Of a stretch of 64,000 nucleotides of DNA, positions 1-64,000 are shown one piece after another. A program made the position numbers and the translations under genes. Within the stretch, counting starts at the first letter, position 1; each line of letters opens with the position of its first letter. The stretch spans positions 12,932-76,931 of the forward strand of contig CAMKGA010000003.1 in assembly GCA_946412015.1 (NCBI GenBank), written 5' to 3'. This stretch comes from an uncultured Bacillales bacterium (GTDB lineage Bacteria; Bacillota_I; Bacilli_A; RF39; UBA660). Below the pieces are notes generated by a model, which was given only the letters and a program-made list of their open reading frames with translations, did not search any database and was not told where the DNA came from.

Positions 1-97
1 TACTTTTACCATTATAAGTAATTTTACATATATCATTAACATCAATATTAATCTCATAATTATTCAATTTAAAATATATCTTTTTTATATCAAACAT
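1..97 (-). CDS. hypothetical protein, N-terminal part only (gene runs off window start)
   Basis: ATG at 97-95 preceded by GGAGG (rc of 101-105). Reads MFDIKKIYFKLNNYEINIDVNDICKITYNGKS and stays open to position 1. Lies directly downstream of the 1551-aa ORF. Confidence 0.4.
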   Translation of the reverse strand, partial: MFDIKKIYFKLNNYEINIDVNDICKITYNGKS

Positions 98-106
98 AAT
101 CCTCCA

Positions 107-3100
107 CTATTTTATTTTAATTTTATTCTCAATTTTTAAGGCATTATTAAATAATTTCATTGCATCACTATCAAGCATTGAAGTATCAAACTTACTATTA
201 TTTTTAATTTGCTTTAAAGCTAGAGACAATTGTTCTTCTACTATATTTGTAATATCTACGCTTTTACCATTTATTTCTACTTTATCATTAATAATGATAT
301 CATATAATTTAATTATATCATCATTAATACTATAAATAATTACAAAATTTGCACTCTTTAATACTTTAGTATCGGAAATGTTACAATTATAAGTTTTAGA
401 AATAGCTTTCATAGGAATACTATCTTCCTCAAAATATTCACTAATCTCCGAATAATCATACTTAAGTCTATCAAAACTTATAATATTGAAAAGTTCTTTA
501 CTATCTAGTGAGTATTCATCAAGTATCTTATATTCATCATTGAAAACAGCTAAATTCCTACCACTGTAAATAACACTGTTATCTACACTTTCTAAAACAT
601 ATTGTTCTTTAGAATCATTAGTATATGGTCCATAAGTTAACTTTACTGGGCCTTTATAATCTAGCGGATGTACAATATTTGTATCTTTTTTTGCATTATT
701 TCTAATGACGTCTGCTATATCATTATAACCTAAACCAACTGTTACTTTATTCAATATAAACTTACTATACTCATCCTCTGTAATAATTTTATTATCTAAT
801 AATTCTTTATATTTTTCTTTATCCTTTTCAATTATTTCTAGTGCAGCCTGTTTATATACATCATAAACTTTTTTTGCTATATATTCATCATCATACCTTT
901 CAAATACTTTATTAGGTATTTCAATATTATCAAAACAAATAGTATTATTATTTCTCCATACCCAACTTTGAGATATAATGTTTTCTTCAAAATCTTTAAC
1001 AACAAATACTCTACCATCAGCACTAGTCATAGAATGTTGCATACACCACTCTGCTTGATCACCTAACTCTTGACAACAATCAGTAAGAGTTCCAATCGCA
1101 AGTGCGAGCGGATCATCAAGCCTTAGCATCTCATAATTAAATTCATCGGTTTTATTTTCAATTCTAGGAATACTACTATAAACTCTTTGTTTTCCATAAT
1201 TGTATATATTCTGTAGTACCGCAAATTCTTCTTGTTCATATCCAGCAATAGATGAAATTCTTGCAACATTATCATTAACAGTATCTAATTCAGAATATTT
1301 TATTGTTGATACATAATTTAATGCCATATCTAATGTTAGTTTACGATTACTATTTATCGCACATATATTTTTAAAATTTCTTTGGATACTTGCAATATTT
1401 TTAGAATACTTATCATTACTTAAAATAGTACTCAAGTTATTAAATAAAAATTCTCTAAATTTTGGATCATATTGCAATTTAAATCTACCAAATAACGAGT
1501 GTGCTTTAAATCCTGTTAATACTGGATAATTAATCGCAACTGTTAAACAAATATTTAGTGTGCTAAACACATCTTTATTAACATTATTTTCTATTGTAAG
1601 TTCATATTCGCTATCATTTTTCTTAGTATATATTTTATCAATTAATTTATCACCCTTGATTCCTAAAGCATTTCTAACATCTCTAAAAGTATAACTATTA
1701 TCTTCTTTTTCTTTTAATAATTCATAAGTTTCTTTAGAAATAGTTTTAGGTGATGTGGTAAGTAATTCATATAGTTGATTATATCCTTTTGAATCATTGT
1801 CAAAAATTCCAAACGCATATGCAAGCTTTAAAAGTGCATCAACAGTCTCATCAGAATACGAAAACTCTTTAATACTCATAAGCTTACTCCATTTACGCCC
1901 ATTTGCTAAAAACTTGTCAGCCTCAGAAATATCAAATGCTTGCATTACTACATTATTTGGAATAAACCTTCCACCTGTTTTATCATACCATCTTTTTACC
2001 AAGTCAACACTTTCTTTAGAATGTAACATCTTATTAATAATATCAGGATATCTGAATCCAAGTTTTAAACCATCATTTTCACCTAATATATTAAAATAAT
2101 GAGTTATAATATCTTTGTCATAGTTTATATTTCGTAAAAAAACTTGTGATATTCTTTTATCCTTTAAATAAGGCAACCACTCAGGATGAATACTAATGGT
2201 ATCAAAATTTATATTATTAGATAAATTTGGATAATAACTATAATGTAAAATATCGGGTGCATTTTCATCTAGAAATAATTCTGGATGATTTTTCTTCAAA
2301 AATTCCGGTGCATCATGACGATAATAGTTACCACCTAAATAACAATATTTAACAATTGCATCCTCAATAGCTGTACAATAATACTCTAAAGGTTTTCCTT
2401 TTTCTAGTGAATTTTTTGAATCAAAGAATGCATCAGATAAATATTCTTGTGCATTTTCTAAATATGGGCCATACTTATAAAGAGCTTTTAAATAAGTTTC
2501 ATTACCCAAATAACTTATTAAATTGTAATAAATATCATAATCGCTATAATAAAAATTATTATCTAAAGAACTTGTATTATAATTATTTCTTGAATTCATT
2601 ATTAATTGTAAATTTTTATTTTTTAATATATCTATTAAAATAGGATATTGTTGAATAAATGTAGAATCTATACAGTAATCATAAAATTCATCTTCAATAT
2701 TCTTTACAGTACTTTTTTTATATTTACTATTTAATAATTCTATATCTTCTTCTGTTAAAAAGATTTGGGGATATTTATTATAGAATTCGGGAACATCTTT
2801 TAAATCTTTATATACTATACCTCCATCTTTTCTATAATCAAGAATAGCATTATAAATGTATCTAATAATTTCATCATCAATTTCTTCTTTAGTAATACCT
2901 TCATAAAAATCTGATGCTATTTTAAGACCTTTATTTTTAATTATAAAGCCATATTTAGTAAATATTTCAAGTAATGCAGGTGTACCAAATCTAGTAGAAT
3001 ATTGTTCAAGAAAATTTTCAGAAAGGCCATTTATATATAATTCATAATCTCCTTTAATTACATACTGTAAATGTTTATCATATAAATACTTAACATAATC

Positions 3101-4762
3101 TTTATATTTATATATTACATCACCATCAATATTACAATTATAAAATGCATCAATTAATTCATCCGGAGCATTCCTATCCATAAAAATACTTGGATATTTT
3201 TCTCTAAAAGAACCTTTTATTCTATCTAAATTATCCAAAGACATTTCTCCATATAACATAAGATGTTCAATATAGTTTACTATTTTCAAGCAAAAATCAT
3301 TATAATCTATTATATTTGCAGACAATTTCACCTTGTATGTTAAAAGCCTATATACTTCATTTAATATTTTTCTTGGGGAAGCTATTGATAAAATTCCTGT
3401 TTCTTTACATAATTTTTCTAAATTGTTTATATTAAAAGTATCTAAAACTTTATGTTGCTCACCATCTAAAACTAAGTCATACCTAGAATGATGAAAAAAA
3501 TCATTAATTGTATTATATGAACTTATTATATTGATATTCATAGAATTAAAATTACTATGAAGTATATATTTTTTCTTACCATTAATATCCATATAACTTT
3601 CTATAAGATATTGATGCTTATAAATATAATTTTTTATTACTTTTAAAAACCATCTTTCAAAACTATCGTTATTTAAATTAGTAGGAATATCTTTGCAATA
3701 ATCTTTAAAAAAATAAATACTAGCATAATTAAAATATTCAAATACATCATGATGATATTTTAAAATTAATCTAAGTGGTTCATATCCTACTTGATTAGCA
3801 AAGTTTATTACATTCTTATTAAAACCAGAGATAAAATAAACAAATGGAGCACCTTTAAATAGGTCAATATACTCAAGAAAATCATCGTAATTAACACTTT
3901 TTGAATACCAATCATTTCTTAAAAAATCCGGCATATTAACATTTCTTAAGTATATCTCTTCATGATTTTCTTTATATTTCTCTGGAGCATTATTTATAAG
4001 AATCCAATCAGGATCATATGGTGTCTTCTTTAGTATAGATTTAGTTAAAATATTATCTAAATATTTAGCAACACTATTAACGCTAATAACTTCAAGTACT
4101 TTCATAAATGTACTATCAAAATCTTGTAAATTGTTACCTACCTTATATTCATATAATACTTTAAAAATACTTTCAGCATATTCATAATCATCATGATAGT
4201 ATTCATATAACTCTAGTGCTCTAGTAAACCCTAAACAGTTTATAAATTCAATATAATGTATATCATTATTTAAATGTTTAACAATGTTTTTGTCTCTTAA
4301 TTCTTTTAATTGCTCAAAATCTAAACTGACTAAATCATCAAAAGTTAATAAAGCACCATCGTATTTATCTTTAATAGATTTAGAAAATCTATTTGATAAA
4401 AATATATCAGAATTATCTAAATAAACTTGCCTATCAAATGTCATTCCAAATGTTTTTCCTTCAATTGATTTTAGATTAATAATTTTACAGTTTCTAAAAT
4501 CAGCATATCCATTAATATCCATATAATTAAAATTAATTGTAGCATTAGTTTTTGAAAAATCAGCAATATGATTTTCATCACTTACAATTGTTAAGCCTTG
4601 CCATTTGTTCGGAAAAATACGTCCTAAATCATAAGATAATAAATTATTTAAAGTTTTATAGTATTCATCTAATACATCATTACCATCATTTATTTTATTT
4701 ACAAGATTAATTAGTTTTTCCTTATACTCTAAAAAAGTATCCTGATTCATTACCCCGTTCAT
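107..4762 (-). CDS. giant orphan protein (1551 aa), no family recognised; internal (K/N)(Y/H)P-x-(I/L)F...NAPD repeats and a Cys/His-rich core
   Basis: Uninterrupted 4.6 kb ORF with GAGGA upstream of the ATG. Repeated motifs: EKYPSIFMDRNAPDELIDAFY, NKYPQIFLTEEDIELL, KNHPELFLDENAPDILHYSYY. Core sequence: GTLTDCCQELGDQAEWCMQHSMTSADGRVFVV...QSWVWRNNNTICFDNIE. No signal peptide or TM segment seen. Confidence 0.85.
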   Translation of the reverse strand: MNGVMNQDTFLEYKEKLINLVNKINDGNDVLDEYYKTLNNLLSYDLGRIFPNKWQGLTIVSDENHIADFSKTNATINFNYMDINGYADFRNCKIINLKSIEGKTFGMTFDRQVYLDNSDIFLSNRFSKSIKDKYDGALLTFDDLVSLDFEQLKELRDKNIVKHLNNDIHYIEFINCLGFTRALELYEYYHDDYEYAESIFKVLYEYKVGNNLQDFDSTFMKVLEVISVNSVAKYLDNILTKSILKKTPYDPDWILINNAPEKYKENHEEIYLRNVNMPDFLRNDWYSKSVNYDDFLEYIDLFKGAPFVYFISGFNKNVINFANQVGYEPLRLILKYHHDVFEYFNYASIYFFKDYCKDIPTNLNNDSFERWFLKVIKNYIYKHQYLIESYMDINGKKKYILHSNFNSMNINIISSYNTINDFFHHSRYDLVLDGEQHKVLDTFNINNLEKLCKETGILSIASPRKILNEVYRLLTYKVKLSANIIDYNDFCLKIVNYIEHLMLYGEMSLDNLDRIKGSFREKYPSIFMDRNAPDELIDAFYNCNIDGDVIYKYKDYVKYLYDKHLQYVIKGDYELYINGLSENFLEQYSTRFGTPALLEIFTKYGFIIKNKGLKIASDFYEGITKEEIDDEIIRYIYNAILDYRKDGGIVYKDLKDVPEFYNKYPQIFLTEEDIELLNSKYKKSTVKNIEDEFYDYCIDSTFIQQYPILIDILKNKNLQLIMNSRNNYNTSSLDNNFYYSDYDIYYNLISYLGNETYLKALYKYGPYLENAQEYLSDAFFDSKNSLEKGKPLEYYCTAIEDAIVKYCYLGGNYYRHDAPEFLKKNHPELFLDENAPDILHYSYYPNLSNNINFDTISIHPEWLPYLKDKRISQVFLRNINYDKDIITHYFNILGENDGLKLGFRYPDIINKMLHSKESVDLVKRWYDKTGGRFIPNNVVMQAFDISEADKFLANGRKWSKLMSIKEFSYSDETVDALLKLAYAFGIFDNDSKGYNQLYELLTTSPKTISKETYELLKEKEDNSYTFRDVRNALGIKGDKLIDKIYTKKNDSEYELTIENNVNKDVFSTLNICLTVAINYPVLTGFKAHSLFGRFKLQYDPKFREFLFNNLSTILSNDKYSKNIASIQRNFKNICAINSNRKLTLDMALNYVSTIKYSELDTVNDNVARISSIAGYEQEEFAVLQNIYNYGKQRVYSSIPRIENKTDEFNYEMLRLDDPLALAIGTLTDCCQELGDQAEWCMQHSMTSADGRVFVVKDFEENIISQSWVWRNNNTICFDNIEIPNKVFERYDDEYIAKKVYDVYKQAALEIIEKDKEKYKELLDNKIITEDEYSKFILNKVTVGLGYNDIADVIRNNAKKDTNIVHPLDYKGPVKLTYGPYTNDSKEQYVLESVDNSVIYSGRNLAVFNDEYKILDEYSLDSKELFNIISFDRLKYDYSEISEYFEEDSIPMKAISKTYNCNISDTKVLKSANFVIIYSINDDIIKLYDIIINDKVEINGKSVDITNIVEEQLSLALKQIKNNSKFDTSMLDSDAMKLFNNALKIENKIKIK

Positions 4763-4826
4763 TACTTCATCCTCTCATTTAACACTTATATTTTATCATG
4801 TTTTTTATTATTATTCTATTATTTAT

Positions 4827-4853
4827 AAAAAAAAGATATGCAAAAACATATCC
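4827..4853 (-). terminator. rho-independent terminator after nuclease gene
   Basis: On the minus strand, GATATG-loop-CATATC stem (4835-4840 / 4847-4852) followed by a T8 run (rc of 4827-4834). Confidence 0.55.
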
Positions 4854-4901
4854 TAATTTTATAACACTAACACATTAATTAATACTTAATATATTTTCTG
4901 T

Positions 4902-5660
4902 TTATTCAAAACTTGCTTCTAAAATCATATCTTGAGTAATTGGCTTTGATAAGTCATATAATTCACCATCCAAAGTCCAACCAACAAATTTCTTATTTTT
5001 AGACTCAGGATTAGCAATAATATCCACCCTACTACCATTATTTACTTCAATTTCATCTAATACTTTAACATTTTTAAACAATACAATATATTTTTTATTT
5101 TTATAATTTTTTACTTTATATTCATTATACAAATTAATTTTACTTTCTATTACTTTTTTTTCTGATTTATAAAGCTGATCTAAATAAGTAAGATTTGTAT
5201 AAACATATTCAACATAAGCATATCCATTTTCAATAAGTAATTCTTGAAGTAGATTATCATCTACATATACCCATACTAAATGCCTTTGATATTTATCAGT
5301 TTTAATACTCGTCTTTTCGTAACTAACATAAATATTTTTAGCACTTTTTAATTTTTTACAAGTATAATTACTAGCATCTTTCCCATATCTTTCTACAACA
5401 GGATTTACCTCAGGTGTATTAATGCCAAGAAATCTATAAGTATAAATATTACCATTTTCTTTAAATCTTGCAGTATCACCATCAATACAATTTACAAGTT
5501 CAACTTTTATTTTTTTTAATTTATCATTATCACTTACAATAGCCTCATTAGCACTCTTTAAATACTTATTAAAATCGATGTGATAAATACCTGATATTAC
5601 AGCAATAAGCAATACTAGTAAAAAACCAAATATTATTTTAAATGTGGGTGAAAATTTCAT
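4902..5660 (-). CDS. membrane-anchored thermonuclease (staphylococcal nuclease/SNase family) with C-terminal Listeria-Bacteroides-type repeat
   Basis: N-terminal TM segment (IIFGFLLVLLIAVISGIY). SNase motifs CIDGDTARF...FLGINTPEV...YGKDASNY...RHLVWVYVDD. C-terminal KFVGWTLDGELYDLSKPITQDMILEASF. Confidence 0.85.
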   Translation of the reverse strand: MKFSPTFKIIFGFLLVLLIAVISGIYHIDFNKYLKSANEAIVSDNDKLKKIKVELVNCIDGDTARFKENGNIYTYRFLGINTPEVNPVVERYGKDASNYTCKKLKSAKNIYVSYEKTSIKTDKYQRHLVWVYVDDNLLQELLIENGYAYVEYVYTNLTYLDQLYKSEKKVIESKINLYNEYKVKNYKNKKYIVLFKNVKVLDEIEVNNGSRVDIIANPESKNKKFVGWTLDGELYDLSKPITQDMILEASFE

Positions 5661-6493
5661 TTTTTCTTATTTTGATAACAATAAATTGCATTTTTTATAA
5701 GCATAGTAACAGTCATTGGTCCTACCCCACCTGGAGTTTTAGTTATTAATGACACTTTATCAATTACGTTATCAAAATCTACATCTCCACTTATCTTTCC
5801 AGTATCATAATTAACTCCAACATCAATAACAACTGCACCATCTTTAACCATATCTTTAGTAATAATATTATTTACACCTGTTGCACTTACTAAGATATCT
5901 GCATCACGAGTATATTTTTCAAGTTCTAATGTTTTAGAATGGCATACTGTTACAGTTGCATTTTCATTTAAGAATAATTGAATTAGAGGTTTACAAGTTA
6001 ATTTACCCCTACCTACTAATACTACATGCTTTGATTCAATCTCTACATTACTTCTTTTTAACATTTCCATTACAGCAAGCGCAGTACAAGGTATTAAAGT
6101 CTTTCTACCACTTATTAATCTTCCTGTATTTATATCTGTAAGTCCATCAATATCTTTACTATTAATTATTGTATTAATTAGTCTCTTTTCATTATACCCT
6201 TCTGGAAGTGGTAATTGTACAATTATTCCATTAACATATTCATCATTATTTAATTCTTTAATTTTATTAATAACTGTTAACTCTGATGTACCTAAATCAT
6301 ATTTGAAATGTCTAAAATATATACCAACCTCATCACAAGCCTTTTCTTTAGCCCTTATATAAGAATTGCTAGCATCATTATCGCCAATTTGAATAACTGC
6401 AATAGATGGTTTAATCATTTCAAATTTTATACTTTGTTTTAACTCAGCTCTAATTTCTTCACTCATTAATCTTCCGTCTATTACTTTTTCCAT
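5657..6493 (-). CDS. folD: bifunctional methylenetetrahydrofolate dehydrogenase/methenyl-THF cyclohydrolase
   Basis: Full-length FolD-like sequence: [50 protein letters not shown]. Confidence 0.95.
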
Positions 6494-7710
6494 AATTCCT
6501 CCTTATAAATAGGAAACTTAGATGTAATATCTAATACTTCTTTTTTTAATTCATCTTTAGTTTTCCTACCGTATAAACATTGTACCATAATATTGGCAAT
6601 CATTTCAAATTCTTTTTCTTTAAAGCCTCTTGAAGTCATTGCAGGAGTTCCAATACGAATACCGCTTGCAACATTCATACTATTCTTCTCACCAGGAATT
6701 GTATTTTTATTTACAGTTATATTTATTTCATCTAACATCTCTTCAGCAATTTTACCAGTAAGTCCAATAGAAGCCACATCTAAAAGTAACAAATGATTAT
6801 CACTGCCATCAGATACAACCTTAATGTTATTCTTTTTAAATACATCAACAAGCACTTGTGTATTTTTTACTACTTGATTAATATATTCTTTAAAATCATC
6901 TTGCAATGCTTCATAAAAACATTCTGCTTTTGCTGCAATTACATGCATTAAAGGTCCACCTTGAATTCCTGGAAATATGGTTTTATTAATCTTTTTAATT
7001 ATTTCTTCATTATTTGTTAAAATCAATCCTCCACGAGGACCACGTAATGTTTTATGCGTTGTAGATGTTACTACATCTGCATAAGGAATTGGAGACATAT
7101 GAAAACCAGTTGCAACCAATCCTGCAATATGAGCCATATCAACCATTAAATATGCTCCAACTCTATCAGCTATTTCACGAAAACGTTTAAAGTCAATTTC
7201 TCTTGAATATGCAGATGCTCCTGCTATAATCATTTTTGGTCTTGCTGATAGTGCAATTTCTAATACATTATCATAATCAATTAAGCCCGTATTACTATCA
7301 ACCTTGTAATCAACTATATTATAATCAATTCCACTAAAACTAACTTTAGAACCATGTGTTAAATGTCCTCCATCTGTTAGGTTCATACCTAATACTGTAT
7401 CACCTTGTTTAAGTAACGCACGATATACTGCCATATTTGCAGAAGAACCACTATGAGGTTGAACATTTGCATACTTACATTTAAATAATTTACAAGCATA
7501 CTCTATTGCTATATTTTCAATAGTATCAACATTTATACATCCACCATAATATCTTTTTTTTGGATAACCTTCTGCATATTTATTAGTAAATATACTTCCC
7601 TGTAATTTTAAAATATCAGTAGATACATAATTTTCCGAAGCTATTAATTCTACATTATCATTTTGTCTTTTAAATTCATTATCAAGTGCTTCCTTTATTC
7701 TTTTATCCAT
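6481..7710 (-). CDS. glyA: serine hydroxymethyltransferase
   Basis: [40 protein letters not shown] (PLP-lysine motif). Overlaps folD by 13 nt. Confidence 0.96.
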
Positions 7711-8751
7711 TTAATCACTCCCACTTTCTTCTAATAATAAATCAAAGTCCGATTTATATAGTTTATCTTGTTTTATTCTATATTTTTCAAACTCAGTCAA
7801 TGCTTTGTCCATTGCTATTTCGTGTGATATTTTTCCAGCATCTTTCAATATATCTCTATCATCTGCAAGTAAAAATTTATCTATTCTTGTGGCCCAATCT
7901 TCCATTGTCATTGGAATATTTCGTTTTGCTCTTGATTCAGCTAAATCTAAAAATGCAGAAACAATTAATTCTAGTTGCTCTAATTCTCCTTTTGATAAAT
8001 AATTTTTAGCAATTACTACATCTGTTTCTAGAATTTTTCCATTAGGAGAATTCTTCCAAGATGTAAGTCCCATATTATTTTTTTCAGAATTAGCACGATT
8101 ATATATTATCTCTGCTGCAGTTTGATGGGAAATTGAATAATGAATTTTATTTTGAACTTTTTTGAAAAACTTAATAGTTGTTGGTGCCTTCGAATCATAA
8201 TCTACACTAGTTGCATATATATCTGTAATTTTTTGATAAAATCTTCTTTCAGATAATCTTATTTCCCTTATTTCAGCAAGTAATGAATCATAATAATCCT
8301 CATCAAAAAAAGCTCCATTTTCCATTCTTCGTTTATCAATTATATATCCTTTTTTAGAAAACTCTTTTAATATATTTGTCGCCCATCTTCTAAATTGAAT
8401 AGCTTTATCAGAGTTAACTCTATAACCTATAGAAATTACCATATCTAAATTATAATACTGTACATTTCTTTTTACTTCTCTATTACCTTCATTTTGAACT
8501 AGTAAGAATTTCTTACTAGTTGAATTTTCATCCATTTCGAAAGCATTATATATATCATTTATATGCATGGTAATATTATTTCTAGTTGTATTAAAAAGTT
8601 CTCCAATTGCTTTTTGTGTTAACCACAAATCACCATTTTCAAATCTAACTTGAATTCCTCTATCATGTGTTTGTCTTTCAAAAATCAAAAATTCAGCACT
8701 ACTACTTCTAACTACTAAATTATTAGTCAATTGAATCAACTCCTTACACAC
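7711..8751 (-). CDS. RhuM-family (virulence-associated, Fic/DOC-neighbour type) protein
   Basis: FENGDLWLTQKAIGELF...YYNLDMVISIGYRVNSDKAIQFRRWATNILKEF matches my memory of the RhuM family core. The stop codon directly abuts the glyA start (7710/7711). Confidence 0.75.
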   Translation of the reverse strand: MCKELIQLTNNLVVRSSSAEFLIFERQTHDRGIQVRFENGDLWLTQKAIGELFNTTRNNITMHINDIYNAFEMDENSTSKKFLLVQNEGNREVKRNVQYYNLDMVISIGYRVNSDKAIQFRRWATNILKEFSKKGYIIDKRRMENGAFFDEDYYDSLLAEIREIRLSERRFYQKITDIYATSVDYDSKAPTTIKFFKKVQNKIHYSISHQTAAEIIYNRANSEKNNMGLTSWKNSPNGKILETDVVIAKNYLSKGELEQLELIVSAFLDLAESRAKRNIPMTMEDWATRIDKFLLADDRDILKDAGKISHEIAMDKALTEFEKYRIKQDKLYKSDFDLLLEESGSD

Positions 8752-8771
8752 TATAATATATTATTAATAAT

Positions 8772-9233
8772 TTATTTTTTATATTCAAATATTACTGGAG
8801 ACGTAGAAAAAGCTTGTACTAACGGTGTCTTATTATCATAATTAATTTTATAATAATGGCATATAAACGCCGTTAAATTTACTCCACTTGTAACACATAT
8901 AATATTATCAGAATCATTACACTCATTAATAATATCTTCTATAGCATCTATATTTCTTTTTAAAAATTCTTCTTTAGTTTCACACTTTTTAAATTCATTA
9001 AATCTATCTTCATAAATAATATCAATATTTAAATTTTTATTTAATATTTCTGCAGTATGTTTACACCTTTTATATGGTGATGAAATAATTTTCGTAACAT
9101 TTAATTTCTCTATTTTACTAGATAACAATTCTGCATCTTTAACACCATCTAAAGTTATATCGTCAAATTGTCTTAAATCATCATTTAAATTACTAAAATC
9201 ACGTTCTGCATGATGAACATAAATTAATTTCAT
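8772..9233 (-). CDS. histidine phosphatase (phosphoglycerate-mutase-like) superfamily protein, atypical active-site motif
   Basis: N-terminal LIYVHHAERD where RHG-x-R is expected, then ITLDG...IISSPYKRCKHTAE. Small (153 aa). Confidence 0.5.
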   Translation of the reverse strand: MKLIYVHHAERDFSNLNDDLRQFDDITLDGVKDAELLSSKIEKLNVTKIISSPYKRCKHTAEILNKNLNIDIIYEDRFNEFKKCETKEEFLKRNIDAIEDIINECNDSDNIICVTSGVNLTAFICHYYKINYDNKTPLVQAFSTSPVIFEYKK

Positions 9234-9240
9234 AATCCTC

Positions 9241-10434
9241 CTAAAAATTAAACATTAACCATTCTGTTTTAAATGCCATAAGCAATCCTATTATTATCAT
9301 AATAATACCACCTATAAGATGTGAATACTTACTATACTTATTAGATATACCTGTCACCTTAAATGTAATCATAGCAATACTAAATACGATAATATCATCT
9401 ATCATAAAAAATAGTAAATATAAGAAGAAATAAATAAACGTTTCAAATGCACTAACATTATTCATAGCTATTATATTAGTAAACATAACAGGTAACCCTG
9501 CAGAACAAGCAAGTTCAATTAAGTTAACTGAAAAAGCTAGAAATATTATGCCAAAGAAAGCAAAAATAAAACTTTTTTCTGCCAATATTTTTTTAATTTT
9601 ATCAACTATTTTTCTTCTTTTTTTAGCATCAGTAACATCACATCCAACATCTTTTTTTCTACTTTTAATATATGATCTTAAATTAATTATACCACCTACT
9701 AGTGCAACTAGGGCAATAATATATTTAAACCATGTTTGTATAATTGCAGATGCTACTTGAAGATATGCAAGCATAAATAATAAATAAACTAAAGCTGATG
9801 ATATAATAAATGTAAAACCTAATATCCACATACGTCGTCTATCTTTTAAATTAATTAACATAGTAATTAAAAATAGTAAAATCCACATCGCACACGGATT
9901 AAATCCATCTACAAGACCTATCACTATAGAAACAAGTGGAAGAGATACTTTTTTTACATCTACCTTACCAATTAAAGGTAATTTTTTTATACTTGATTTT
10001 TTAATAATATCCTTATTCTGCTTTTTACACTTAGAAACATTTTTTTTGTTTAATATTGCATCTACTACATCACAATAATCACTACCATGATACTGCTCAA
10101 TTAATGATTCAATATCACTTTCAGTACTACTGCTAAATCCAATAATATAATCATTTCCAACAACAGTAATTGGAACATAACTTTCCTTTATCTTAAGACC
10201 ATCTCTAACTTGTTCAGTTACAGACATACTTTCATGAATTTCATACTCTTTTACCTTTATATAATCATATTTTTTCTTTAATTTTTTTAAATACGCTCTT
10301 TCTTCTTTACAATGCGGACATGATGAACTATGAAATAAATAAAGTTTCACGTCCTTTGCATTTACAAAAGAAACACTGAAAAAAATTGCAAAGAAAAATA
10401 CTAAGATATAAACTATTTTTTTCATTTTAATCAC
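9241..10434 (-). CDS. membrane thiol-disulfide protein: extracytoplasmic thioredoxin/glutaredoxin-like domain fused to CcdA/DsbD-like transmembrane domain
   Basis: Signal/TM segment, then SSCPHCKEE (CxxC), then a polytopic region with GFNPCAMWILLFL and ELACSAGLPV, typical of CcdA-type electron transporters. Confidence 0.7.
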   Translation of the reverse strand: MIKMKKIVYILVFFFAIFFSVSFVNAKDVKLYLFHSSSCPHCKEERAYLKKLKKKYDYIKVKEYEIHESMSVTEQVRDGLKIKESYVPITVVGNDYIIGFSSSTESDIESLIEQYHGSDYCDVVDAILNKKNVSKCKKQNKDIIKKSSIKKLPLIGKVDVKKVSLPLVSIVIGLVDGFNPCAMWILLFLITMLINLKDRRRMWILGFTFIISSALVYLLFMLAYLQVASAIIQTWFKYIIALVALVGGIINLRSYIKSRKKDVGCDVTDAKKRRKIVDKIKKILAEKSFIFAFFGIIFLAFSVNLIELACSAGLPVMFTNIIAMNNVSAFETFIYFFLYLLFFMIDDIIVFSIAMITFKVTGISNKYSKYSHLIGGIIMIIIGLLMAFKTEWLMFNF

Positions 10435-10672
10435 TCAAAAACTTTCTAATTTCTTCCTTAGTATGTTCTCCTACTAATCTTTTATCACCTTTTATATATA
10501 CTGGAAGAATATCGGTAACATTATATTTATCAACCATATCAGTATCAATATCATAATCATAATCGATAATATCAATATTAAGTTCACTAGCTACTTCATT
10601 AAATCTACTCTTCATAATCAAACAACTACTACACCATATCGCACTTATTCTAATTACTTTCAACTTTAACAC
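10427..10672 (-). CDS. small thioredoxin-like protein
   Basis: 81 aa with WCSSC (CxxC) in a thioredoxin-fold context. Overlaps both neighbours, suggesting translational coupling. Confidence 0.65.
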   Translation of the reverse strand: MLKLKVIRISAIWCSSCLIMKSRFNEVASELNIDIIDYDYDIDTDMVDKYNVTDILPVYIKGDKRLVGEHTKEEIRKFLSD

Positions 10673-11780
10673 TCCTTAGTTTTTCTACACACTCTTTAAA
10701 ATATTTAATAAATAATTCTATTTCCTCTTGAGTAGTTTTATAAGACAAACTAACTCTTATACTACTACTAGCTCTATCTTTAGAATTAGTAAGTGCCATA
10801 ACTGCCTTAGATATCGTAGATACTGAGCATGCTGATTGAGTTGAAATATATATTTCAAATTCTTCAAGTGAGTGCAGTAAAACCTCAGGTTTTATACCTA
10901 TAACACTCATATTTAATATTTGTGGTATACACTTATCATTACTATTTATATATACATTATCAACTTTAGATACTTCTTCTTTTAAATAAGCATTTAACTC
11001 TTTTACATAATTATATTTTTCATCAATTTTATCAAGCGCAAGTCTTAATGCCTTAGCTAAAGATACAATTAATTCTGTTGCAGGAGTACCACTACGATAA
11101 CTTGTAGTACTTTTACCACCATGAATTAAAGGAGTTATACTTACATTTTTCTTCTTAATTAAGCATCCAATACCTTTAAAACAAAATATTTTATGTCCCG
11201 AAAAACTTGCAAGATCTACATTAGTTAGATCTACTTTTACTTTTCCAATAGCTTGTGTTATATCAGAGTGAAAATAAAGTGACTTATATTTTTTTAGCAT
11301 TTGACCTATACCTTCAATATCTTGCCTAACACCTATTTCACTATTAACACAACCAATACTTACAAGTATAGTATCATCTGTTATTAGACTTTTTAAATCA
11401 TCTAAATCAACTAATCCATTATCTTTAATTTTTACAAAATCAACTTTATATCCCAAATCCACTAAATAATTAATTGGTCCATATATAGAAGAATGTTCAA
11501 AAGGAGTTGTAATAATATGTTTCTTATTAGGATGACTAAAACATATCCCTTTTATAACAGTATTATTAGACTCACTAGCTCCACTTGTATATATAACCTC
11601 ATCAGTTTTCACACCCAAAAGTTTTGCAATCTGCTTAGTAGAAGCACTAATTAAATTGTTTGCCTCAATTCCATATTTATGTAATGAATTAGGATTCCCT
11701 GCATAATTAGTTGCTTTAACAAAACTATCAATAACTTCATCTGAAGCTTTAGTAGTTGCACTATAATCTAAATAAACCAT
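10650..11780 (-). CDS. cysteine desulfurase, NifS/IscS type (class V aminotransferase)
   Basis: YLDYSATT, SGASESNN, FSGHKIFCFKGIG (PLP lysine), STQSACS (catalytic Cys loop). Confidence 0.88.
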   Translation of the reverse strand: MVYLDYSATTKASDEVIDSFVKATNYAGNPNSLHKYGIEANNLISASTKQIAKLLGVKTDEVIYTSGASESNNTVIKGICFSHPNKKHIITTPFEHSSIYGPINYLVDLGYKVDFVKIKDNGLVDLDDLKSLITDDTILVSIGCVNSEIGVRQDIEGIGQMLKKYKSLYFHSDITQAIGKVKVDLTNVDLASFSGHKIFCFKGIGCLIKKKNVSITPLIHGGKSTTSYRSGTPATELIVSLAKALRLALDKIDEKYNYVKELNAYLKEEVSKVDNVYINSNDKCIPQILNMSVIGIKPEVLLHSLEEFEIYISTQSACSVSTISKAVMALTNSKDRASSSIRVSLSYKTTQEEIELFIKYFKECVEKLRSVKVESN

Positions 11781-11878
11781 TTAACCACCAACTTTCAACA
11801 TACTAATTATAACATTTTCAAAATACCCTTGTAAATGAAAAATAGTTGAAAACTATTCAACTATAAATTATTTATTAT

Positions 11879-13735
11879 TTAATTTCTTATTTTTTTTATA
11901 AAATCATCTATATTATTTTCTAAATTATCTTTTAATATATAATCACTAAAACCAATTTCAAGGTAATGCTCTTTTATATTTTCCTTATTCTTCTCTAGCA
12001 TAACAATAACCGGAATATCAAAATTTGAAATATTTTTTAATTCATCCAAAACACTTTTCGCACTACCTTTTACTGTATCATCATCGAGAATAATATAATC
12101 ATATTTTTCGCCTACACGAATTCTATTAATTACATCAAGGCCATACATAGTTCCAACTGCATTAATAGAATTATTCGAAAATGCTTTTTTCTCTTTATAT
12201 AATAAATTTAAATCATCATCCATTATTAAAACAGTGCCATCATCATTTAAATTTTTATCTCTTTTTATCTTTTTTTCTTCAGCTATTTTTTGATCGATAA
12301 CTATAATGAATTCTGATCCTTTATCTACCTCGCTTTTAATCATTAAACTTCCACCAATAATATTTATTATTTTTTTAGAAATATTTAAATCGACATCCAT
12401 TTTGTTTAACTTTTTCTCATCTTCTTCATCGAGTTGTTTATCAAGGGTAAGAATATCATTAACTTGCTGAATATTCATACCTACTCCTGAATCTTCAACA
12501 GTAATAATTAAACGGCACATATCATATTTTATCATTACACTAATATTTATATCTATAAAACCTTTTTTAGTATTCTCAACAGAGTTTATTAATACTGACA
12601 TAATCGCTTGTTTTAATTTTATATAATCACCATAAAGATATTTAGGCATTTCACTACTAATATAATAATTATATGCAACATTCTTACCAATCTTATCTTT
12701 AATAAATAAATTTATCTCTTCAAATAATCTTCTTGCATCATATTTAGAATTAGTAATTTTTATTTTTCTAACATCTATATCGGTCACATCTAATATATTG
12801 TTTACAACATACGATATTTGCCTTGTATTATTTTTAATCGCACTTACAACATCTTCTAATTTAACATACTCATTTTCTACATCAATCATATTGACTAATG
12901 AATCAATATTACTTATTGGTTTTCTAACTTCTTGAGTCATTCTAAATAGTAAATTCGATCTTTCCTCGTTATTCTTCTCTAATATATCTTTATTTCTATT
13001 AAGTTCATTAATAACCTTAACATCAGGATTCTCAATTGTAAAATACATAATAATTGTTATAAGACTAAACGCAGAATTTATAACAATAATTCCAGGATTA
13101 ATTTCTCTTAAGGTTGCAACAATTATCATTACTAGTATTAAAACAAGTAATGGATAATTTTCTTTCTGCTTAATCTTCTTATAGTTTTTAATTAAACATA
13201 TTAAATCTATAATTATGCTTATAGCACCCATTACTAATAATGAATCAGCAGCTGGTCCATAGGAATATGTATATACATTATTACTAAAATAATAAATTGG
13301 AGCAATAAGTATAAAAGCAAATAAAACCATAAATGTAAAAAAACATATACCAACACATTCTTTTTTATGTTTTTGATAAAAACTTGTCCCCTTAAAAAAA
13401 GATATATAAATCATATAAAGAGTAAATATTATTAGCCATCCTAGAAGTCCTAATAAAAAAACTCTATTAACAATTGCATTAATTACCACATATGAACTAC
13501 GATGTGCGACAAAGAAACAACAACATACCTCTAATACCAAATTAAATATACTTATTAGTACCAAATAACTATACACTTTGTTTTCTACATTTCTAATTCT
13601 TGGTTTAGAAAAATAAACAATCGCAACAAGAATTAAGTACAATAAATTAGTTAAAATTATCGATAATCCAATAATCATCATATCACCTATCCTTAATAAA
13701 ATTATATCACGAATAAACTTGGATGTAAATTTCAT
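11879..13735 (-). CDS. membrane hybrid histidine-kinase-like protein (about 6 TM + HisKA-like + HATPase_c + receiver) with Gln at the expected phospho-His position
   Basis: The H-box region reads FRMTQEVRKPISNI (canonical SHELRTPL). N-box is NSVENTKKG, G1 is EDSGVGM, followed by GGSLMIKSEVDKGSEF. C-terminal receiver: VLIMDDD...YIILDDD. Confidence 0.75.
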   Translation of the reverse strand: MKFTSKFIRDIILLRIGDMMIIGLSIILTNLLYLILVAIVYFSKPRIRNVENKVYSYLVLISIFNLVLEVCCCFFVAHRSSYVVINAIVNRVFLLGLLGWLIIFTLYMIYISFFKGTSFYQKHKKECVGICFFTFMVLFAFILIAPIYYFSNNVYTYSYGPAADSLLVMGAISIIIDLICLIKNYKKIKQKENYPLLVLILVMIIVATLREINPGIIVINSAFSLITIIMYFTIENPDVKVINELNRNKDILEKNNEERSNLLFRMTQEVRKPISNIDSLVNMIDVENEYVKLEDVVSAIKNNTRQISYVVNNILDVTDIDVRKIKITNSKYDARRLFEEINLFIKDKIGKNVAYNYYISSEMPKYLYGDYIKLKQAIMSVLINSVENTKKGFIDINISVMIKYDMCRLIITVEDSGVGMNIQQVNDILTLDKQLDEEDEKKLNKMDVDLNISKKIINIIGGSLMIKSEVDKGSEFIIVIDQKIAEEKKIKRDKNLNDDGTVLIMDDDLNLLYKEKKAFSNNSINAVGTMYGLDVINRIRVGEKYDYIILDDDTVKGSAKSVLDELKNISNFDIPVIVMLEKNKENIKEHYLEIGFSDYILKDNLENNIDDFIKKIRN

Positions 13736-13758
13736 TAGTTAAAAAAATTCAAGATTTA

Positions 13759-15606
13759 TTAAATTCTTGAATTTCTAGTTAGTTTTTTAACTTTATTTTC
13801 TTCCTCTTCTTTTAATTTCATAAAATCTATTTTACCAATCGATGTTTTTGGAAGCTCTTTGATTGCAACAATTTCTGTAGGAATTAGATATTCTGCTAAC
13901 ATCTCTTTACATAAATCTTTTAATTCTTGCAATATTTTTTCTTTCTTTTTCTCATCTTTTAATACAACATATAATTTAGGAAGTTCACCTTGTGAAAAGT
14001 TTTTATCTCTAACACCAATCACCGTACTTGCACATACATTTGGATGTTTCATTGCAACTTCAGTAATTTGAATTGGATAAACCTTAAATCCATCATGCCT
14101 TATAATTATATTTTTCATTCTATCAATTACATAAATGCATCCATCTTGATCAATATATCCAATATCTCCTGAATGAACCCAAATTTTACCATCATTATGT
14201 TTTTTTAACATATTTTTAGTTTCAAGATCATTATTATAATAACCTAACATAGTATTAGGCCCTGTTATACATACTTCACCTACTTCACCATATTTTAATT
14301 CTCTATTCATATCAGATGGATCAAATATTGCTATTACAGTATGTGAAAAGGGAATTCCAACAGAACCAATTTTATTACACTCACTTTTAGAAGTTGCACA
14401 TACAGCCGCACATACTTCAGTAAGCCCATATCCTTTAGCTATTTTATAATTACAATTATGCTCGTCAAAATATTTATTTATTTTAACCTCACTATTAACA
14501 TCTAATTTATCTCCACCAACAATAGCAGAAAAAATAAAATTTAAATCTTCATTTTTTAAAATCTTGCTTAAAAGCAAAGAATCGTAATGCGTTGGAACAC
14601 CAGTCATATGATTAGGACGATTCTTATGAAGTAGCTTATCAAATTCATTTGGATTAAATTGCGGAATAAGACTAACTTCCATACCACAGGCTAAAGGAAG
14701 ATGCAATCCATTTCCGACTCCATAAGCAATAAATGGTGGCATAATGTTTAACCATTTGTGTTGACGTTGGAAATCAAAACCACAATTTTCACATTGGAAA
14801 GATGCAGCATTTATATTATCATTTGTAAGCATAACGCCTTTACTTCTACCCGTAGTACCTCCAGTATATACAATTACTACTGGTTTATCTTTTTCATATT
14901 TAGCCTCTATATTATCATTAATATATCCTTTTCCCATTTCTAAAAATTCGGAAAAATCAATATAATCTTTAAATTTAGTTTCCCTTTTCTTAGAAAGCGA
15001 AGATAATGTATTTTTTAATTTAAAAGGATATTTCAAATAACTAGGTAGTGAATTACCAGGTGAGAATAACACTATATCTTCAATATTTGTTTGTTTTTTT
15101 AAATTAACTAACTTATCAGCAACTACGTCTACTGCAAAAAACTTCTTTGAGCCTACTAAATTAACATATTCAGCAATCTCTTCAGGACTTTTTCTAGGAT
15201 CAATCATATTAGATACCGCACCTATTTTAGAAAGTGCATAAAATAAATATACTGTTTCAGGTAGCGTTGGCGCACTAATAGTAACAATATCTCCCTCTTT
15301 TACTCCCATACTAATAAGCGCAGCAGCAGTCTTATCTATATTCCTAAACATTTCATCATAAGATATCTTATTGCCAAAATAATTAAGCGCAGTACGATAA
15401 AAATACTTCTTATTATTATCATATATATATCTGTATATACTACATTTAGGCAAATCCTTAACAACTAAATCCATTGGATAATATTTAAGCCATGGCCTAT
15501 CAATACTTGGATAACCTGTTAATTTTCCATTAAAAATACTAGATTTTAAAACTTCAGGATTGTCAACACAGCTATAAATGTTTAAATTCTTAATTTTTGA
15601 ACTCAT
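13759..15606 (-). CDS. AMP-dependent synthetase/ligase (acyl-CoA ligase family)
   Basis: AMP-binding motif VIVYTGGTTGRSKGVMLTN, then GYGLTE, SGDIGYIDQDG, LPKTSIGKI. Confidence 0.88.
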   Translation of the reverse strand: MSSKIKNLNIYSCVDNPEVLKSSIFNGKLTGYPSIDRPWLKYYPMDLVVKDLPKCSIYRYIYDNNKKYFYRTALNYFGNKISYDEMFRNIDKTAAALISMGVKEGDIVTISAPTLPETVYLFYALSKIGAVSNMIDPRKSPEEIAEYVNLVGSKKFFAVDVVADKLVNLKKQTNIEDIVLFSPGNSLPSYLKYPFKLKNTLSSLSKKRETKFKDYIDFSEFLEMGKGYINDNIEAKYEKDKPVVIVYTGGTTGRSKGVMLTNDNINAASFQCENCGFDFQRQHKWLNIMPPFIAYGVGNGLHLPLACGMEVSLIPQFNPNEFDKLLHKNRPNHMTGVPTHYDSLLLSKILKNEDLNFIFSAIVGGDKLDVNSEVKINKYFDEHNCNYKIAKGYGLTEVCAAVCATSKSECNKIGSVGIPFSHTVIAIFDPSDMNRELKYGEVGEVCITGPNTMLGYYNNDLETKNMLKKHNDGKIWVHSGDIGYIDQDGCIYVIDRMKNIIIRHDGFKVYPIQITEVAMKHPNVCASTVIGVRDKNFSQGELPKLYVVLKDEKKKEKILQELKDLCKEMLAEYLIPTEIVAIKELPKTSIGKIDFMKLKEEEENKVKKLTRNSRI

Positions 15607-15825
15607 TTAGTCCCTCCAATCACTGTAACAAGACAACATTATTGTATTACATTTATTAATTAAATGTCAACTGTTTTTCAAAATTTTAAAGCAAATTAAA
15701 AAAACTATATAATATATAGCATAAAACAAATAATATCACAAATAACCAATTTTAAAAAAAGAAGAATTTATTAATCCAATTATTAATATTATCAATATGT
15801 TTTCTTAATTAATATACTTTAAAGT

Positions 15826-15857
15826 ATTATAAAATAAAAAAAGAGTTAAACTCTTTT
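15826..15857 (-). terminator. rho-independent terminator after tandem micro-ORFs
   Basis: Stem AAAAGAG / CTCTTTT (15839-15845 / 15851-15857) with a 5-nt loop, followed on the minus strand by TTTTTATTTTAT. Confidence 0.5.
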
Positions 15858-15981
15858 AAAATATACAAGAACCAAGTATGATTGCAAGTAAAATATATAA
15901 AACAATTATTATTATGTAACTATTATTATTACACTTTTTTACTGGTTCACAGTTATTGTTTTGATGATTATTGCAGCACAT
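15856..15981 (-). CDS. 41-aa Cys/Asn-rich small membrane protein (below the ORF-track cutoff)
   Basis: GGAGGTGCTTTT-ATG. Translates to MCCNNHQNNNCEPVKKCNNNSYIIIIVLYILLAIILGSCIF. Tandem with the next micro-ORF. Confidence 0.5.
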   Translation of the reverse strand: MCCNNHQNNNCEPVKKCNNNSYIIIIVLYILLAIILGSCIF

Positions 15982-15993
15982 AAAAGCACCTCC

Positions 15994-16077
15994 TTAAATA
16001 TATGCTCCAAGTATAATAATTAATAAAATAAATAATACTAAAACGATAGCTGCTGAAGATATTCCTTGGTTACACAT
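15994..16077 (-). CDS. 27-aa YjcZ-like small hydrophobic (sporulation-type) peptide
   Basis: GGAGGAATGTTTT-ATG. Translates to MCNQGISSAAIVLVLFILLIIILGAYI. The VLVLFILLII core resembles YjcZ-family peptides and the ORF at 54186-54356. Confidence 0.55.
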   Translation of the reverse strand: MCNQGISSAAIVLVLFILLIIILGAYI

Positions 16078-16231
16078 AAAACATTCCTCCTTTTTTTATT
16101 TCATAGTATTTTATGAAAAATTTGTAAAAAAGTGCAGAATTTAAGTAAGAAATGTTGTTTTTTCATATTTTTTTTGTTATCATTGATTTGTATGGTGCTT
16201 ATTACATCGTATTAGGAGAGGAGATAGAATT

Positions 16232-17587
16232 ATGGCAAAGGCTAGTAATAGTCAAAAGAAAACTACTAAAAGTACCTCAAAAGGTGCAAAAAAAACTACA
16301 ACTGCTAACACTAAAAAAGTCGCTCAAGCAAAGAAAGCTCCAGCTACTAAGAGTGTAACTAAAGCAAAGGAAGAAATAGTTGAAAAAGTTGAAGCAGTAA
16401 AGGTTGAAAAAGTTACAGACACAAAGAAAGTAACAAACAATAGAAAGGATACTAGAGATTCAGTTATATTAAGAGCTAAAAGAAGTGTTCAAGATAATTG
16501 GCAAAGAAGAAAAGAATTTGTAATTTCAATAATTGTAATTATTATATTAGTAATTATGGTTGTATTGCTTGCTCTATGTAAAAGAGTTCCAAAACTTAAA
16601 AATGGTGAAGAAGTTTTAGCTAGTGTTAAGGGATTAAATGTTACAGCTGATAAATTTTATACAAGTTTAAAAAACAGTTATGGTACAACAGATGTAATGA
16701 ATCAAATAGATCAATTTATCGCAGATGATTATGTAAAGAAATTTACTAAAGATGATAATAAATATATTGATCAAGTAGTTGATTACTACAAACAATATGC
16801 AGAATATTATGGTGTAAGTTTTGAAGATTTCTTAAGTCAATATGTTGGAATATCAGGAGTTACTTCTGAAAAAGAATTTAGAGCTTATGTAAAGAAAGAC
16901 TACAAGAAAACATTAGCTTTAAAGAAATATATTGGTTCTACTATTAGTGAAAAAGAATTAAAGAAAGAATACGAAAGCAATTATAAAGAAAAATTAACTG
17001 TAAGACACATTCTTATAGAAATTAATGATGAAGTTAGTGAAGAAGATGCTAAAAAGCAAGCTGAAGATTTAATTAAACAATTAGATGAAGTAAAAGATAA
17101 CGCAGATGAACTTGAAAAGAAATTTAAAGAATTAGCATATGATAATTCAAATGATTCAGGAACATATGAAGATGGTGGATTATTTAAAGACTTCAGTAAA
17201 AGCGGTGTTGATGAAGCATTCTATAATGCGTCTAAAAAGCTTAAAAAAGGTGAATATACTAAAGAGCCTGTAAAGAGTCAATATGGATACCATGTTATAT
17301 TAAAAGTATCAAGCAAGACAACTAAATATAAAGATGTTAAAGAAACTATAAAAAAAGATTTAGCTGAAAAGAAATTAAATGAAGATGCTACTTTACAAAC
17401 AACAGCTTGGGATGAATTAAGAAAGAAATACAAATTAAAAATTAATGATTCTGATGTTAAGAAAAATTACGAAAAATCTTTAAAAGATGCAACTAATAAG
17501 GAAGATACAAAAAAAGAATCTAATAAAGAAGAAAGTGAAGAAAATAAAGAAGATAACACATCAAGCGAAACTAAAGAAGAAGAATAA
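16232..17587 (+). CDS. membrane-anchored parvulin-type peptidyl-prolyl isomerase (PrsA/SurA-like foldase) with Lys/Thr/Ala-rich N-terminal tail
   Basis: TM segment ISIIVIIILVIMVVLLAL. PPIC-type core LTVRHILIE...DSGTYEDGGLF...SQYGYHVILK. Confidence 0.8.
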   Translation: MAKASNSQKKTTKSTSKGAKKTTTANTKKVAQAKKAPATKSVTKAKEEIVEKVEAVKVEKVTDTKKVTNNRKDTRDSVILRAKRSVQDNWQRRKEFVISIIVIIILVIMVVLLALCKRVPKLKNGEEVLASVKGLNVTADKFYTSLKNSYGTTDVMNQIDQFIADDYVKKFTKDDNKYIDQVVDYYKQYAEYYGVSFEDFLSQYVGISGVTSEKEFRAYVKKDYKKTLALKKYIGSTISEKELKKEYESNYKEKLTVRHILIEINDEVSEEDAKKQAEDLIKQLDEVKDNADELEKKFKELAYDNSNDSGTYEDGGLFKDFSKSGVDEAFYNASKKLKKGEYTKEPVKSQYGYHVILKVSSKTTKYKDVKETIKKDLAEKKLNEDATLQTTAWDELRKKYKLKINDSDVKKNYEKSLKDATNKEDTKKESNKEESEENKEDNTSSETKEEE

Positions 17588-17618
17588 AAGAAGATTTTAA
17601 AACAAATCTTCTTTTTTT
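17587..17618. terminator. bidirectional terminator between convergent prsA-like and recX genes
   Basis: Perfect 11-bp stem AAAGAAGATTT / AAATCTTCTTT (17587-17597 / 17604-17614) with a 6-nt loop. A T-run follows on the plus strand. The hairpin overlaps the recX stop. Confidence 0.75.
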
Positions 17619-18364
17619 ATATCTTCATATTTAAATCCTTTAGCATATAATCTATTTTTAATAATTCTTTCTAAATCATATTCTTTATATTTATTACAAT
17701 ATTTAGTATATATTTTTTTGTATTCTTTTATAAGTTTATTATAATCATCATTATTACTAATCATAGAATCGATAGTAATAATGATATCATCATAATTATA
17801 TCCTAAATTAGACAGTTCATTTATTATTTTATTTTTTAAAATATAATTAGAATATTTATGATTTGAATTAATTCTTTTTTTTACTAAATTATTTAATCTA
17901 GATAATTCATCATAATCTTCTACTTTATCTATTTCATCAAGTACTATATCAATTGAAATATTATTATTAATTAAATCATCTTTTATTTTATTTAAACTCA
18001 TTTTTGAAAAAAGCAATTTATCATTAATGTATGCTCTTACATATAATTTATCATTTAAAACGTAAGACTCTTTTAATTTTTTTATAATTTTATTAATACT
18101 ATTAATATCTATTTCATGTTTATTTAAATACTCAATTATTTCTTTTTCACATCTAACCTTTTTTGTTGCATATTTTAGTGTATCAAAGTATACATCATAA
18201 AATTTTGTATCATCTGCAATTTCTTTTAATAGTTTATTATCAATACTCTTTTTATATAGCAAATTATATTTAATAATAATCTCATCATATGTAACAATAT
18301 TTATACTATCTGTAACAATTTCATATTTTCCGCTTTTTAATTTCTTTACTTTACTTATTTTCAT
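17597..18364 (-). CDS. recX: RecX-family regulatory protein
   Basis: Three-repeat helical pattern with YVLNDKLYVRAYINDKLL...IKDDLINNNISIDIV. The start was moved to the ATG at 18364 (GGAGGATT-ATG); the track start at 18376 is a TTG inside the RBS. Confidence 0.7.
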   Translation of the reverse strand: MKISKVKKLKSGKYEIVTDSINIVTYDEIIIKYNLLYKKSIDNKLLKEIADDTKFYDVYFDTLKYATKKVRCEKEIIEYLNKHEIDINSINKIIKKLKESYVLNDKLYVRAYINDKLLFSKMSLNKIKDDLINNNISIDIVLDEIDKVEDYDELSRLNNLVKKRINSNHKYSNYILKNKIINELSNLGYNYDDIIITIDSMISNNDDYNKLIKEYKKIYTKYCNKYKEYDLERIIKNRLYAKGFKYEDIKKEDLF

Positions 18365-18426
18365 AATCCTCCACAATCAACTATAATAAGTATTATACTA
18401 TATTTTTAAAAAGAAAAAAAGATGAA

Positions 18427-20439
18427 TTAATTTCCATCTTTATTATTACGCATTTCAATTGTTGCTTCATTAACTGCATCATCAAATGTCTTAATAGCAT
18501 CATTAATCATACTATAGCCACTAGCAGCTCCAAAACTATGATCTAAATTTTTGAATGCTCTAGATAGTTTTCTTTGATATGCAATAACAGTTTTTTCAGG
18601 ATAACCAACTAGATATACCAAAAACTCATTACCATCTGTTCTAATAATTTCAGTATTAGGAAGCTGGCTCATAATTAGAATATTTGCAGCTTGCAAAATA
18701 ATCTTATCTCCTTCTTCTCTACCATAATTATCATTAATATATGCAATATTATTTAAATCAATTATCAAAACGCACTGAGGGTATATGTCTGACTCATCCC
18801 ACTTTTCCACCTTACTATTTAAATAAGCTCTATTTTTTAACGATGTTAATTGATCAATATATTTTAATTTCTCTTCTTTAGTAAGTGTCGACTTACGTTT
18901 TTTCTTTAGCTTTTTAAATAATAATCTAATTCTATTCAAAATTGCAAGAACGAACATTAAACCAACTATCAATATTATAGCAAGCATTACATAAAAGTAA
19001 TCAACAGTATGATATGAAAAACTACTATAATTTTCTTCAATTAAACTATTTACACCATTATAGTTATTATAAAAATCAAATAAACTTGCAAATGATGAAT
19101 TTATATTACTATTATTAATTACATAGTTATAACTATTATTATTAATAACATAATCAATCTTATAATTTTTTAAACTTCTTGTTTTATAATACTCATAATT
19201 CATTAAATCTAATACAATTACATCATTTTTGTTGTTTTTTAAAAGTGACGATATAGAATCGAATGAACTATACTTAATATTACTTTTACTTAAAATTGCT
19301 GAAATTTTACTATTCTTTATAGTGGATACACTATAGTTTCTTAAGTCATCTAAACTATTTAATACAATATTTTTTCTATAAGGAGATATTATAGCTATAC
19401 TATCATTAATTGCAGCTTTTGTATAATAACTATCCTTTTTTATAGTAAAATTATTATTATTAAGCATTATATCTACTTTTCCATTTTCATAATCATCAAT
19501 TAATTCATCAATATTATCATATTTTTTATATTTTATTTCAATATTTGCAAAATTACTAAATCTTTTTAATATCGTATAATTTATACCATTAAAAGAACTA
19601 TTTTTATAATTGTCATATATTCCATTATCAATAAAACCATAAATATATGTTTTTGATTTTATATCTGTTTGTTTTAAAGTCGAAGTTCCACTATAATCAT
19701 AATAATCATTTAATAAATGTTCATTATACGACTTTAAATAATTATCCTGATACCAATTATTATAAAGCTTTCTTAGTATACTATTTAATTCACTATTACC
19801 ATTAAGTGACAATACATAATACTTATTTTCACTTAAAAATTCGTACGAAATATTTAAATTTTTATTTAACATATATTTCATTGCATCAGTTTTTAATAAT
19901 ATAATAGAATCAACATTTGACGCATTCATAATAAGCTCATCTACAGACTTATACTTAGAATAAATATTAGAATCATTAAAATACTTACTAAAATCATCAC
20001 TATTTTCATCAACAATTCCAATATTATGATTAATTACATTTGATATATCATTTACTATAGACCCATCAGCATTTATCATAACATAATTATCCTTGTAAAA
20101 AACTAAGTCATTTTTTTCGGCTTTATTTTTTACAGTAAATGAATAATTATTTAAATCTGTATCAGTTAATCTAAATGCTGATGGATTAAAACTTAAATTT
20201 GTTTGTTTAGAAACATAATTTAAAAAATCAAATAAAACACCATTTCCATTATAAGTAAATGCTGGAACATCATTTAAAACTGAAATATCTACAACATTAG
20301 TCTTATTATTATCAATCCATTGCTTTTCTGAAATAGATAATGTATCTTTATGATTAAAAAATACAAAATACAAAAAAAACAAAGATAATATTACTAATAT
20401 TGTAAGTATTAATATTATTATTTTATTTTTTCTTTTCAC
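18427..20439 (-). CDS. membrane sensor protein with large extracytoplasmic region and C-terminal degenerate GGDEF domain
   Basis: TM1 (IIILILTILVILSLFF), about 440 aa outside the membrane, then TM2 (VMLAIILIVGLMFVLAIL). GGDEF domain: DQLTSLKNRAYL...IIDLNNIAYINDNYGREEGD...RTDGNEFLV, so the signature is DGNEF rather than GG(D/E)EF. Confidence 0.8.
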   Translation of the reverse strand: MKRKNKIIILILTILVILSLFFLYFVFFNHKDTLSISEKQWIDNNKTNVVDISVLNDVPAFTYNGNGVLFDFLNYVSKQTNLSFNPSAFRLTDTDLNNYSFTVKNKAEKNDLVFYKDNYVMINADGSIVNDISNVINHNIGIVDENSDDFSKYFNDSNIYSKYKSVDELIMNASNVDSIILLKTDAMKYMLNKNLNISYEFLSENKYYVLSLNGNSELNSILRKLYNNWYQDNYLKSYNEHLLNDYYDYSGTSTLKQTDIKSKTYIYGFIDNGIYDNYKNSSFNGINYTILKRFSNFANIEIKYKKYDNIDELIDDYENGKVDIMLNNNNFTIKKDSYYTKAAINDSIAIISPYRKNIVLNSLDDLRNYSVSTIKNSKISAILSKSNIKYSSFDSISSLLKNNKNDVIVLDLMNYEYYKTRSLKNYKIDYVINNNSYNYVINNSNINSSFASLFDFYNNYNGVNSLIEENYSSFSYHTVDYFYVMLAIILIVGLMFVLAILNRIRLLFKKLKKKRKSTLTKEEKLKYIDQLTSLKNRAYLNSKVEKWDESDIYPQCVLIIDLNNIAYINDNYGREEGDKIILQAANILIMSQLPNTEIIRTDGNEFLVYLVGYPEKTVIAYQRKLSRAFKNLDHSFGAASGYSMINDAIKTFDDAVNEATIEMRNNKDGN

Positions 20440-20448
20440 AAAACCACC

Positions 20449-20889
20449 TTACCAAGCAAAATTATCTCTTGAGTTATGTTTTGTAACATTAACTGGATAA
20501 GTTTCACTATCTTTATTATCACTAGTAACATACAATGAAAAATCGTAATATTTAAGTTCTCTTTTCTTAAAAGTATTTAACATTTCACTTGCAGCATTTT
20601 TAATTTGTTCTAAATCTGTATCTTCTTTTAAATTAACAACTACTTTAATAGTACACAACTGCGTATATATCTTAACTTTTTTGACACTCTCTATTTTTTC
20701 AAAAGGTTCTTTAGCTTTTTTTATTGTTTTATTAGATAACTCATAGTTTTCGTAATCACCACATCTATCACCATGTACGCTTTTATTACCACCTATTACC
20801 TTAACTAAAACAAAAAATAAGATTATTAAGATAATAATAAATGCAATTATAATAATTTTCTTATTTTTTATTAGATTTTTCATATACAC
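20449..20889 (-). CDS. hypothetical membrane-anchored protein
   Basis: N-terminal TM segment (IIIIAFIIILIILFFVLV) and a soluble 100-aa domain. No motif recognised. Confidence 0.6.
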   Translation of the reverse strand: MYMKNLIKNKKIIIIAFIIILIILFFVLVKVIGGNKSVHGDRCGDYENYELSNKTIKKAKEPFEKIESVKKVKIYTQLCTIKVVVNLKEDTDLEQIKNAASEMLNTFKKRELKYYDFSLYVTSDNKDSETYPVNVTKHNSRDNFAW

Positions 20890-20894
20890 CTCAA

Positions 20895-21314
20895 TTAATC
20901 ATTTTGTTTACTTTCTAATTTTTCTAATACATCTTTTGTTACATCAATTGCTTTACATCTAACTGCGCTTGCAGCTTTTTCCAGTGCAGGAGTTCCTTTA
21001 TCAACAACATATTCAACTAATTCTTCTGCCATTTCTCTAATCTTTTTACCTTGTTTTTTTGCTGCAGCTATAACAGTTTCTTTATCTAAATTAGAAATAG
21101 CTTCCTTTAACTCACTAATTTTAGTTTCAATAGCTATTTTTACATCTTCTTTAGTTATTTGTTTAGCTTTATCAATTAATTCATCCATCTTTTCCTTTAA
21201 CATTTTACGTGTATCTTTACCACTTCTTGGGGCAAACAAAATTCCAAGCCCCGCTCCTACTGCTGCTCCAACAGCAAACATTCCTAATCTACTTTTTTTA
21301 CTCATCAATATCAT
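20895..21314 (-). CDS. YtxH-like general stress protein
   Basis: GAAVGAGLGILFAPRSGKDTRKMLKEKM is the YtxH signature. Helical remainder. Confidence 0.8.
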   Translation of the reverse strand: MILMSKKSRLGMFAVGAAVGAGLGILFAPRSGKDTRKMLKEKMDELIDKAKQITKEDVKIAIETKISELKEAISNLDKETVIAAAKKQGKKIREMAEELVEYVVDKGTPALEKAASAVRCKAIDVTKDVLEKLESKQND

Positions 21315-21603
21315 TTCCTTTCTTTCTATTTACAAATCTACCAATTAAATTGGTTATTGCTACAACTATTTTATCACTAACACCATCAACAAAATCGCCA
21401 GTTTTTTCAGCTATATTAAATAATCCTGATGTTTGTGACAATTTATCATTTACATCATCAATGGTTTTTTCCACTTTTGAAATTAAACCAATTGATTTTA
21501 TAACAAATACAATTAATACAACCACAAGCACTATTAATGCAATAAATAACTGTGCTAGTAAAAAATCTGAAATATTAATCGTCATATTTTTCATCTCCTT
21601 CAT
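21298..21603 (-). CDS. DUF948 (YtxG-like) membrane protein
   Basis: N-terminal TM segment plus coiled region. Its position upstream of the YtxH homolog mirrors the Bacillus ytxG-ytxH order. Confidence 0.7.
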   Translation of the reverse strand: MKEMKNMTINISDFLLAQLFIALIVLVVVLIVFVIKSIGLISKVEKTIDDVNDKLSQTSGLFNIAEKTGDFVDGVSDKIVVAITNLIGRFVNRKKGNDIDE

Positions 21604-22516
21604 ACATTGTATCTATCAAATTAAATAAATCATCATCTTCAATATCGCTATTATCATTTATACTTTTATTATTATTAATATTAGCATTGGTATTATTATC
21701 TTTATTAAGTAGTGTATCAAGTTCTTTACCAATATCCATAGTAATATTTTCTAAATCTCTTAAATCTGTATCATTAGTTTTACTTTCCTCTTCAATATCA
21801 TCAAAAAAGTTATCATACTTGTTATCATCTTTTTTCTTTTCATCTTTAAATAAAATTGAATTACTACCAAATAAAGTATTTTCAAGTTCATCTTCAAGTG
21901 ATCCATAAGCTTTTTCACGAATTGAATCAACAGAAAGTCCATCTATCGACTTATAGTCTGTATCATTTTTACTTACAATATCTTCTTTATGATAATTTTT
22001 ATCAAGAATTCCATAAACTGGTGAAATAATTGGCGTTGGTTTAAATTTATGTGTTTTTACCTCAACTTTAATATTCCCTTGATATGGCTCTTTTACTCCA
22101 CTATTTTCTTCATTATACTTTTCTAAATATTCATTTGCACTTTTATGAGGATCATAATCCATTTTCTTAGGCTCAGTATCAACTACTTCATCTTTATTAC
22201 TATGAATACTACTTCTAGTATATTCTAAATTAGTATCTTTTTTTTCTTTAAAATCCTTTTCTTTATTAATATTTCTATTCGAATTTTTACTAAAATAATT
22301 ATCTAGATCATTAAAATCATCATCAGTAAAGAAAATTGGTTTTTTTTCTTCTTTTTTTTCTTCTTTTACTTTTGCTTGATTAAAATCTTCCAATGAAACA
22401 TCATTTTTTTTCTTTTTAGTTACGACTTGTTCAACCATCACTTCATCATTTTTCGGTTCTTCCTCAACAACTTCAGTAAACATATTTTTTACCTTATCTA
22501 AAAACTTCATAATCAT
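21575..22516 (-). CDS. hypothetical acidic low-complexity protein
   Basis: 313-aa ORF rich in D/E/K/N, coupled by overlap to both flanking genes. No motif recognised. Confidence 0.6.
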   Translation of the reverse strand: MIMKFLDKVKNMFTEVVEEEPKNDEVMVEQVVTKKKKNDVSLEDFNQAKVKEEKKEEKKPIFFTDDDFNDLDNYFSKNSNRNINKEKDFKEKKDTNLEYTRSSIHSNKDEVVDTEPKKMDYDPHKSANEYLEKYNEENSGVKEPYQGNIKVEVKTHKFKPTPIISPVYGILDKNYHKEDIVSKNDTDYKSIDGLSVDSIREKAYGSLEDELENTLFGSNSILFKDEKKKDDNKYDNFFDDIEEESKTNDTDLRDLENITMDIGKELDTLLNKDNNTNANINNNKSINDNSDIEDDDLFNLIDTMYEGDEKYDD

Positions 22517-23115
22517 TCTCCTTCTTTATCTTTTTGTAAAACAAATTTTTCTGTTTTATCATTAGTTTTATATAAATCGTATTTCCCGGTTTTATTAGTA
22601 AAATATTCATCATCTAACATAGTTTTTATTAATTTTTTATTATAATTTATAGTAGATAATATGTATGATGCATTCATTATCGTAGTATTTAAATTCTCTT
22701 TTGTAACTAATGCCTCAATTCTAGCATAATTATAATAAAAGTTAATATAATACAAATCATCTTGTTTTGTAACTTCTACATAGCCTTTTTGTTTTCCATT
22801 ATTAATTTTCTTGTAAAAGTATGAATTATTACTTTTCTTATAATTTATATCATTTTTATAATAATAACTTACTATATCAACATATAAATACAAATATTCT
22901 CCATTATAGTATAATGTATGCATTAAATCATTGGTATCAATATGATTAACACCATTAGGAATATAATATTTATAACCTTGACCATCTTCATTATACAGTG
23001 TATTTTTTTTAGATAATATAACATCTACTGTATTATCTATACTAGATACATCAATACGAACTATAGAGCACCCCGTAACTGTAAAAAGTAATAAAATGAT
23101 TAATATTTTTTTCAT
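22513..23115 (-). CDS. putative lipoprotein
   Basis: MKKILIILLLFTVTGCS provides a signal peptide and a lipobox Cys. Confidence 0.75.
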   Translation of the reverse strand: MKKILIILLLFTVTGCSIVRIDVSSIDNTVDVILSKKNTLYNEDGQGYKYYIPNGVNHIDTNDLMHTLYYNGEYLYLYVDIVSYYYKNDINYKKSNNSYFYKKINNGKQKGYVEVTKQDDLYYINFYYNYARIEALVTKENLNTTIMNASYILSTINYNKKLIKTMLDDEYFTNKTGKYDLYKTNDKTEKFVLQKDKEGE

Positions 23116-23213
23116 ACGGTCACCCTTTCTTAATCATTATATCAAAAAAAAATAGGATTTCCTAATTTTTTAGCAATTTGACATTTTTTATATGTAAACA
23201 TCATGTATAATAG

Positions 23214-23843
23214 CTATTTTTTTATTACATCTACCATATATATAGGATATCCCTTGTTAGAAAATTTAATTTCATATTCTGTTTCTACATTAGAAATATC
23301 ATCCTTATGCAAATCTAGAGAAATCATATTTATTCTATAACCATAATCAGTAAATGATTTTAGTGAATACTCAAATAATTTTCTATTATCAGTTTTAAAT
23401 GTAATATTTTTTTTACTTTTAAAAATATTATCATATTTTTTAAGAAAATTTTCTGATGTAAGTCTTCTTTTTTCATGCCTTTCCTTAGGCCAAGGATCAG
23501 AAAAATTTAAATATAATCTTTCTATCTCTTTATCAAACACTTCTATAATTTTTTCAGCATCCATTTTAATTAGTTTTAAATTAGGAATATCTTCAAATTC
23601 AAGTTTTTCAATTGCTCTTACCATAACACTATCAAATTTCTCAATTCCAATATAATTTATATCAGGATTATTTTTAGCCATATTAATAATAAACAATCCT
23701 TTTCCCATACCTATTTCTATATCAATAGGATTATTATTTAAAAACAAACTATTAAATTTTCCTTTATAATCTTGATAATTATTAATAATATAATTAGATG
23801 CATCTATTTTTTCTTTTGCACCTTTAACATTTCTAAGTCTCAT
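23214..23843 (-). CDS. trmB: tRNA (guanine46-N7)-methyltransferase
   Basis: IEIGMGKG, GIEKF, FSDPWPKERHEKRRL, typical of TrmB. Confidence 0.92.
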   Translation of the reverse strand: MRLRNVKGAKEKIDASNYIINNYQDYKGKFNSLFLNNNPIDIEIGMGKGLFIINMAKNNPDINYIGIEKFDSVMVRAIEKLEFEDIPNLKLIKMDAEKIIEVFDKEIERLYLNFSDPWPKERHEKRRLTSENFLKKYDNIFKSKKNITFKTDNRKLFEYSLKSFTDYGYRINMISLDLHKDDISNVETEYEIKFSNKGYPIYMVDVIKK

Positions 23844-23933
23844 AATACATCACTCAAATTAAGTATATCATTTTTAGTAAGTTTTGTAAATTAATTAGTT
23901 ATTTTACATATAATATTATGAATAGGAGGTTAT

Positions 23934-24161
23934 ATGAAAGATAAAAGAAATTGTAACATGTATCCAGTATACCCTAACATGCCTTATATGAATCAGATGC
24001 CTATGCCAATGCCATACTATGAAAATATGAACAATATGGATATTAATAGTATAGAAAGGCAAATTAATAATTTAGAAAATAGAGTTTCTGCTCTAGAACG
24101 AAAATTAATGAACCAGCAAGGTAAAAATACATATTCAGAATCAAATTATTACATGGTTTAA
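23934..24161 (+). CDS. hypothetical Met/Pro/Asn/Tyr-rich small protein with C-terminal coiled coil
   Basis: AGGAGG upstream. Reads MYPVYPNMPYMNQMPMPMPYYENMNNM then IERQINNLENRVSALERKL. Composition is reminiscent of spore-coat proteins, but that link is only inference. Confidence 0.55.
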   Translation: MKDKRNCNMYPVYPNMPYMNQMPMPMPYYENMNNMDINSIERQINNLENRVSALERKLMNQQGKNTYSESNYYMV

Positions 24162-24226
24162 TCCATGTTTTTTTATTATTATGAATAATTATTTTTTATT
24201 TAACCATTATATATTAGGAGGAATTT

Positions 24227-24433
24227 ATGAATATAGATATAAGAAACAGTATTAAAAATAATTTTAAAAAAAGTAATAGCAACGAAATATTTGAATCTAT
24301 TGAAAACGCTGTAAGTGATAAAGATGAAATTACACTTCCTGGATTAGGAGTATTTTTTGAATTACTTTGGAAAGAGGCAAGTAATACTGAGAAGAATAGT
24401 ATTATAGAAAAAATAAAGAAAGGCTTATTGTAA
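24227..24433 (+). CDS. sspI: small acid-soluble spore protein SspI
   Basis: NIDIRNSI...ITLPGLGVFFELLWKEASNTEKNSIIEKIKKGL aligns with B. subtilis SspI (LPGLGVLFEVIW...). AGGAGG RBS. Confidence 0.85.
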   Translation: MNIDIRNSIKNNFKKSNSNEIFESIENAVSDKDEITLPGLGVFFELLWKEASNTEKNSIIEKIKKGLL

Positions 24434-24445
24434 CCTTTCTTTTTA
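24416..24445. terminator. bidirectional terminator between sspI and glyQS
   Basis: 8-bp stem AAGAAAGG / CCTTTCTT (24416-24423 / 24434-24441), followed by a T-run. Confidence 0.55.
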
Positions 24446-25804
24446 AAATCTTACTTTTTCTTCGACAAACTTAACAATATCATCAACGCTTATTACTACT
24501 TGTTCCATAGTATCTCTAAATCTAACTGTAACTGTATTATTATTAATAGTTTCATCATCAATAGTTATACAAAATGGTGTACCTATAACGTCTGCCCTTC
24601 TATATCTTTTACCAATAGAACCAGATGAGTCTATATCTGTCATAAAGTATTTAGATAATTTAGTATATATATCATTTGCTTTATCACTATGATATTTCTT
24701 AACAAGTGGTAATACACATACTTTGTAAGGAGCTAGGAAGTTAGATAATTTTAATACTTCTCTTTCAGTTCCATCTTCTAATGTTTCCACATTATATGCA
24801 TCAAAAAGTAGTGCAAGTACTGTTCTATCAAGTCCATATGTAGATTCAACTATATATGGAATATATTTTTCATTAGTATCTGGATCTAAATATTCCATTG
24901 ATTTACCACTATATTCTTGGTGACGAGATAAATCATAGTTTGTACGATTATGAGTTCCATTAACCTCTCCCCAACCAAACGGAAATTTATATTCAATATC
25001 ACACGCAGCTTTTGCATAATGTGCAAGTTTTTCATGATCATGAAACCTTAACTTATCTTCTGGAAGGCCTAAATCCATATAGAATTTCTTACCATATTCT
25101 TTAAAATATTCATAAAGTTCCATATCATTTCCTTCCTTACAAAAAGTCTGATATTCCATTTGTTCGAATTCAATTGTCCTAAAAGTAAAATTACCTGGTG
25201 TAATTTCATTTCTAAATGCCTTGCCTATTTGTCCTATACTAAATGGTAATTTAGCACGCATACTTCTTTGAACGTTCAAAAAATTTACATATTCTCCCTG
25301 AGCATTTTCTGGTCTTAAATATACAATACTTTTAGAATCTTGAATAACACCTCTATGTGTTTCAAACATAAGCTTAAATTGTCTGATATCAGTAAAATTT
25401 GTTTTACCACATTTAGGACATGGTACATTATAATCATTAATATATTTAACCATCTCTTCATTACTCATAGCATCCCCTATAGAACTATCAGTAAAATCAT
25501 TTATTAAATTATCTGCACGATGTCTTGTTTTGCATTCCTTACAATCAAGTAAAGGATCTGCAAACGATTCAACATGTCCAGATGCTTCCCAAACTCTAGG
25601 ATGCATTAAAATATCTGCATCTACTTCATAAGCGTTACTTCTTTCTTGTATAAATCTTTTTCTCCAAGCATCTTTTACATTATTTTTAAGTCTTGTTCCA
25701 AGTGGCCCATAATCCCAAGTATTAGCAAGGCCACCATATATTTCACTACCTTGATAAATGAAACCATATTGTTTACAAAAATTAACTAATTTTTCCATTT
25801 CCAT
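24443..25804 (-). CDS. glyQS: glycine--tRNA ligase (single-chain, GlyQS type)
   Basis: Full-length class II GlyRS: YGGLANTWDYGPLG, FRNEITPGNFTFRTIEFEQME, GLDR. The start was set at the ATG at 25804 (AGGAGGG RBS). The 21 upstream codons in the track ORF are the translated T-box leader. Confidence 0.95.
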   Translation of the reverse strand: MEMEKLVNFCKQYGFIYQGSEIYGGLANTWDYGPLGTRLKNNVKDAWRKRFIQERSNAYEVDADILMHPRVWEASGHVESFADPLLDCKECKTRHRADNLINDFTDSSIGDAMSNEEMVKYINDYNVPCPKCGKTNFTDIRQFKLMFETHRGVIQDSKSIVYLRPENAQGEYVNFLNVQRSMRAKLPFSIGQIGKAFRNEITPGNFTFRTIEFEQMEYQTFCKEGNDMELYEYFKEYGKKFYMDLGLPEDKLRFHDHEKLAHYAKAACDIEYKFPFGWGEVNGTHNRTNYDLSRHQEYSGKSMEYLDPDTNEKYIPYIVESTYGLDRTVLALLFDAYNVETLEDGTEREVLKLSNFLAPYKVCVLPLVKKYHSDKANDIYTKLSKYFMTDIDSSGSIGKRYRRADVIGTPFCITIDDETINNNTVTVRFRDTMEQVVISVDDIVKFVEEKVRF

Positions 25805-25950
25805 AAATATCCCTCCTAAAAAATAAAGAGATTCTATAATATAGGGACGAATTAATCGTGGTTCCACCCTACTTAGAATCTCATTAAATAATCGCTCTTA
25901 AGTTTCCACCTTAGTCATCGCTTTCACATGTATTATATTATATTTAATTT
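25805..25950 (-). promoter_or_regulatory. T-box leader (tRNA-Gly-responsive transcription attenuator) of glyQS
   Basis: The minus strand shows GTGAAAGCGA (stem I distal element). It also shows the conserved T-box sequence AGTAGGGTGGAACCACG (rc of 25857-25873). A terminator stem GAGATTCTA...TAGAATCTC (25874-25882 / 25828-25836) encloses TAGGG/CCCTA and is followed by TTTATTTTTT. Confidence 0.8.
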
Positions 25951-27691
25951 ATTTTGTAAAGCTATTATCAGATACATTTATACCACTATCAATTTCTTTA
26001 TTTACACTTTGATTTGGAAATCTTTCTTCCATACTTTTAACATGATATATAATATCAGCACCTTGACAAATATAATCACTATTTTTACTTATTAATATAC
26101 TAGCTATTTTTCTACCTTCCATATCTTTACAATCAAAGTCTTTATTTACGGTTCTAACACAGTACAATATCTTATAATCACGAGCAAGCTCATCAACACA
26201 TTCTTTACTAAAATCATATTCTTTAAAATCTGTATTTTCACGAGCAACTATTTTATTACTCTCTTTATCATAATAAGATGAAACATCAACACCATCTTTT
26301 ATTAAAATCAAATCATATGAATCACTATTATTATCTTTATAATAATGAATAGAATGCCATTGATTTAAATACTTATAAAATTCCTCTTTATCTATTTCTT
26401 TTTTATATTCATATAAATCAGCAAGCTCAACAATATCTAAATCAATAGCTTTAGCAGTTTCACAAGTTATTATTATATCCATACCATGACTTTGATTCTT
26501 AAAATAAGTTTTATCTATATAAGTTCCATCAAAAACATATATATCATGATCATCCATAATATCTTGATTATACATATTTTTATATAATTTATGTATTAAA
26601 TTAGTAATTAATTCATGGTCAGGATTGCCATCAAAAGGTGACAATTTTAATTGATTTATTAAAACATTATAATCACTTTCACTCAAATTATCTCTAAGAA
26701 GCTTGTCAAACTCACTATCATCTCCACTAAAAATATAATTCCACATAACTTCAGGGCCTAGTGTTTCAATAAGTAATTTGAAATTAAAACAAGCTTCTTG
26801 ATAGGAATAAGCATCTCTATTAAAATATTCTGAAGATATAACCTCAGCAGATGCTTCCGCTAAATAAATATAACAATCAGCTTGCAAAGCATGTATAAAT
26901 TCATGGCCTACAACACTCTTTTTATAATTATCTTGTATACCAAGTTCTTTAAAATTATTTGCAAGGCACATCTCATTAATTCCATAATAAACGCCGGCCT
27001 CACCATTGTAAAATTCATCATAAACTATTCCGAAATTATTAAACCTATCATCAATTATATATTCCATGATTGTATTAGTATAATAAGGTATCACATCAGA
27101 TAGTAGTTGATAATTACTTAAAAATTCTTTTTCACCATTATTTAATCTATTAGAAGAATATATCATTTTTATGAATGACTCAACGGTTATATTATTAATC
27201 TGCATATTAATACTTGAATATGATATATTTAATCCACTTACAGAATTATTAATCTTTTCATTATCAAATTTAGCTGTTATTACAGAAAATATTAAAATAA
27301 TATTGCCAATAAGTGTAAATCCTTTTCTAGCAATTTGAATAAAGGTATCTTTTTTATTCTTATTAGATTTTAATTTATTATTATGAAGTACAGCACTCTT
27401 ACTATTAGCAAGCAAAAACATTAGCAAATCTTCTTTATTATCTTTTATATAATGATACAAATCACTATTATAATCATAGTATATATCATAGATTCCATTA
27501 TTTTTTACAAAGGCACAATTATCATTAATTCTAATGAAATCATACATTTCATTTAAAATATTTTTATTTAGTGCAGTGATATTATTATCACTAATAGTAA
27601 TGCCATGATATGCTAACGAATTATTTATTTGATCTAAATAAACTAAATACTCTATATTTTTTATTTTATTCTTAAAGCGAAAAGCAAGCAC
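25949..27691 (-). CDS. hypothetical membrane-associated protein with HExxH zinc-metalloprotease motif
   Basis: TM-like segment GFTLIGNIILIFSVITA, then VVGHEFIHALQ (HExxH). No family recognised. Confidence 0.65.
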   Translation of the reverse strand: MLAFRFKNKIKNIEYLVYLDQINNSLAYHGITISDNNITALNKNILNEMYDFIRINDNCAFVKNNGIYDIYYDYNSDLYHYIKDNKEDLLMFLLANSKSAVLHNNKLKSNKNKKDTFIQIARKGFTLIGNIILIFSVITAKFDNEKINNSVSGLNISYSSINMQINNITVESFIKMIYSSNRLNNGEKEFLSNYQLLSDVIPYYTNTIMEYIIDDRFNNFGIVYDEFYNGEAGVYYGINEMCLANNFKELGIQDNYKKSVVGHEFIHALQADCYIYLAEASAEVISSEYFNRDAYSYQEACFNFKLLIETLGPEVMWNYIFSGDDSEFDKLLRDNLSESDYNVLINQLKLSPFDGNPDHELITNLIHKLYKNMYNQDIMDDHDIYVFDGTYIDKTYFKNQSHGMDIIITCETAKAIDLDIVELADLYEYKKEIDKEEFYKYLNQWHSIHYYKDNNSDSYDLILIKDGVDVSSYYDKESNKIVARENTDFKEYDFSKECVDELARDYKILYCVRTVNKDFDCKDMEGRKIASILISKNSDYICQGADIIYHVKSMEERFPNQSVNKEIDSGINVSDNSFTK

Positions 27692-27695
27692 AAAA

Positions 27696-28418
27696 TCACC
27701 TCATAAGTTCATTAAATAGTTTTTTACTTTGTAAATAAATACCAGTATATTTTTCATAATATTCATAAATAAATTTATCAATTTTAATCATAACATCTTT
27801 AGAGACATTAATTTTATCTAACTTATTTAAATCAATCATATCATACATTTTAAAGAGTTTTAAAACTTTTATATCCATTTTAGCATTAGTGCAATTAGAA
27901 CACAAATACCCTGAATAATCAAGTGATAAATATACTATATTTTTAGAACCACAAATTGCACAATTATCAAGATTAAGTTTCAACCCTAAATATTTAAGTA
28001 ATTTTATCTCAACAATATTTACAACACCAAGAGCATTAATTTCATTATCAATTTTTATAAGAGCACTAAGTAATAAATCAAATATTTCATAGTTCATATT
28101 TTGCTTATAAACTTGAATACATAACTTAACCAGATAAGTGCTTGCACTAATTTTAACTATATCCTTTAATGTATTTTTAAAACTATTAATTAAGTCAACA
28201 CTTTTAAGTGTTGAAATACTTTTATTCTCATAAATGCAAAACTCTCCATATGATAAAAAATTAGTACCTTTAAAATTAGAATTTTTAACGTTTTTTGCAC
28301 CCTTAGCAATTATACTATAAATACCATTTTGAGTAATTACTTCAATAATCTTACTAGTATCTTTATAATCTATTTCTTTTATAACTATGCCTTTAATTTT
28401 TTTAATCATAATCTTCAA
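27696..28418 (-). CDS. recO: DNA repair protein RecO
   Basis: N-terminal OB region IKGIVIKEIDYKDTSKII and zinc motif CAICGS...CSNC. Conserved position downstream of era. Confidence 0.85.
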   Translation of the reverse strand: MKIMIKKIKGIVIKEIDYKDTSKIIEVITQNGIYSIIAKGAKNVKNSNFKGTNFLSYGEFCIYENKSISTLKSVDLINSFKNTLKDIVKISASTYLVKLCIQVYKQNMNYEIFDLLLSALIKIDNEINALGVVNIVEIKLLKYLGLKLNLDNCAICGSKNIVYLSLDYSGYLCSNCTNAKMDIKVLKLFKMYDMIDLNKLDKINVSKDVMIKIDKFIYEYYEKYTGIYLQSKKLFNELMR

Positions 28419-28656
28419 TAAGTTTAAAGCGATATTCCTGAATGATATCAGGATATATATCTTTATCTACTTTCTCACAAAAAAGTTCAATAGGACGTGT
28501 CCAAATCCTATGAATCCCATCTAATTGCTCATAAACAACAACTTCATTAAGTGGCTCTCCTTTAGGAGTAGTTGAATCACAAGCAATAAACAATACTCTA
28601 AAGTATTTACCTAAAAAATGTCTATAAACCTTCCCCACTATTACTTCCATCTTCAT
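28402..28656 (-). CDS. DUF1653-like small protein
   Basis: GKVYRHFLGKYFRV...VVVYEQL...IWTRPIELF resembles the DUF1653 pattern YRHYKG..Y...VVY..L...W.RP..MF. Confidence 0.6.
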   Translation of the reverse strand: MKMEVIVGKVYRHFLGKYFRVLFIACDSTTPKGEPLNEVVVYEQLDGIHRIWTRPIELFCEKVDKDIYPDIIQEYRFKLIEDYD

Positions 28657-28769
28657 CTTCCTTACTTTTATATTTTAAATAATATTCTATCTTACCTGTA
28701 TTTTTGAATAGAAGCCAATATAATTCTTTCATTTAATCACCTAATTAATTATGTAAAAAAAATTATTTT

Positions 28770-29654
28770 TTATTCTTTAAAATCATTAAATCCATATTCA
28801 TTTAAATACTTTTCTTTTTCTCGCCATTTTTTTACAGTTTTAACAAATAATTCTAAATATACTTTTTTTCCTATTAAGTTTTCTATCTCAACTCTAGCAA
28901 GTGTTCCAATTTTTTTTATTTTTTCACCTTTAGATCCAATAATAATTTTTTTAAGTGATTCTCTATCAACAATAATTGAAACTAAAATATTATAACTATT
29001 ATTATTCTTAATAACACTATCTAAAACACAAGTTATTCCATGTGGAACCTCATCGTGCGTATTTAAAAAAACTTTTTCTCTTACAATTTCTGCAATCTGA
29101 AATTCAATTGATTTATTAGTTATATCATTTTTACCATAATATAAAATATTATCAGGTAAATATTTTTTTAATACATTAATAAGTTCTTTTACATTATTCT
29201 TTTTTAATGCAGAAACAGGTACAATATCAGAAAAATTATATAAATTATTATAATCAGTTATTAATTTTATCAATTCTTCTTTTGTTATTTTATCTATTTT
29301 ATTAATTACTAAAATAACATCTTTATGTACTTTAGATATTTCATTTATGACAAATTCATCACCTTTTCCAATGCCACTCGTATCTACAACAAACATAATA
29401 AAATCAGTATCATTAATACTATAATAAGCTTGATTATTTAATGTTTTGCCAAGCTTAGAACTAGGTTTATGAATTCCTGGTGTATCTACAAAAATAATCT
29501 GTGTATCTTCTTCATTGTAAATTCCCTGAATAATATTACGAGTAGTTTGCGGTTTATTAGATGTGATTGCAACTTTTTTCCCTATAATGCTATTAATCAA
29601 AGTACTTTTCCCCACATTAGGTCTTCCTACAACACTTACAAATCCACTTTTCAT
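28770..29654 (-). CDS. era: GTPase Era
   Basis: GRPNVGKST (G1), DTPG (G3), NKID (G4), and a C-terminal KH domain (IIGSKGEKIKKIG). Confidence 0.96.
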   Translation of the reverse strand: MKSGFVSVVGRPNVGKSTLINSIIGKKVAITSNKPQTTRNIIQGIYNEEDTQIIFVDTPGIHKPSSKLGKTLNNQAYYSINDTDFIMFVVDTSGIGKGDEFVINEISKVHKDVILVINKIDKITKEELIKLITDYNNLYNFSDIVPVSALKKNNVKELINVLKKYLPDNILYYGKNDITNKSIEFQIAEIVREKVFLNTHDEVPHGITCVLDSVIKNNNSYNILVSIIVDRESLKKIIIGSKGEKIKKIGTLARVEIENLIGKKVYLELFVKTVKKWREKEKYLNEYGFNDFKE

Positions 29655-30109
29655 TTTTCCCTCGTTATTTCTAATTTATCTAAAATATCTTCTTGCTTTT
29701 GAAACATTACTTTTTCATCATTTATATTCATATGATCATACCCAAGTAAATGAAGTATTCCATGCACTGTTAAAAAACTTAATTCTCTTTTTTCAGAATG
29801 TCCATATTCTAACGCTTGAGATTTAACTTTATCAATTGATATATATATATCGCCTAAAACTCTAATAGGAAGTTTTACAAAAGTATCATCATCTTCTAAA
29901 GCAAATGATATAACATCTGTTTCCCTATCTACACCTCTATATTCTTTATTAATCTTATGTATATAAGAATTATCTACTATTATAATATTCAAAACAGCAT
30001 TAGATACTTTTTCATATTCTAATGCATAATTAGCTACTTTATATAATAATTCTTCATCAATAGATTCATTTGTATTATTAGTTATATTTATTTCATTCAT
30101 ATTTATCAC
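29651..30109 (-). CDS. ybeY: rRNA maturation endoribonuclease YbeY
   Basis: HGILHLLGYDH metal-binding signature. Overlaps the era start. Confidence 0.95.
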   Translation of the reverse strand: MINMNEINITNNTNESIDEELLYKVANYALEYEKVSNAVLNIIIVDNSYIHKINKEYRGVDRETDVISFALEDDDTFVKLPIRVLGDIYISIDKVKSQALEYGHSEKRELSFLTVHGILHLLGYDHMNINDEKVMFQKQEDILDKLEITREK

Positions 30110-30181
30110 ACTATAATTATATTATAAATTGTATTTTTTGTAAACTATGTCAAATAAAAAAGGCAATTATAAATTACCTTT

Positions 30182-31390
30182 TTATTTAATCTTCTCTTTA
30201 TTATTAATGCTATACTTAGAAGAAATATATTTTAGTACGCTATCTAATTCATTTTTTGTTGTCTTATCATTTTCATAATATGCTGGTATTACTAAATTTT
30301 CGTTATACATTTCATATCTCGTTCTATTGAAATCCATTATATAATTTAATGTGCAATTAGCCGTATATATTATATTGCTAGAGGCTTTATAAGAATAACC
30401 ATTAGGCATTTCCCTATATTTATTATCACCATTATCCATATAAATAGCTGTAAAATCATCATCACTTTCGTAAATACAAACTCTATTTGCTTTTTCCCTT
30501 AATCCATCATATCTTTTTATATATCCATCTTTATTATATAAATATTTACTAAATAAATGTGCACTATCACCAGTAATACCGATAATTTTATCATCTACAT
30601 GATCGATAATTTCATCATATAAATCAAATGTTCTTATATAGTCATTATACTTACTATGATCATAAGAATTATTATACATATAAATAATACTATACAAATT
30701 TAAAGTAGGAAATTTTAATAAAGAATAGTATTTTTCTTTTTCTATATTTGAAAGCTCATTATAAATTGATATCAATTGTTTGCTCTCTTTAAATAAATCA
30801 TATAATGTATCATAAAGATTTCTTTTTTCATTATTATTTAAACTTAGATAACTAACAACCAACATTCTAATTTCATTAATACTATTACTATATTCAGTAA
30901 TGCGATCTAATAATTTATTATCGTAAGATTTTACCTTGCTAGTATTACTATCAGATTCAGCTATTTTTCTTTTTATTTCTTCTTTAACAGTTTTACCATA
31001 ATCTATTCCTGTTTTAACTAGATCTTCTATTTTATCTTTTGCATATTTTTTATTATAATTAACCATTTCTTGTTTGACTTTTTCATTTACTTTTTTATAT
31101 GCCTCAGATATAACTTTAGAAAATTTCTTATCACTATTAGTATTGTTTTCATCTACTGTATCATTTGAAGAAATTGATGCATCATTAACATCATTATTAA
31201 TTTCATCTTTTCTTATCTCATCAAATTTCTCTTTCACAAATTTTTTTCCTGAATTAAATAATTCTTTAAACTTTAATTTTTCACTATCAGATAAATTAAA
31301 TATATCATTTTTAGGAAATTCATTATTTTTAATATCATTATCTATATTTTTTACAGCACTTTTTATTTTTTCAAATAATTCTTTATTCAT
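30182..31390 (-). CDS. hypothetical protein (orphan operon gene 4)
   Basis: 402-aa ORF overlapping the upstream gene by 8 nt. K/E/N-rich helical N-terminal half. No motif recognised. Confidence 0.7.
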   Translation of the reverse strand: MNKELFEKIKSAVKNIDNDIKNNEFPKNDIFNLSDSEKLKFKELFNSGKKFVKEKFDEIRKDEINNDVNDASISSNDTVDENNTNSDKKFSKVISEAYKKVNEKVKQEMVNYNKKYAKDKIEDLVKTGIDYGKTVKEEIKRKIAESDSNTSKVKSYDNKLLDRITEYSNSINEIRMLVVSYLSLNNNEKRNLYDTLYDLFKESKQLISIYNELSNIEKEKYYSLLKFPTLNLYSIIYMYNNSYDHSKYNDYIRTFDLYDEIIDHVDDKIIGITGDSAHLFSKYLYNKDGYIKRYDGLREKANRVCIYESDDDFTAIYMDNGDNKYREMPNGYSYKASSNIIYTANCTLNYIMDFNRTRYEMYNENLVIPAYYENDKTTKNELDSVLKYISSKYSINNKEKIK

Positions 31391-32351
31391 TATATCCTCC
31401 TTTAATACTCTTTTTAAAAGATAAAACTTTTTGTTTTTCTTTATTTATCATATTCCTTGATAAATCCTTATTTAATCTTAAATTAAATTTAGGTTCATGA
31501 GTCTTTATTAAGCATTCTTTTTCTAATTTTCTTGCATATTCCTTAGTATAAATTGTAATTGGGTATTCTTTTATTTCAACTATATATTTATCATAAGAGT
31601 AATATCTTACAGATACTTCTTCAATAGTAGTAATTTTATTATCTTTACCATCATTATTTCTTATGTATACTTTTCCTTCAAATACAAGCATATTTTTTGG
31701 AATATCATCCATTTCAATTTTATCTATTAGTTTTTTTGATAATTCTTTTGAGAAAGTTTCGTATGTATAGTATTTATCATCTGCCTTTCTATCTTCAAAA
31801 TCATCAAAAAAAACTTTATAAGCATTCTTTACTTTTTCAATTAAAAGATTATCACTTATTAATTTATTGTTAGTCATCCCTTTGTATATTCCATCTTCAT
31901 ATAAAAATACTTGGGGATTATTTAATTCCAAAAAGTCATTTAATTCTTTTTGTGTCATTATTTCATTTCTTTTAATAGAATTAATATGCTTATGTATTAC
32001 AAATATATCATCTTTATCCTTAAGTGCAAATAATTCATAAATTCCATAATCTGTTAATTGAATGTATGGCATATTAAATTTTAGCAATTGATTAATATAA
32101 TTAATTATTGTAGAATTATATGTAGAATTATATTTTTCTTTATGAATTGGAATATTAGAATATGGAAACGAAATATTATTCTCACTCATATAACTATTTA
32201 TATAAACGCTTGATCCTGGCTTGTTATGATATATCATTTCATCCGCATTTAAAATTGTCATTGAATCACCTATTTGTGGTATCATAATTTGTACTCTATC
32301 GTTATCCGCATAAACAGGATTTATTTTCTGTATAACTTCATTATTGTTCAT
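31383..32351 (-). CDS. hypothetical protein (orphan operon gene 3)
   Basis: ORF with the start moved to the ATG at 32351 (GGAGGAAATAAG-ATG, reads MNNNEVIQ). No motif recognised. Confidence 0.7.
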   Translation of the reverse strand: MNNNEVIQKINPVYADNDRVQIMIPQIGDSMTILNADEMIYHNKPGSSVYINSYMSENNISFPYSNIPIHKEKYNSTYNSTIINYINQLLKFNMPYIQLTDYGIYELFALKDKDDIFVIHKHINSIKRNEIMTQKELNDFLELNNPQVFLYEDGIYKGMTNNKLISDNLLIEKVKNAYKVFFDDFEDRKADDKYYTYETFSKELSKKLIDKIEMDDIPKNMLVFEGKVYIRNNDGKDNKITTIEEVSVRYYSYDKYIVEIKEYPITIYTKEYARKLEKECLIKTHEPKFNLRLNKDLSRNMINKEKQKVLSFKKSIKGGYNE

Positions 32352-32430
32352 CTTATTTCCTCCAATGTCATATATTATAAATAAAAAAGAAGTAAATTGC
32401 AATAAAAAACCGTGCCTAATTTATCACGAT

Positions 32431-33000
32431 TTAAATTTTTATTTTTTTATGTCCCAAAAAATAGAAGGAGAAAATATCATCAATTATAACTATAAAGTAA
32501 TTATATGACTGTTCATCATAATTTTTACTTTTTAAATCAACAATAATTGAATCATACAATCCTTTTAAATTGGATTTATTAGTTTTTTTTATATTATTAA
32601 ATCCATTTAAATATTTCTTCATACTATCAATTTCATAGTCTATTTTTTCATCTTCTATATTTTCTATTTTATCGAGAAGTTCATAAAGTTCAAGTGAAAC
32701 TTTATATGGATATACTTGCATTGGATTCTGCATTTCATACATTTGCATATATTTTTTTAATTCTTCAATTGAATAATCGTTTATATTTCTGCTTTTTAAA
32801 ATATTACATAAATCCGATCTTAAAATGTAATCTTTTAAAGATATTTTATTGCCTCTAATAGAATTTTCAATTTGATATTCACCATTTGTAATAGTTACAG
32901 CAACAGTTGCTTTAGTTATAAATTCATAAACAAGACTCTTATATTTTTCATCATATTCGCTTTTTTTCTTAAAAATTTCTAATATGCCATTATCATTCAT
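32431..33000 (-). CDS. hypothetical protein (orphan operon gene 2)
   Basis: 189-aa ORF starting 4 nt after the upstream stop. No motif recognised. Confidence 0.65.
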   Translation of the reverse strand: MNDNGILEIFKKKSEYDEKYKSLVYEFITKATVAVTITNGEYQIENSIRGNKISLKDYILRSDLCNILKSRNINDYSIEELKKYMQMYEMQNPMQVYPYKVSLELYELLDKIENIEDEKIDYEIDSMKKYLNGFNNIKKTNKSNLKGLYDSIIVDLKSKNYDEQSYNYFIVIIDDIFSFYFLGHKKIKI

Positions 33001-33004
33001 ACAC

Positions 33005-34462
33005 TTATACCCGATTAATAAATATAAACATTATACTGCATAATATGCCTGCAAAGAATCCTACAATAAGAGCTAAGGATATTGCATTTGCAAAACCACT
33101 ATGGTCATTAGGTTTTAAAAGAACCTTTTGCTTTCCTTTTTCATTTTGATTAACATTTTGCTTTACTTCCTGTTTTTGCATAACAATTGCTTTATTTTTC
33201 TCTCTTATATCATTTGCAATATCTATTTCTTTTTCACTTCTTTTATTAAAAGAATCTCTATTTGAAACGTCCACTACTTTATACATCTGAATTCTATTTA
33301 AAACATCTGGTCTAATCATATTTGTTTCATCAATTTTTTTTGAGTCAATTATGTCTTTCTCCATTTTAGAACTATCTTTGATTAATTTAATATATTCTAG
33401 TGACATAGTATCATAAACATTACCATCTTTTGACTTATATGAATTAACATAATCAGTAATCTCTTTAACTTCTAAGACTTTTTCTTTACATTCTTTAGTA
33501 TATGGGTCAAAACTGCGTTGTGTAATTTTCCCGTTTTCATAAATAAATGGATATATTCCCACAGGCACACCATCAATTACAATTTCAAAACCATAATCCT
33601 GTTGATCTTTAGAATGACCTAAGCTATCCCATTCAGGTATATATAATCCATTTTGTATAAATATTTGTCTTAAAGTCGAAATATCCTTCATATCACAAAT
33701 AGTATCTATATCACCGTGCATTCTATTTGAATCTTCATTTAAAAGAAAGTATGGGACAGTCCCACCAGCTAAAAATAACTTCAAATTTTCATTTGCTAAC
33801 ATCATCTTTAATTTTATAAAAGTTAATTTTATTAGGTCAAATGTATGATTTTTTATTTTCTCTAGTTTTTTATACTCTTCTACACTTTTGGTAATAATAC
33901 CATCAATTTCTTTTATAATATCATCATACTCTTTTTCACTATCTTTATATTCTTCTATTGCTTTATCAACTTTATCACTAGGTAAAATACCTGGATACTT
34001 AACATTTAAATCTTCTGCTTTTTCCATTAAATATGCTTTTACTTTTTCATTTTTATATTCATTTACAGCATTTATTGCTTCTTGATCAATATCTTTTATA
34101 ATTTCATCGTACTCTTTTTCATTATTCTTGTATTTTTCAATTATATTATCTACCTTATCACTTGGAGCTATTCCTTCATACTTAGTATTTAATTCTTCTG
34201 CCTTTTTTAAAATATAGTCTTTTACTTTTTTATTTTTAATATTTTTTTTATATTCTTCAACCATTTTTTCAGATAATTCATTAAATTCTTTTACAAGAGT
34301 ATCATATTCCATATCACTATTCAAAAACTTGTTAATAACTTCATTAACGCGATCTTTTGGAACAATATCTTCATATTCTTTATTAAGAGTATCAATTTGT
34401 TCTAATATATATTTTGTAATTTTATCATTTTTTTCCTCTATTAACATAATTCCTCCTATCAT
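33005..34462 (-). CDS. tail-anchored protein: three tandem ~61-65-aa helical repeats + Lnu/ANT(2'')-like nucleotidyltransferase domain + C-terminal TM
   Basis: Repeats such as KDYILKKAEELNTKYEGIAPSDKVDNIIEKYKNNEKEYDEIIKDID occur three times. NTase motif LFLAGGTVPYFLL...HGDIDTI and GFEIVIDGVPVGIYPF. C-terminal TM segment AISLALIVGFFAGILCSIMFIFI. An alternative start is the ATG at 34447. Confidence 0.75.
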   Translation of the reverse strand: MIGGIMLIEEKNDKITKYILEQIDTLNKEYEDIVPKDRVNEVINKFLNSDMEYDTLVKEFNELSEKMVEEYKKNIKNKKVKDYILKKAEELNTKYEGIAPSDKVDNIIEKYKNNEKEYDEIIKDIDQEAINAVNEYKNEKVKAYLMEKAEDLNVKYPGILPSDKVDKAIEEYKDSEKEYDDIIKEIDGIITKSVEEYKKLEKIKNHTFDLIKLTFIKLKMMLANENLKLFLAGGTVPYFLLNEDSNRMHGDIDTICDMKDISTLRQIFIQNGLYIPEWDSLGHSKDQQDYGFEIVIDGVPVGIYPFIYENGKITQRSFDPYTKECKEKVLEVKEITDYVNSYKSKDGNVYDTMSLEYIKLIKDSSKMEKDIIDSKKIDETNMIRPDVLNRIQMYKVVDVSNRDSFNKRSEKEIDIANDIREKNKAIVMQKQEVKQNVNQNEKGKQKVLLKPNDHSGFANAISLALIVGFFAGILCSIMFIFINRV

Positions 34463-34529
34463 ATAAGAACTCTATCATAAATTTATTATAACATATTTTT
34501 ATAAAAAGAAAAAGACTGCAGTACAATCT

Positions 34530-35720
34530 TTATAATAACTCATTTTTTATATTACTATTTTTTAAAGCTTTAACTAACGCATCAATATCTTCCTTAGTAT
34601 TATAAAAGTATAAACTAACTCGACACGTATTTTTTATTTTTAATTCATCTTTTAGTAACTTAGCACAGTGATTTCCAGCTCTTACGCATATATTATATTT
34701 ATCTAAGTATATAGCTAAATCTTGAGGAAATATATCTTTATAGTTAAAAGTTATAATTCCTGATTTAGAATTTGTGTTATAAATCTCTATATTTTCTATT
34801 TCGCTTAATCTATCTATTGCATAATTGCGCAACTCTTTTTCATAATTATAAATATTATCCATACCTATATTATTTAAATAATCAATTACACTACCAAAGC
34901 CTATAATTGATGCAATTGGGAGCGTTCCTGCTTCTAATTTTGATGGTAAGCTTTTATATTTAGTTATCCTATCAAATGTAAAAGATGCATTCATACCTCC
35001 TCCAAAACAAGTAGGATATAAATTATTTAAAAGTTCTTTTTTTCCATATAGTATTCCAAGTCCTGTAGGACCACACATTTTATGTGCAGAAAATGCAAGA
35101 AAATCAATATCAGTATCAATAACATCTATTTTCATATGGGCTACAGCTTGAGCACCATCTACTACAACTTTTATTCCAAGTTTATGTGCATATTCAATTA
35201 TTTCTTTAATAGGCCTTATATCGCCTACTACATTTGAAATATATGCAAGAGAAATCACTTTAGTATTTTTTGTAATGCTTTTTTTTACATTATCTAAAGT
35301 GATTTCATAATTTTCATTTAAAGGAATATAATTCACATTAATATTAATCTCATTAGATAACTCAAACCAAGGAAGTATATTACTTGCATGCTCCGCTTTT
35401 GTAATTAAAACCTCATCATTATCTTTTAAATTATACCTAAAATAACCAAATACAATTTTATTTAATGAATCAGTTGCATTACTAGTAAAAATAATCTCAT
35501 CACTACTACTTGCATTAATAAAATCTTTAATTTTATTTCTAGTATTTAATATTTCATTATCAACTAAAAGTGCAATCTTATAATCTCCTCTAGAAGCATT
35601 TGCACTATAATTATTATAATAATCACTTACTTTTTGTGATAATATTTTAGGTTTTAAAGTTGTTGCAGCATTATCAAGATAAACAACGTTTTTTAAAACA
35701 TTAAAATCTTCACGATACAT
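34530..35720 (-). CDS. sufS: cysteine desulfurase SufS
   Basis: YLDNAATT, FSAHKMCGPTGLG (PLP lysine), RAGNHCA (catalytic Cys loop). Last gene of the suf cluster. Confidence 0.9.
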   Translation of the reverse strand: MYREDFNVLKNVVYLDNAATTLKPKILSQKVSDYYNNYSANASRGDYKIALLVDNEILNTRNKIKDFINASSSDEIIFTSNATDSLNKIVFGYFRYNLKDNDEVLITKAEHASNILPWFELSNEININVNYIPLNENYEITLDNVKKSITKNTKVISLAYISNVVGDIRPIKEIIEYAHKLGIKVVVDGAQAVAHMKIDVIDTDIDFLAFSAHKMCGPTGLGILYGKKELLNNLYPTCFGGGMNASFTFDRITKYKSLPSKLEAGTLPIASIIGFGSVIDYLNNIGMDNIYNYEKELRNYAIDRLSEIENIEIYNTNSKSGIITFNYKDIFPQDLAIYLDKYNICVRAGNHCAKLLKDELKIKNTCRVSLYFYNTKEDIDALVKALKNSNIKNELL

Positions 35721-35723
35721 AAA

Positions 35724-36521
35724 TCACCTCCAATATTTTTTTATTGAATCTATAATTTTTTTTGATAAAAATTCATCAGTAATCCCACCAATCAGGAATC
35801 CTTTTATTAAAAGCTTGTAAGCATCATTTTTAGATATTCCCATAGTCTCTAAATAAAACAACTCTTCATTTTCAAAATTTCCAATGAGTGCAGAATGATT
35901 AGCATCAACGTTATCTGTATCGATATAAAGTATTGGTCTAATTTCACACTTATTATTTGTTAAATTAATAATTCTATTATATTGATTACAGATACATTCA
36001 GCAATATCTTTTTTTACACTACTAGATATTTGAATATTTGTATTACCGTCTAAATTAACACAATTATTAACTATATTACTATAAGTATTTTTATGATTAT
36101 GAAATACTGCATAATCGTACGATTCTTTGTTTTTTCCAATACTTTTAAAAATATAATCAATTTTTGCATTATATCCATTTAAGTTTACTTCAACCATTTC
36201 ATTAATTGATAGTATATCATTATATTTAAATACATTTAAACTACTATTTTCTTTAATAATATAATTATATTTAATTTTAGCTTTATCTCCCTTTGAATAA
36301 ATATATAAATTTGAACTACAATTTTCTTTAACACTAATATCTATTTTTAATTTAGTTAATAATTTATTATCAATACTTAAAATTAAATTTTCACTTTTAT
36401 TTATATTTATAGTAATCTTATTTATATCAAATAAATCTTTTTTTTCATATTCAAAAACATTAATACCTTTATTAATTTTTTTAGATTTTATTTTATCATT
36501 AACTACATCTATTTTATTCAT
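35724..36521 (-). CDS. short SufB/SufD-family Fe-S scaffold protein (265 aa)
   Basis: C-terminal NHSALIGNFENEELFYLETMGISKNDAYKLLIKGFL matches the SufB/D signature (H.A..G..dee.lFYl.sRGi). At 265 aa it looks much shorter than I recall for SufB or SufD. Confidence 0.75.
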   Translation of the reverse strand: MNKIDVVNDKIKSKKINKGINVFEYEKKDLFDINKITININKSENLILSIDNKLLTKLKIDISVKENCSSNLYIYSKGDKAKIKYNYIIKENSSLNVFKYNDILSINEMVEVNLNGYNAKIDYIFKSIGKNKESYDYAVFHNHKNTYSNIVNNCVNLDGNTNIQISSSVKKDIAECICNQYNRIINLTNNKCEIRPILYIDTDNVDANHSALIGNFENEELFYLETMGISKNDAYKLLIKGFLIGGITDEFLSKKIIDSIKKYWR

Positions 36522-37308
36522 TACTTATCATTTCCTTAACGGCGCATGTTCCAATTGATTCTTTTTTAGTTTCATTGATATATTTATTATAACCTTCTTT
36601 TTCAATTTCTTTAACTAATGAGTAATTTCCAGTCTTTACAATTTTTCCTGATACCATTATATGGACAAAATCAGGCTTAATATAATCTAATAATCTTTGA
36701 TAATGTGTAACTAAAAGTATTCCTGGCTTTTCTCTTTTAAAATAATCATATACCTCACTACCTACTGTTTTCAAACTATCAACGTCAAGCCCAGAATCAA
36801 TCTCATCCAGTAAAACCATAGTTGGTTTTAACATATTCATTTGTAAAATTTCATTTTTCTTTCTCTCTCCACCGCTAAAACCTTGATTAACTCCTCTATG
36901 GATCATATCTTTATTCATATTTAATTTTTCCACTGACGACTCTAAATCATTAATAAAATCATATAATTTAAAATTACTACCAAGTTTTGAATGTAAAGCT
37001 GTACGAAGCATATCAGCATTAGTAACTCCATCTATTTCAAGAGGCATCTGCATTCCTAAAAAAATTCCCAATAAAGCTCGTTTATCAGTAGTTAAATCGT
37101 TAAGTAAAGTATCATTATAATAAATACTTCCTTCTAATATTTCATAATCAGGATGCCCCATAATAACCTTTGATAATGTTGATTTTCCAACTCCATTAGG
37201 TCCCATTATTACGTGAATCTCACCTGATTTTATCTCTATATTAAAGTTATCCAATATTATTTTATCGGCAACTTTTACTTTTAATCCTTCAATTTTTAAC
37301 TTATTCAT
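36514..37308 (-). CDS. sufC: Fe-S cluster assembly ATPase SufC
   Basis: GPNGVGKST (Walker A), FSGGERKKNEILQ (ABC signature), LLDEIDSGLD (Walker B), VTHY. Confidence 0.93.
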   Translation of the reverse strand: MNKLKIEGLKVKVADKIILDNFNIEIKSGEIHVIMGPNGVGKSTLSKVIMGHPDYEILEGSIYYNDTLLNDLTTDKRALLGIFLGMQMPLEIDGVTNADMLRTALHSKLGSNFKLYDFINDLESSVEKLNMNKDMIHRGVNQGFSGGERKKNEILQMNMLKPTMVLLDEIDSGLDVDSLKTVGSEVYDYFKREKPGILLVTHYQRLLDYIKPDFVHIMVSGKIVKTGNYSLVKEIEKEGYNKYINETKKESIGTCAVKEMISNE

Positions 37309-37507
37309 AATAAATCACCAAATTAATTATACTAAAAATTTGATAAAATTTAAAGCTTATTAATAATATTTTTTGCGCCAAAAATTAAGTAAAATTGTAT
37401 AAAATTTGTTTAATCATACATTATAAATTAGAATATTCGCAGATATTCACACAAAAAGGGTTTAACTCTTTTTATTTTTTTGATAAAATATTTTAGGAGA
37501 TGATTAT

Positions 37508-37870
37508 ATGGATTGTTTATTTTGTAAGATAATTAATGGGGATATTAAAAGTTATAAGATTTATGAAGATGATATTGTTTTTTGTTTTTTAGATATAAAT
37601 CCTGATTCTAATGGTCATACATTATTAATACCTAAAAAGCATTATTTAGATATGGATGATATTCCAATTGATACTTTAACTCATATTTTTAAAATAGCAA
37701 AAAAAATTAAGTTAGATTTGGAAGAAAAGTTAAAATGTGATGGTGTTACTTTTGTACAAAATAATGGGGATATACAAGAAGTTAAACATTTTCACTTACA
37801 TTTAAAACCATATTATAAAAACAATATAATAAAAGAAGCTAGTGAGGTCTATGAATTATTAAAAAAATAG
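37508..37870 (+). CDS. HIT-family (histidine triad) nucleotide hydrolase
   Basis: CLFCKII...GHTLLIPKKH...HFHLHLKP (HxHxHxx triad). Confidence 0.9.
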   Translation: MDCLFCKIINGDIKSYKIYEDDIVFCFLDINPDSNGHTLLIPKKHYLDMDDIPIDTLTHIFKIAKKIKLDLEEKLKCDGVTFVQNNGDIQEVKHFHLHLKPYYKNNIIKEASEVYELLKK

Positions 37871-37884
37871 GGAAACTAAATTCT

Positions 37885-38550
37885 CTATTTTTTGTTTATT
37901 ATTTCTTCATTTTCATCAAGAGTAGCTAATTCTAAATCATCTATAATAGTATTATCCTTTAATTTATTTAAAAGATTATAGTTATTTATTTTTATATGTT
38001 TTTCTATACGTATAGTAAGATCTCTAAGATGAGTAAGAAAACTAACACTAAAATAATAGCCTTTATTTTCTCTATCATAAAATCTATTTGTAAATCTAAA
38101 CATATCCGAGTACATTATATTTTTTATATCAGTATAATCTAATAAGAAATTGTCATTATTAGCATATTTATTATATATTTCTAATGCTTTATTATCAATC
38201 CTATAACAATTAAGTAAAAAAATCTTTTTTCTTGCATTAATATCGCCGCTATATGCACTAATTATTAATTTATATTGCTCTTGTTTTAACTTTGAAAATT
38301 TATAATTATTTACAAACTTATTCATTTTTTCGTGAATAAATTTAGAAGGATTATGACTTTTTTCTCCTTCATGCATATAACTAACTATAATATCTTTTAA
38401 TTTTTCTTCTATAAGAGATTTATCTATTTCATGCTTATTAGACTCATATGTATTTAAAACAATATAATAATAGTGATAATACAATATATTTAATACCTCT
38501 TCACCATATTTCTCATAATTACTTTTAATTGAATTATAATTAAGTTTCAT
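37885..38550 (-). CDS. hypothetical protein
   Basis: 221-aa ORF downstream of pnp. No motif recognised. Confidence 0.55.
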   Translation of the reverse strand: MKLNYNSIKSNYEKYGEEVLNILYYHYYYIVLNTYESNKHEIDKSLIEEKLKDIIVSYMHEGEKSHNPSKFIHEKMNKFVNNYKFSKLKQEQYKLIISAYSGDINARKKIFLLNCYRIDNKALEIYNKYANNDNFLLDYTDIKNIMYSDMFRFTNRFYDRENKGYYFSVSFLTHLRDLTIRIEKHIKINNYNLLNKLKDNTIIDDLELATLDENEEIINKK

Positions 38551-38613
38551 AATTACCCCCTTAATGTGAAAGTATTATATCAAAATATAAAAAAAATACA
38601 AATTAATGTATTT

Positions 38614-40743
38614 TTATTTTAAAGCTGCTTTTCTAGATAAGTTAAGTCTTCCACGCTTATCATATCCTAAGCATTTAACTATCATATCATCACCAACGTT
38701 TGCAATATCAGTAACTTTTTCTACTCTTTTTACATCAAGTTCAGAAATATGTACAAGTCCATCACACCCTGGCCATAATTCTACAAAACATCCAGAATCA
38801 ATTACTTTAACAACTTTTCCTTTATATATAACTCCTTCTTCAGGAACTCTTACAACATCTTTGATCATTTTTGCTGTTTTTTCAATTATTTCTTTATCAG
38901 TGTGATAAATAATTACTTTACCGTCATCCTCTAAATCAACTTTAACTGCATTAATATCATTAACACTTACTACTCCTGATGCATCTTGAATAATCTTAGT
39001 AATAGTGTCTCCACCCTTACCAATAATATCTTTAATCTTTTCAGGGTCAACCATAAATGTTAATGTTTTAGGTGCATATTTAGATACTTCACTTCTTGGT
39101 TCTTTAATTGTATCAAGCATTACATCTAACACTTTCATTCTTGCTTCTTTCGCATTTGCTAATGCTTCTTTTAATATTTCTTTAGTAATTCCCTTAATTT
39201 TAATATCCATTTGAAGTGCACATATACCATCTTTTGTACCTGCTACTTTAAAGTCCATATCTCCTAAATGATCTTCCATACCTTGAATATCCGTTAAAAT
39301 TGTATATTCATCACCATATGTGATTAATCCCATAGCTATTCCTGCAACAGGACTTTTAATAGGAACTCCCGCTGCCATCAAACTCATGCATCCTGCACAA
39401 ATACTTGCTTGTGATGAAGAACCATTTGATTCAAGTATTTCTGATACAACACGAATAGTATATGGAAATTCTTCTTCTGAAGGAATTACTTGAGCAAGTG
39501 CTCTTTCTCCTAATGCACCATGCCCTATTTCACGTCTACCTGGAGCACCATATCTACCAGTTTCACCAACTGAGAATTGTGGAAAATTATAGTGTAACAT
39601 AAATCTTTTTTCAGTTTCCAAATCTAATCCATCTAATATTTGATGTTCTCCAAGTGCACCCAAAGTAGTTACAGATAAACTTTGTGTCTCACCACGAGTA
39701 AAAAGTGCTGAACCATGTGTTCTTGGAAGTAAGTCTACAGAAGCAGAAAGCGGTCTAATTTCAGTCATTTTTCTACCATCTGCACGTAGTTTTTCTTTAA
39801 CTACAATTGATCTAAATACTTCATACTCAATCTCTTCAAGAACAAGCTTAACTTTTGTAATTTCTTCTTTTTTCTCTTCATCATCAAGGTCATTATATTT
39901 TTCTTCATATTCTAATACAATGTTTTCTTTAATCTCATCAAGTTTATTATACTTTTCAAGCTTATCTTTAATACGCAAAGCACTATCAATATCACTTTTA
40001 CATTTGTCTTCTACTTCAGCCTTTAGATCATCAGATATTTCAAGAGCCTCGTACTCCATCTTTTCTTCACCAATATCATCGATAATCTTCTTTTGAAATT
40101 CATTAAGCTCTTTAATTGCATCAAAGCCAAACATTAATGCATCAAGCATATCGTCTTCACTAACTTCCTTAGCACCAGCTTCTACCATATTAATTGCATC
40201 AATTGACCCCGCAACTGTTAAATCTATATCAGAATTTTCTGCTTGTTCTACAGTAGGATTGATAACAAGTTTTCCATCTACTCTACCAACTTTAACACCT
40301 GCAATAGGTCCATCAAAAGGAATCTTAGAAATCGATGTAGCAAGTGATGATGCAAACATAGCTGTCATTTCAGGTGAATTATCAGGATCAACACTTAAAA
40401 TTGTATTAACAATTTGTACTTCATTTCTAAAATTATCTGGGAACATTGGACGCATTGGTCTATCAATCATACGTGCAGCAAGTGTTGCAGCTTCGGTTGG
40501 ACGTCCTTCTCTTTTTATAAATCCTCCAGGTATCTTACCTACAGAATATAACTTTTCTTGATATAAAACCATAAGTGGAAAAAAATCTGATAAAACATTT
40601 GCGTTTTTTGATACGACAACTGTAGATAATACTACAGTATCTCCATATCTAACAAGTACCGCACCTGTTGCCTGTTTTGCAAGCTCTCCAGTCTCGACAA
40701 TTAACTTTCTTCCTCTAAAATCTAATTCATATACTTTTTTCAT
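38614..40743 (-). CDS. pnp: polyribonucleotide nucleotidyltransferase (PNPase)
   Basis: Two RNase PH domains ([15 protein letters not shown]), a KH domain ([11 protein letters not shown]) and an S1 domain ([15 protein letters not shown]). Confidence 0.97.
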
Positions 40744-40756
40744 TCATTACCTCCTC

Positions 40757-40785
40757 AAAATAAAGACACTCAAAAAAGAGTGTCC
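40757..40785 (-). terminator. rpsO-pnp intergenic terminator/attenuator hairpin
   Basis: Minus strand GACACTC-TTTTTT-GAGTGTC (40778-40784 / 40765-40771) followed by TTTATTTT. It lies between the rpsO stop and the pnp RBS. Confidence 0.7.
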
Positions 40786-40796
40786 AGTTTTTATAT

Positions 40797-41066
40797 TTAT
40801 TTTCTTAATCCTAAATCTTTAACAATCTTACGATATCTAGTAACATCATGTTTAATTAAATAATTAAGTAAACTCTTTCTTTGACCAACTTTCTTAAGTA
40901 ATCCTCTTTTTGAATGATGATCATGCTTATGTTCTTTAAAATGTTCTGTTAAAGAATTAATTTCCTCTGTTAAAATAGCAATTTGTACTTCGATAGAACC
41001 AGTATCATTCTCATTCTTTCCAAATTTTTTAACAAGCTCTGCTTTCTTTTCTTTGTTTAAAGCCAT
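40797..41066 (-). CDS. rpsO: 30S ribosomal protein S15
   Basis: 89 aa: [48 protein letters not shown]. Confidence 0.97.
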
Positions 41067-41144
41067 AATAATCTCCTTTCTTCTTAATAAGCTTAAACCT
41101 AGTATAATGCGGAGTACATCAAACCAAGATTAAGTAGCAAATAT

Positions 41145-41173
41145 AATATACTATAAATTTAATTATTTTGCAA
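41145..41173 (-). promoter_or_regulatory. sigma-A-type promoter of rpsO
   Basis: Minus strand TTGCAA (41168-41173), 17 nt spacer, TATATT (41145-41150), about 75 nt upstream of the rpsO ATG. Confidence 0.55.
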
Positions 41174-41181
41174 GCATTTTT

Positions 41182-41277
41182 TTAACTTTCTATATCTAAA
41201 CTATCTAAATCAAAATATTCATTTAATTCTTCATTTACATCATTCTTTGTTTTCTCATCATTTGTCTTATCGTGCAT
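41182..41277 (-). CDS. possible 31-aa acidic micro-ORF
   Basis: AGGTGAATT-ATG. Translates to MHDKTNDEKTKNDVNEELNEYFDLDSLDIES. No homology recognised and it could be non-coding. Confidence 0.25.
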   Translation of the reverse strand: MHDKTNDEKTKNDVNEELNEYFDLDSLDIES

Positions 41278-41319
41278 AATTCACCTACTTTCAAAACCTT
41301 ATTTCAACCTATAAAATTT

Positions 41320-41898
41320 TTAATTACTTATTTGTAATAGTACTTGATGATGAACACTTGCGCTTCCTTTTTTTATGTATTTAATATCCTCCGCACCACC
41401 TATGATTAGTGCTGGGGTGAAGAAAAATATTTCATTATATTCTAAAGAGCCCAACTGGCTTACTGCAACATTATATAAGTTTTCTCTTAGGACATTCTTT
41501 TTTATTTCACTATCAATAATATAATCATTAAAAAAATCTTGGTATGAATAAGCACACACATCTATTTGTCTATAATGAATATCTAATAATGATATATCAT
41601 TTTCATTATCTTCCAGCTTTCTATAATAAAATATATCTCCAAAAGCACTCATCATTATCGGTATCTTATTAAAATCTTTTTCTCCTAACCAAGTGTATAA
41701 ACTATTCATATAATCTCTTGGATCAACAATTTTAATAATTCCATTACCATAGTTTCCGAATCCATAATTTTCCCATAGATATACTATTTCTTTAGGAAGC
41801 ATTTTTTTTGCAAATTCTAATATTTCATTATCTGGTTTTTTTAAATTATCTCCTGGTTTGTAATTTTCAATAAACTTTTTAACTAAATCTATATTCAT
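41320..41898 (-). CDS. GAD-like + DUF1851 (Tdi1-like) polymorphic-toxin immunity-type protein
   Basis: YLWENYGFGNYGNGIIKIVDPRDY...IPIMMSAFGDIFYYRK, with a C-terminal region FFTPALIIGGAEDIKYIKKGS, as in T6SS/Tdi1-type immunity proteins. Confidence 0.7.
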   Translation of the reverse strand: MNIDLVKKFIENYKPGDNLKKPDNEILEFAKKMLPKEIVYLWENYGFGNYGNGIIKIVDPRDYMNSLYTWLGEKDFNKIPIMMSAFGDIFYYRKLEDNENDISLLDIHYRQIDVCAYSYQDFFNDYIIDSEIKKNVLRENLYNVAVSQLGSLEYNEIFFFTPALIIGGAEDIKYIKKGSASVHHQVLLQISN

Positions 41899-41908
41899 AA
41901 TTCCTCCA

Positions 41909-42790
41909 TTAACTTTTATGCATATCTAAAAACGACTGTTTATGAAGTTCAAAAAGATTTTCATCTAAATTAACCATCTCTATACTAGTACCTTGTATTG
42001 CAAAATAATAAATTTTATCCATTTTTTTTATTTTAAATAATCCCTCATAGCCATGGCCTTCAATCAAATAAAGATATCCATATTCACAGCCTATACCATT
42101 ATAATCAGATATAATATTATTTGATACTAACAAATTAATTGCCATATTAGCAAATTTCTCTTTTTCCTGATTATTATTAATTAAATTTTGTTCCTGCCTT
42201 ATATTATTATTTACTTGTTCAGAATTAGTTACTACTTGCTGATTATTATTTAAAGCCTGTCCATTATTTACACCTTGTTCTATTTTACCGTTTTTACATT
42301 TATCCATAAATCTAGAAAAATTTCCTTCTTGATATGGAATTGATTTTTCAACTACACGAGCTAATTGATGTAAAACCATACCATCTTTTAGTTTAATTTT
42401 TACCTTTTTAGTCTTCTTATTTAAGAAACTAAAATTCTTAATAATAATTGAATCAATATTTTCATTTGCAACAAAAACAAATCTATCCAATAGTGGTTCC
42501 ATATTATCAATTTTAAGTGTTAATTGAATTTTCTTACTCTTTAATGGTATTATACCTAATCCCGTTTCTGTTAGATTAATAAGCATACCATCAAAACCTT
42601 GTATACCTTCAAGCATACCATTTGAAAATGAAGCTGCTGCACCAACTACTCCACCAACTGCGCCTAGTGCTCCATATTTAAATCCCTCTCTATTAGTATT
42701 TTTAAATGTTACAAAAATACAATTTTCATTTCCTATACAATCTAAACTTTTAAATATCTCCATTGCTCCTTCAAGCGTTTTAAAATTCAT
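41909..42790 (-). CDS. hypothetical protein (immunity-island member)
   Basis: 293-aa ORF with Gly-rich patch YGALGAVGGVVGAAASF and an N/Q-rich linker. No family recognised. Confidence 0.6.
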   Translation of the reverse strand: MNFKTLEGAMEIFKSLDCIGNENCIFVTFKNTNREGFKYGALGAVGGVVGAAASFSNGMLEGIQGFDGMLINLTETGLGIIPLKSKKIQLTLKIDNMEPLLDRFVFVANENIDSIIIKNFSFLNKKTKKVKIKLKDGMVLHQLARVVEKSIPYQEGNFSRFMDKCKNGKIEQGVNNGQALNNNQQVVTNSEQVNNNIRQEQNLINNNQEKEKFANMAINLLVSNNIISDYNGIGCEYGYLYLIEGHGYEGLFKIKKMDKIYYFAIQGTSIEMVNLDENLFELHKQSFLDMHKS

Positions 42791-42806
42791 AATTATCCTA
42801 CCTTTT

Positions 42807-43301
42807 CTAAAAAGCTATATCTTTATAACCTATTTTTTTAATTTCTTCATTAATTATTTGTACACCTATACCATTATCATCTATATCTTCTCCATATTTT
42901 TTACTAAATGTAAGATACACACATCTACCTGAATATACATCATCCATCATACTTGCATAAGGAATAATAATTCCATCTAATTCAATTTGTTTTTCCATTT
43001 CACTTGTAGTATTAATCTCTGGCCACCATCTATCAAACTCTTCTTTATCATCTGGCCCATAAGAACCTTTTTCTTCATCATTATAATAATCCAAAACTTT
43101 TTCGATAACATCGAGTTGTATTTTATCCCAATTTTCAATAAGTTTATTATAACTTTCATACTGTATATCATCTATCTTATCATCTTCAGTCTGAATAATT
43201 AAAATTGGCTTTACAGTTGTTCCTAAAAAATCAACTACAATTTCTCCTTGAAATCCTTCATCTTCAACATATTCTAATTTATTTAAATCTATTTCACTCA
43301 T
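42807..43301 (-). CDS. hypothetical acidic protein (immunity-island member)
   Basis: 164-aa ORF: FQGEIVVDFLG...YESYNKLIENWDKIQ...WWPEINT. Resembles small immunity-type domains, but the family is not confidently recalled. Confidence 0.55.
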   Translation of the reverse strand: MSEIDLNKLEYVEDEGFQGEIVVDFLGTTVKPILIIQTEDDKIDDIQYESYNKLIENWDKIQLDVIEKVLDYYNDEEKGSYGPDDKEEFDRWWPEINTTSEMEKQIELDGIIIPYASMMDDVYSGRCVYLTFSKKYGEDIDDNGIGVQIINEEIKKIGYKDIAF

Positions 43302-43330
43302 TTTTTTTCACCTTTATTTTACATAAACAC

Positions 43331-43918
43331 TTATCTATTCTGCATTGATTTAAAGTTTATGTTAAATCTTATTAATTCATCTATTGGAACTATTTTTCTA
43401 TCTCTTTTTTCTATATCATAACTTGATTGTAATAATGGATAAAAATGATATCCTTCTGTTAGTTTTAAACTCTTACAATCTTCTTTCCAATTATTCCATC
43501 TATATAATTCATAAAATTTACTAACATCATCTATTTTATTAATTAACCAATCTATAAATTGTGTATAATATACTTCTAAATTCTCCCATTCATTAGTATC
43601 TGGAGCAAAATAATATACATAACCATCTTTTAATCCAAACAAGCCACCTAATATATCTTCTCCAATTAATATATCAACACTTTTTGAACTATTATAGTTA
43701 TCATTTTTTAAAGTAACATTTAACTCTCCACATCCATACAATCTAATCCAATTATCTACTACTATTCCACCACATCTTATAAATTGTTCATAAAAGAATT
43801 TGTCTTTATATTGTGAATATTTTTTTTCAAATTCCTCTTTTACTTTATTATCTACATTTTCAATTATAAATATATTATCTTTATTTTTAATATCTTCAAA
43901 AAATAAATCCGTTTTCAT
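43331..43918 (-). CDS. DUF2625-family protein (immunity-island member)
   Basis: GGIVVDNWIRLYGCG...ILGGLFGLKDGYVYYFAPDTNEWENLEVYYTQFIDWL...FYELYRWNNW...YHFYPLL matches my memory of the DUF2625 consensus (GWLRILGSG...VYYFAPDTLEWE...). Confidence 0.75.
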   Translation of the reverse strand: MKTDLFFEDIKNKDNIFIIENVDNKVKEEFEKKYSQYKDKFFYEQFIRCGGIVVDNWIRLYGCGELNVTLKNDNYNSSKSVDILIGEDILGGLFGLKDGYVYYFAPDTNEWENLEVYYTQFIDWLINKIDDVSKFYELYRWNNWKEDCKSLKLTEGYHFYPLLQSSYDIEKRDRKIVPIDELIRFNINFKSMQNR

Positions 43919-43970
43919 GTATCCACCTTCTATTACAAACTATATTTATTATAATTCATTATTCTCCAAT

Positions 43971-44309
43971 TTATTTCATTTTAATAATTTCAAATTCTAT
44001 CCTTATAGGAAATTTATTATTTTTTATCCATTCTGAATATTTTTCTACAAAACTATAGAATTCTTGCTTTGGTTTGTTTGCTAAATTTATTTTGATCATA
44101 AATTCAGAATATTCTTTATTATTTGTAGCTTGTTTATATCCACCGTTCATTATATATGTTACATAGTTATTTAGTTTTTCTTGTAACAAATATAAATGTT
44201 CTTCTATGTGATGGTCCCATTGTACAGCATCACTGATACCTAAACATAATAAATTAGTATTATCTTTAAATGTTGTTAATAAGTCAACTTTATTCACATC
44301 TTGTAACAT
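43971..44309 (-). CDS. small immunity-type protein sharing an N-terminal module with 45849-46799 and pseudogene 44683-44963
   Basis: VDLLTTFKDNTNLLCLGISDAVQWDHHIEEHLYLLQEKLNNYVTYI parallels IDIAYTEDNKYILAIFDHLEWNFATRQEHAYILQDKINDYLDYI. Confidence 0.65.
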   Translation of the reverse strand: MLQDVNKVDLLTTFKDNTNLLCLGISDAVQWDHHIEEHLYLLQEKLNNYVTYIMNGGYKQATNNKEYSEFMIKINLANKPKQEFYSFVEKYSEWIKNNKFPIRIEFEIIKMK

Positions 44310-44640
44310 TATTCATGCCTCCTCTGACATAAAAATTCATATGCATATTCTTCAATACTTTCAATTAAATTATCATTTTCATCGAATAATTCATATTGAA
44401 TTTGTACATCACCTAATGATTTTTCTTCATCTGATTCTAATAATACTGTATAAAACTGTTTCATTAATAACTGAATCAATTAATTCTTTAGCTTCATCAG
44501 TTGAAATACCTTTAGAAACTAATTTTTTATTTGTTCTCCTACATATGTTTCTTTGACTTTGTCAAAATATATTTTTTGCATATTTTCTTTAGATAGCATT
44601 TTTTTGCAAATTCTTCAGCAGTCATATATTTCCTATAATT
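44310..44640 (-). pseudogene. decayed ORF (multiple frameshifts)
   Basis: Minus-strand fragments lie in different frames: MQKIYFDKVKETYVGEQIKN*, then VSKGISTDEAKELIDSVINETVLYSIIRIR*, then QFYTVLLESDEEKSLGDVQIQYELFDENDNLIESIEEYAYEFLCQRRHE*. No single frame is open. Confidence 0.5.
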
Positions 44641-44682
44641 AATCTATATTCATTATTTTATTGTTCCATAGTCAACCACTAT

Positions 44683-44963
44683 TTAATATCTTTTTACATT
44701 ATCATCATATTTATATAACATCCATGCCATATTATAACCATATTCCTTAAGCAATTCTTTAAACTTTTTCAAATACTTTTCATCTAACTGTCCAGAATAT
44801 AGATATCCAACATAACTATCTATTTTTGCAGTTAAAATTTTTCAATGCTCTTCTAAAAAATCTTACTCCCAATTTAAATGATCTAATATTTCTAGAACTA
44901 TTTCATTATCTTCAATATACATTAAATCTATTAATCTATTTTATCTAATTGATCAACTGCCAT
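44683..44963 (-). pseudogene. pseudogene of the DHL(E/N)W-module immunity-type family (1 frameshift + in-frame TAA and TGA)
   Basis: MAVDQLDKID, a frameshift, then LIDLMYIEDNEIVLEILDHLNWE*DFLEEH*KILTAKIDSYVGYLYSGQLDEKYLKKFKELLKEYGYNMAWMLYKYDDNVKRY*. Length is 281 nt, not a multiple of 3. Confidence 0.65.
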
Positions 44964-44977
44964 AATAACTATCCTTT

Positions 44978-45637
44978 CTAAAATACTGACTTTCTATTGT
45001 AATTTGTTATATCACTACCAATTTTCTCATACAGTGATTTAACATCAATATTTTTATCCTTTACAGCTAATAATTCATCATTTGTAACCCCAATAAATTC
45101 TACAAATATTAATTTACCATTTGGAGTATCTATTGGATTAAAATCAGTATCTGGTATTGTTATAAAACCTGTGATATTAGACTTCATTTTTGCATCAATT
45201 CCTTGAGTTTGCCCAGTGTATAAAAATTCATAAGGCTTAAATATTTCTCCTTTTGTAAAAGTAAGTCTCGCAATTGATTGCAAAATATTACAAATGCATT
45301 TTATTTCATCCTCTTCATTTTCATAATTATCTTTCTTAAGTTTAAAAGTAAATTCCATACCATAACCACTTATATCTTTATTTTCACTTTCTTTTTCATA
45401 CAATTCAGAAAGACCATATGTTACAAAATGAAAGTAATCTCCACCATCATAAATACTTATTCCATCTAACGGATCATTACCACCAAAATTCCACTTTATT
45501 AATGTTCCAAAGTGTTGTGGATTTTGACCTTTATATCTTCTTTCACATTCTTTAGTAATTGCATCCCAACCTAACATATTATTTTCATTTACCTCTTTAT
45601 TATTTTTATCTTTTTTAAATTTATCAAATATTCCCAT
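44978..45637 (-). CDS. SUFU-like (suppressor-of-fused family) immunity-type protein
   Basis: GWDAITKECERRYKGQNPQHFGTLIKWNFGGNDPLDGISIYDGGDYFHFVTYGLSELYEKESENKDISGYGMEFTFKL is the bacterial SUFU-domain consensus as I recall it. Confidence 0.8.
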   Translation of the reverse strand: MGIFDKFKKDKNNKEVNENNMLGWDAITKECERRYKGQNPQHFGTLIKWNFGGNDPLDGISIYDGGDYFHFVTYGLSELYEKESENKDISGYGMEFTFKLKKDNYENEEDEIKCICNILQSIARLTFTKGEIFKPYEFLYTGQTQGIDAKMKSNITGFITIPDTDFNPIDTPNGKLIFVEFIGVTNDELLAVKDKNIDVKSLYEKIGSDITNYNRKSVF

Positions 45638-45669
45638 ATTAATATTTCTCCAATCTTAATCAATTGTTT

Positions 45670-45848
45670 CTATTTTTTCCAATGATTATTAATTATTTCA
45701 ATAAGTTCTATTACTTGTTATAGTTTTAATTCCTTAAATTAGGACATTATCTATAGCATTTGGATAGTCAAATGATTCTTTACCTTCTGTATATAATAAT
45801 CTATTATCATCTATTAAATAAATTTATAACTCATAAACTTCTCCACTA
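45670..45848 (-). pseudogene. degraded 3' fragment of a paralog of gene 47608-48699
   Basis: Ends with IELIEIINNHWKK* (the intact gene ends KLIEIINNHWKNREK*). Upstream frames are broken by stops. The DNA at 45669-45710 matches 47615-47655. Confidence 0.55.
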
Positions 45849-46799
45849 CTACAGACTATATTTACTACTTACACTTATCTTTTTACTTTCTCTTGAATAA
45901 ACGAATATATCTTTGCAAAATATAAGATTAGAATTTTCTTTTATGTTCCTGTTAAAATTATCTCTTGATTTATTAATCATTTTATTTCTTAATTTTTTAT
46001 CGTTTAATTTTGTAAAGAATACTAAATCTTTAGTAGGGATACTAATGATAATGTCATCATCTAATTGTTTTGCCAAATCATCCCATATTCCTAATAAGAT
46101 GCTTTCCGCTTCAAAATCTCCACCAGCCATGATTCCGAAAATTCCTGGCTCATTTAATTCAATCCATCTAAATTGTATATTTTTAATTAAATTATTGAAT
46201 GCAATTTCTTGTAATTTTTCTGGTGTCATATTTTTTGGCATCATATCATATGTAAAATACCCAAATTTATCCCCTAAATCTACCATTATTAACCCTATAA
46301 AACTATCCCAATATCTAAATAAAACTAAATTATCTGGATAATCTGGTTGGTTATTATCTATATTCATTAATGAAACTTCTTTCAATGGTTTCTTTGAATA
46401 ATTCTTTTTTATTCTTGGATAGATTTTATCAGGTTCAAAGACATAATCATCACTAAAACCATCATCAAATGGTCCTTCATCTTCTGAGTGTGTCCATTCG
46501 ATATCACAAATATCATCTTTTTCTTTTATAAATTTTTTTATTCTTTCAAGAAATTCAATACAATACTTACTATATGGATATTTTGCAATTATTCTTATAA
46601 CTGGACGTAAACCTGGCTTTGCTTTCTCGGCTTGCTCACTTGTAATATAATCTAGATAATCATTTATTTTATCTTGTAAAATATATGCATGTTCTTGTCT
46701 TGTAGCAAAGTTCCATTCTAAATGATCAAATATCGCTAATATATATTTATTATCTTCTGTATATGCAATATCAATTTTATTTCTATCTACTACTGTCAT
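45849..46799 (-). CDS. immunity-island protein (316 aa) with DHLEW N-terminal module
   Basis: MTVVDRNKIDIAYTEDNKYILAIFDHLEWNFATRQEHAYILQDKINDYLDYI. The C-terminal domain was not recognised. Confidence 0.65.
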   Translation of the reverse strand: MTVVDRNKIDIAYTEDNKYILAIFDHLEWNFATRQEHAYILQDKINDYLDYITSEQAEKAKPGLRPVIRIIAKYPYSKYCIEFLERIKKFIKEKDDICDIEWTHSEDEGPFDDGFSDDYVFEPDKIYPRIKKNYSKKPLKEVSLMNIDNNQPDYPDNLVLFRYWDSFIGLIMVDLGDKFGYFTYDMMPKNMTPEKLQEIAFNNLIKNIQFRWIELNEPGIFGIMAGGDFEAESILLGIWDDLAKQLDDDIIISIPTKDLVFFTKLNDKKLRNKMINKSRDNFNRNIKENSNLIFCKDIFVYSRESKKISVSSKYSL

Positions 46800-46865
46800 T
46801 ATTTCTCCCCTCTTAATTATTTTTCTCTATTTTTCCAATGATTATTAATAATTTCAATAAGTTCT
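46760..46865. repeat. ~105-bp duplicated gene junction, copy 1
   Basis: TATATGCAATATCAATTTTATTTCTATCTACTACTGTCATTATTTCTCCCCTCTTAATTATTTTTCTCTATTTTTCCAATGATTATTAATAATTTCAATAAGTTCT. Differs at 3 positions from 47551-47655. Confidence 0.85.
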
Positions 46866-46900
46866 AGTTTTAATTTTTTAATCGAAGACATTATCATAGA
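46817..46900 (-). pseudogene. 3' fragment of a paralog of gene 47608-48699
   Basis: Reads ...SSIKKLKLELIEIINNHWKNREK* with a stop (TGA) about 30 codons upstream. Only the C-terminal ~12 aa match the intact gene. Confidence 0.55.
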
Positions 46901-46938
46901 ATAATCATATTGTCATTTTTTTATTTTATCCAACATAT

Positions 46939-47481
46939 TTATTCTACTTTCACAGCATTATTAATATCTAATGTTATTGTCCAATAAACATCCATATCAA
47001 TTTCTTCTAAATTATCAAGTTCATCTTTACCTCCTAAAGATAAAGGAACTTTAAATCCAACACATTCACCATACTTTATTATTTTATTGTTATTCTTCTC
47101 TAACCATTGATGAAAATAATTTGATGAAAATATACCGTCAGTATTATTTACAATTTCTTCATGAAATTTAACAATATCCATATCAGTAGCGTAACATTCG
47201 TGTTCTTCAGGATCAAACATAATTATCATCTTTGAATTGTTTTCAATAGCATAAATTTTTCCTATCCAATCATATGAAAATACTGAAAAACCACCTTTAT
47301 AATTTGAAAAATACTCACCGACAATACCGTTCCATTTTTCAATATCTTCTTTCTTAAATATGGTATATAATCCATTTAAGAAAGATTTCCCTGATGTATT
47401 TTCAAGAAATTCATCAATAGAATTACATTTTACACCATTATCATAATTAACATATTTTAAAAATTTATCAAACAAATTCAT
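46939..47481 (-). CDS. DUF1851 (Tdi1 C-terminal-like) immunity-type protein
   Basis: GGFSVFSYDWIGKIYAIE...FDPEEHECYATDMDIVKFHEE...GFKVPLSLGGKDELDNLEEIDMDVYW, typical of DUF1851. Confidence 0.75.
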   Translation of the reverse strand: MNLFDKFLKYVNYDNGVKCNSIDEFLENTSGKSFLNGLYTIFKKEDIEKWNGIVGEYFSNYKGGFSVFSYDWIGKIYAIENNSKMIIMFDPEEHECYATDMDIVKFHEEIVNNTDGIFSSNYFHQWLEKNNNKIIKYGECVGFKVPLSLGGKDELDNLEEIDMDVYWTITLDINNAVKVE

Positions 47482-47590
47482 TCCTCCTATTATATTGTAT
47501 CTTGCTTTTAATTATTTTACTTGTTGTAAAATGGATACAAGTACTTTTTTTATATGCAATATCATTTTTATTTCTATCTACTACTGTCAT
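47468..47590 (-). pseudogene. 5' fragment (first ~13 codons) of a paralog of gene 45849-46799, reading through into unrelated sequence
   Basis: MTVVDRNKNDIAYKKSTCIHFTT... compared with MTVVDRNKIDIAYTEDN... in the intact gene. Overlaps the RBS and start of 46939-47481. Confidence 0.6.
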
Positions 47591-47655
47591 TATTTCTCCC
47601 CTCTTAATTATTTTTCTCTATTTTTCCAATGATTATTAATTATTTCAATAAGTTT
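47551..47655. repeat. ~105-bp duplicated gene junction, copy 2
   Basis: Near-identical to 46760-46865. Spans the 3' end of 47608-48699, the intergenic RBS and the first codons of an MTVVDRNK... gene. Confidence 0.85.
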
Positions 47656-48699
47656 TATTGCTTGATTCTTATAATTATCCTTTACCTCTTCAAATTCACT
47701 AAATGTATTACCGCTATTTCTAGAAGTAATTTTATCCTTTTCATATCCCCCTGATACACCTAGCATGTACTCTTTAACTCTAAAACTATTACTTTTAAAC
47801 CTGTAAATATAATAGATAAGCCCATCATACTCTAATTTATCAATAAGTTCTATATTATCTGGTTTATTTCCTAATTCAGTTGGATACATAAGCCAATCAA
47901 TCATTTGTGATTTTGCAATATCTTCCTGTGTTATTTTATCAAGGGATATTTTATTAAGTACATTTGCATTTTCAAATATAGAAATTACTCTATATAAGTT
48001 TTTTTCACTTTTTAAAAGTTCATCTATTTCATTTGAATTAACGTCTAAATTATTAACTAATTTGTATTTTGCAATAAATAATTTACATTCAAAGTTTAAA
48101 TTAAGTTTCGATAATTCTTTTATTAGTTCATCTATTCTTTTATCATCCAAATGTATTGATAAATCTATAATTATTTCTAAATCTGCATAAACTGAATCAT
48201 CTATTGCTTCATTATTCTTTATATAATTAATAATATCTGTTAATTTTCTAACTGTATTATTAGCTATATTATCTTTCTCATCATCATTAAACATTTTAAA
48301 CTCAGGATCATTATTTAATATAATAAGTGCCATACAATTAGCAATACCATTGTCAACATGTTCATATACTGTTATTAATGTGTGTTTTAATGTTTTAAAT
48401 TTTTCTTTAAACAGAGGATACTCTTCTAAATTAGGTATAAATGGTAAATATTCACAAGTAGATTCAATTAACATACAACATAGCATAAACTTAAATTTAT
48501 CATCAGATTTATATAATTCTTCAATTACATATGGTAACTTTTCAAAATCAAGATCATCTATTTCATCACTAAAAATATCATCTATCCATAAATCTAAGTT
48601 TTCAGGACTAATATCAATATTGTCAACTATATTTTTTAATTCTTCTTGTGATTCAATATTCAAGTTATTAATCTCTTCCCTTAATTTATCAAAATTCAT
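47608..48699 (-). CDS. immunity-island protein (363 aa), family not recognised
   Basis: ORF with the start moved to the ATG at 48699, immediately after the upstream stop (the track start is a GTG inside GAGGTGG). The C-terminal tail IEIINNHWKNREK recurs in two remnants. Confidence 0.65.
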   Translation of the reverse strand: MNFDKLREEINNLNIESQEELKNIVDNIDISPENLDLWIDDIFSDEIDDLDFEKLPYVIEELYKSDDKFKFMLCCMLIESTCEYLPFIPNLEEYPLFKEKFKTLKHTLITVYEHVDNGIANCMALIILNNDPEFKMFNDDEKDNIANNTVRKLTDIINYIKNNEAIDDSVYADLEIIIDLSIHLDDKRIDELIKELSKLNLNFECKLFIAKYKLVNNLDVNSNEIDELLKSEKNLYRVISIFENANVLNKISLDKITQEDIAKSQMIDWLMYPTELGNKPDNIELIDKLEYDGLIYYIYRFKSNSFRVKEYMLGVSGGYEKDKITSRNSGNTFSEFEEVKDNYKNQAIKLIEIINNHWKNREK

Positions 48700-48701
48700 A
48701 A

Positions 48702-49493
48702 TTAGTTGTTCCACCTCTCAACAAATATTTCTTTATCCTTATTATCTATTTCAAACACATTACTAGATGTCCTAATAATCGTTGTTCCAATATCATATTC
48801 TAAATATTCTTCAATACTAGGCTCTAATAAAATAACATCATATAATCTTATTAAGGCAATGTTATCACTATTGTTTATATAATCATCAGATTCATCACCT
48901 GCAACAAATGACCATCCACTATCTTCATTATTTAATGGTTCTTCTCTATGCATATAACCAATCTTATAGTTATCATCAATAATTCTTTTTGATACATATG
49001 CCATCTTATTTAATAACTCTTTACGCTTCTTTATATTATCATAATAAGATTCGTGACTTTTAAATTCAGAAATCATTTCATTAGTTATTTCAATATCTGT
49101 ATCTATTTTTGATATGTCACCATCAAATATGCGTTTATCATCTGCTTCATTTTTAAGTGCTATAGCTAATTTAAATAATTCATCAGAATTGACATCAATA
49201 GTGTCTTTTATTTCTTTAAAAAGATGTTTACCTCTTTCATCATAAATATATAAATATATGCTACAGTTACTATGAATAATTAATTTCACTGCTCCTAAAT
49301 TATCTTTATCATTATAAAACACCATAAAATTAGATAACTTCTGATTTACATACCAATCAAATTCAGTACCATTGTTACCATTCATATAGTATATTGCACC
49401 ATTATCTTCTAAATCCTTATTTTTTACATTAGGAAGATATTGGTTTATACCGTTATTAATTATTTCTTTTATTTTAAGTATTACTTTATTCAT
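48702..49493 (-). CDS. protein with C-terminal DUF2185/Imm33-like immunity domain
   Basis: YVSKRIIDDNYKIGYMHREEPLNNEDSGWSFVAGDESDDYINNSDNIALIRLYDVILLEPSIEEYL. Confidence 0.7.
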   Translation of the reverse strand: MNKVILKIKEIINNGINQYLPNVKNKDLEDNGAIYYMNGNNGTEFDWYVNQKLSNFMVFYNDKDNLGAVKLIIHSNCSIYLYIYDERGKHLFKEIKDTIDVNSDELFKLAIALKNEADDKRIFDGDISKIDTDIEITNEMISEFKSHESYYDNIKKRKELLNKMAYVSKRIIDDNYKIGYMHREEPLNNEDSGWSFVAGDESDDYINNSDNIALIRLYDVILLEPSIEEYLEYDIGTTIIRTSSNVFEIDNKDKEIFVERWNN

Positions 49494-49513
49494 TTAGCCT
49501 CCCAATTAATATA

Positions 49514-49918
49514 CTACTTATACATAAATAAATTATTAATTATTTCTTCAAATTGACAAGTAGCCATTTTATCAAAATAAAGTACATAACCATTAAATTT
49601 TATTTTACCTTCATTAAATACTACTACTTTATTTAAATTAATTCTAAAATAAGTATTCTTTATAAATAAGAACTTATTTTCTTCTTTTCTACAGTCAACA
49701 ATGTCATCTAAAATATTTATTTTAAAAGTAACAGAACCATTATCTATAAAAATGTTTTTATTAGTCATAGTTAGTTTTGCATCTATTCCAAGATTTTGTT
49801 GTTTTTCTGTACCAAACGTTTTTAATTTAGATGTAAATACTACTTTTTCATCTTCTGTAATCTTAGCATCATATATATTATCTACTTCATTTAATTTATT
49901 AAGATATTCAATATTCAT
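49514..49918 (-). CDS. hypothetical protein (immunity-island member)
   Basis: 134-aa ORF. No motif recognised. Confidence 0.55.
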   Translation of the reverse strand: MNIEYLNKLNEVDNIYDAKITEDEKVVFTSKLKTFGTEKQQNLGIDAKLTMTNKNIFIDNGSVTFKINILDDIVDCRKEENKFLFIKNTYFRINLNKVVVFNEGKIKFNGYVLYFDKMATCQFEEIINNLFMYK

Positions 49919-49954
49919 ATTTTGTTTCTCCTTTTTTTCATTTATAAAACTATT

Positions 49955-50554
49955 TTAGCACCAATCAAATTGAAATCCATATTTTTCTTCTATATCGTTT
50001 ACAATTTCATCATCTTGAGCTGACAAAAATATATCATTTTCAGATACAAACCCTATTGCTTTATCAGTATAACAATAAACACAATAATTACCATCAATTT
50101 CTGACATTTTAATAAAATTTTTGTTTAATATATCTAGGCATGATGTATCAGTTTGTACAATACAGTTTAAAAAGCCTGTCCCTTGTATAGCTAACAAATA
50201 TAAAATAAAATCTTTAATATCTAAATTAATCTCTTCCTTATAGTCATCAGTAAAATAAACTATCTTTTGATTTTTTACATTTAATCCATAACTACAAACT
50301 CCTTGATTTTCAACAGCAAGTGTTAATATATCATTTTTAACTTCTAACTTTTCTGGTGAAATAATGCTATACAAACATTCTAAAAAATCTGTTTTGTTCC
50401 CAAACATTATATAAAACACTTGTAATGGTTCTGGTATACTAATATTTAATTTTTTCTCAATTGAAACTATTTTATCTTTTTTTAAAATATTTTTATTATC
50501 TTGTTCAAAATAAATTTTACTTATTAATTCTAATTTTTCTTTAAAATTTTTCAT
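49955..50554 (-). CDS. SMI1/KNR4 (SUKH superfamily) immunity-type protein
   Basis: VSIEKKLNISIPEPLQVFYIMFGN... then NQGVCSYGLNVKNQKIVYF, the SUKH-type pattern. Confidence 0.7.
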   Translation of the reverse strand: MKNFKEKLELISKIYFEQDNKNILKKDKIVSIEKKLNISIPEPLQVFYIMFGNKTDFLECLYSIISPEKLEVKNDILTLAVENQGVCSYGLNVKNQKIVYFTDDYKEEINLDIKDFILYLLAIQGTGFLNCIVQTDTSCLDILNKNFIKMSEIDGNYCVYCYTDKAIGFVSENDIFLSAQDDEIVNDIEEKYGFQFDWC

Positions 50555-50583
50555 ATCATTATCTTTCCTATCTAATAATTTTA

Positions 50584-51231
50584 CTATTTATTCTTTTTAC
50601 TATATTTATTAAATTCATTAATAAAATCTTTAGGGCTGCGATTATTAACTGACAACAATTCAAAATTAGTAATATCTCTAATTTTAATACCATCAATTTC
50701 ATAATTCAAAAATTGTTCTAAACTCATAGCATCAGAAAAATTAATATAACAGTCTCCAATTTCTGCCTTTTCGTCTAAATCAGGAATTTTTTTTAATTGT
50801 GCTTCAAAATAGTAAATCTTACTATTAATTCTTACATACATTGCCATAAACCCGGCGAATGTTAAACTAAAGTCAAAAACTTCTTTAGGCATATTAACAT
50901 TATCATATTCAAAATGTTTTTGCTCACTTAAATATTTATATATTTTTTTAGCATAAAACAAATTTCGAAATGTCAAAAAAACTGTCGCTAAAAAGATTAA
51001 AACCATAATACCCACTAATATTATGGATAATCTTGCTAGGAATCCCAAAATCCAATCTAATTGTTTTACATCATTCTTCCACCTTACAATTGAAAAGAAA
51101 AAGAAAACTAATATTAAAATTAATATTTTATAAAAATCTTTTAAAAGATAATTTACATGCTTTTTTTTAATTTTTTTCTTATCTATTTGATATTCCTGCT
51201 GTAAATTAATCAAATATTCATCTTTATTCAT
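50584..51231 (-). CDS. hypothetical two-TM membrane protein (immunity-island member)
   Basis: Start set at the ATG at 51231 (AAGGAGATAATGAT-ATG). TM segments ILILILVFFFFSIV and LARLSIILVGIMVLIFLATVFLTF. Confidence 0.6.
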   Translation of the reverse strand: MNKDEYLINLQQEYQIDKKKIKKKHVNYLLKDFYKILILILVFFFFSIVRWKNDVKQLDWILGFLARLSIILVGIMVLIFLATVFLTFRNLFYAKKIYKYLSEQKHFEYDNVNMPKEVFDFSLTFAGFMAMYVRINSKIYYFEAQLKKIPDLDEKAEIGDCYINFSDAMSLEQFLNYEIDGIKIRDITNFELLSVNNRSPKDFINEFNKYSKKNK

Positions 51232-51244
51232 ATCATTATCTCCT

Positions 51245-52120
51245 TTATCTATTTCCTGACGCATACTCTAAAGTATTAACATCAATAACTTCTCGAATAG
51301 GTTGTATTAGCGAATCTTCATATTGTAACTTCCATTTTGTAATATTATTACTATCTTTATTTTTCAATCCATCAATTGTATCCCCATTTTTTATTGGATT
51401 ATCATTATCAAATATATATTTAAGAAAACTATATGCATGATTTATAATTTGATCTGGATTAATGGCATGAAAATGATACTGTAAATCGGGCATAAAAAGT
51501 GTACTCATACCTAATGTATCAACCAGCATATCATTTGTTCCAGTAATATTAAAGTATCTCATATTAACAGCATAATGAATAAAGCGATGTTCTTTAGATA
51601 TCTTACAATTTACTATATCTTCCCTTTTTAACATTTTTTTTGATGTATCAAATACTACTGCTTTACATGTTGGATATAATTCAACTAAAGCTTCAATATA
51701 TTCAACTAACATGTTAGCTCTAACTTTATAATTTAAAAAGTCAGCTAAAAAGTCTGTTGCAACTACTTGATAATTACAACTATCTAAGATATCTATTCCA
51801 TTTTCAACATCCCATAATTGTGTTTTCGCAATATCGTCCATAATTGGTTCGTTAATTTCTACACACTCTGATATTAAAAGATGTACGGGAAGATCAATTT
51901 CTTTTTCATTCTTAATTAGATATTTTTTAGATACAAAATCTACCACTTTTTTATCATAATGCATACATTCAACATTTTCAAGGTGCTTATTCATTATTTC
52001 TATCATATTATCTCGATTTGGCATATCACAAGGCTTACCCATAAGTAAACGAATAACAAATACAGATCCTGGTCTTTCTCCTAAATCACTTAAATCCTGT
52101 TTTAATTCTTTTTCTTTCAA
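51245..52120 (-). CDS. immunity-island protein, possibly DUF4261-like
   Basis: TLGMSTLFMPDLQYHFHAINPDQIINHAYSFLKYIFDNDNPIKNGDTIDG. The family name is recalled only tentatively. Confidence 0.5.
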   Translation of the reverse strand: MKEKELKQDLSDLGERPGSVFVIRLLMGKPCDMPNRDNMIEIMNKHLENVECMHYDKKVVDFVSKKYLIKNEKEIDLPVHLLISECVEINEPIMDDIAKTQLWDVENGIDILDSCNYQVVATDFLADFLNYKVRANMLVEYIEALVELYPTCKAVVFDTSKKMLKREDIVNCKISKEHRFIHYAVNMRYFNITGTNDMLVDTLGMSTLFMPDLQYHFHAINPDQIINHAYSFLKYIFDNDNPIKNGDTIDGLKNKDSNNITKWKLQYEDSLIQPIREVIDVNTLEYASGNR

Positions 52121-52131
52121 AATGTCATCAC

Positions 52132-52527
52132 CTAATTTTTTAATATTTCTTCTAATGTAGTATCTTTATCATTTTTTAAATCATAAAAACCTGTAAAATT
52201 GCCTTTTTTATCATACATCCAACATAAATCTGTACCATATGGTGCATCAAATATTTTAAGTATCAATGGATTAATTTTATTAATCGATGTTGCAGATAAA
52301 ATCATAAAGTTATCTGGATTATTAACATATTCCTGTGTATCATCACATGAATATATTGTCCAACCATTTAAGCTCTCATTTGAACTTTTCTCTCTATACG
52401 TATATCTTATAGGCCTATTTGCACATACATTCTTTGATACCATAAATCCTCCATAAGCACTATCATTTATATCATCATTTACATAATTATTTATTGCATT
52501 TTGTTTTGCTTTTTTATTAAAAAACAT
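52132..52527 (-). CDS. DUF2185/Imm33-like immunity-type protein
   Basis: VSKNVCANRPIRYTYREKSSNESLNGWTIYSCDDTQEYVNNPDNFMILSATSINKINPLILKIF parallels the C-terminus of 48702-49493. Confidence 0.7.
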   Translation of the reverse strand: MFFNKKAKQNAINNYVNDDINDSAYGGFMVSKNVCANRPIRYTYREKSSNESLNGWTIYSCDDTQEYVNNPDNFMILSATSINKINPLILKIFDAPYGTDLCWMYDKKGNFTGFYDLKNDKDTTLEEILKN

Positions 52528-52590
52528 ATTTTTTACCTTCTTTCATTATTAATCTTTAAAATATTCATCCATTATAATCGTCTCCTTAAA

Positions 52591-52917
52591 CTATTTTTCA
52601 AACGGACAAACTATAGTTTGATTATTAACTGTATCATTATACTCAGCTTTCCAATAATGTCTATCATTTATATTTCTATAAACTACACTTTCTAAATCAT
52701 TTTTTATTTCTGCTTTAAATGGATACTCTAAAAAAATAAAAATTGAATCATCAGGTATATTTGTAAATCTACCCTTATATATTTCTTTGATTTTATTACC
52801 ACATTTTAATTCATTATCTAATATTTCTTTCATAGTATTGCTTAATTCATTAATAAGTGAATAGTCCAGTTCCTTAGAAAGAATATCTTTAGTATTCTTT
52901 TTTTTAAATAACCACAT
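52591..52917 (-). CDS. hypothetical protein (first gene of immunity island)
   Basis: 108-aa ORF starting 12 nt after the SEDS gene stop. No motif recognised. Confidence 0.5.
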   Translation of the reverse strand: MWLFKKKNTKDILSKELDYSLINELSNTMKEILDNELKCGNKIKEIYKGRFTNIPDDSIFIFLEYPFKAEIKNDLESVVYRNINDRHYWKAEYNDTVNNQTIVCPFEK

Positions 52918-52929
52918 ATCTATTATAAC

Positions 52930-54063
52930 CTACTTTCCAGTTTCAATACTTACTCTTTGTACTAGTGCAATAGATATTAATAATGATAATGTAAAACTAC
53001 CTCCATAGGATAAAAATGGAAGTGGTACACCAGTTAAAGGAATAAGGCCAAATAACCCTCCTAAGTTGATTGCAATATGCATAAATATGTATGTTGCAAC
53101 TCCAATACAAGTATACTTATTTTTTATAGAGTTAGTCATTCTAGAAAGTCTAAGTATTCTATATATAAGTATAATATAGTTTAAAAATATAATGCTTCCC
53201 CCAATAAGACCGTTCTCTTCAGAAATTATAGAAAATACCATATCAGTATGAGGTTCTGGTATATAAGAATACTTTTGTGTACTCTTTCCTATTCCAAGCC
53301 CAAATACATTACCTTTATTAATAGCTATAAAAGCATTACAAATCTGATATCCTGTTGTAGAATAATTAGCACATGGATTACGATAATCAAATCTTGATAA
53401 CTGAGCTTTAGTAAGTGGATTCCCTTTAATAATAAATATTCCAAGAATTCCTATAAACATTAATATAATACCAATAACAATTGTTTTAAACTTATCATTT
53501 GATGTAATTGGACTAGTTAAATATATTACAAAATATATAACTGCTAATATTGCTGCCGTTCCTAAATCCTTTTGCAAACATACAAGTAGTATTAATGGAA
53601 TACCAATTAATAATATAATAATTAAGTACTTTAAGTGACTTACTTTTTCACTAACTAAAACTTTATTAAACTTCTCAAGCATAAATGATAATGTAACTAT
53701 CATAATTGGCTTTGCCAGTTCACTAGGCTGCAAATTAAAAAAGCCAAGCTGAATCCAGTTTGCTGCACCTCTAGTAGTTCCACCTTGAAATATTAAAAAA
53801 GCATTTAAAAATAGTATTCCAAAAAATAGAATTGGTATAAAATTATAATACCGTTTTAAAGGGATATTAATTACTATTACACTTGCAACAAACGATATAA
53901 CAAGAATAGCTAAATGCCTATAAAAATAATAATATAATGACTTGTCTAAATGAATAACTGCTTCTCTACTTGATGCAGTAACAATATTAAAAAGTCCATA
54001 CAAACTAAGTAAAATAGTAATAAATAATATAACTTTATCCATATCTTTTAGTGTCTTTCTCAT
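52930..54063 (-). CDS. SEDS-family peptidoglycan polymerase (FtsW/RodA/SpoVE)
   Basis: About 10 TM segments. Motifs include GAANWIQLGFFNLQPSELAKP, YIPEPHTDMVFSIISEENG and LPFLSYGGS. Confidence 0.9.
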   Translation of the reverse strand: MRKTLKDMDKVILFITILLSLYGLFNIVTASSREAVIHLDKSLYYYFYRHLAILVISFVASVIVINIPLKRYYNFIPILFFGILFLNAFLIFQGGTTRGAANWIQLGFFNLQPSELAKPIMIVTLSFMLEKFNKVLVSEKVSHLKYLIIILLIGIPLILLVCLQKDLGTAAILAVIYFVIYLTSPITSNDKFKTIVIGIILMFIGILGIFIIKGNPLTKAQLSRFDYRNPCANYSTTGYQICNAFIAINKGNVFGLGIGKSTQKYSYIPEPHTDMVFSIISEENGLIGGSIIFLNYIILIYRILRLSRMTNSIKNKYTCIGVATYIFMHIAINLGGLFGLIPLTGVPLPFLSYGGSFTLSLLISIALVQRVSIETGK

Positions 54064-54185
54064 TTTACCACCTATTTTAATTTTAACATATATTATTTTG
54101 TTTTACAACAAATCAAAATAGGTATTTTTGATGAGCAAATTAATAATTATGTAATACAATATATTGAATAGATAGGAGGTATTAT

Positions 54186-54356
54186 ATGTATTACTATGGT
54201 GGATACCAAGGCTATGGTGGAGCACCAGGATATGGTTGTTGTAACCAAGGAGGATACTCTACAGGTTACGGTGCAGCTATAATCCTAGTATTATTTATTC
54301 TTTTAGTAATTGTAATTGGTGCACGCACTTGGGGCGGAAATAACTTTAATAATTAA
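54186..54356 (+). CDS. 56-aa YjcZ-like Gly/Tyr-rich small membrane (sporulation-type) protein
   Basis: AGGAGGTATTAT-ATG. Translates to MYYYGGYQGYGGAPGYGCCNQGGYSTGYGAAIILVLFILLVIVIGARTWGGNNFNN. Below the ORF-track cutoff. Confidence 0.7.
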   Translation: MYYYGGYQGYGGAPGYGCCNQGGYSTGYGAAIILVLFILLVIVIGARTWGGNNFNN

Positions 54357-54360
54357 TAAG

Positions 54361-54390
54361 AAAACACTATCATTTTTTTGATAGTGTTTT
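54361..54390. terminator. bidirectional terminator (perfect 12-bp stem)
   Basis: AAAACACTATCA-TTTTTT-TGATAGTGTTTT, flanked by A- and T-runs. Lies between the convergent 54186-54356 (+) and 54389-54685 (-) genes. Confidence 0.8.
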
Positions 54391-54685
54391 AATTATTGTT
54401 TACCTTGTATTTTTTCAATTCATCATCAACCATTTTGATATAACTATTATAATCATCTGTCATATATCCAATATGATATATTTTTTTTACAACTTCTTTA
54501 TTAAATACAATTGTCTCTTGATGTGATGAAAATCCATAAGGATAAACTACAGCATAGTAATCATAAGGTTTTTTTGTTTTACTATTTATAGGAGAATATC
54601 CAATAATCATAAATTTGTTTTCATTGAACCTAATTGAAACAACAGAGCCAACCGGTAACCAATCGTTTTCTAAATCAAAACTCAT
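54389..54685 (-). CDS. DUF4176-family protein (paralog 3)
   Basis: DWLPVGSVVSIRFNENKFMIIGYSPINSKTKKPYDYYAVVYPYGFSSHQETIVFNKEVVKKIYHIGY. Start set at the ATG at 54685 (GGAGGAATTG-ATG). Confidence 0.75.
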   Translation of the reverse strand: MSFDLENDWLPVGSVVSIRFNENKFMIIGYSPINSKTKKPYDYYAVVYPYGFSSHQETIVFNKEVVKKIYHIGYMTDDYNSYIKMVDDELKKYKVNNN

Positions 54686-54932
54686 CAATTCCTCCATTTT
54701 TAACAATTTCTTTTATTTCTGAAAATTCTACAATTAACTCTTTTGCAAGATTATCAGATTTTACTCTTTCAAATATCCACCCATCATCTTTTCTAATTAA
54801 CTTACAAAAATATCCACATTCACTTTCTTCATCTACAAGAAAAGCGTACCAATCTCCATTAAACATTTTTACATCATAAACATATAAATCGTTTTCACCA
54901 TTACTTATATATTGCCCTTTTTCTATATTCAT
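54675..54932 (-). CDS. hypothetical 85-aa cytoplasmic protein in toxin-like operon
   Basis: ORF overlapping both neighbours. MNIEKGQYISNGENDLYVYDVKMFNGDWYAFLVDEE... No motif recognised. Confidence 0.6.
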   Translation of the reverse strand: MNIEKGQYISNGENDLYVYDVKMFNGDWYAFLVDEESECGYFCKLIRKDDGWIFERVKSDNLAKELIVEFSEIKEIVKNGGIDEF

Positions 54933-55312
54933 TTCTTTTTTCCACCTACTTCATAATCATCATCATAATCATCATCATAATCATCATCATAATCATCATA
55001 GTCTTTATTTTCCTTTTTATGAAATATATCTGGCTTCACTGCCTTAAAAAATGATGCAAATCCAACTACTCCAAGTGCTAATAATGGACCGTCTAAAGCA
55101 ATTTCTGCAAAAATATCATTTCTAGGTATTTCAAAAATTGCAGGAATAGATCCATATACAATCATAGAAGCACAACATATAAGAAATCTTTTTATGTTCT
55201 TCCCAAAATCATTTTTTTTTGCTTTCTTTTTAAAATCTTTTATTTGTTTATCTGTCATATAAAATGTATCTATAACCTCGTGATTATTTAAATTCATTTT
55301 CCCATTTTTCAT
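54929..55312 (-). CDS. two-TM membrane protein with poly-(Asp/Tyr) acidic C-terminal tail; candidate immunity protein
   Basis: TM segments FLICCASMIVYGSIPAIF and LLALGVVGFASFF. Tail is KDYDDYDDDYDDDYDDDYEVGGKKK. Confidence 0.7.
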   Translation of the reverse strand: MKNGKMNLNNHEVIDTFYMTDKQIKDFKKKAKKNDFGKNIKRFLICCASMIVYGSIPAIFEIPRNDIFAEIALDGPLLALGVVGFASFFKAVKPDIFHKKENKDYDDYDDDYDDDYDDDYEVGGKKK

Positions 55313-55581
55313 TGTTTTTTCTCCTTTTTAGCTACAACTTCTAACATTTCTTTATATTTTTTATCCTTATATCCATTATAATAAATCAATTTTATATCAT
55401 CTGAATTAAAAACATAATTTTTTTCTTTGGTTAAAAAACCTTCCGGATATGTATATCCAATGTAATCATATCTTTCCCCTGGCTTACTTGGATCAGTTGC
55501 ACCATACCCTATTATAAAAAACTTTTTATCTGTACCATTTAATTTTACAACAGTTCCTATTGGTAAATATTTATCATTCAT
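55309..55581 (-). CDS. DUF4176-family protein (paralog 2)
   Basis: KYLPIGTVVKLNGTDKKFFIIGYGATDPSKPGERYDYIGYTYPEGFLTKEKNYVFNSDDIKLIYYNGY. The ATG at 55581 is preferred over the GTG at 55593. Confidence 0.75.
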   Translation of the reverse strand: MNDKYLPIGTVVKLNGTDKKFFIIGYGATDPSKPGERYDYIGYTYPEGFLTKEKNYVFNSDDIKLIYYNGYKDKKYKEMLEVVAKKEKKQ

Positions 55582-55861
55582 TTTTTTCACCACTCTTTTT
55601 CATAGCCCATAAAACATCTTCATAATATTCTTCTAATTCCTTATCAGCAAATCCCAAATGATATACTTTTTCAATATTATCATTATTAAACATAAATAAC
55701 TCATCAGAATTTAAATAGCCATAAGGATAAAGGCAGGCACTATATTCATATATTTTTTTATTTTCACTTGAAATTTGATTAACACCAATTATCATAAGTT
55801 TCCTCGTTCCTTTTTTCAAAGAAACTAAACTACCTATTGGTAATAAAGAAATATTTTTCAT
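55574..55861 (-). CDS. DUF4176-family protein (paralog 1)
   Basis: LLPIGSLVSLKKGTRKLMIIGVNQISSENKKIYEYSACLYPYGYLNSDELFMFNNDNIEKVYHLGF. Confidence 0.75.
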   Translation of the reverse strand: MKNISLLPIGSLVSLKKGTRKLMIIGVNQISSENKKIYEYSACLYPYGYLNSDELFMFNNDNIEKVYHLGFADKELEEYYEDVLWAMKKSGEKNE

Positions 55862-55880
55862 AAATTATACACCTTCCATA

Positions 55881-57317
55881 TCATCCAAATAAAGATCCAA
55901 AAATATTGGTTCCAAATGAGCCAATGGCGCCAAGAGCTTCTTCGGCTAAATTTTTAACATTATTAACAGCACCAGATACATCGATAGAAAAACCAAATTC
56001 AAAACCAATACCAAGTGCTAGTCCTATTTTAAAATTAAATTTACCATCTACAAGTCCAGCATTGAATTGAGCCCCAGCTCCAATTTTAACTTTTCCAGCA
56101 GCTTGTATTCCAAGTCCACCTAAATTAATATTCGCACTTCCTCCTGCACTACATAGCTCTGCATTCGCTTCCAACTTAACACCTGCATCTACTTTCCACT
56201 TCCCATTTTCATCTTTATAAACTCCGAAAGACCCAGAAGCTGAAGCATCTGCAGCTAAAGCATTTGCTTCACCATTGATTCCTGCAGAAGCTACTTCATA
56301 ACTTTTACCATTAATCTCAGCTGTTCTAGCAAATCCTGCTTCGCCTTCAACATGAACTACGGAAGCTTCAACGTTTGCACCTATATTAATATTAGACGGT
56401 CCAATTTCCCAATTACCATTAGCTTCTGCGTGAAGAAAGTCTGCTTCTCCTCTTAAATTAAAAGTAGTAGTTCCCAGTTCATCATGCCAATCTTTTTTTA
56501 CGTGTCCTTCAGCTTGCAATAAGTTAAATTCTGCATGACCATCAGATAACTCATAAGCTCCAACTCCTACAGACATTCCTTCATTTTCATTATAATCATC
56601 TGATTTTATACTTCCGCCCAAATAATCCTTCTGATCTTCTTCTACTTCCCATAAACCACCACCTGCAATTGTGTACCAACTTTTTTTAGGCCTAAAACCA
56701 GGTATGTAATCTGAATCTCCACGAACTACATTAACATTTCTTCCTTCTTTAACTAAATCCTTTAACTTACTATTTTTTTTATTATCTTTAAGTTCTTGTC
56801 GCATACTTTTTTTACCGTGTTTATAATTAATTGCATCCTTTACACCGAACTTATCACTAGAGTCTCTAATGCTTTTATAATCTTTATTGTCATAATCATA
56901 CTTTTTTGCATAATCTTTTCTCGCTTTTTTATATTTTTTCATATGAGTAATATAGTCGCTTTGATCATGTTCTATAAAAAAGTTACCTCTTCTATTTAAT
57001 GCATTACCGCCAATTTGTGCCACTACAAATATGTTATGTGGATTATGTATATTTTTTTTTAAAATTTTATCTCTATTTACATTTCTCAATCCAGCATCAA
57101 CATATGTCATTTTAATATGATTCTCTATAAAATCTATAATATCTTTATTTCTTTGTACACCAGGATCAAATACATCTGTATTATAATCTAAATCCTCATA
57201 ATCCTGAGTTTGAGGCATTATAAATTCTTCATTTTTCGTTTTAGAATTATTATAATTTTTTATATTTAATGCATTAGTATTACGTAAATTAATGTTTTGA
57301 ACAGCAGAGCTAGCCAT
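55881..57317 (-). CDS. 478-aa candidate secreted membrane-active toxin: unrecognised N-terminal region + Ala/Gly/Glu beta-repeat region + C-terminal glycine zipper
   Basis: Start at the ATG at 57317 (GGAGGGTGATGAC-ATG, reads MASSAVQN). No signal peptide. The C-terminal ~230 aa has about 7 units with paired (A/V)E(A/G) motifs (GHAEFNLLQAEGHV, GEADFLHAEANG, GANVEASVVHVEGEAG, INGEANALAADASASG, GVKLEANAELCSAGG). It ends KIGLALGIGFEFGFSIDVSG...GAIGSFGTNIFGSLFG. Confidence 0.6.
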   Translation of the reverse strand: MASSAVQNINLRNTNALNIKNYNNSKTKNEEFIMPQTQDYEDLDYNTDVFDPGVQRNKDIIDFIENHIKMTYVDAGLRNVNRDKILKKNIHNPHNIFVVAQIGGNALNRRGNFFIEHDQSDYITHMKKYKKARKDYAKKYDYDNKDYKSIRDSSDKFGVKDAINYKHGKKSMRQELKDNKKNSKLKDLVKEGRNVNVVRGDSDYIPGFRPKKSWYTIAGGGLWEVEEDQKDYLGGSIKSDDYNENEGMSVGVGAYELSDGHAEFNLLQAEGHVKKDWHDELGTTTFNLRGEADFLHAEANGNWEIGPSNINIGANVEASVVHVEGEAGFARTAEINGKSYEVASAGINGEANALAADASASGSFGVYKDENGKWKVDAGVKLEANAELCSAGGSANINLGGLGIQAAGKVKIGAGAQFNAGLVDGKFNFKIGLALGIGFEFGFSIDVSGAVNNVKNLAEEALGAIGSFGTNIFGSLFG

Positions 57318-57362
57318 GTCATCACCCTCCAGCCATATCATTACCCTAGCTATTATACGTTA

Positions 57363-57391
57363 AGTATATCACAGCCTGATAACATTGTCAA
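57363..57391 (-). promoter_or_regulatory. near-consensus sigma-A promoter of the toxin-like operon
   Basis: Minus strand TTGACA (57386-57391), 17 nt spacer, TATACT (57363-57368), about 45 nt upstream of the ATG at 57317. Confidence 0.7.
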
Positions 57392-57400
57392 CAAAGATTT

Positions 57401-57436
57401 ACATATTGGATAGTGTTTACATATTGGATAGTGTTT
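57401..57436. repeat. perfect 18-bp tandem direct repeat (x2) immediately upstream of the -35 box; candidate activator/operator site
   Basis: ACATATTGGATAGTGTTT ACATATTGGATAGTGTTT. On the minus strand this reads AAACACTATCCAATATGT twice. Confidence 0.85.
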
Positions 57437-57581
57437 ACACAAATAATTGATTTTTTAAATCAAGATTTGCTCAATATAAATTTATAAATATTTGACATAT
57501 ATCTATTAATATTATAAGAATTATAACCATTATTGATTTTTATTTTTTTTAATTGTATGTTATAATGTTTTCGGTGGTTTT

Positions 57582-58130
57582 ATGTTTAAAAAATTAAATA
57601 TATTGGATGAAAAAGAAAAGTCATTGCGCAAAGTAAGTGTTGATGTCAAATTTCCAATTAGTAAAAAGTATAAAGATTTAGTAAAACAGATTATTGATGA
57701 ATTAACATACAGTCAAATAGAAGAGTTAGCTGAAAAATATAATTTAAGACCTGGTATGGGTCTTGCATTTCCACAACTTGGAATTAATGAAAGAATTATC
57801 GTTATAGTTCACGAAATTGATGAGGGTAAATTTGATAATTATGTCGTTGTAAACCCTAAAATAATAAGTTATTCTAGTGAAATGATAGCAGCTGAAGCTG
57901 GTGAAGGTTGCCTTAGTGTAAATAGGGAAATAGAAGGACATGTAAAAAGATATGCCAGAGTTAGAATTGAAGGATATGATCTTGACGGAAATAAAATCGT
58001 AATAAGAGCACGTGATGAACTTTCAATAGCCTTTCAACATGAAATTGATCATTTAAATGGAATTCTATTTTATGATAGAATAGATCCTAAACATAAATTT
58101 TATAGTGAGATTGAATTGAGGTTGATATAA
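57582..58130 (+). CDS. def: peptide deformylase
   Basis: GLAFPQLG, EGCLS, HEIDHLNG. Confidence 0.95.
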   Translation: MFKKLNILDEKEKSLRKVSVDVKFPISKKYKDLVKQIIDELTYSQIEELAEKYNLRPGMGLAFPQLGINERIIVIVHEIDEGKFDNYVVVNPKIISYSSEMIAAEAGEGCLSVNREIEGHVKRYARVRIEGYDLDGNKIVIRARDELSIAFQHEIDHLNGILFYDRIDPKHKFYSEIELRLI

Positions 58131-58131
58131 A

Positions 58132-58212
58132 ATGTTAAAATATATGATGAAATATATTATTTTAGTTGTTATTGCTTGTGCATTGTCTATTTTAATTTAC
58201 TATACAGTATAA
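58132..58212 (+). CDS. possible 26-aa hydrophobic micro-ORF after def
   Basis: GAGGT lies 9 nt upstream of the ATG. Translates to MLKYMMKYIILVVIACALSILIYYTV. Uncertain in AT-rich DNA. Confidence 0.3.
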   Translation: MLKYMMKYIILVVIACALSILIYYTV

Positions 58213-58243
58213 AAAAGATAAGTATTATATTATACCTATCTTT

Positions 58244-58915
58244 TTATTTTGTTTTCTTCATAGATTTTAGCTTTGGAGTAACATCTTTTTCTAATACAGA
58301 TGTTACATTATTAAATGATAACTCATCAATTTTGCTTGTAGCATTAGTTAACACATTTATATTAGTATCACAAGCTTTAATATTTTTAATTGCAATTTTT
58401 TTATTTCTTTGCGCATTTTCTCTTTTTTCAACTAATTCCTTTTTTTTATTAACTAAAGCCTTATATTCAGTCTCGAGAGCTTGCCTTTCATAATTAAGTT
58501 TGCATAAAATGTCAATATTCTTTTTATGGGCAAATTTATTCTTTTTTAAAAAACTATCAATTTTTAAACTTTTTTCTAAAAATTCATCCTCATTAATAAT
58601 ACTATTTGATAAATCAAATGATAACTTTTTTCTGTCATGTGACGCATCTTTGTAATCATTTTCAATAATTACAAGTTTCCTATCTACATCATTCATTCGT
58701 GCATCATACACTTTTAAATCTGCAATTACAACCTTAATTTTCTCAATTATATCATTAAGAGCTCTTTCAACATGAATTAATTGCCTATTACATAAAGCAA
58801 CAATTTCCTTGTTTTTATTCTTATTACTAATTTCTTTTTTTATTAAATTATAATAATTTGTCTTTAATTTCTCCTGCGTAGCATCACTAAAATCCTTACG
58901 TTTCTTATTAAACAT
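58244..58915 (-). CDS. hypothetical 223-aa coiled-coil protein
   Basis: GGGAGG RBS. K/E/N-rich heptad-like sequence throughout. No family recognised. Confidence 0.65.
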   Translation of the reverse strand: MFNKKRKDFSDATQEKLKTNYYNLIKKEISNKNKNKEIVALCNRQLIHVERALNDIIEKIKVVIADLKVYDARMNDVDRKLVIIENDYKDASHDRKKLSFDLSNSIINEDEFLEKSLKIDSFLKKNKFAHKKNIDILCKLNYERQALETEYKALVNKKKELVEKRENAQRNKKIAIKNIKACDTNINVLTNATSKIDELSFNNVTSVLEKDVTPKLKSMKKTK

Positions 58916-58942
58916 AGCAAACCTCCCTTTTTTGCAAGTGAT

Positions 58943-58971
58943 ATACTACCACTTTATTTAAAAAATGTCAA
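58943..58971 (-). promoter_or_regulatory. sigma-A-type promoter of 58244-58915
   Basis: Minus strand TTGACA (58966-58971), 17 nt spacer, TAGTAT (58943-58948). Confidence 0.6.
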
Positions 58972-58986
58972 TTTCATCTAAAATGA

Positions 58987-58997
58987 GGATAGTGTTT
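58987..58997 (-). promoter_or_regulatory. single copy of the AAACACTATCC motif 15 nt upstream of the -35 box
   Basis: The plus strand reads GGATAGTGTTT. The same 11-mer occurs twice at 57408-57418 and 57426-57436, the nearer copy 16 nt upstream of the other TTGACA. Confidence 0.5.
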
Positions 58998-59043
58998 CTA
59001 AAGTGGGGATATTTGATAGAATATCCATTATAAACAAACAAAA

Positions 59044-59112
59044 ATGGTTATTACCTAAAAAATGCTTTATAATTGAGTTGTTAGAAAACAATAGAAAGCA
59101 GGTAATAACCAT
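59044..59112. repeat. perfect 13-bp inverted repeat with 43-nt spacer
   Basis: ATGGTTATTACCT (59044-59056) and AGGTAATAACCAT (59100-59112), in the 370-bp non-coding gap between gltX and 58244-58915. Confidence 0.8.
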
Positions 59113-59285
59113 ATGAAAATTATATCATTAATTAATTAATTTACAAAGGATTTTAATAAAAATTTTTCAAAAAATTTGAATCCACTTAATTTAAAAAGTA
59201 AAATTAGGAATATAGGAGATAACTTTACTTTAAATCTCTATGAACAATTTTTAAACTATTTAGATGAAAAGTTAAAAAAATAGAC

Positions 59286-60923
59286 TTAATCTATTTTACT
59301 AAATCTATTTTTTATTCTATCAACATTAAACAACTTTAATATTTCATATAAATCTGGAGTATTTTTTTTGCCAGTTAGCGCAACTCTAATAACAGTCGCA
59401 ATATCAGCAACATTTCCTTTGTAGCTATCAGGATTTTTCTTATAATCTTTCATATTTGCTGCATAACCTAAAGATTCGGCTAATTCTTTAATCTTATTAA
59501 ACCAAGTATCTTTATCATCATTAATATCATAATAATCATTAATATAAGTATTAATAATATTTTTTATCTCACTCTTATCAGTAATTTTCATCCACTCATA
59601 ATCTGGTTCAAATAAGTTATCATACATATAATATATTAAATCATATATATCTGAGTATTTAGCTATATCTTTACGAGGCTTAGCCTGCTCTCTTTCAATA
59701 TTAATAATACTTTTATAATATTCTACATCACTATCTATTAACTCTTTTAATCTTTTATCATAAATACATGCCCATGCATAAGACTCATTATATAATTCAT
59801 CTTTATTCATGCGTGATACAATGTTTTTTGAAATATCTTCTAGTTTCATTAAATCATATAATGCACCTGATGAACTCATCTTTTTAGGATCAAACTTAAA
59901 CTCAGTAAAAGGTAGGTTAGGATTATTATCCCTCCACTCTTCATAATTAGAATTAATGATAGTAAGTAATGATTCAACTACTGCACTTTTAGGATAACCT
60001 TTTTCTTTAAAGTACTCCATATTAGCTTCAGGATCTTTTCTTTTACTAATTTTGCGAAGCTTTCCATCTTCTTTTTTTTGAATTAATGGCGTATGAATAT
60101 ATTTAGGTGCCTCAAAACCAAATGAAGCAAACATTTCTAAATGTTTGGTTACACTAGGTAACCATTCCTCACCACGAACAACAATTGTTGTATGCATCAA
60201 ATGATCATCAACTACATGCGCAAAGTGATAAGTTGGAAGCATATTATCACTCTTCATAATTACATCATCAATATCATTTTCACTTAAATGAAGTCTACCT
60301 TTAGCAAGATCATCATACCAAATCTTGTTTTCAAAATCTCCTTTAGATTTAAAACGTATAACAAACTTTTCACCATTTTTAATACGATTATATGCTTCAT
60401 CTACACTAATCTTACGACACTTACTAAATCTACCGTAATATCCAGTTCTAACCTTCATACCTTCTTGTTTTTCTCTTAGATGAGATAATTCATCGGCTGT
60501 ACAAAAACATGGATAAGCTCTTCCTATGCTAATTAAATGTTTAATAAATACATGATATATCTCTTTACGCTTACTTTGAATATATGGCCCATAATTACCT
60601 ACTACTTCATCGTTATATTCATATTCATCTGGAACAATATTATAATAATTTAATATATCCATTATAACTTTAACTGCATCTTCTTTTTCACGTGCCTTAT
60701 CTGTATCTTCGTTTCTTAAATAGAATATTCCATTAGTATTTTTAGCTATCAAATAATCAGTTATCGCTTGATAGCATCCCCCTATATGCATAAATCCTGT
60801 TGGAGAAGGAGCAAAACGAGTAACCTCACCATCAACTTCCCTTTTAGGATACATTTTTTCAATATCTTCTATAGTCTTAGTAATATTTGGAAATATTAAA
60901 TTAGCTAAATCAACAGTTGTCAT
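59286..60923 (-). CDS. gltX: glutamate--tRNA ligase
   Basis: RFAPSPTGFMHIGG (HIGH-type motif), KISKRK (KMSKS-type motif), class I catalytic core. 545 aa. Confidence 0.92.
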   Translation of the reverse strand: MTTVDLANLIFPNITKTIEDIEKMYPKREVDGEVTRFAPSPTGFMHIGGCYQAITDYLIAKNTNGIFYLRNEDTDKAREKEDAVKVIMDILNYYNIVPDEYEYNDEVVGNYGPYIQSKRKEIYHVFIKHLISIGRAYPCFCTADELSHLREKQEGMKVRTGYYGRFSKCRKISVDEAYNRIKNGEKFVIRFKSKGDFENKIWYDDLAKGRLHLSENDIDDVIMKSDNMLPTYHFAHVVDDHLMHTTIVVRGEEWLPSVTKHLEMFASFGFEAPKYIHTPLIQKKEDGKLRKISKRKDPEANMEYFKEKGYPKSAVVESLLTIINSNYEEWRDNNPNLPFTEFKFDPKKMSSSGALYDLMKLEDISKNIVSRMNKDELYNESYAWACIYDKRLKELIDSDVEYYKSIINIEREQAKPRKDIAKYSDIYDLIYYMYDNLFEPDYEWMKITDKSEIKNIINTYINDYYDINDDKDTWFNKIKELAESLGYAANMKDYKKNPDSYKGNVADIATVIRVALTGKKNTPDLYEILKLFNVDRIKNRFSKID

Positions 60924-60992
60924 AAAAACACTCTCCTTTAATTCACTACAAAGAATTATAACAAATTATAACTAAATTGTAAACAAAAATGA

Positions 60993-61703
60993 TTACCTAT
61001 GGTAACCATTCAATCCTATTGCATCTAACTCATCATCTTTCAAGTTACTATATAAATCATCAAGAGAATAAGTATTCAACACTTCATCTAATAATCCATA
61101 TTGATATAAACTGTATACTTTATCAAAATATTCATTATCAGTATCATAATTAATATCATCATTAACACTTAATTTAGTACTATTATTTTTTTTATTATCT
61201 TCTATATATGCATCATATATTTCCTTTTTACTTGGTAGTTTTGGATACATTTTTCTATATTCATCATATTTTTTTACAATACTTAAAAGAACTAAATAAT
61301 AATCTATTCTTTTTTTTAATACTTCCTTAATACTTTTTTTATAAGATTTATTATCTCTAAACATAATAATTCTATAATCATATTCAGATAAATTATTAAT
61401 TATGTTTTTATCAACTAAGTGTTGAATATATTTTTGACTTAACATCAAATTTTTCGCAACTATATAATCTTTTTTATAAAGAACTTTAATTCTTCTATTA
61501 TTATTTTCATCATTAATTATAACAATATCACCATAATCTTGAAATACTTCTTCAAAATCATTTACTATTTTTTTGTTTTTTTCTCTTATTTCTTTTGAAT
61601 CCATAAACCTGATTGTATATTTTGATATAAAATTATAATCTCCTGATTTAATAGGTAAATATTTTTTGCACTCTTTATCTTTAGCTATAACTAAATGATA
61701 CAT
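60993..61703 (-). CDS. hypothetical protein
   Basis: Start set at the ATG at 61703 (GGTGGTTAT-ATG, reads MYHLVIAKDKE), which removes the overlap with the upstream gene. No motif recognised. Confidence 0.6.
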   Translation of the reverse strand: MYHLVIAKDKECKKYLPIKSGDYNFISKYTIRFMDSKEIREKNKKIVNDFEEVFQDYGDIVIINDENNNRRIKVLYKKDYIVAKNLMLSQKYIQHLVDKNIINNLSEYDYRIIMFRDNKSYKKSIKEVLKKRIDYYLVLLSIVKKYDEYRKMYPKLPSKKEIYDAYIEDNKKNNSTKLSVNDDINYDTDNEYFDKVYSLYQYGLLDEVLNTYSLDDLYSNLKDDELDAIGLNGYHR

Positions 61704-61750
61704 ATAACCACCAACTTGATTATATAATAAATATAAATATGTGTCAAAGA

Positions 61751-63310
61751 TTACTTTATATTCATATTTCTTATCCTGTATAAAAAAGCTATTAATACCG
61801 CACAAAAGATTAATGATATACCTATAATTACAAATATTACTGATATATATTTACTTGTATTATCTACTGATACAATTTGTTTTTTTATTGGAATAGTTAT
61901 ATTAACATTATTAGTTTTTTTAGTATATGAATTACTATTATCATCAATATTTAAAATAGCTATATTCGATATAATATACTCGTTAGCACTCTTATTCTTA
62001 TATTTAGATAATATCTCTGAATCATTAACTTTTGTATTTATCATAAATACATACTCATGCCCATAAAAGTTTGGATCATTTAAAAAATCTGTTTTCGCAC
62101 TTATATATACTTTTTTTAAACCATCTTCTTTAACAATATTAATATCAAAATTTGAAGTAACATCTTTATTCTCGTCGTTTTTAATTGTAATATCTTCCTT
62201 TGTTATTTCAAAACATTCTTCAAGATTATCAATAATATTATACTTACTGTAAATATTTATATTATCTTTATTAATATAAGGAACTCTATGAGTTATTTTA
62301 TAAGTGAAATATTCATTTTTTTCTACAACAATTTTATTAGAACTATTTACTGGGTCTTCAATAGAAAAAGAAATTAAAGAAGGAGTTATAAATTCAAATG
62401 TTCCTGAACCAAATCCCTCATAATCAAGGGGATTATCCCACCAAGACCTTAAATAATCTATCTTACCCAAGTAATAAGTTAACTCAAATTCGCTACCACT
62501 AAATAATAGTGTAGACCAAGCATATTTATAATTGGAATCACTATAAGTTTCATAGTTTGAAGATTGAACCGCATTTTCTAAAATTCTAGTTTTAGTAAAA
62601 TCTGTTTCGGTTGTTAATGTATTAGCCATTAAATGTCTTGAAGAATCATAATTTTCATAAATATATGCTTTATCTATACCAGAATTTATTTTAAACGCTT
62701 TACCCTGGTCTAAATCACTTAACGTTCCATATCCTTTAATGTTTATTTTTTTCCCATTATCATCTATAAACTCATACTTTAAAGTTGCAAATCTAAGTCC
62801 ATTTAATGTTATTTTCATACTCTCCTTATCAAAACCAATACTTGGCTTTAATGCTCTTATTTTATTACCATTATACAAATATGATTTTAAAATAAATTCT
62901 TTATTTGAATCACCAGGATTAGAATAACCAAATACACAATTATTTAAAGTAATTTTTAGATTAACAGCATTACCTTTATACATTCCAATATTATTATACA
63001 TAATATATATTTTTTTATCTTTACAATCAGATTCATTATCTAAATAATAATAATTCCATTTACTATAATCAATATTATTATCATAATATATCTTTTTATC
63101 TATTATATCTCTATCTGATAAAATTAAGTGATAATTACTACTTGTTGTACTTACATTATTCATATTAAAAGTAAATCCATAATTAGTATCTACTTTATAA
63201 TTTGCCTCTTGTCCTTGATTTATAACTTGTATTACACTCTTGGCTTGAACTATACTTAATGAAAATATAAAAAATATTAATACAAATAAACATTTTTTTA
63301 ATACCATCAT
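61751..63310 (-). CDS. secreted surface protein with C-terminal membrane anchor
   Basis: Start at the ATG at 63310 (AGGTGATAAT-ATG). Signal peptide MMVLKKCLFVLIFFIFSLSIVQAKS. C-terminal TM segment ISVIFVIIGISLIFCAVLIAFL followed by a basic tail. No LPxTG motif seen. Confidence 0.7.
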   Translation of the reverse strand: MMVLKKCLFVLIFFIFSLSIVQAKSVIQVINQGQEANYKVDTNYGFTFNMNNVSTTSSNYHLILSDRDIIDKKIYYDNNIDYSKWNYYYLDNESDCKDKKIYIMYNNIGMYKGNAVNLKITLNNCVFGYSNPGDSNKEFILKSYLYNGNKIRALKPSIGFDKESMKITLNGLRFATLKYEFIDDNGKKINIKGYGTLSDLDQGKAFKINSGIDKAYIYENYDSSRHLMANTLTTETDFTKTRILENAVQSSNYETYSDSNYKYAWSTLLFSGSEFELTYYLGKIDYLRSWWDNPLDYEGFGSGTFEFITPSLISFSIEDPVNSSNKIVVEKNEYFTYKITHRVPYINKDNINIYSKYNIIDNLEECFEITKEDITIKNDENKDVTSNFDINIVKEDGLKKVYISAKTDFLNDPNFYGHEYVFMINTKVNDSEILSKYKNKSANEYIISNIAILNIDDNSNSYTKKTNNVNITIPIKKQIVSVDNTSKYISVIFVIIGISLIFCAVLIAFLYRIRNMNIK

Positions 63311-63384
63311 ATTATCACCTACTATAAAAATAGTACCAAAAAATAATACTTTTTTCAATAAAAAAGAAATATTAACTATTATTT

Positions 63385-64000
63385 TTAATATTTTTTTTTA
63401 ATATATACATTATAGGTTATTAAAAGTACGATTGAAACAAAAGACATCAAAACACCAGGTACAATTCCTTCTGAATAATATTTCATCTTTATTTTATGAT
63501 TTCCTTTATTAAGTTTAATTCCAATAAAATCTCCTGCTACTTTTTCATATTTTACTTTTTTACCATCTACATATACATTCCATCCCTTATCATATGGAAT
63601 TGCCATAAATAATGTCTTATCTTTTAGAACAGTAATATCACCACTTACAGTGTTATTCTTAACAGTAACATTTTTTAATTGATTTTTCTTTAATTTATTA
63701 ATTATTTTATTAAATAAATTCATATCTAAATAATATAAATCAATTTTATCTTTTGGTTTTGACATACTATTTTCAAGTCTAACTTCAATCTCACTATTTT
63801 TATACTTATTTTCTATTACAACTGTACCTATATTTTCACTATCAAGTGATGTAACATATTCATCATTTATATAAATAGTATCATAAACTGACCAGTTAAT
63901 CGCAACATCATAATTTGTTGTAAGATATATATCATTATCATTATCAATTATAAATTTATATTTATTATCACCTAAATACTCTTTTTTATAAGGCTTTAAT
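63385..64000 (-). CDS. YfhO-family membrane protein, C-terminal part (gene continues beyond window end)
   Basis: The frame is open from position 64000 (LKPYKKEYLGDNKYKFIIDND...). It continues through the track ORF to GWNVYVDGKKVKYEKVAGDFIGIKLNKGNHKIKMKYYSEGIVPGVLMSFVSIVLLI, a typical YfhO C-terminus. Confidence 0.7.
   Translation of the reverse strand, partial: LKPYKKEYLGDNKYKFIIDNDNDIYLTTNYDVAINWSVYDTIYINDEYVTSLDSENIGTVVIENKYKNSEIEVRLENSMSKPKDKIDLYYLDMNLFNKIINKLKKNQLKNVTVKNNTVSGDITVLKDKTLFMAIPYDKGWNVYVDGKKVKYEKVAGDFIGIKLNKGNHKIKMKYYSEGIVPGVLMSFVSIVLLITYNVYIKKKY

Follow-up and report, generated by a model that had tools for sequence, protein, structure and literature searches.

What is the function of a leaderless 478-residue protein that heads an operon with three DUF4176 genes in an uncultured Bacillales bacterium? 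In a first-pass annotation, the protein was proposed to be a novel membrane-depolarising toxin with paired beta-type repeats, a terminal glycine zipper and no LXG or WXG domain. Here, its gene, its relatives and its surroundings were analysed in a window of 64 kb (the whole stretch of DNA studied). The most likely reading is that it is a secreted antibacterial effector, the C-terminal module of which belongs to an unnamed all-beta family linked to T7SS and DUF4176. For the operon as a secreted interbacterial effector with its chaperones and its immunity protein, we estimate a probability of roughly 0.55. To our knowledge, no interbacterial antagonism has been described for the source lineage, which consists of uncultured rumen and gut Bacilli. 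By GlyRS identity, the nearest MAGs are two from the rumen, RUG14702 (95%) and RUG12438 (94%).

The candidate effector gene and its operon

The proposed effector gene (55881..57317, minus strand, 478 codons plus stop) starts with an ATG at 57317, with a Shine-Dalgarno sequence, GGAGGG, 7 nt upstream, and independent gene callers give the same length of 478 aa. Among database proteins, P0163 is identical to the effector and P0001 differs by one change (I85N). The N-terminus is polar and carries no Sec leader, in agreement with the first-pass annotation. The position at the head of an operon was also borne out: six genes overlap or abut, encoding the effector, three DUF4176 proteins and two further proteins, one with two TM segments and one of 85 aa. 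The operon has a strong promoter, TTGACA-17 nt-TATACT with an extended -10 TG (57363..57391, minus strand, 11/12), which is the best match in positions 53900-57700. A perfect 18-bp tandem direct repeat, GTAAACACTATCCAATAT x2 (57403..57438, minus strand), is followed by a partial third copy that abuts the -35 hexamer, and is a candidate regulator-binding site, as judged from the sequence; its two copies are the only matches in the window with up to three mismatches. The next gene upstream is a divergent peptide deformylase gene. At the other end, the operon is closed by a bidirectional terminator-like hairpin with a 12-bp stem (54361..54390). The operon is kept, tightly packed, on 16 metagenomic contigs.

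The three genes assigned to DUF4176 downstream of the effector gene are clear members of PF13780 (E 7e-27, 6e-22 and 7e-21). Their products, of the small class (94-105 aa), are protein A, a candidate toxin chaperone of 95 aa (55574..55861), protein B of 94 aa from a GTG (55309..55593), for which the gene callers use the ATG at 55581 (90 aa), and protein C of 105 aa from a TTG (54389..54706; 98 aa in the gene callers), all on the minus strand. One of these matches the solved small DUF4176 structure 9dcs (E=3.4e-9). The 127-aa protein (54929..55312, minus strand) contains two hydrophobic segments, and its acidic tail, (DYDD)n, differs in length among samples; it is by position and topology alone a candidate immunity protein. 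The 85-aa protein (54675..54932, minus strand) is acidic and soluble, and may serve either as a second immunity protein, in the cytoplasm, or as an accessory protein. For both, Pfam, NCBIfam and PHROGs gave no family match.

DUF4176 proteins are toxin-specific T7SSb chaperones (PMC12478183). Several are paired with LXG toxins: TelA/LtcA, TelB/LtcB, TelD with MQE10_09270, and TelE/LcpE (PMC12478183; bioRxiv 10.64898/2026.03.12.711312). The membrane-depolarising toxin TelD depends on a small DUF4176 protein for its stability, and genes of this small class are found among those for DUF443 immunity proteins, which confer protection against TelD and TspA (PMC12478183). These small genes seldom adjoin LXG toxin genes, and their binding partners have only been speculated upon (2025 PNAS, PMC12478183). 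The operon resembles those of LXG toxins in that the gene for a leaderless protein is accompanied by DUF4176 genes and by one for a small membrane protein, and its DUF4176 proteins are of the small class linked to TelD and TspA. It differs in having three DUF4176 paralogues rather than one, in the lack of an LXG domain and of upstream Lap/WXG100 partner genes, in an immunity candidate that is not of the DUF443, DUF5085 or DUF600 type, and in a module that is predicted to be all-beta and has no family model.

The C-terminal module

Six repeat motifs had been quoted from the C-terminal half, and all are present (residues 260-273, 290-301, 313-328, 347-362, 379-393 and 407-421), as is the quoted C-terminal tail, GLALGIGFEFGF...GAIGSFGTNIFGSLFG. 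Internal repetition in residues 251-450 is above chance, with summed top-10 off-diagonal scores of 328 versus 248 +/- 17 in shuffled sequences (0/200 shuffles as high). The period of about 33-37 residues corresponds to pairs of the units described earlier. The [AV]E[AG] motif is found as claimed, with weak enrichment (4 versus 1.4 expected, p ~0.04).

Residues ~285-478 make up a widespread module, found in 232 clusters at 50% identity (E<=1e-3), with 33 representatives at E<=1e-10, and no Pfam or NCBIfam model covers this family. The protein shares the conserved core of the family (residues ~285-470), VK.G.GA....G..DGK.....G.A.G.G....F..D, and in 100 sequences the glycines G413, G421, G436 and G438 are invariant. 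Thus, the protein is not an isolated novelty, since its C-terminal module belongs to a large existing family; rarity is confined to the N-terminal half. A word-indexed protein search returned only the protein itself when it was used alone, and 13 and 2 matches with alignments; the candidate list was probably swamped by words of low complexity. No relatives were found in GTDB species representatives (which do not include the source genome), JGI metagenome contigs, IMG/VR or plasmids, nor was there a PHROGs match. These results lend no support to an origin from a prophage or plasmid.

Family-mean hydrophobicity alternates with a strong period of 2 over residues ~295-447, which indicates beta strands, and with a period of 3.6 over residues 451-478. 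The family alignment, this periodicity and AlphaFold together delimit a beta-rich Ala/Gly module (residues ~285-447; 55977..56465, minus strand), followed by a C-terminal amphipathic helix that ends in ...SLFG (residues 451-478; 55884..55967, minus strand). At the position of this helix, the tail of most relatives is Trp-rich (...W..W, ...IFG). The AlphaFold model from 15 sequences, which is of moderate confidence only (mean pLDDT 64), has eight antiparallel strands of 14-31 residues and the terminal amphipathic helix; single-sequence AlphaFold was uninformative (mean pLDDT 32). The C-terminal half is thus predicted to be all-beta.

Foldseek with the model gave no significant match in the PDB (best E=7.5e-3, TM<=0.20), where the weak matches are mainly outer-membrane barrels, or in BFVD, with a similar picture. 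A barrel or beta-PFT fold of the OMP, aerolysin or haemolysin type is not claimed, given the lack of a significant Foldseek match, and a haemagglutinin-type or phage-spike-type repeat was dropped, with no Pfam support even at E<=10. A soluble beta-sandwich or a cross-beta assembly would also show period-2 amphipathicity.

The periodicity bears directly on the proposed glycine zipper, according to which the protein would be a depolarising toxin like TelE, EsxX or TspA, acting through oligomerising TM helices packed by an alpha-helical GxxxG zipper at its C-terminus. The C-terminus is Gly-rich, with G432xxxG436, G438xxxG442 and G473xxxG477, the last 28 residues are helical in periodicity and modelled as a helix, and TelE and TelD are likewise accompanied by DUF4176 proteins (PMC12478183; bioRxiv 10.64898/2026.03.12.711312). 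However, residues 402-447, which include most of the 'zipper' (423-447), follow period 2 throughout the family and take the form of strands in the model, so the GxxxG zipper as first described does not hold. There are only isolated GxxxG pairs and no canonical GxxxGxxxG run. No 19-residue window in the entire protein has the hydrophobicity of a TM helix (Kyte-Doolittle maximum 1.41, at residue 433), and thus no TM helix is found. Neither the protein nor the family profile has a sequence match in the PDB, the protein lacks an LXG domain, and there is no immunity gene of the DUF5085 or DUF443 type. A helical zipper toxin is therefore very unlikely.

The N-terminal region and the possible export route

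Residues 1-240 (56598..57317, minus strand) have no known domain by Pfam, NCBIfam or profile comparisons, and are rich in K, N, D and Y. They match two metagenomic proteins only, P0002 and P0003, which have residues 105-240 in common with the effector. The absence of an LXG or WXG100 domain, as first reported, was upheld with Pfam and NCBIfam at E<=0.01, and in Pfam no such match appears even at E<=10. A profile of the region detected nothing in the PDB, and its comparison with the profile of WXG-like N-termini from relatives gave an hhalign probability of 0.09%. The region is polar, non-LXG and probably disordered. An acidic/aromatic motif, DYEDLDY, is found at residues 39-45. A YxxxD spacing in the N-terminal motif was considered as a T7SS signal and dropped, since other members of the clade do not conserve it.

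Relatives of the C-terminal module carry different N-termini. Of the 150 best family matches, at least 70, about half of the relatives, begin with a helical region resembling WXG100, and the profile of these N-termini matches EsxB (4iyh, E=6e-5) and an LXG protein (8gmh_B, E=5e-3) in the PDB. Other members have Sec signal peptides or LysM. Polymorphic-toxin modules would be expected to show this pattern, in which one module stands behind interchangeable trafficking domains.

Two homologues of the C-terminal module, P0152 and P0009, adjoin EssC in T7SSb loci. The order in the first is EssC, YukD, WXG100 genes, P0152, a TM protein, DUF4176 and WXG100. P0009, whose N-terminus is non-helical, as in the LXG-less effector studied here, lies directly downstream of genes for the C-terminal part of EssC, for a YukD-like protein and for WXG-like proteins, and is followed by a DUF4176 gene, the product of which is 48% identical to DUF4176 protein A. 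The FtsK_SpoIIIE part of EssC preceding P0009 is 32% identical to the L002 EssC (E=1e-102). The suggested co-occurrence with DUF4176 was recovered in all five non-Sec loci counted (those of the effector, P0152, P0009, P0151 and P0160), each with a small DUF4176 gene one or two genes downstream.

The effector's own surroundings have led us to weigh the possibility that it is no T7SS substrate, being instead an intracellular protein (for example, a sporulation or envelope protein) or one that leaves by lysis or another exit, with the DUF4176 proteins as general small chaperones. The T7SS core genes EssC, EssB, EsaA and EsxA/WXG100 are absent from the 64-kb window. A 1551-aa ORF (107-4762) was rejected as EssC, having no FtsK domain, Pfam match or TM segment. 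No Lap-like gene is present in the window either, and tblastn of the window with WXG-like queries from L002 and L005 found nothing. With the lack of an LXG/WXG domain and the use of Sec by some family members, this would fit a protein that is no T7SS substrate, as would an FtsW/RodA/SpoVE gene and a gene of the YjcZ family of sporulation peptides, two neighbours that separate the operon from a series of immunity-type genes (an island described below). However, the YjcZ-like gene runs in the opposite direction, past the terminator, DUF4176 proteins are so far known solely as chaperones of T7SSb toxins (PMC12478183), and P0009, with the same LXG-less architecture, sits next to essC. An intracellular or otherwise exported protein thus appears quite improbable.

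Comparison with known effectors and a proposed mechanism

The preferred reading, a secreted antibacterial effector, would make the protein a DUF4176-chaperoned, T7SSb-associated and LXG-less toxin that acts on the envelope or membrane through a new beta-type module. Against it, the protein has no recognisable T7SS-targeting domain, and activity has been demonstrated for no member of the module family.

Before export, the amphipathic segments of the effector may be bound and shielded by the three small DUF4176 proteins of the producer, leaving it soluble and competent for export. Export would proceed through a T7SSb encoded elsewhere in the genome, possibly assisted by WXG100-like helical partners in trans. 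Outside, the amphipathic hairpins and aromatic tail would engage the membrane or envelope of the target cell, where the effector may form oligomers, either as a pore or as a beta assembly that disrupts the membrane. The producer would be shielded by the two-TM protein, perhaps together with that of 85 aa. The LXG-less clade of the effector and P0009 could have a new mode of targeting, by helical partners in trans or by the conserved acidic/aromatic motif of the N-terminus. A broader proposal is that the module defines a new class of toxins that spans phyla and inserts into membranes as beta structure, with small DUF4176 proteins as dedicated chaperones and a newly targeted LXG-less clade; this is possible, but less likely than not.

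Like TelE and EsxX (PMC10434224; PMC12744356), the effector has a Gly-rich C-terminus and would be expected to act on membranes. A dependence on a chaperone would be shared with TelE, and two possible layers of immunity, soluble and membrane-bound, with EsxX. In contrast, those toxins are described with zippers of a kind that packs TM helices, and TelE is modelled as largely alpha-helical, whereas the Gly-rich segment of the effector is beta-periodic. PDB sequence searches with the protein and the family profile detected no similarity to TelE or EsxX, although the deposited EsxX chain may not cover the toxin domain.

Compared by description, YfjB/YfjC of the Bacillus subtilis YFJ system (bioRxiv 10.1101/2023.08.02.551746) also has a T7SS-dependent effector that falls outside the classical LXG proteins. 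The C-terminal half of YfjB is likewise Gly-rich and less hydrophobic than typical TM helices, and the membrane-anchored antitoxin of that system has a candidate counterpart in the operon. However, the partner of YfjB is a WXG100 protein (YfjA), its chaperone (YfjC) is EspG-like, and DUF4176 is not mentioned in the paper. CdzC and CdzD of Caulobacter (PMC5380434), again compared by description, are contact-dependent glycine-zipper bacteriocins, Gly-rich, small-residue, aggregation-prone killers that act at the envelope, but they come from another phylum and the Cdz system has no chaperone of the DUF4176 kind.

If the preferred reading is true, T7SS effectors would gain a large unannotated all-beta module, where TspA, TelD, TelE and EsxX are reported or modelled as helical, and the small DUF4176 proteins would gain a client. 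The LXG-less members, which include one immediately after essC, would be a test case for recognition by T7SSb without an LXG/Lap signal.

Possible toxic and non-toxic roles

The same beta-rich module could belong to a secreted or surface protein that is not toxic, serving as an adhesive, a matrix, an amyloid-like scaffold or a contact-dependent signal like that of YFJ; this is considered unlikely. On this reading, the DUF4176 proteins would do no more than prevent a protein prone to aggregation from becoming insoluble ahead of its export. The long strands have Ala/Gly-rich faces that would allow sheets to pack tightly on one another, and the effector sequence is unvarying, rather than polymorphic, across the samples of the 16 contigs. 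A LysM-fused family member suggests association with the cell wall, and there is precedent both for glycine-zipper proteins that aggregate at the surface (CdzC/D, PMC5380434) and for a toxin that is also a signal (YfjB, bioRxiv 10.1101/2023.08.02.551746). However, the operon has a small TM protein at the usual position of an immunity gene, and the module is placed in the manner of a toxin module, C-terminal to its exchangeable trafficking domains.

The adjacent island (41320..52527, minus strand, 11 kb) also counts against a non-toxic role. Its genes have family matches to immunity-type proteins: GAD-like/Tdi1, DUF6985, DUF2625, DUF6572 (two genes), SUFU, Tdi1_C, Imm33 (two genes) and DUF4261. 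Likewise, the gene for the Sec-type member P0057 adjoins an ABC transporter (an ABC ATPase, then an ABC2 permease), a layout resembling that of bacteriocin immunity or export loci.

Candidate effector gene and operon

The 478-aa candidate effector is encoded on the minus strand (55881-57317), with a GGAGGG Shine-Dalgarno sequence 7 nt 5' of its start ATG at 57317. Independent gene callers also give 478 aa, and with the alternative upstream ATG the Shine-Dalgarno would fall within the coding region. As the N-terminus is polar and no 19-residue window reaches transmembrane-helix hydrophobicity (maximum 1.41, residue 433), the first-pass annotation was correct in calling the protein leaderless. 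Every motif it quoted is found in the sequence. K, N and D are abundant in residues 1-240, while residues 241-478 contain 16% Gly and 14% Ala. The internal repeats it described are above chance over residues 251-450 (summed top-10 diagonal self-similarity scores of 328, versus 248 +/- 17 for shuffled sequences, with 0 of 200 shuffles reaching 328). Their period of ~33-37 residues corresponds to two of the proposed 16-20-residue units, or to one hairpin. The effector has no match in Pfam, NCBIfam or PHROGs, even at E<=10.

The effector heads an operon with three DUF4176 genes and a protein with two hydrophobic segments, as had been proposed, the six genes abutting or overlapping. The best promoter match of the region (TTGACA-17-TATACT, extended -10 TG) is at 57391-57363, and a terminator hairpin with a 12-bp stem (54361-54390) closes the operon. 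The effector is followed by DUF4176 proteins of 95 aa and 90-94 aa, a candidate immunity protein of 127 aa that has a pair of hydrophobic segments and ends in (DYDD)n repeats (54929-55312), an 85-aa acidic protein, and a DUF4176 protein of 98-105 aa. One of the three DUF4176 products finds 9dcs, a small DUF4176 protein of solved structure (E=3.4e-9). The two-TM protein would confer immunity on the producer, and the 85-aa protein perhaps further immunity; for EsxX, soluble and membrane-bound immunity systems are both required (PMC12744356). The same operon with an identical effector is carried by 16 metagenomic contigs. Among such contigs (L094-L100) the acidic tail of the putative immunity protein varies, giving lengths of 119, 123 or 127 aa. 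Directly 5' of the -35 hexamer, the 18-bp GTAAACACTATCCAATAT stands twice in perfect direct tandem (57403-57438, minus strand), with a partial third copy. The repeat is unique to this position in the window, and may serve as an operator or as the site of an activator.

The C-terminal module family

Searched exhaustively with phmmer, a set of 1.84 billion representatives yields 232 relatives at E<=1e-3, and 33 of them reach E<=1e-10. Nearly all align to target residues ~280-470, through their own C-termini. In a scan of 100 relatives, the module region is covered by no Pfam or NCBIfam model, and the sole relevant matches are N-terminal WXG100 domains in two. The family core is AEA.L..A.GS.GV.VLG.....G.VKVG.GA.A..G..DGK.....GAALGVG...GF..DV.G. 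with G413, G421, G436 and G438 invariant. The tail is mostly Trp-rich (...AW.....W), and a subset including the target ends in ...(I/L)FG. Sec signal peptides are found on P0057 and P0153-P0155, and LysM on P0156. Since the Trp/Phe tail is also kept in Sec-type members, it is part of the functional module, not a T7SS signal. In the locus of P0057 (L091 84-3919), an ABC ATPase and then an ABC2 permease lie downstream, a layout resembling a bacteriocin immunity or export locus.

Family-averaged hydrophobicity has a period of 2 over residues ~295 to ~447, then of 3.6 over 451-478. An AlphaFold2 model from a 15-sequence alignment (mean pLDDT 64, with 108 residues at 70-90) shows eight antiparallel strands, each 14-31 residues long, and then a helix. 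[quoted passage not shown] A glycine-zipper toxin, TelE, has middle and C-terminal regions that are stabilised by a DUF4176 protein (bioRxiv 10.64898/2026.03.12.711312). The period-2 hydrophobicity and the structure modelling speak against the helical model, and place GLALGIGFEFGF in an amphipathic strand, with F/I/L on one face and G/E/S on the other. Foldseek of the predicted model against PDB and BFVD found no significant match (best E=7.5e-3, TM<=0.2); the weak PDB matches are mostly outer-membrane beta-barrels. Neither the effector nor the family profile has a sequence match in PDB.

The N-terminal half

The annotation's view that the effector N-terminus is not WXG-like is upheld by hhalign (probability 0.09% against the relatives' WXG-like N-termini). 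For residues 105-240 the only matches are P0002 and P0003, both metagenomic, and no similarity of the N-terminal region to PDB chains was found. Near residue 40 the LXG-less clade has an acidic/aromatic motif, which in the target reads DYEDLDY; a second motif, in the linker directly before the beta module, reads GSDNQYRVGQNW.YG in relatives and GDSDYIPGF...SWY in the target. Of the 15 differences in a close variant, P0167, 12 are substitutions clustered at residues 24-49 (window 57170-57248), where the acidic/aromatic motif lies, with Y40, D44 and Y45 kept. Residues 24-49 are thus a local patch of variation in a protein that is otherwise invariant.

Association with type VII secretion

A profile search found a helical N-terminal domain in at least 70 of the 150 best relatives. 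The N-terminal helical profile, built from 18 relatives, finds EsxB (4iyh, E=6e-5), EsxA and the LXG-domain chain 8gmh_B in PDB. The relative P0152 is found in a T7SSb locus with the order EssC, YukD-like, two WXG100s, Mbeg1-like lipases, four small WXG100-like/helical proteins, P0152, a 141-aa TM protein, DUF4176, WXG100 and FHA. P0009, whose non-helical N-terminus is of the target's general type, lies in a locus with the order EssC C-terminal part (FtsK_SpoIIIE), YukD-like, 99 aa, 243-aa WXG-like, 68 aa, 247-aa WXG-like, P0009, DUF4176. This EssC part is 32% identical to the EssC of locus L002 (E=1e-102). The two ~245-aa helical proteins 5' of P0009 (L005 2255-4348) have sub-threshold WXG100 similarity, and with the 99-aa and 68-aa helical proteins could be targeting partners in trans for effectors without an LXG domain. 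P0151 and P0160 each have a small DUF4176 gene directly downstream. Thus, counting the target, P0152 and P0009, such a gene lies one or two genes downstream in all five non-Sec loci examined.

DUF4176 proteins are toxin-specific T7SSb chaperones; the membrane-depolarising toxin TelD requires a small one for stability and export, small DUF4176 genes seldom adjoin LXG genes, and binding of their products to membrane-inserting toxin segments has been speculated (PMC12478183). The best-supported reading is that the target is a DUF4176-chaperoned, T7SSb-associated effector acting on competitors' membrane or envelope, where we infer a pore-forming or membrane-disrupting activity; its export route and chaperone binding are likewise putative. 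Of the other main rivals, one makes the target a T7SS-independent protein, the other a surface or signalling protein that is aggregation-prone and non-toxic. Within the 64-kb window neither EssC nor a WXG100-like gene is found, and relatives of the target lie within essC loci.

T7SSb-linked operons that combine a toxin with chaperone and immunity genes are a known kind of system, and YfjB is a precedent for non-LXG, Gly-rich T7SS toxins (bioRxiv 10.1101/2023.08.02.551746). Relative to Pfam, NCBIfam, PDB and the literature searched, three features appear to be new: the predicted all-beta module, for which there is no model or structure; the consistent presence of small DUF4176 genes beside it; and the LXG-less architecture. 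The main caveat on this novelty is a possible relationship of the module to TelE, EsxX, TspA, TelD or YfjB.

Host lineage and genomic surroundings

The GlyRS of the window is 94-95% identical to those of three MAGs, of which two are rumen RUG assemblies labelled uncultured Erysipelotrichaceae and one is labelled uncultured Bacillales, and ~80-84% identical to those of gut MAGs named 'Bacilli', 'Acholeplasma sp. CAG:878' and 'Ca. Faecisoma'. With a GC content of 24%, this indicates an uncultured low-GC rumen/gut Bacilli lineage as the host.

An ~11 kb stretch on the minus strand (41320-52527) carries GAD-like/Tdi1, DUF6985, DUF2625, two DUF6572, SUFU, Tdi1_C, two Imm33 and DUF4261 genes, immunity-type families of polymorphic toxin systems, interspersed with genes without a family match. 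The stretch resembles an orphan immunity island adjoining the effector operon, with a YjcZ-like and an FtsW/RodA/SpoVE gene between them. The former (54186-54356, plus strand) encodes a 56-aa Gly/Tyr-rich sporulation-type peptide of the YjcZ family (tiny_TM_bacill), and is convergent on the operon terminator. A 1551-aa ORF (107-4762, minus strand) without a Pfam match, TM segment or FtsK domain encodes a large cytoplasmic protein. A RhuM-family virulence-protein gene (7711-8751, minus strand) lies amid folate/one-carbon metabolism genes (SHMT, FolD).
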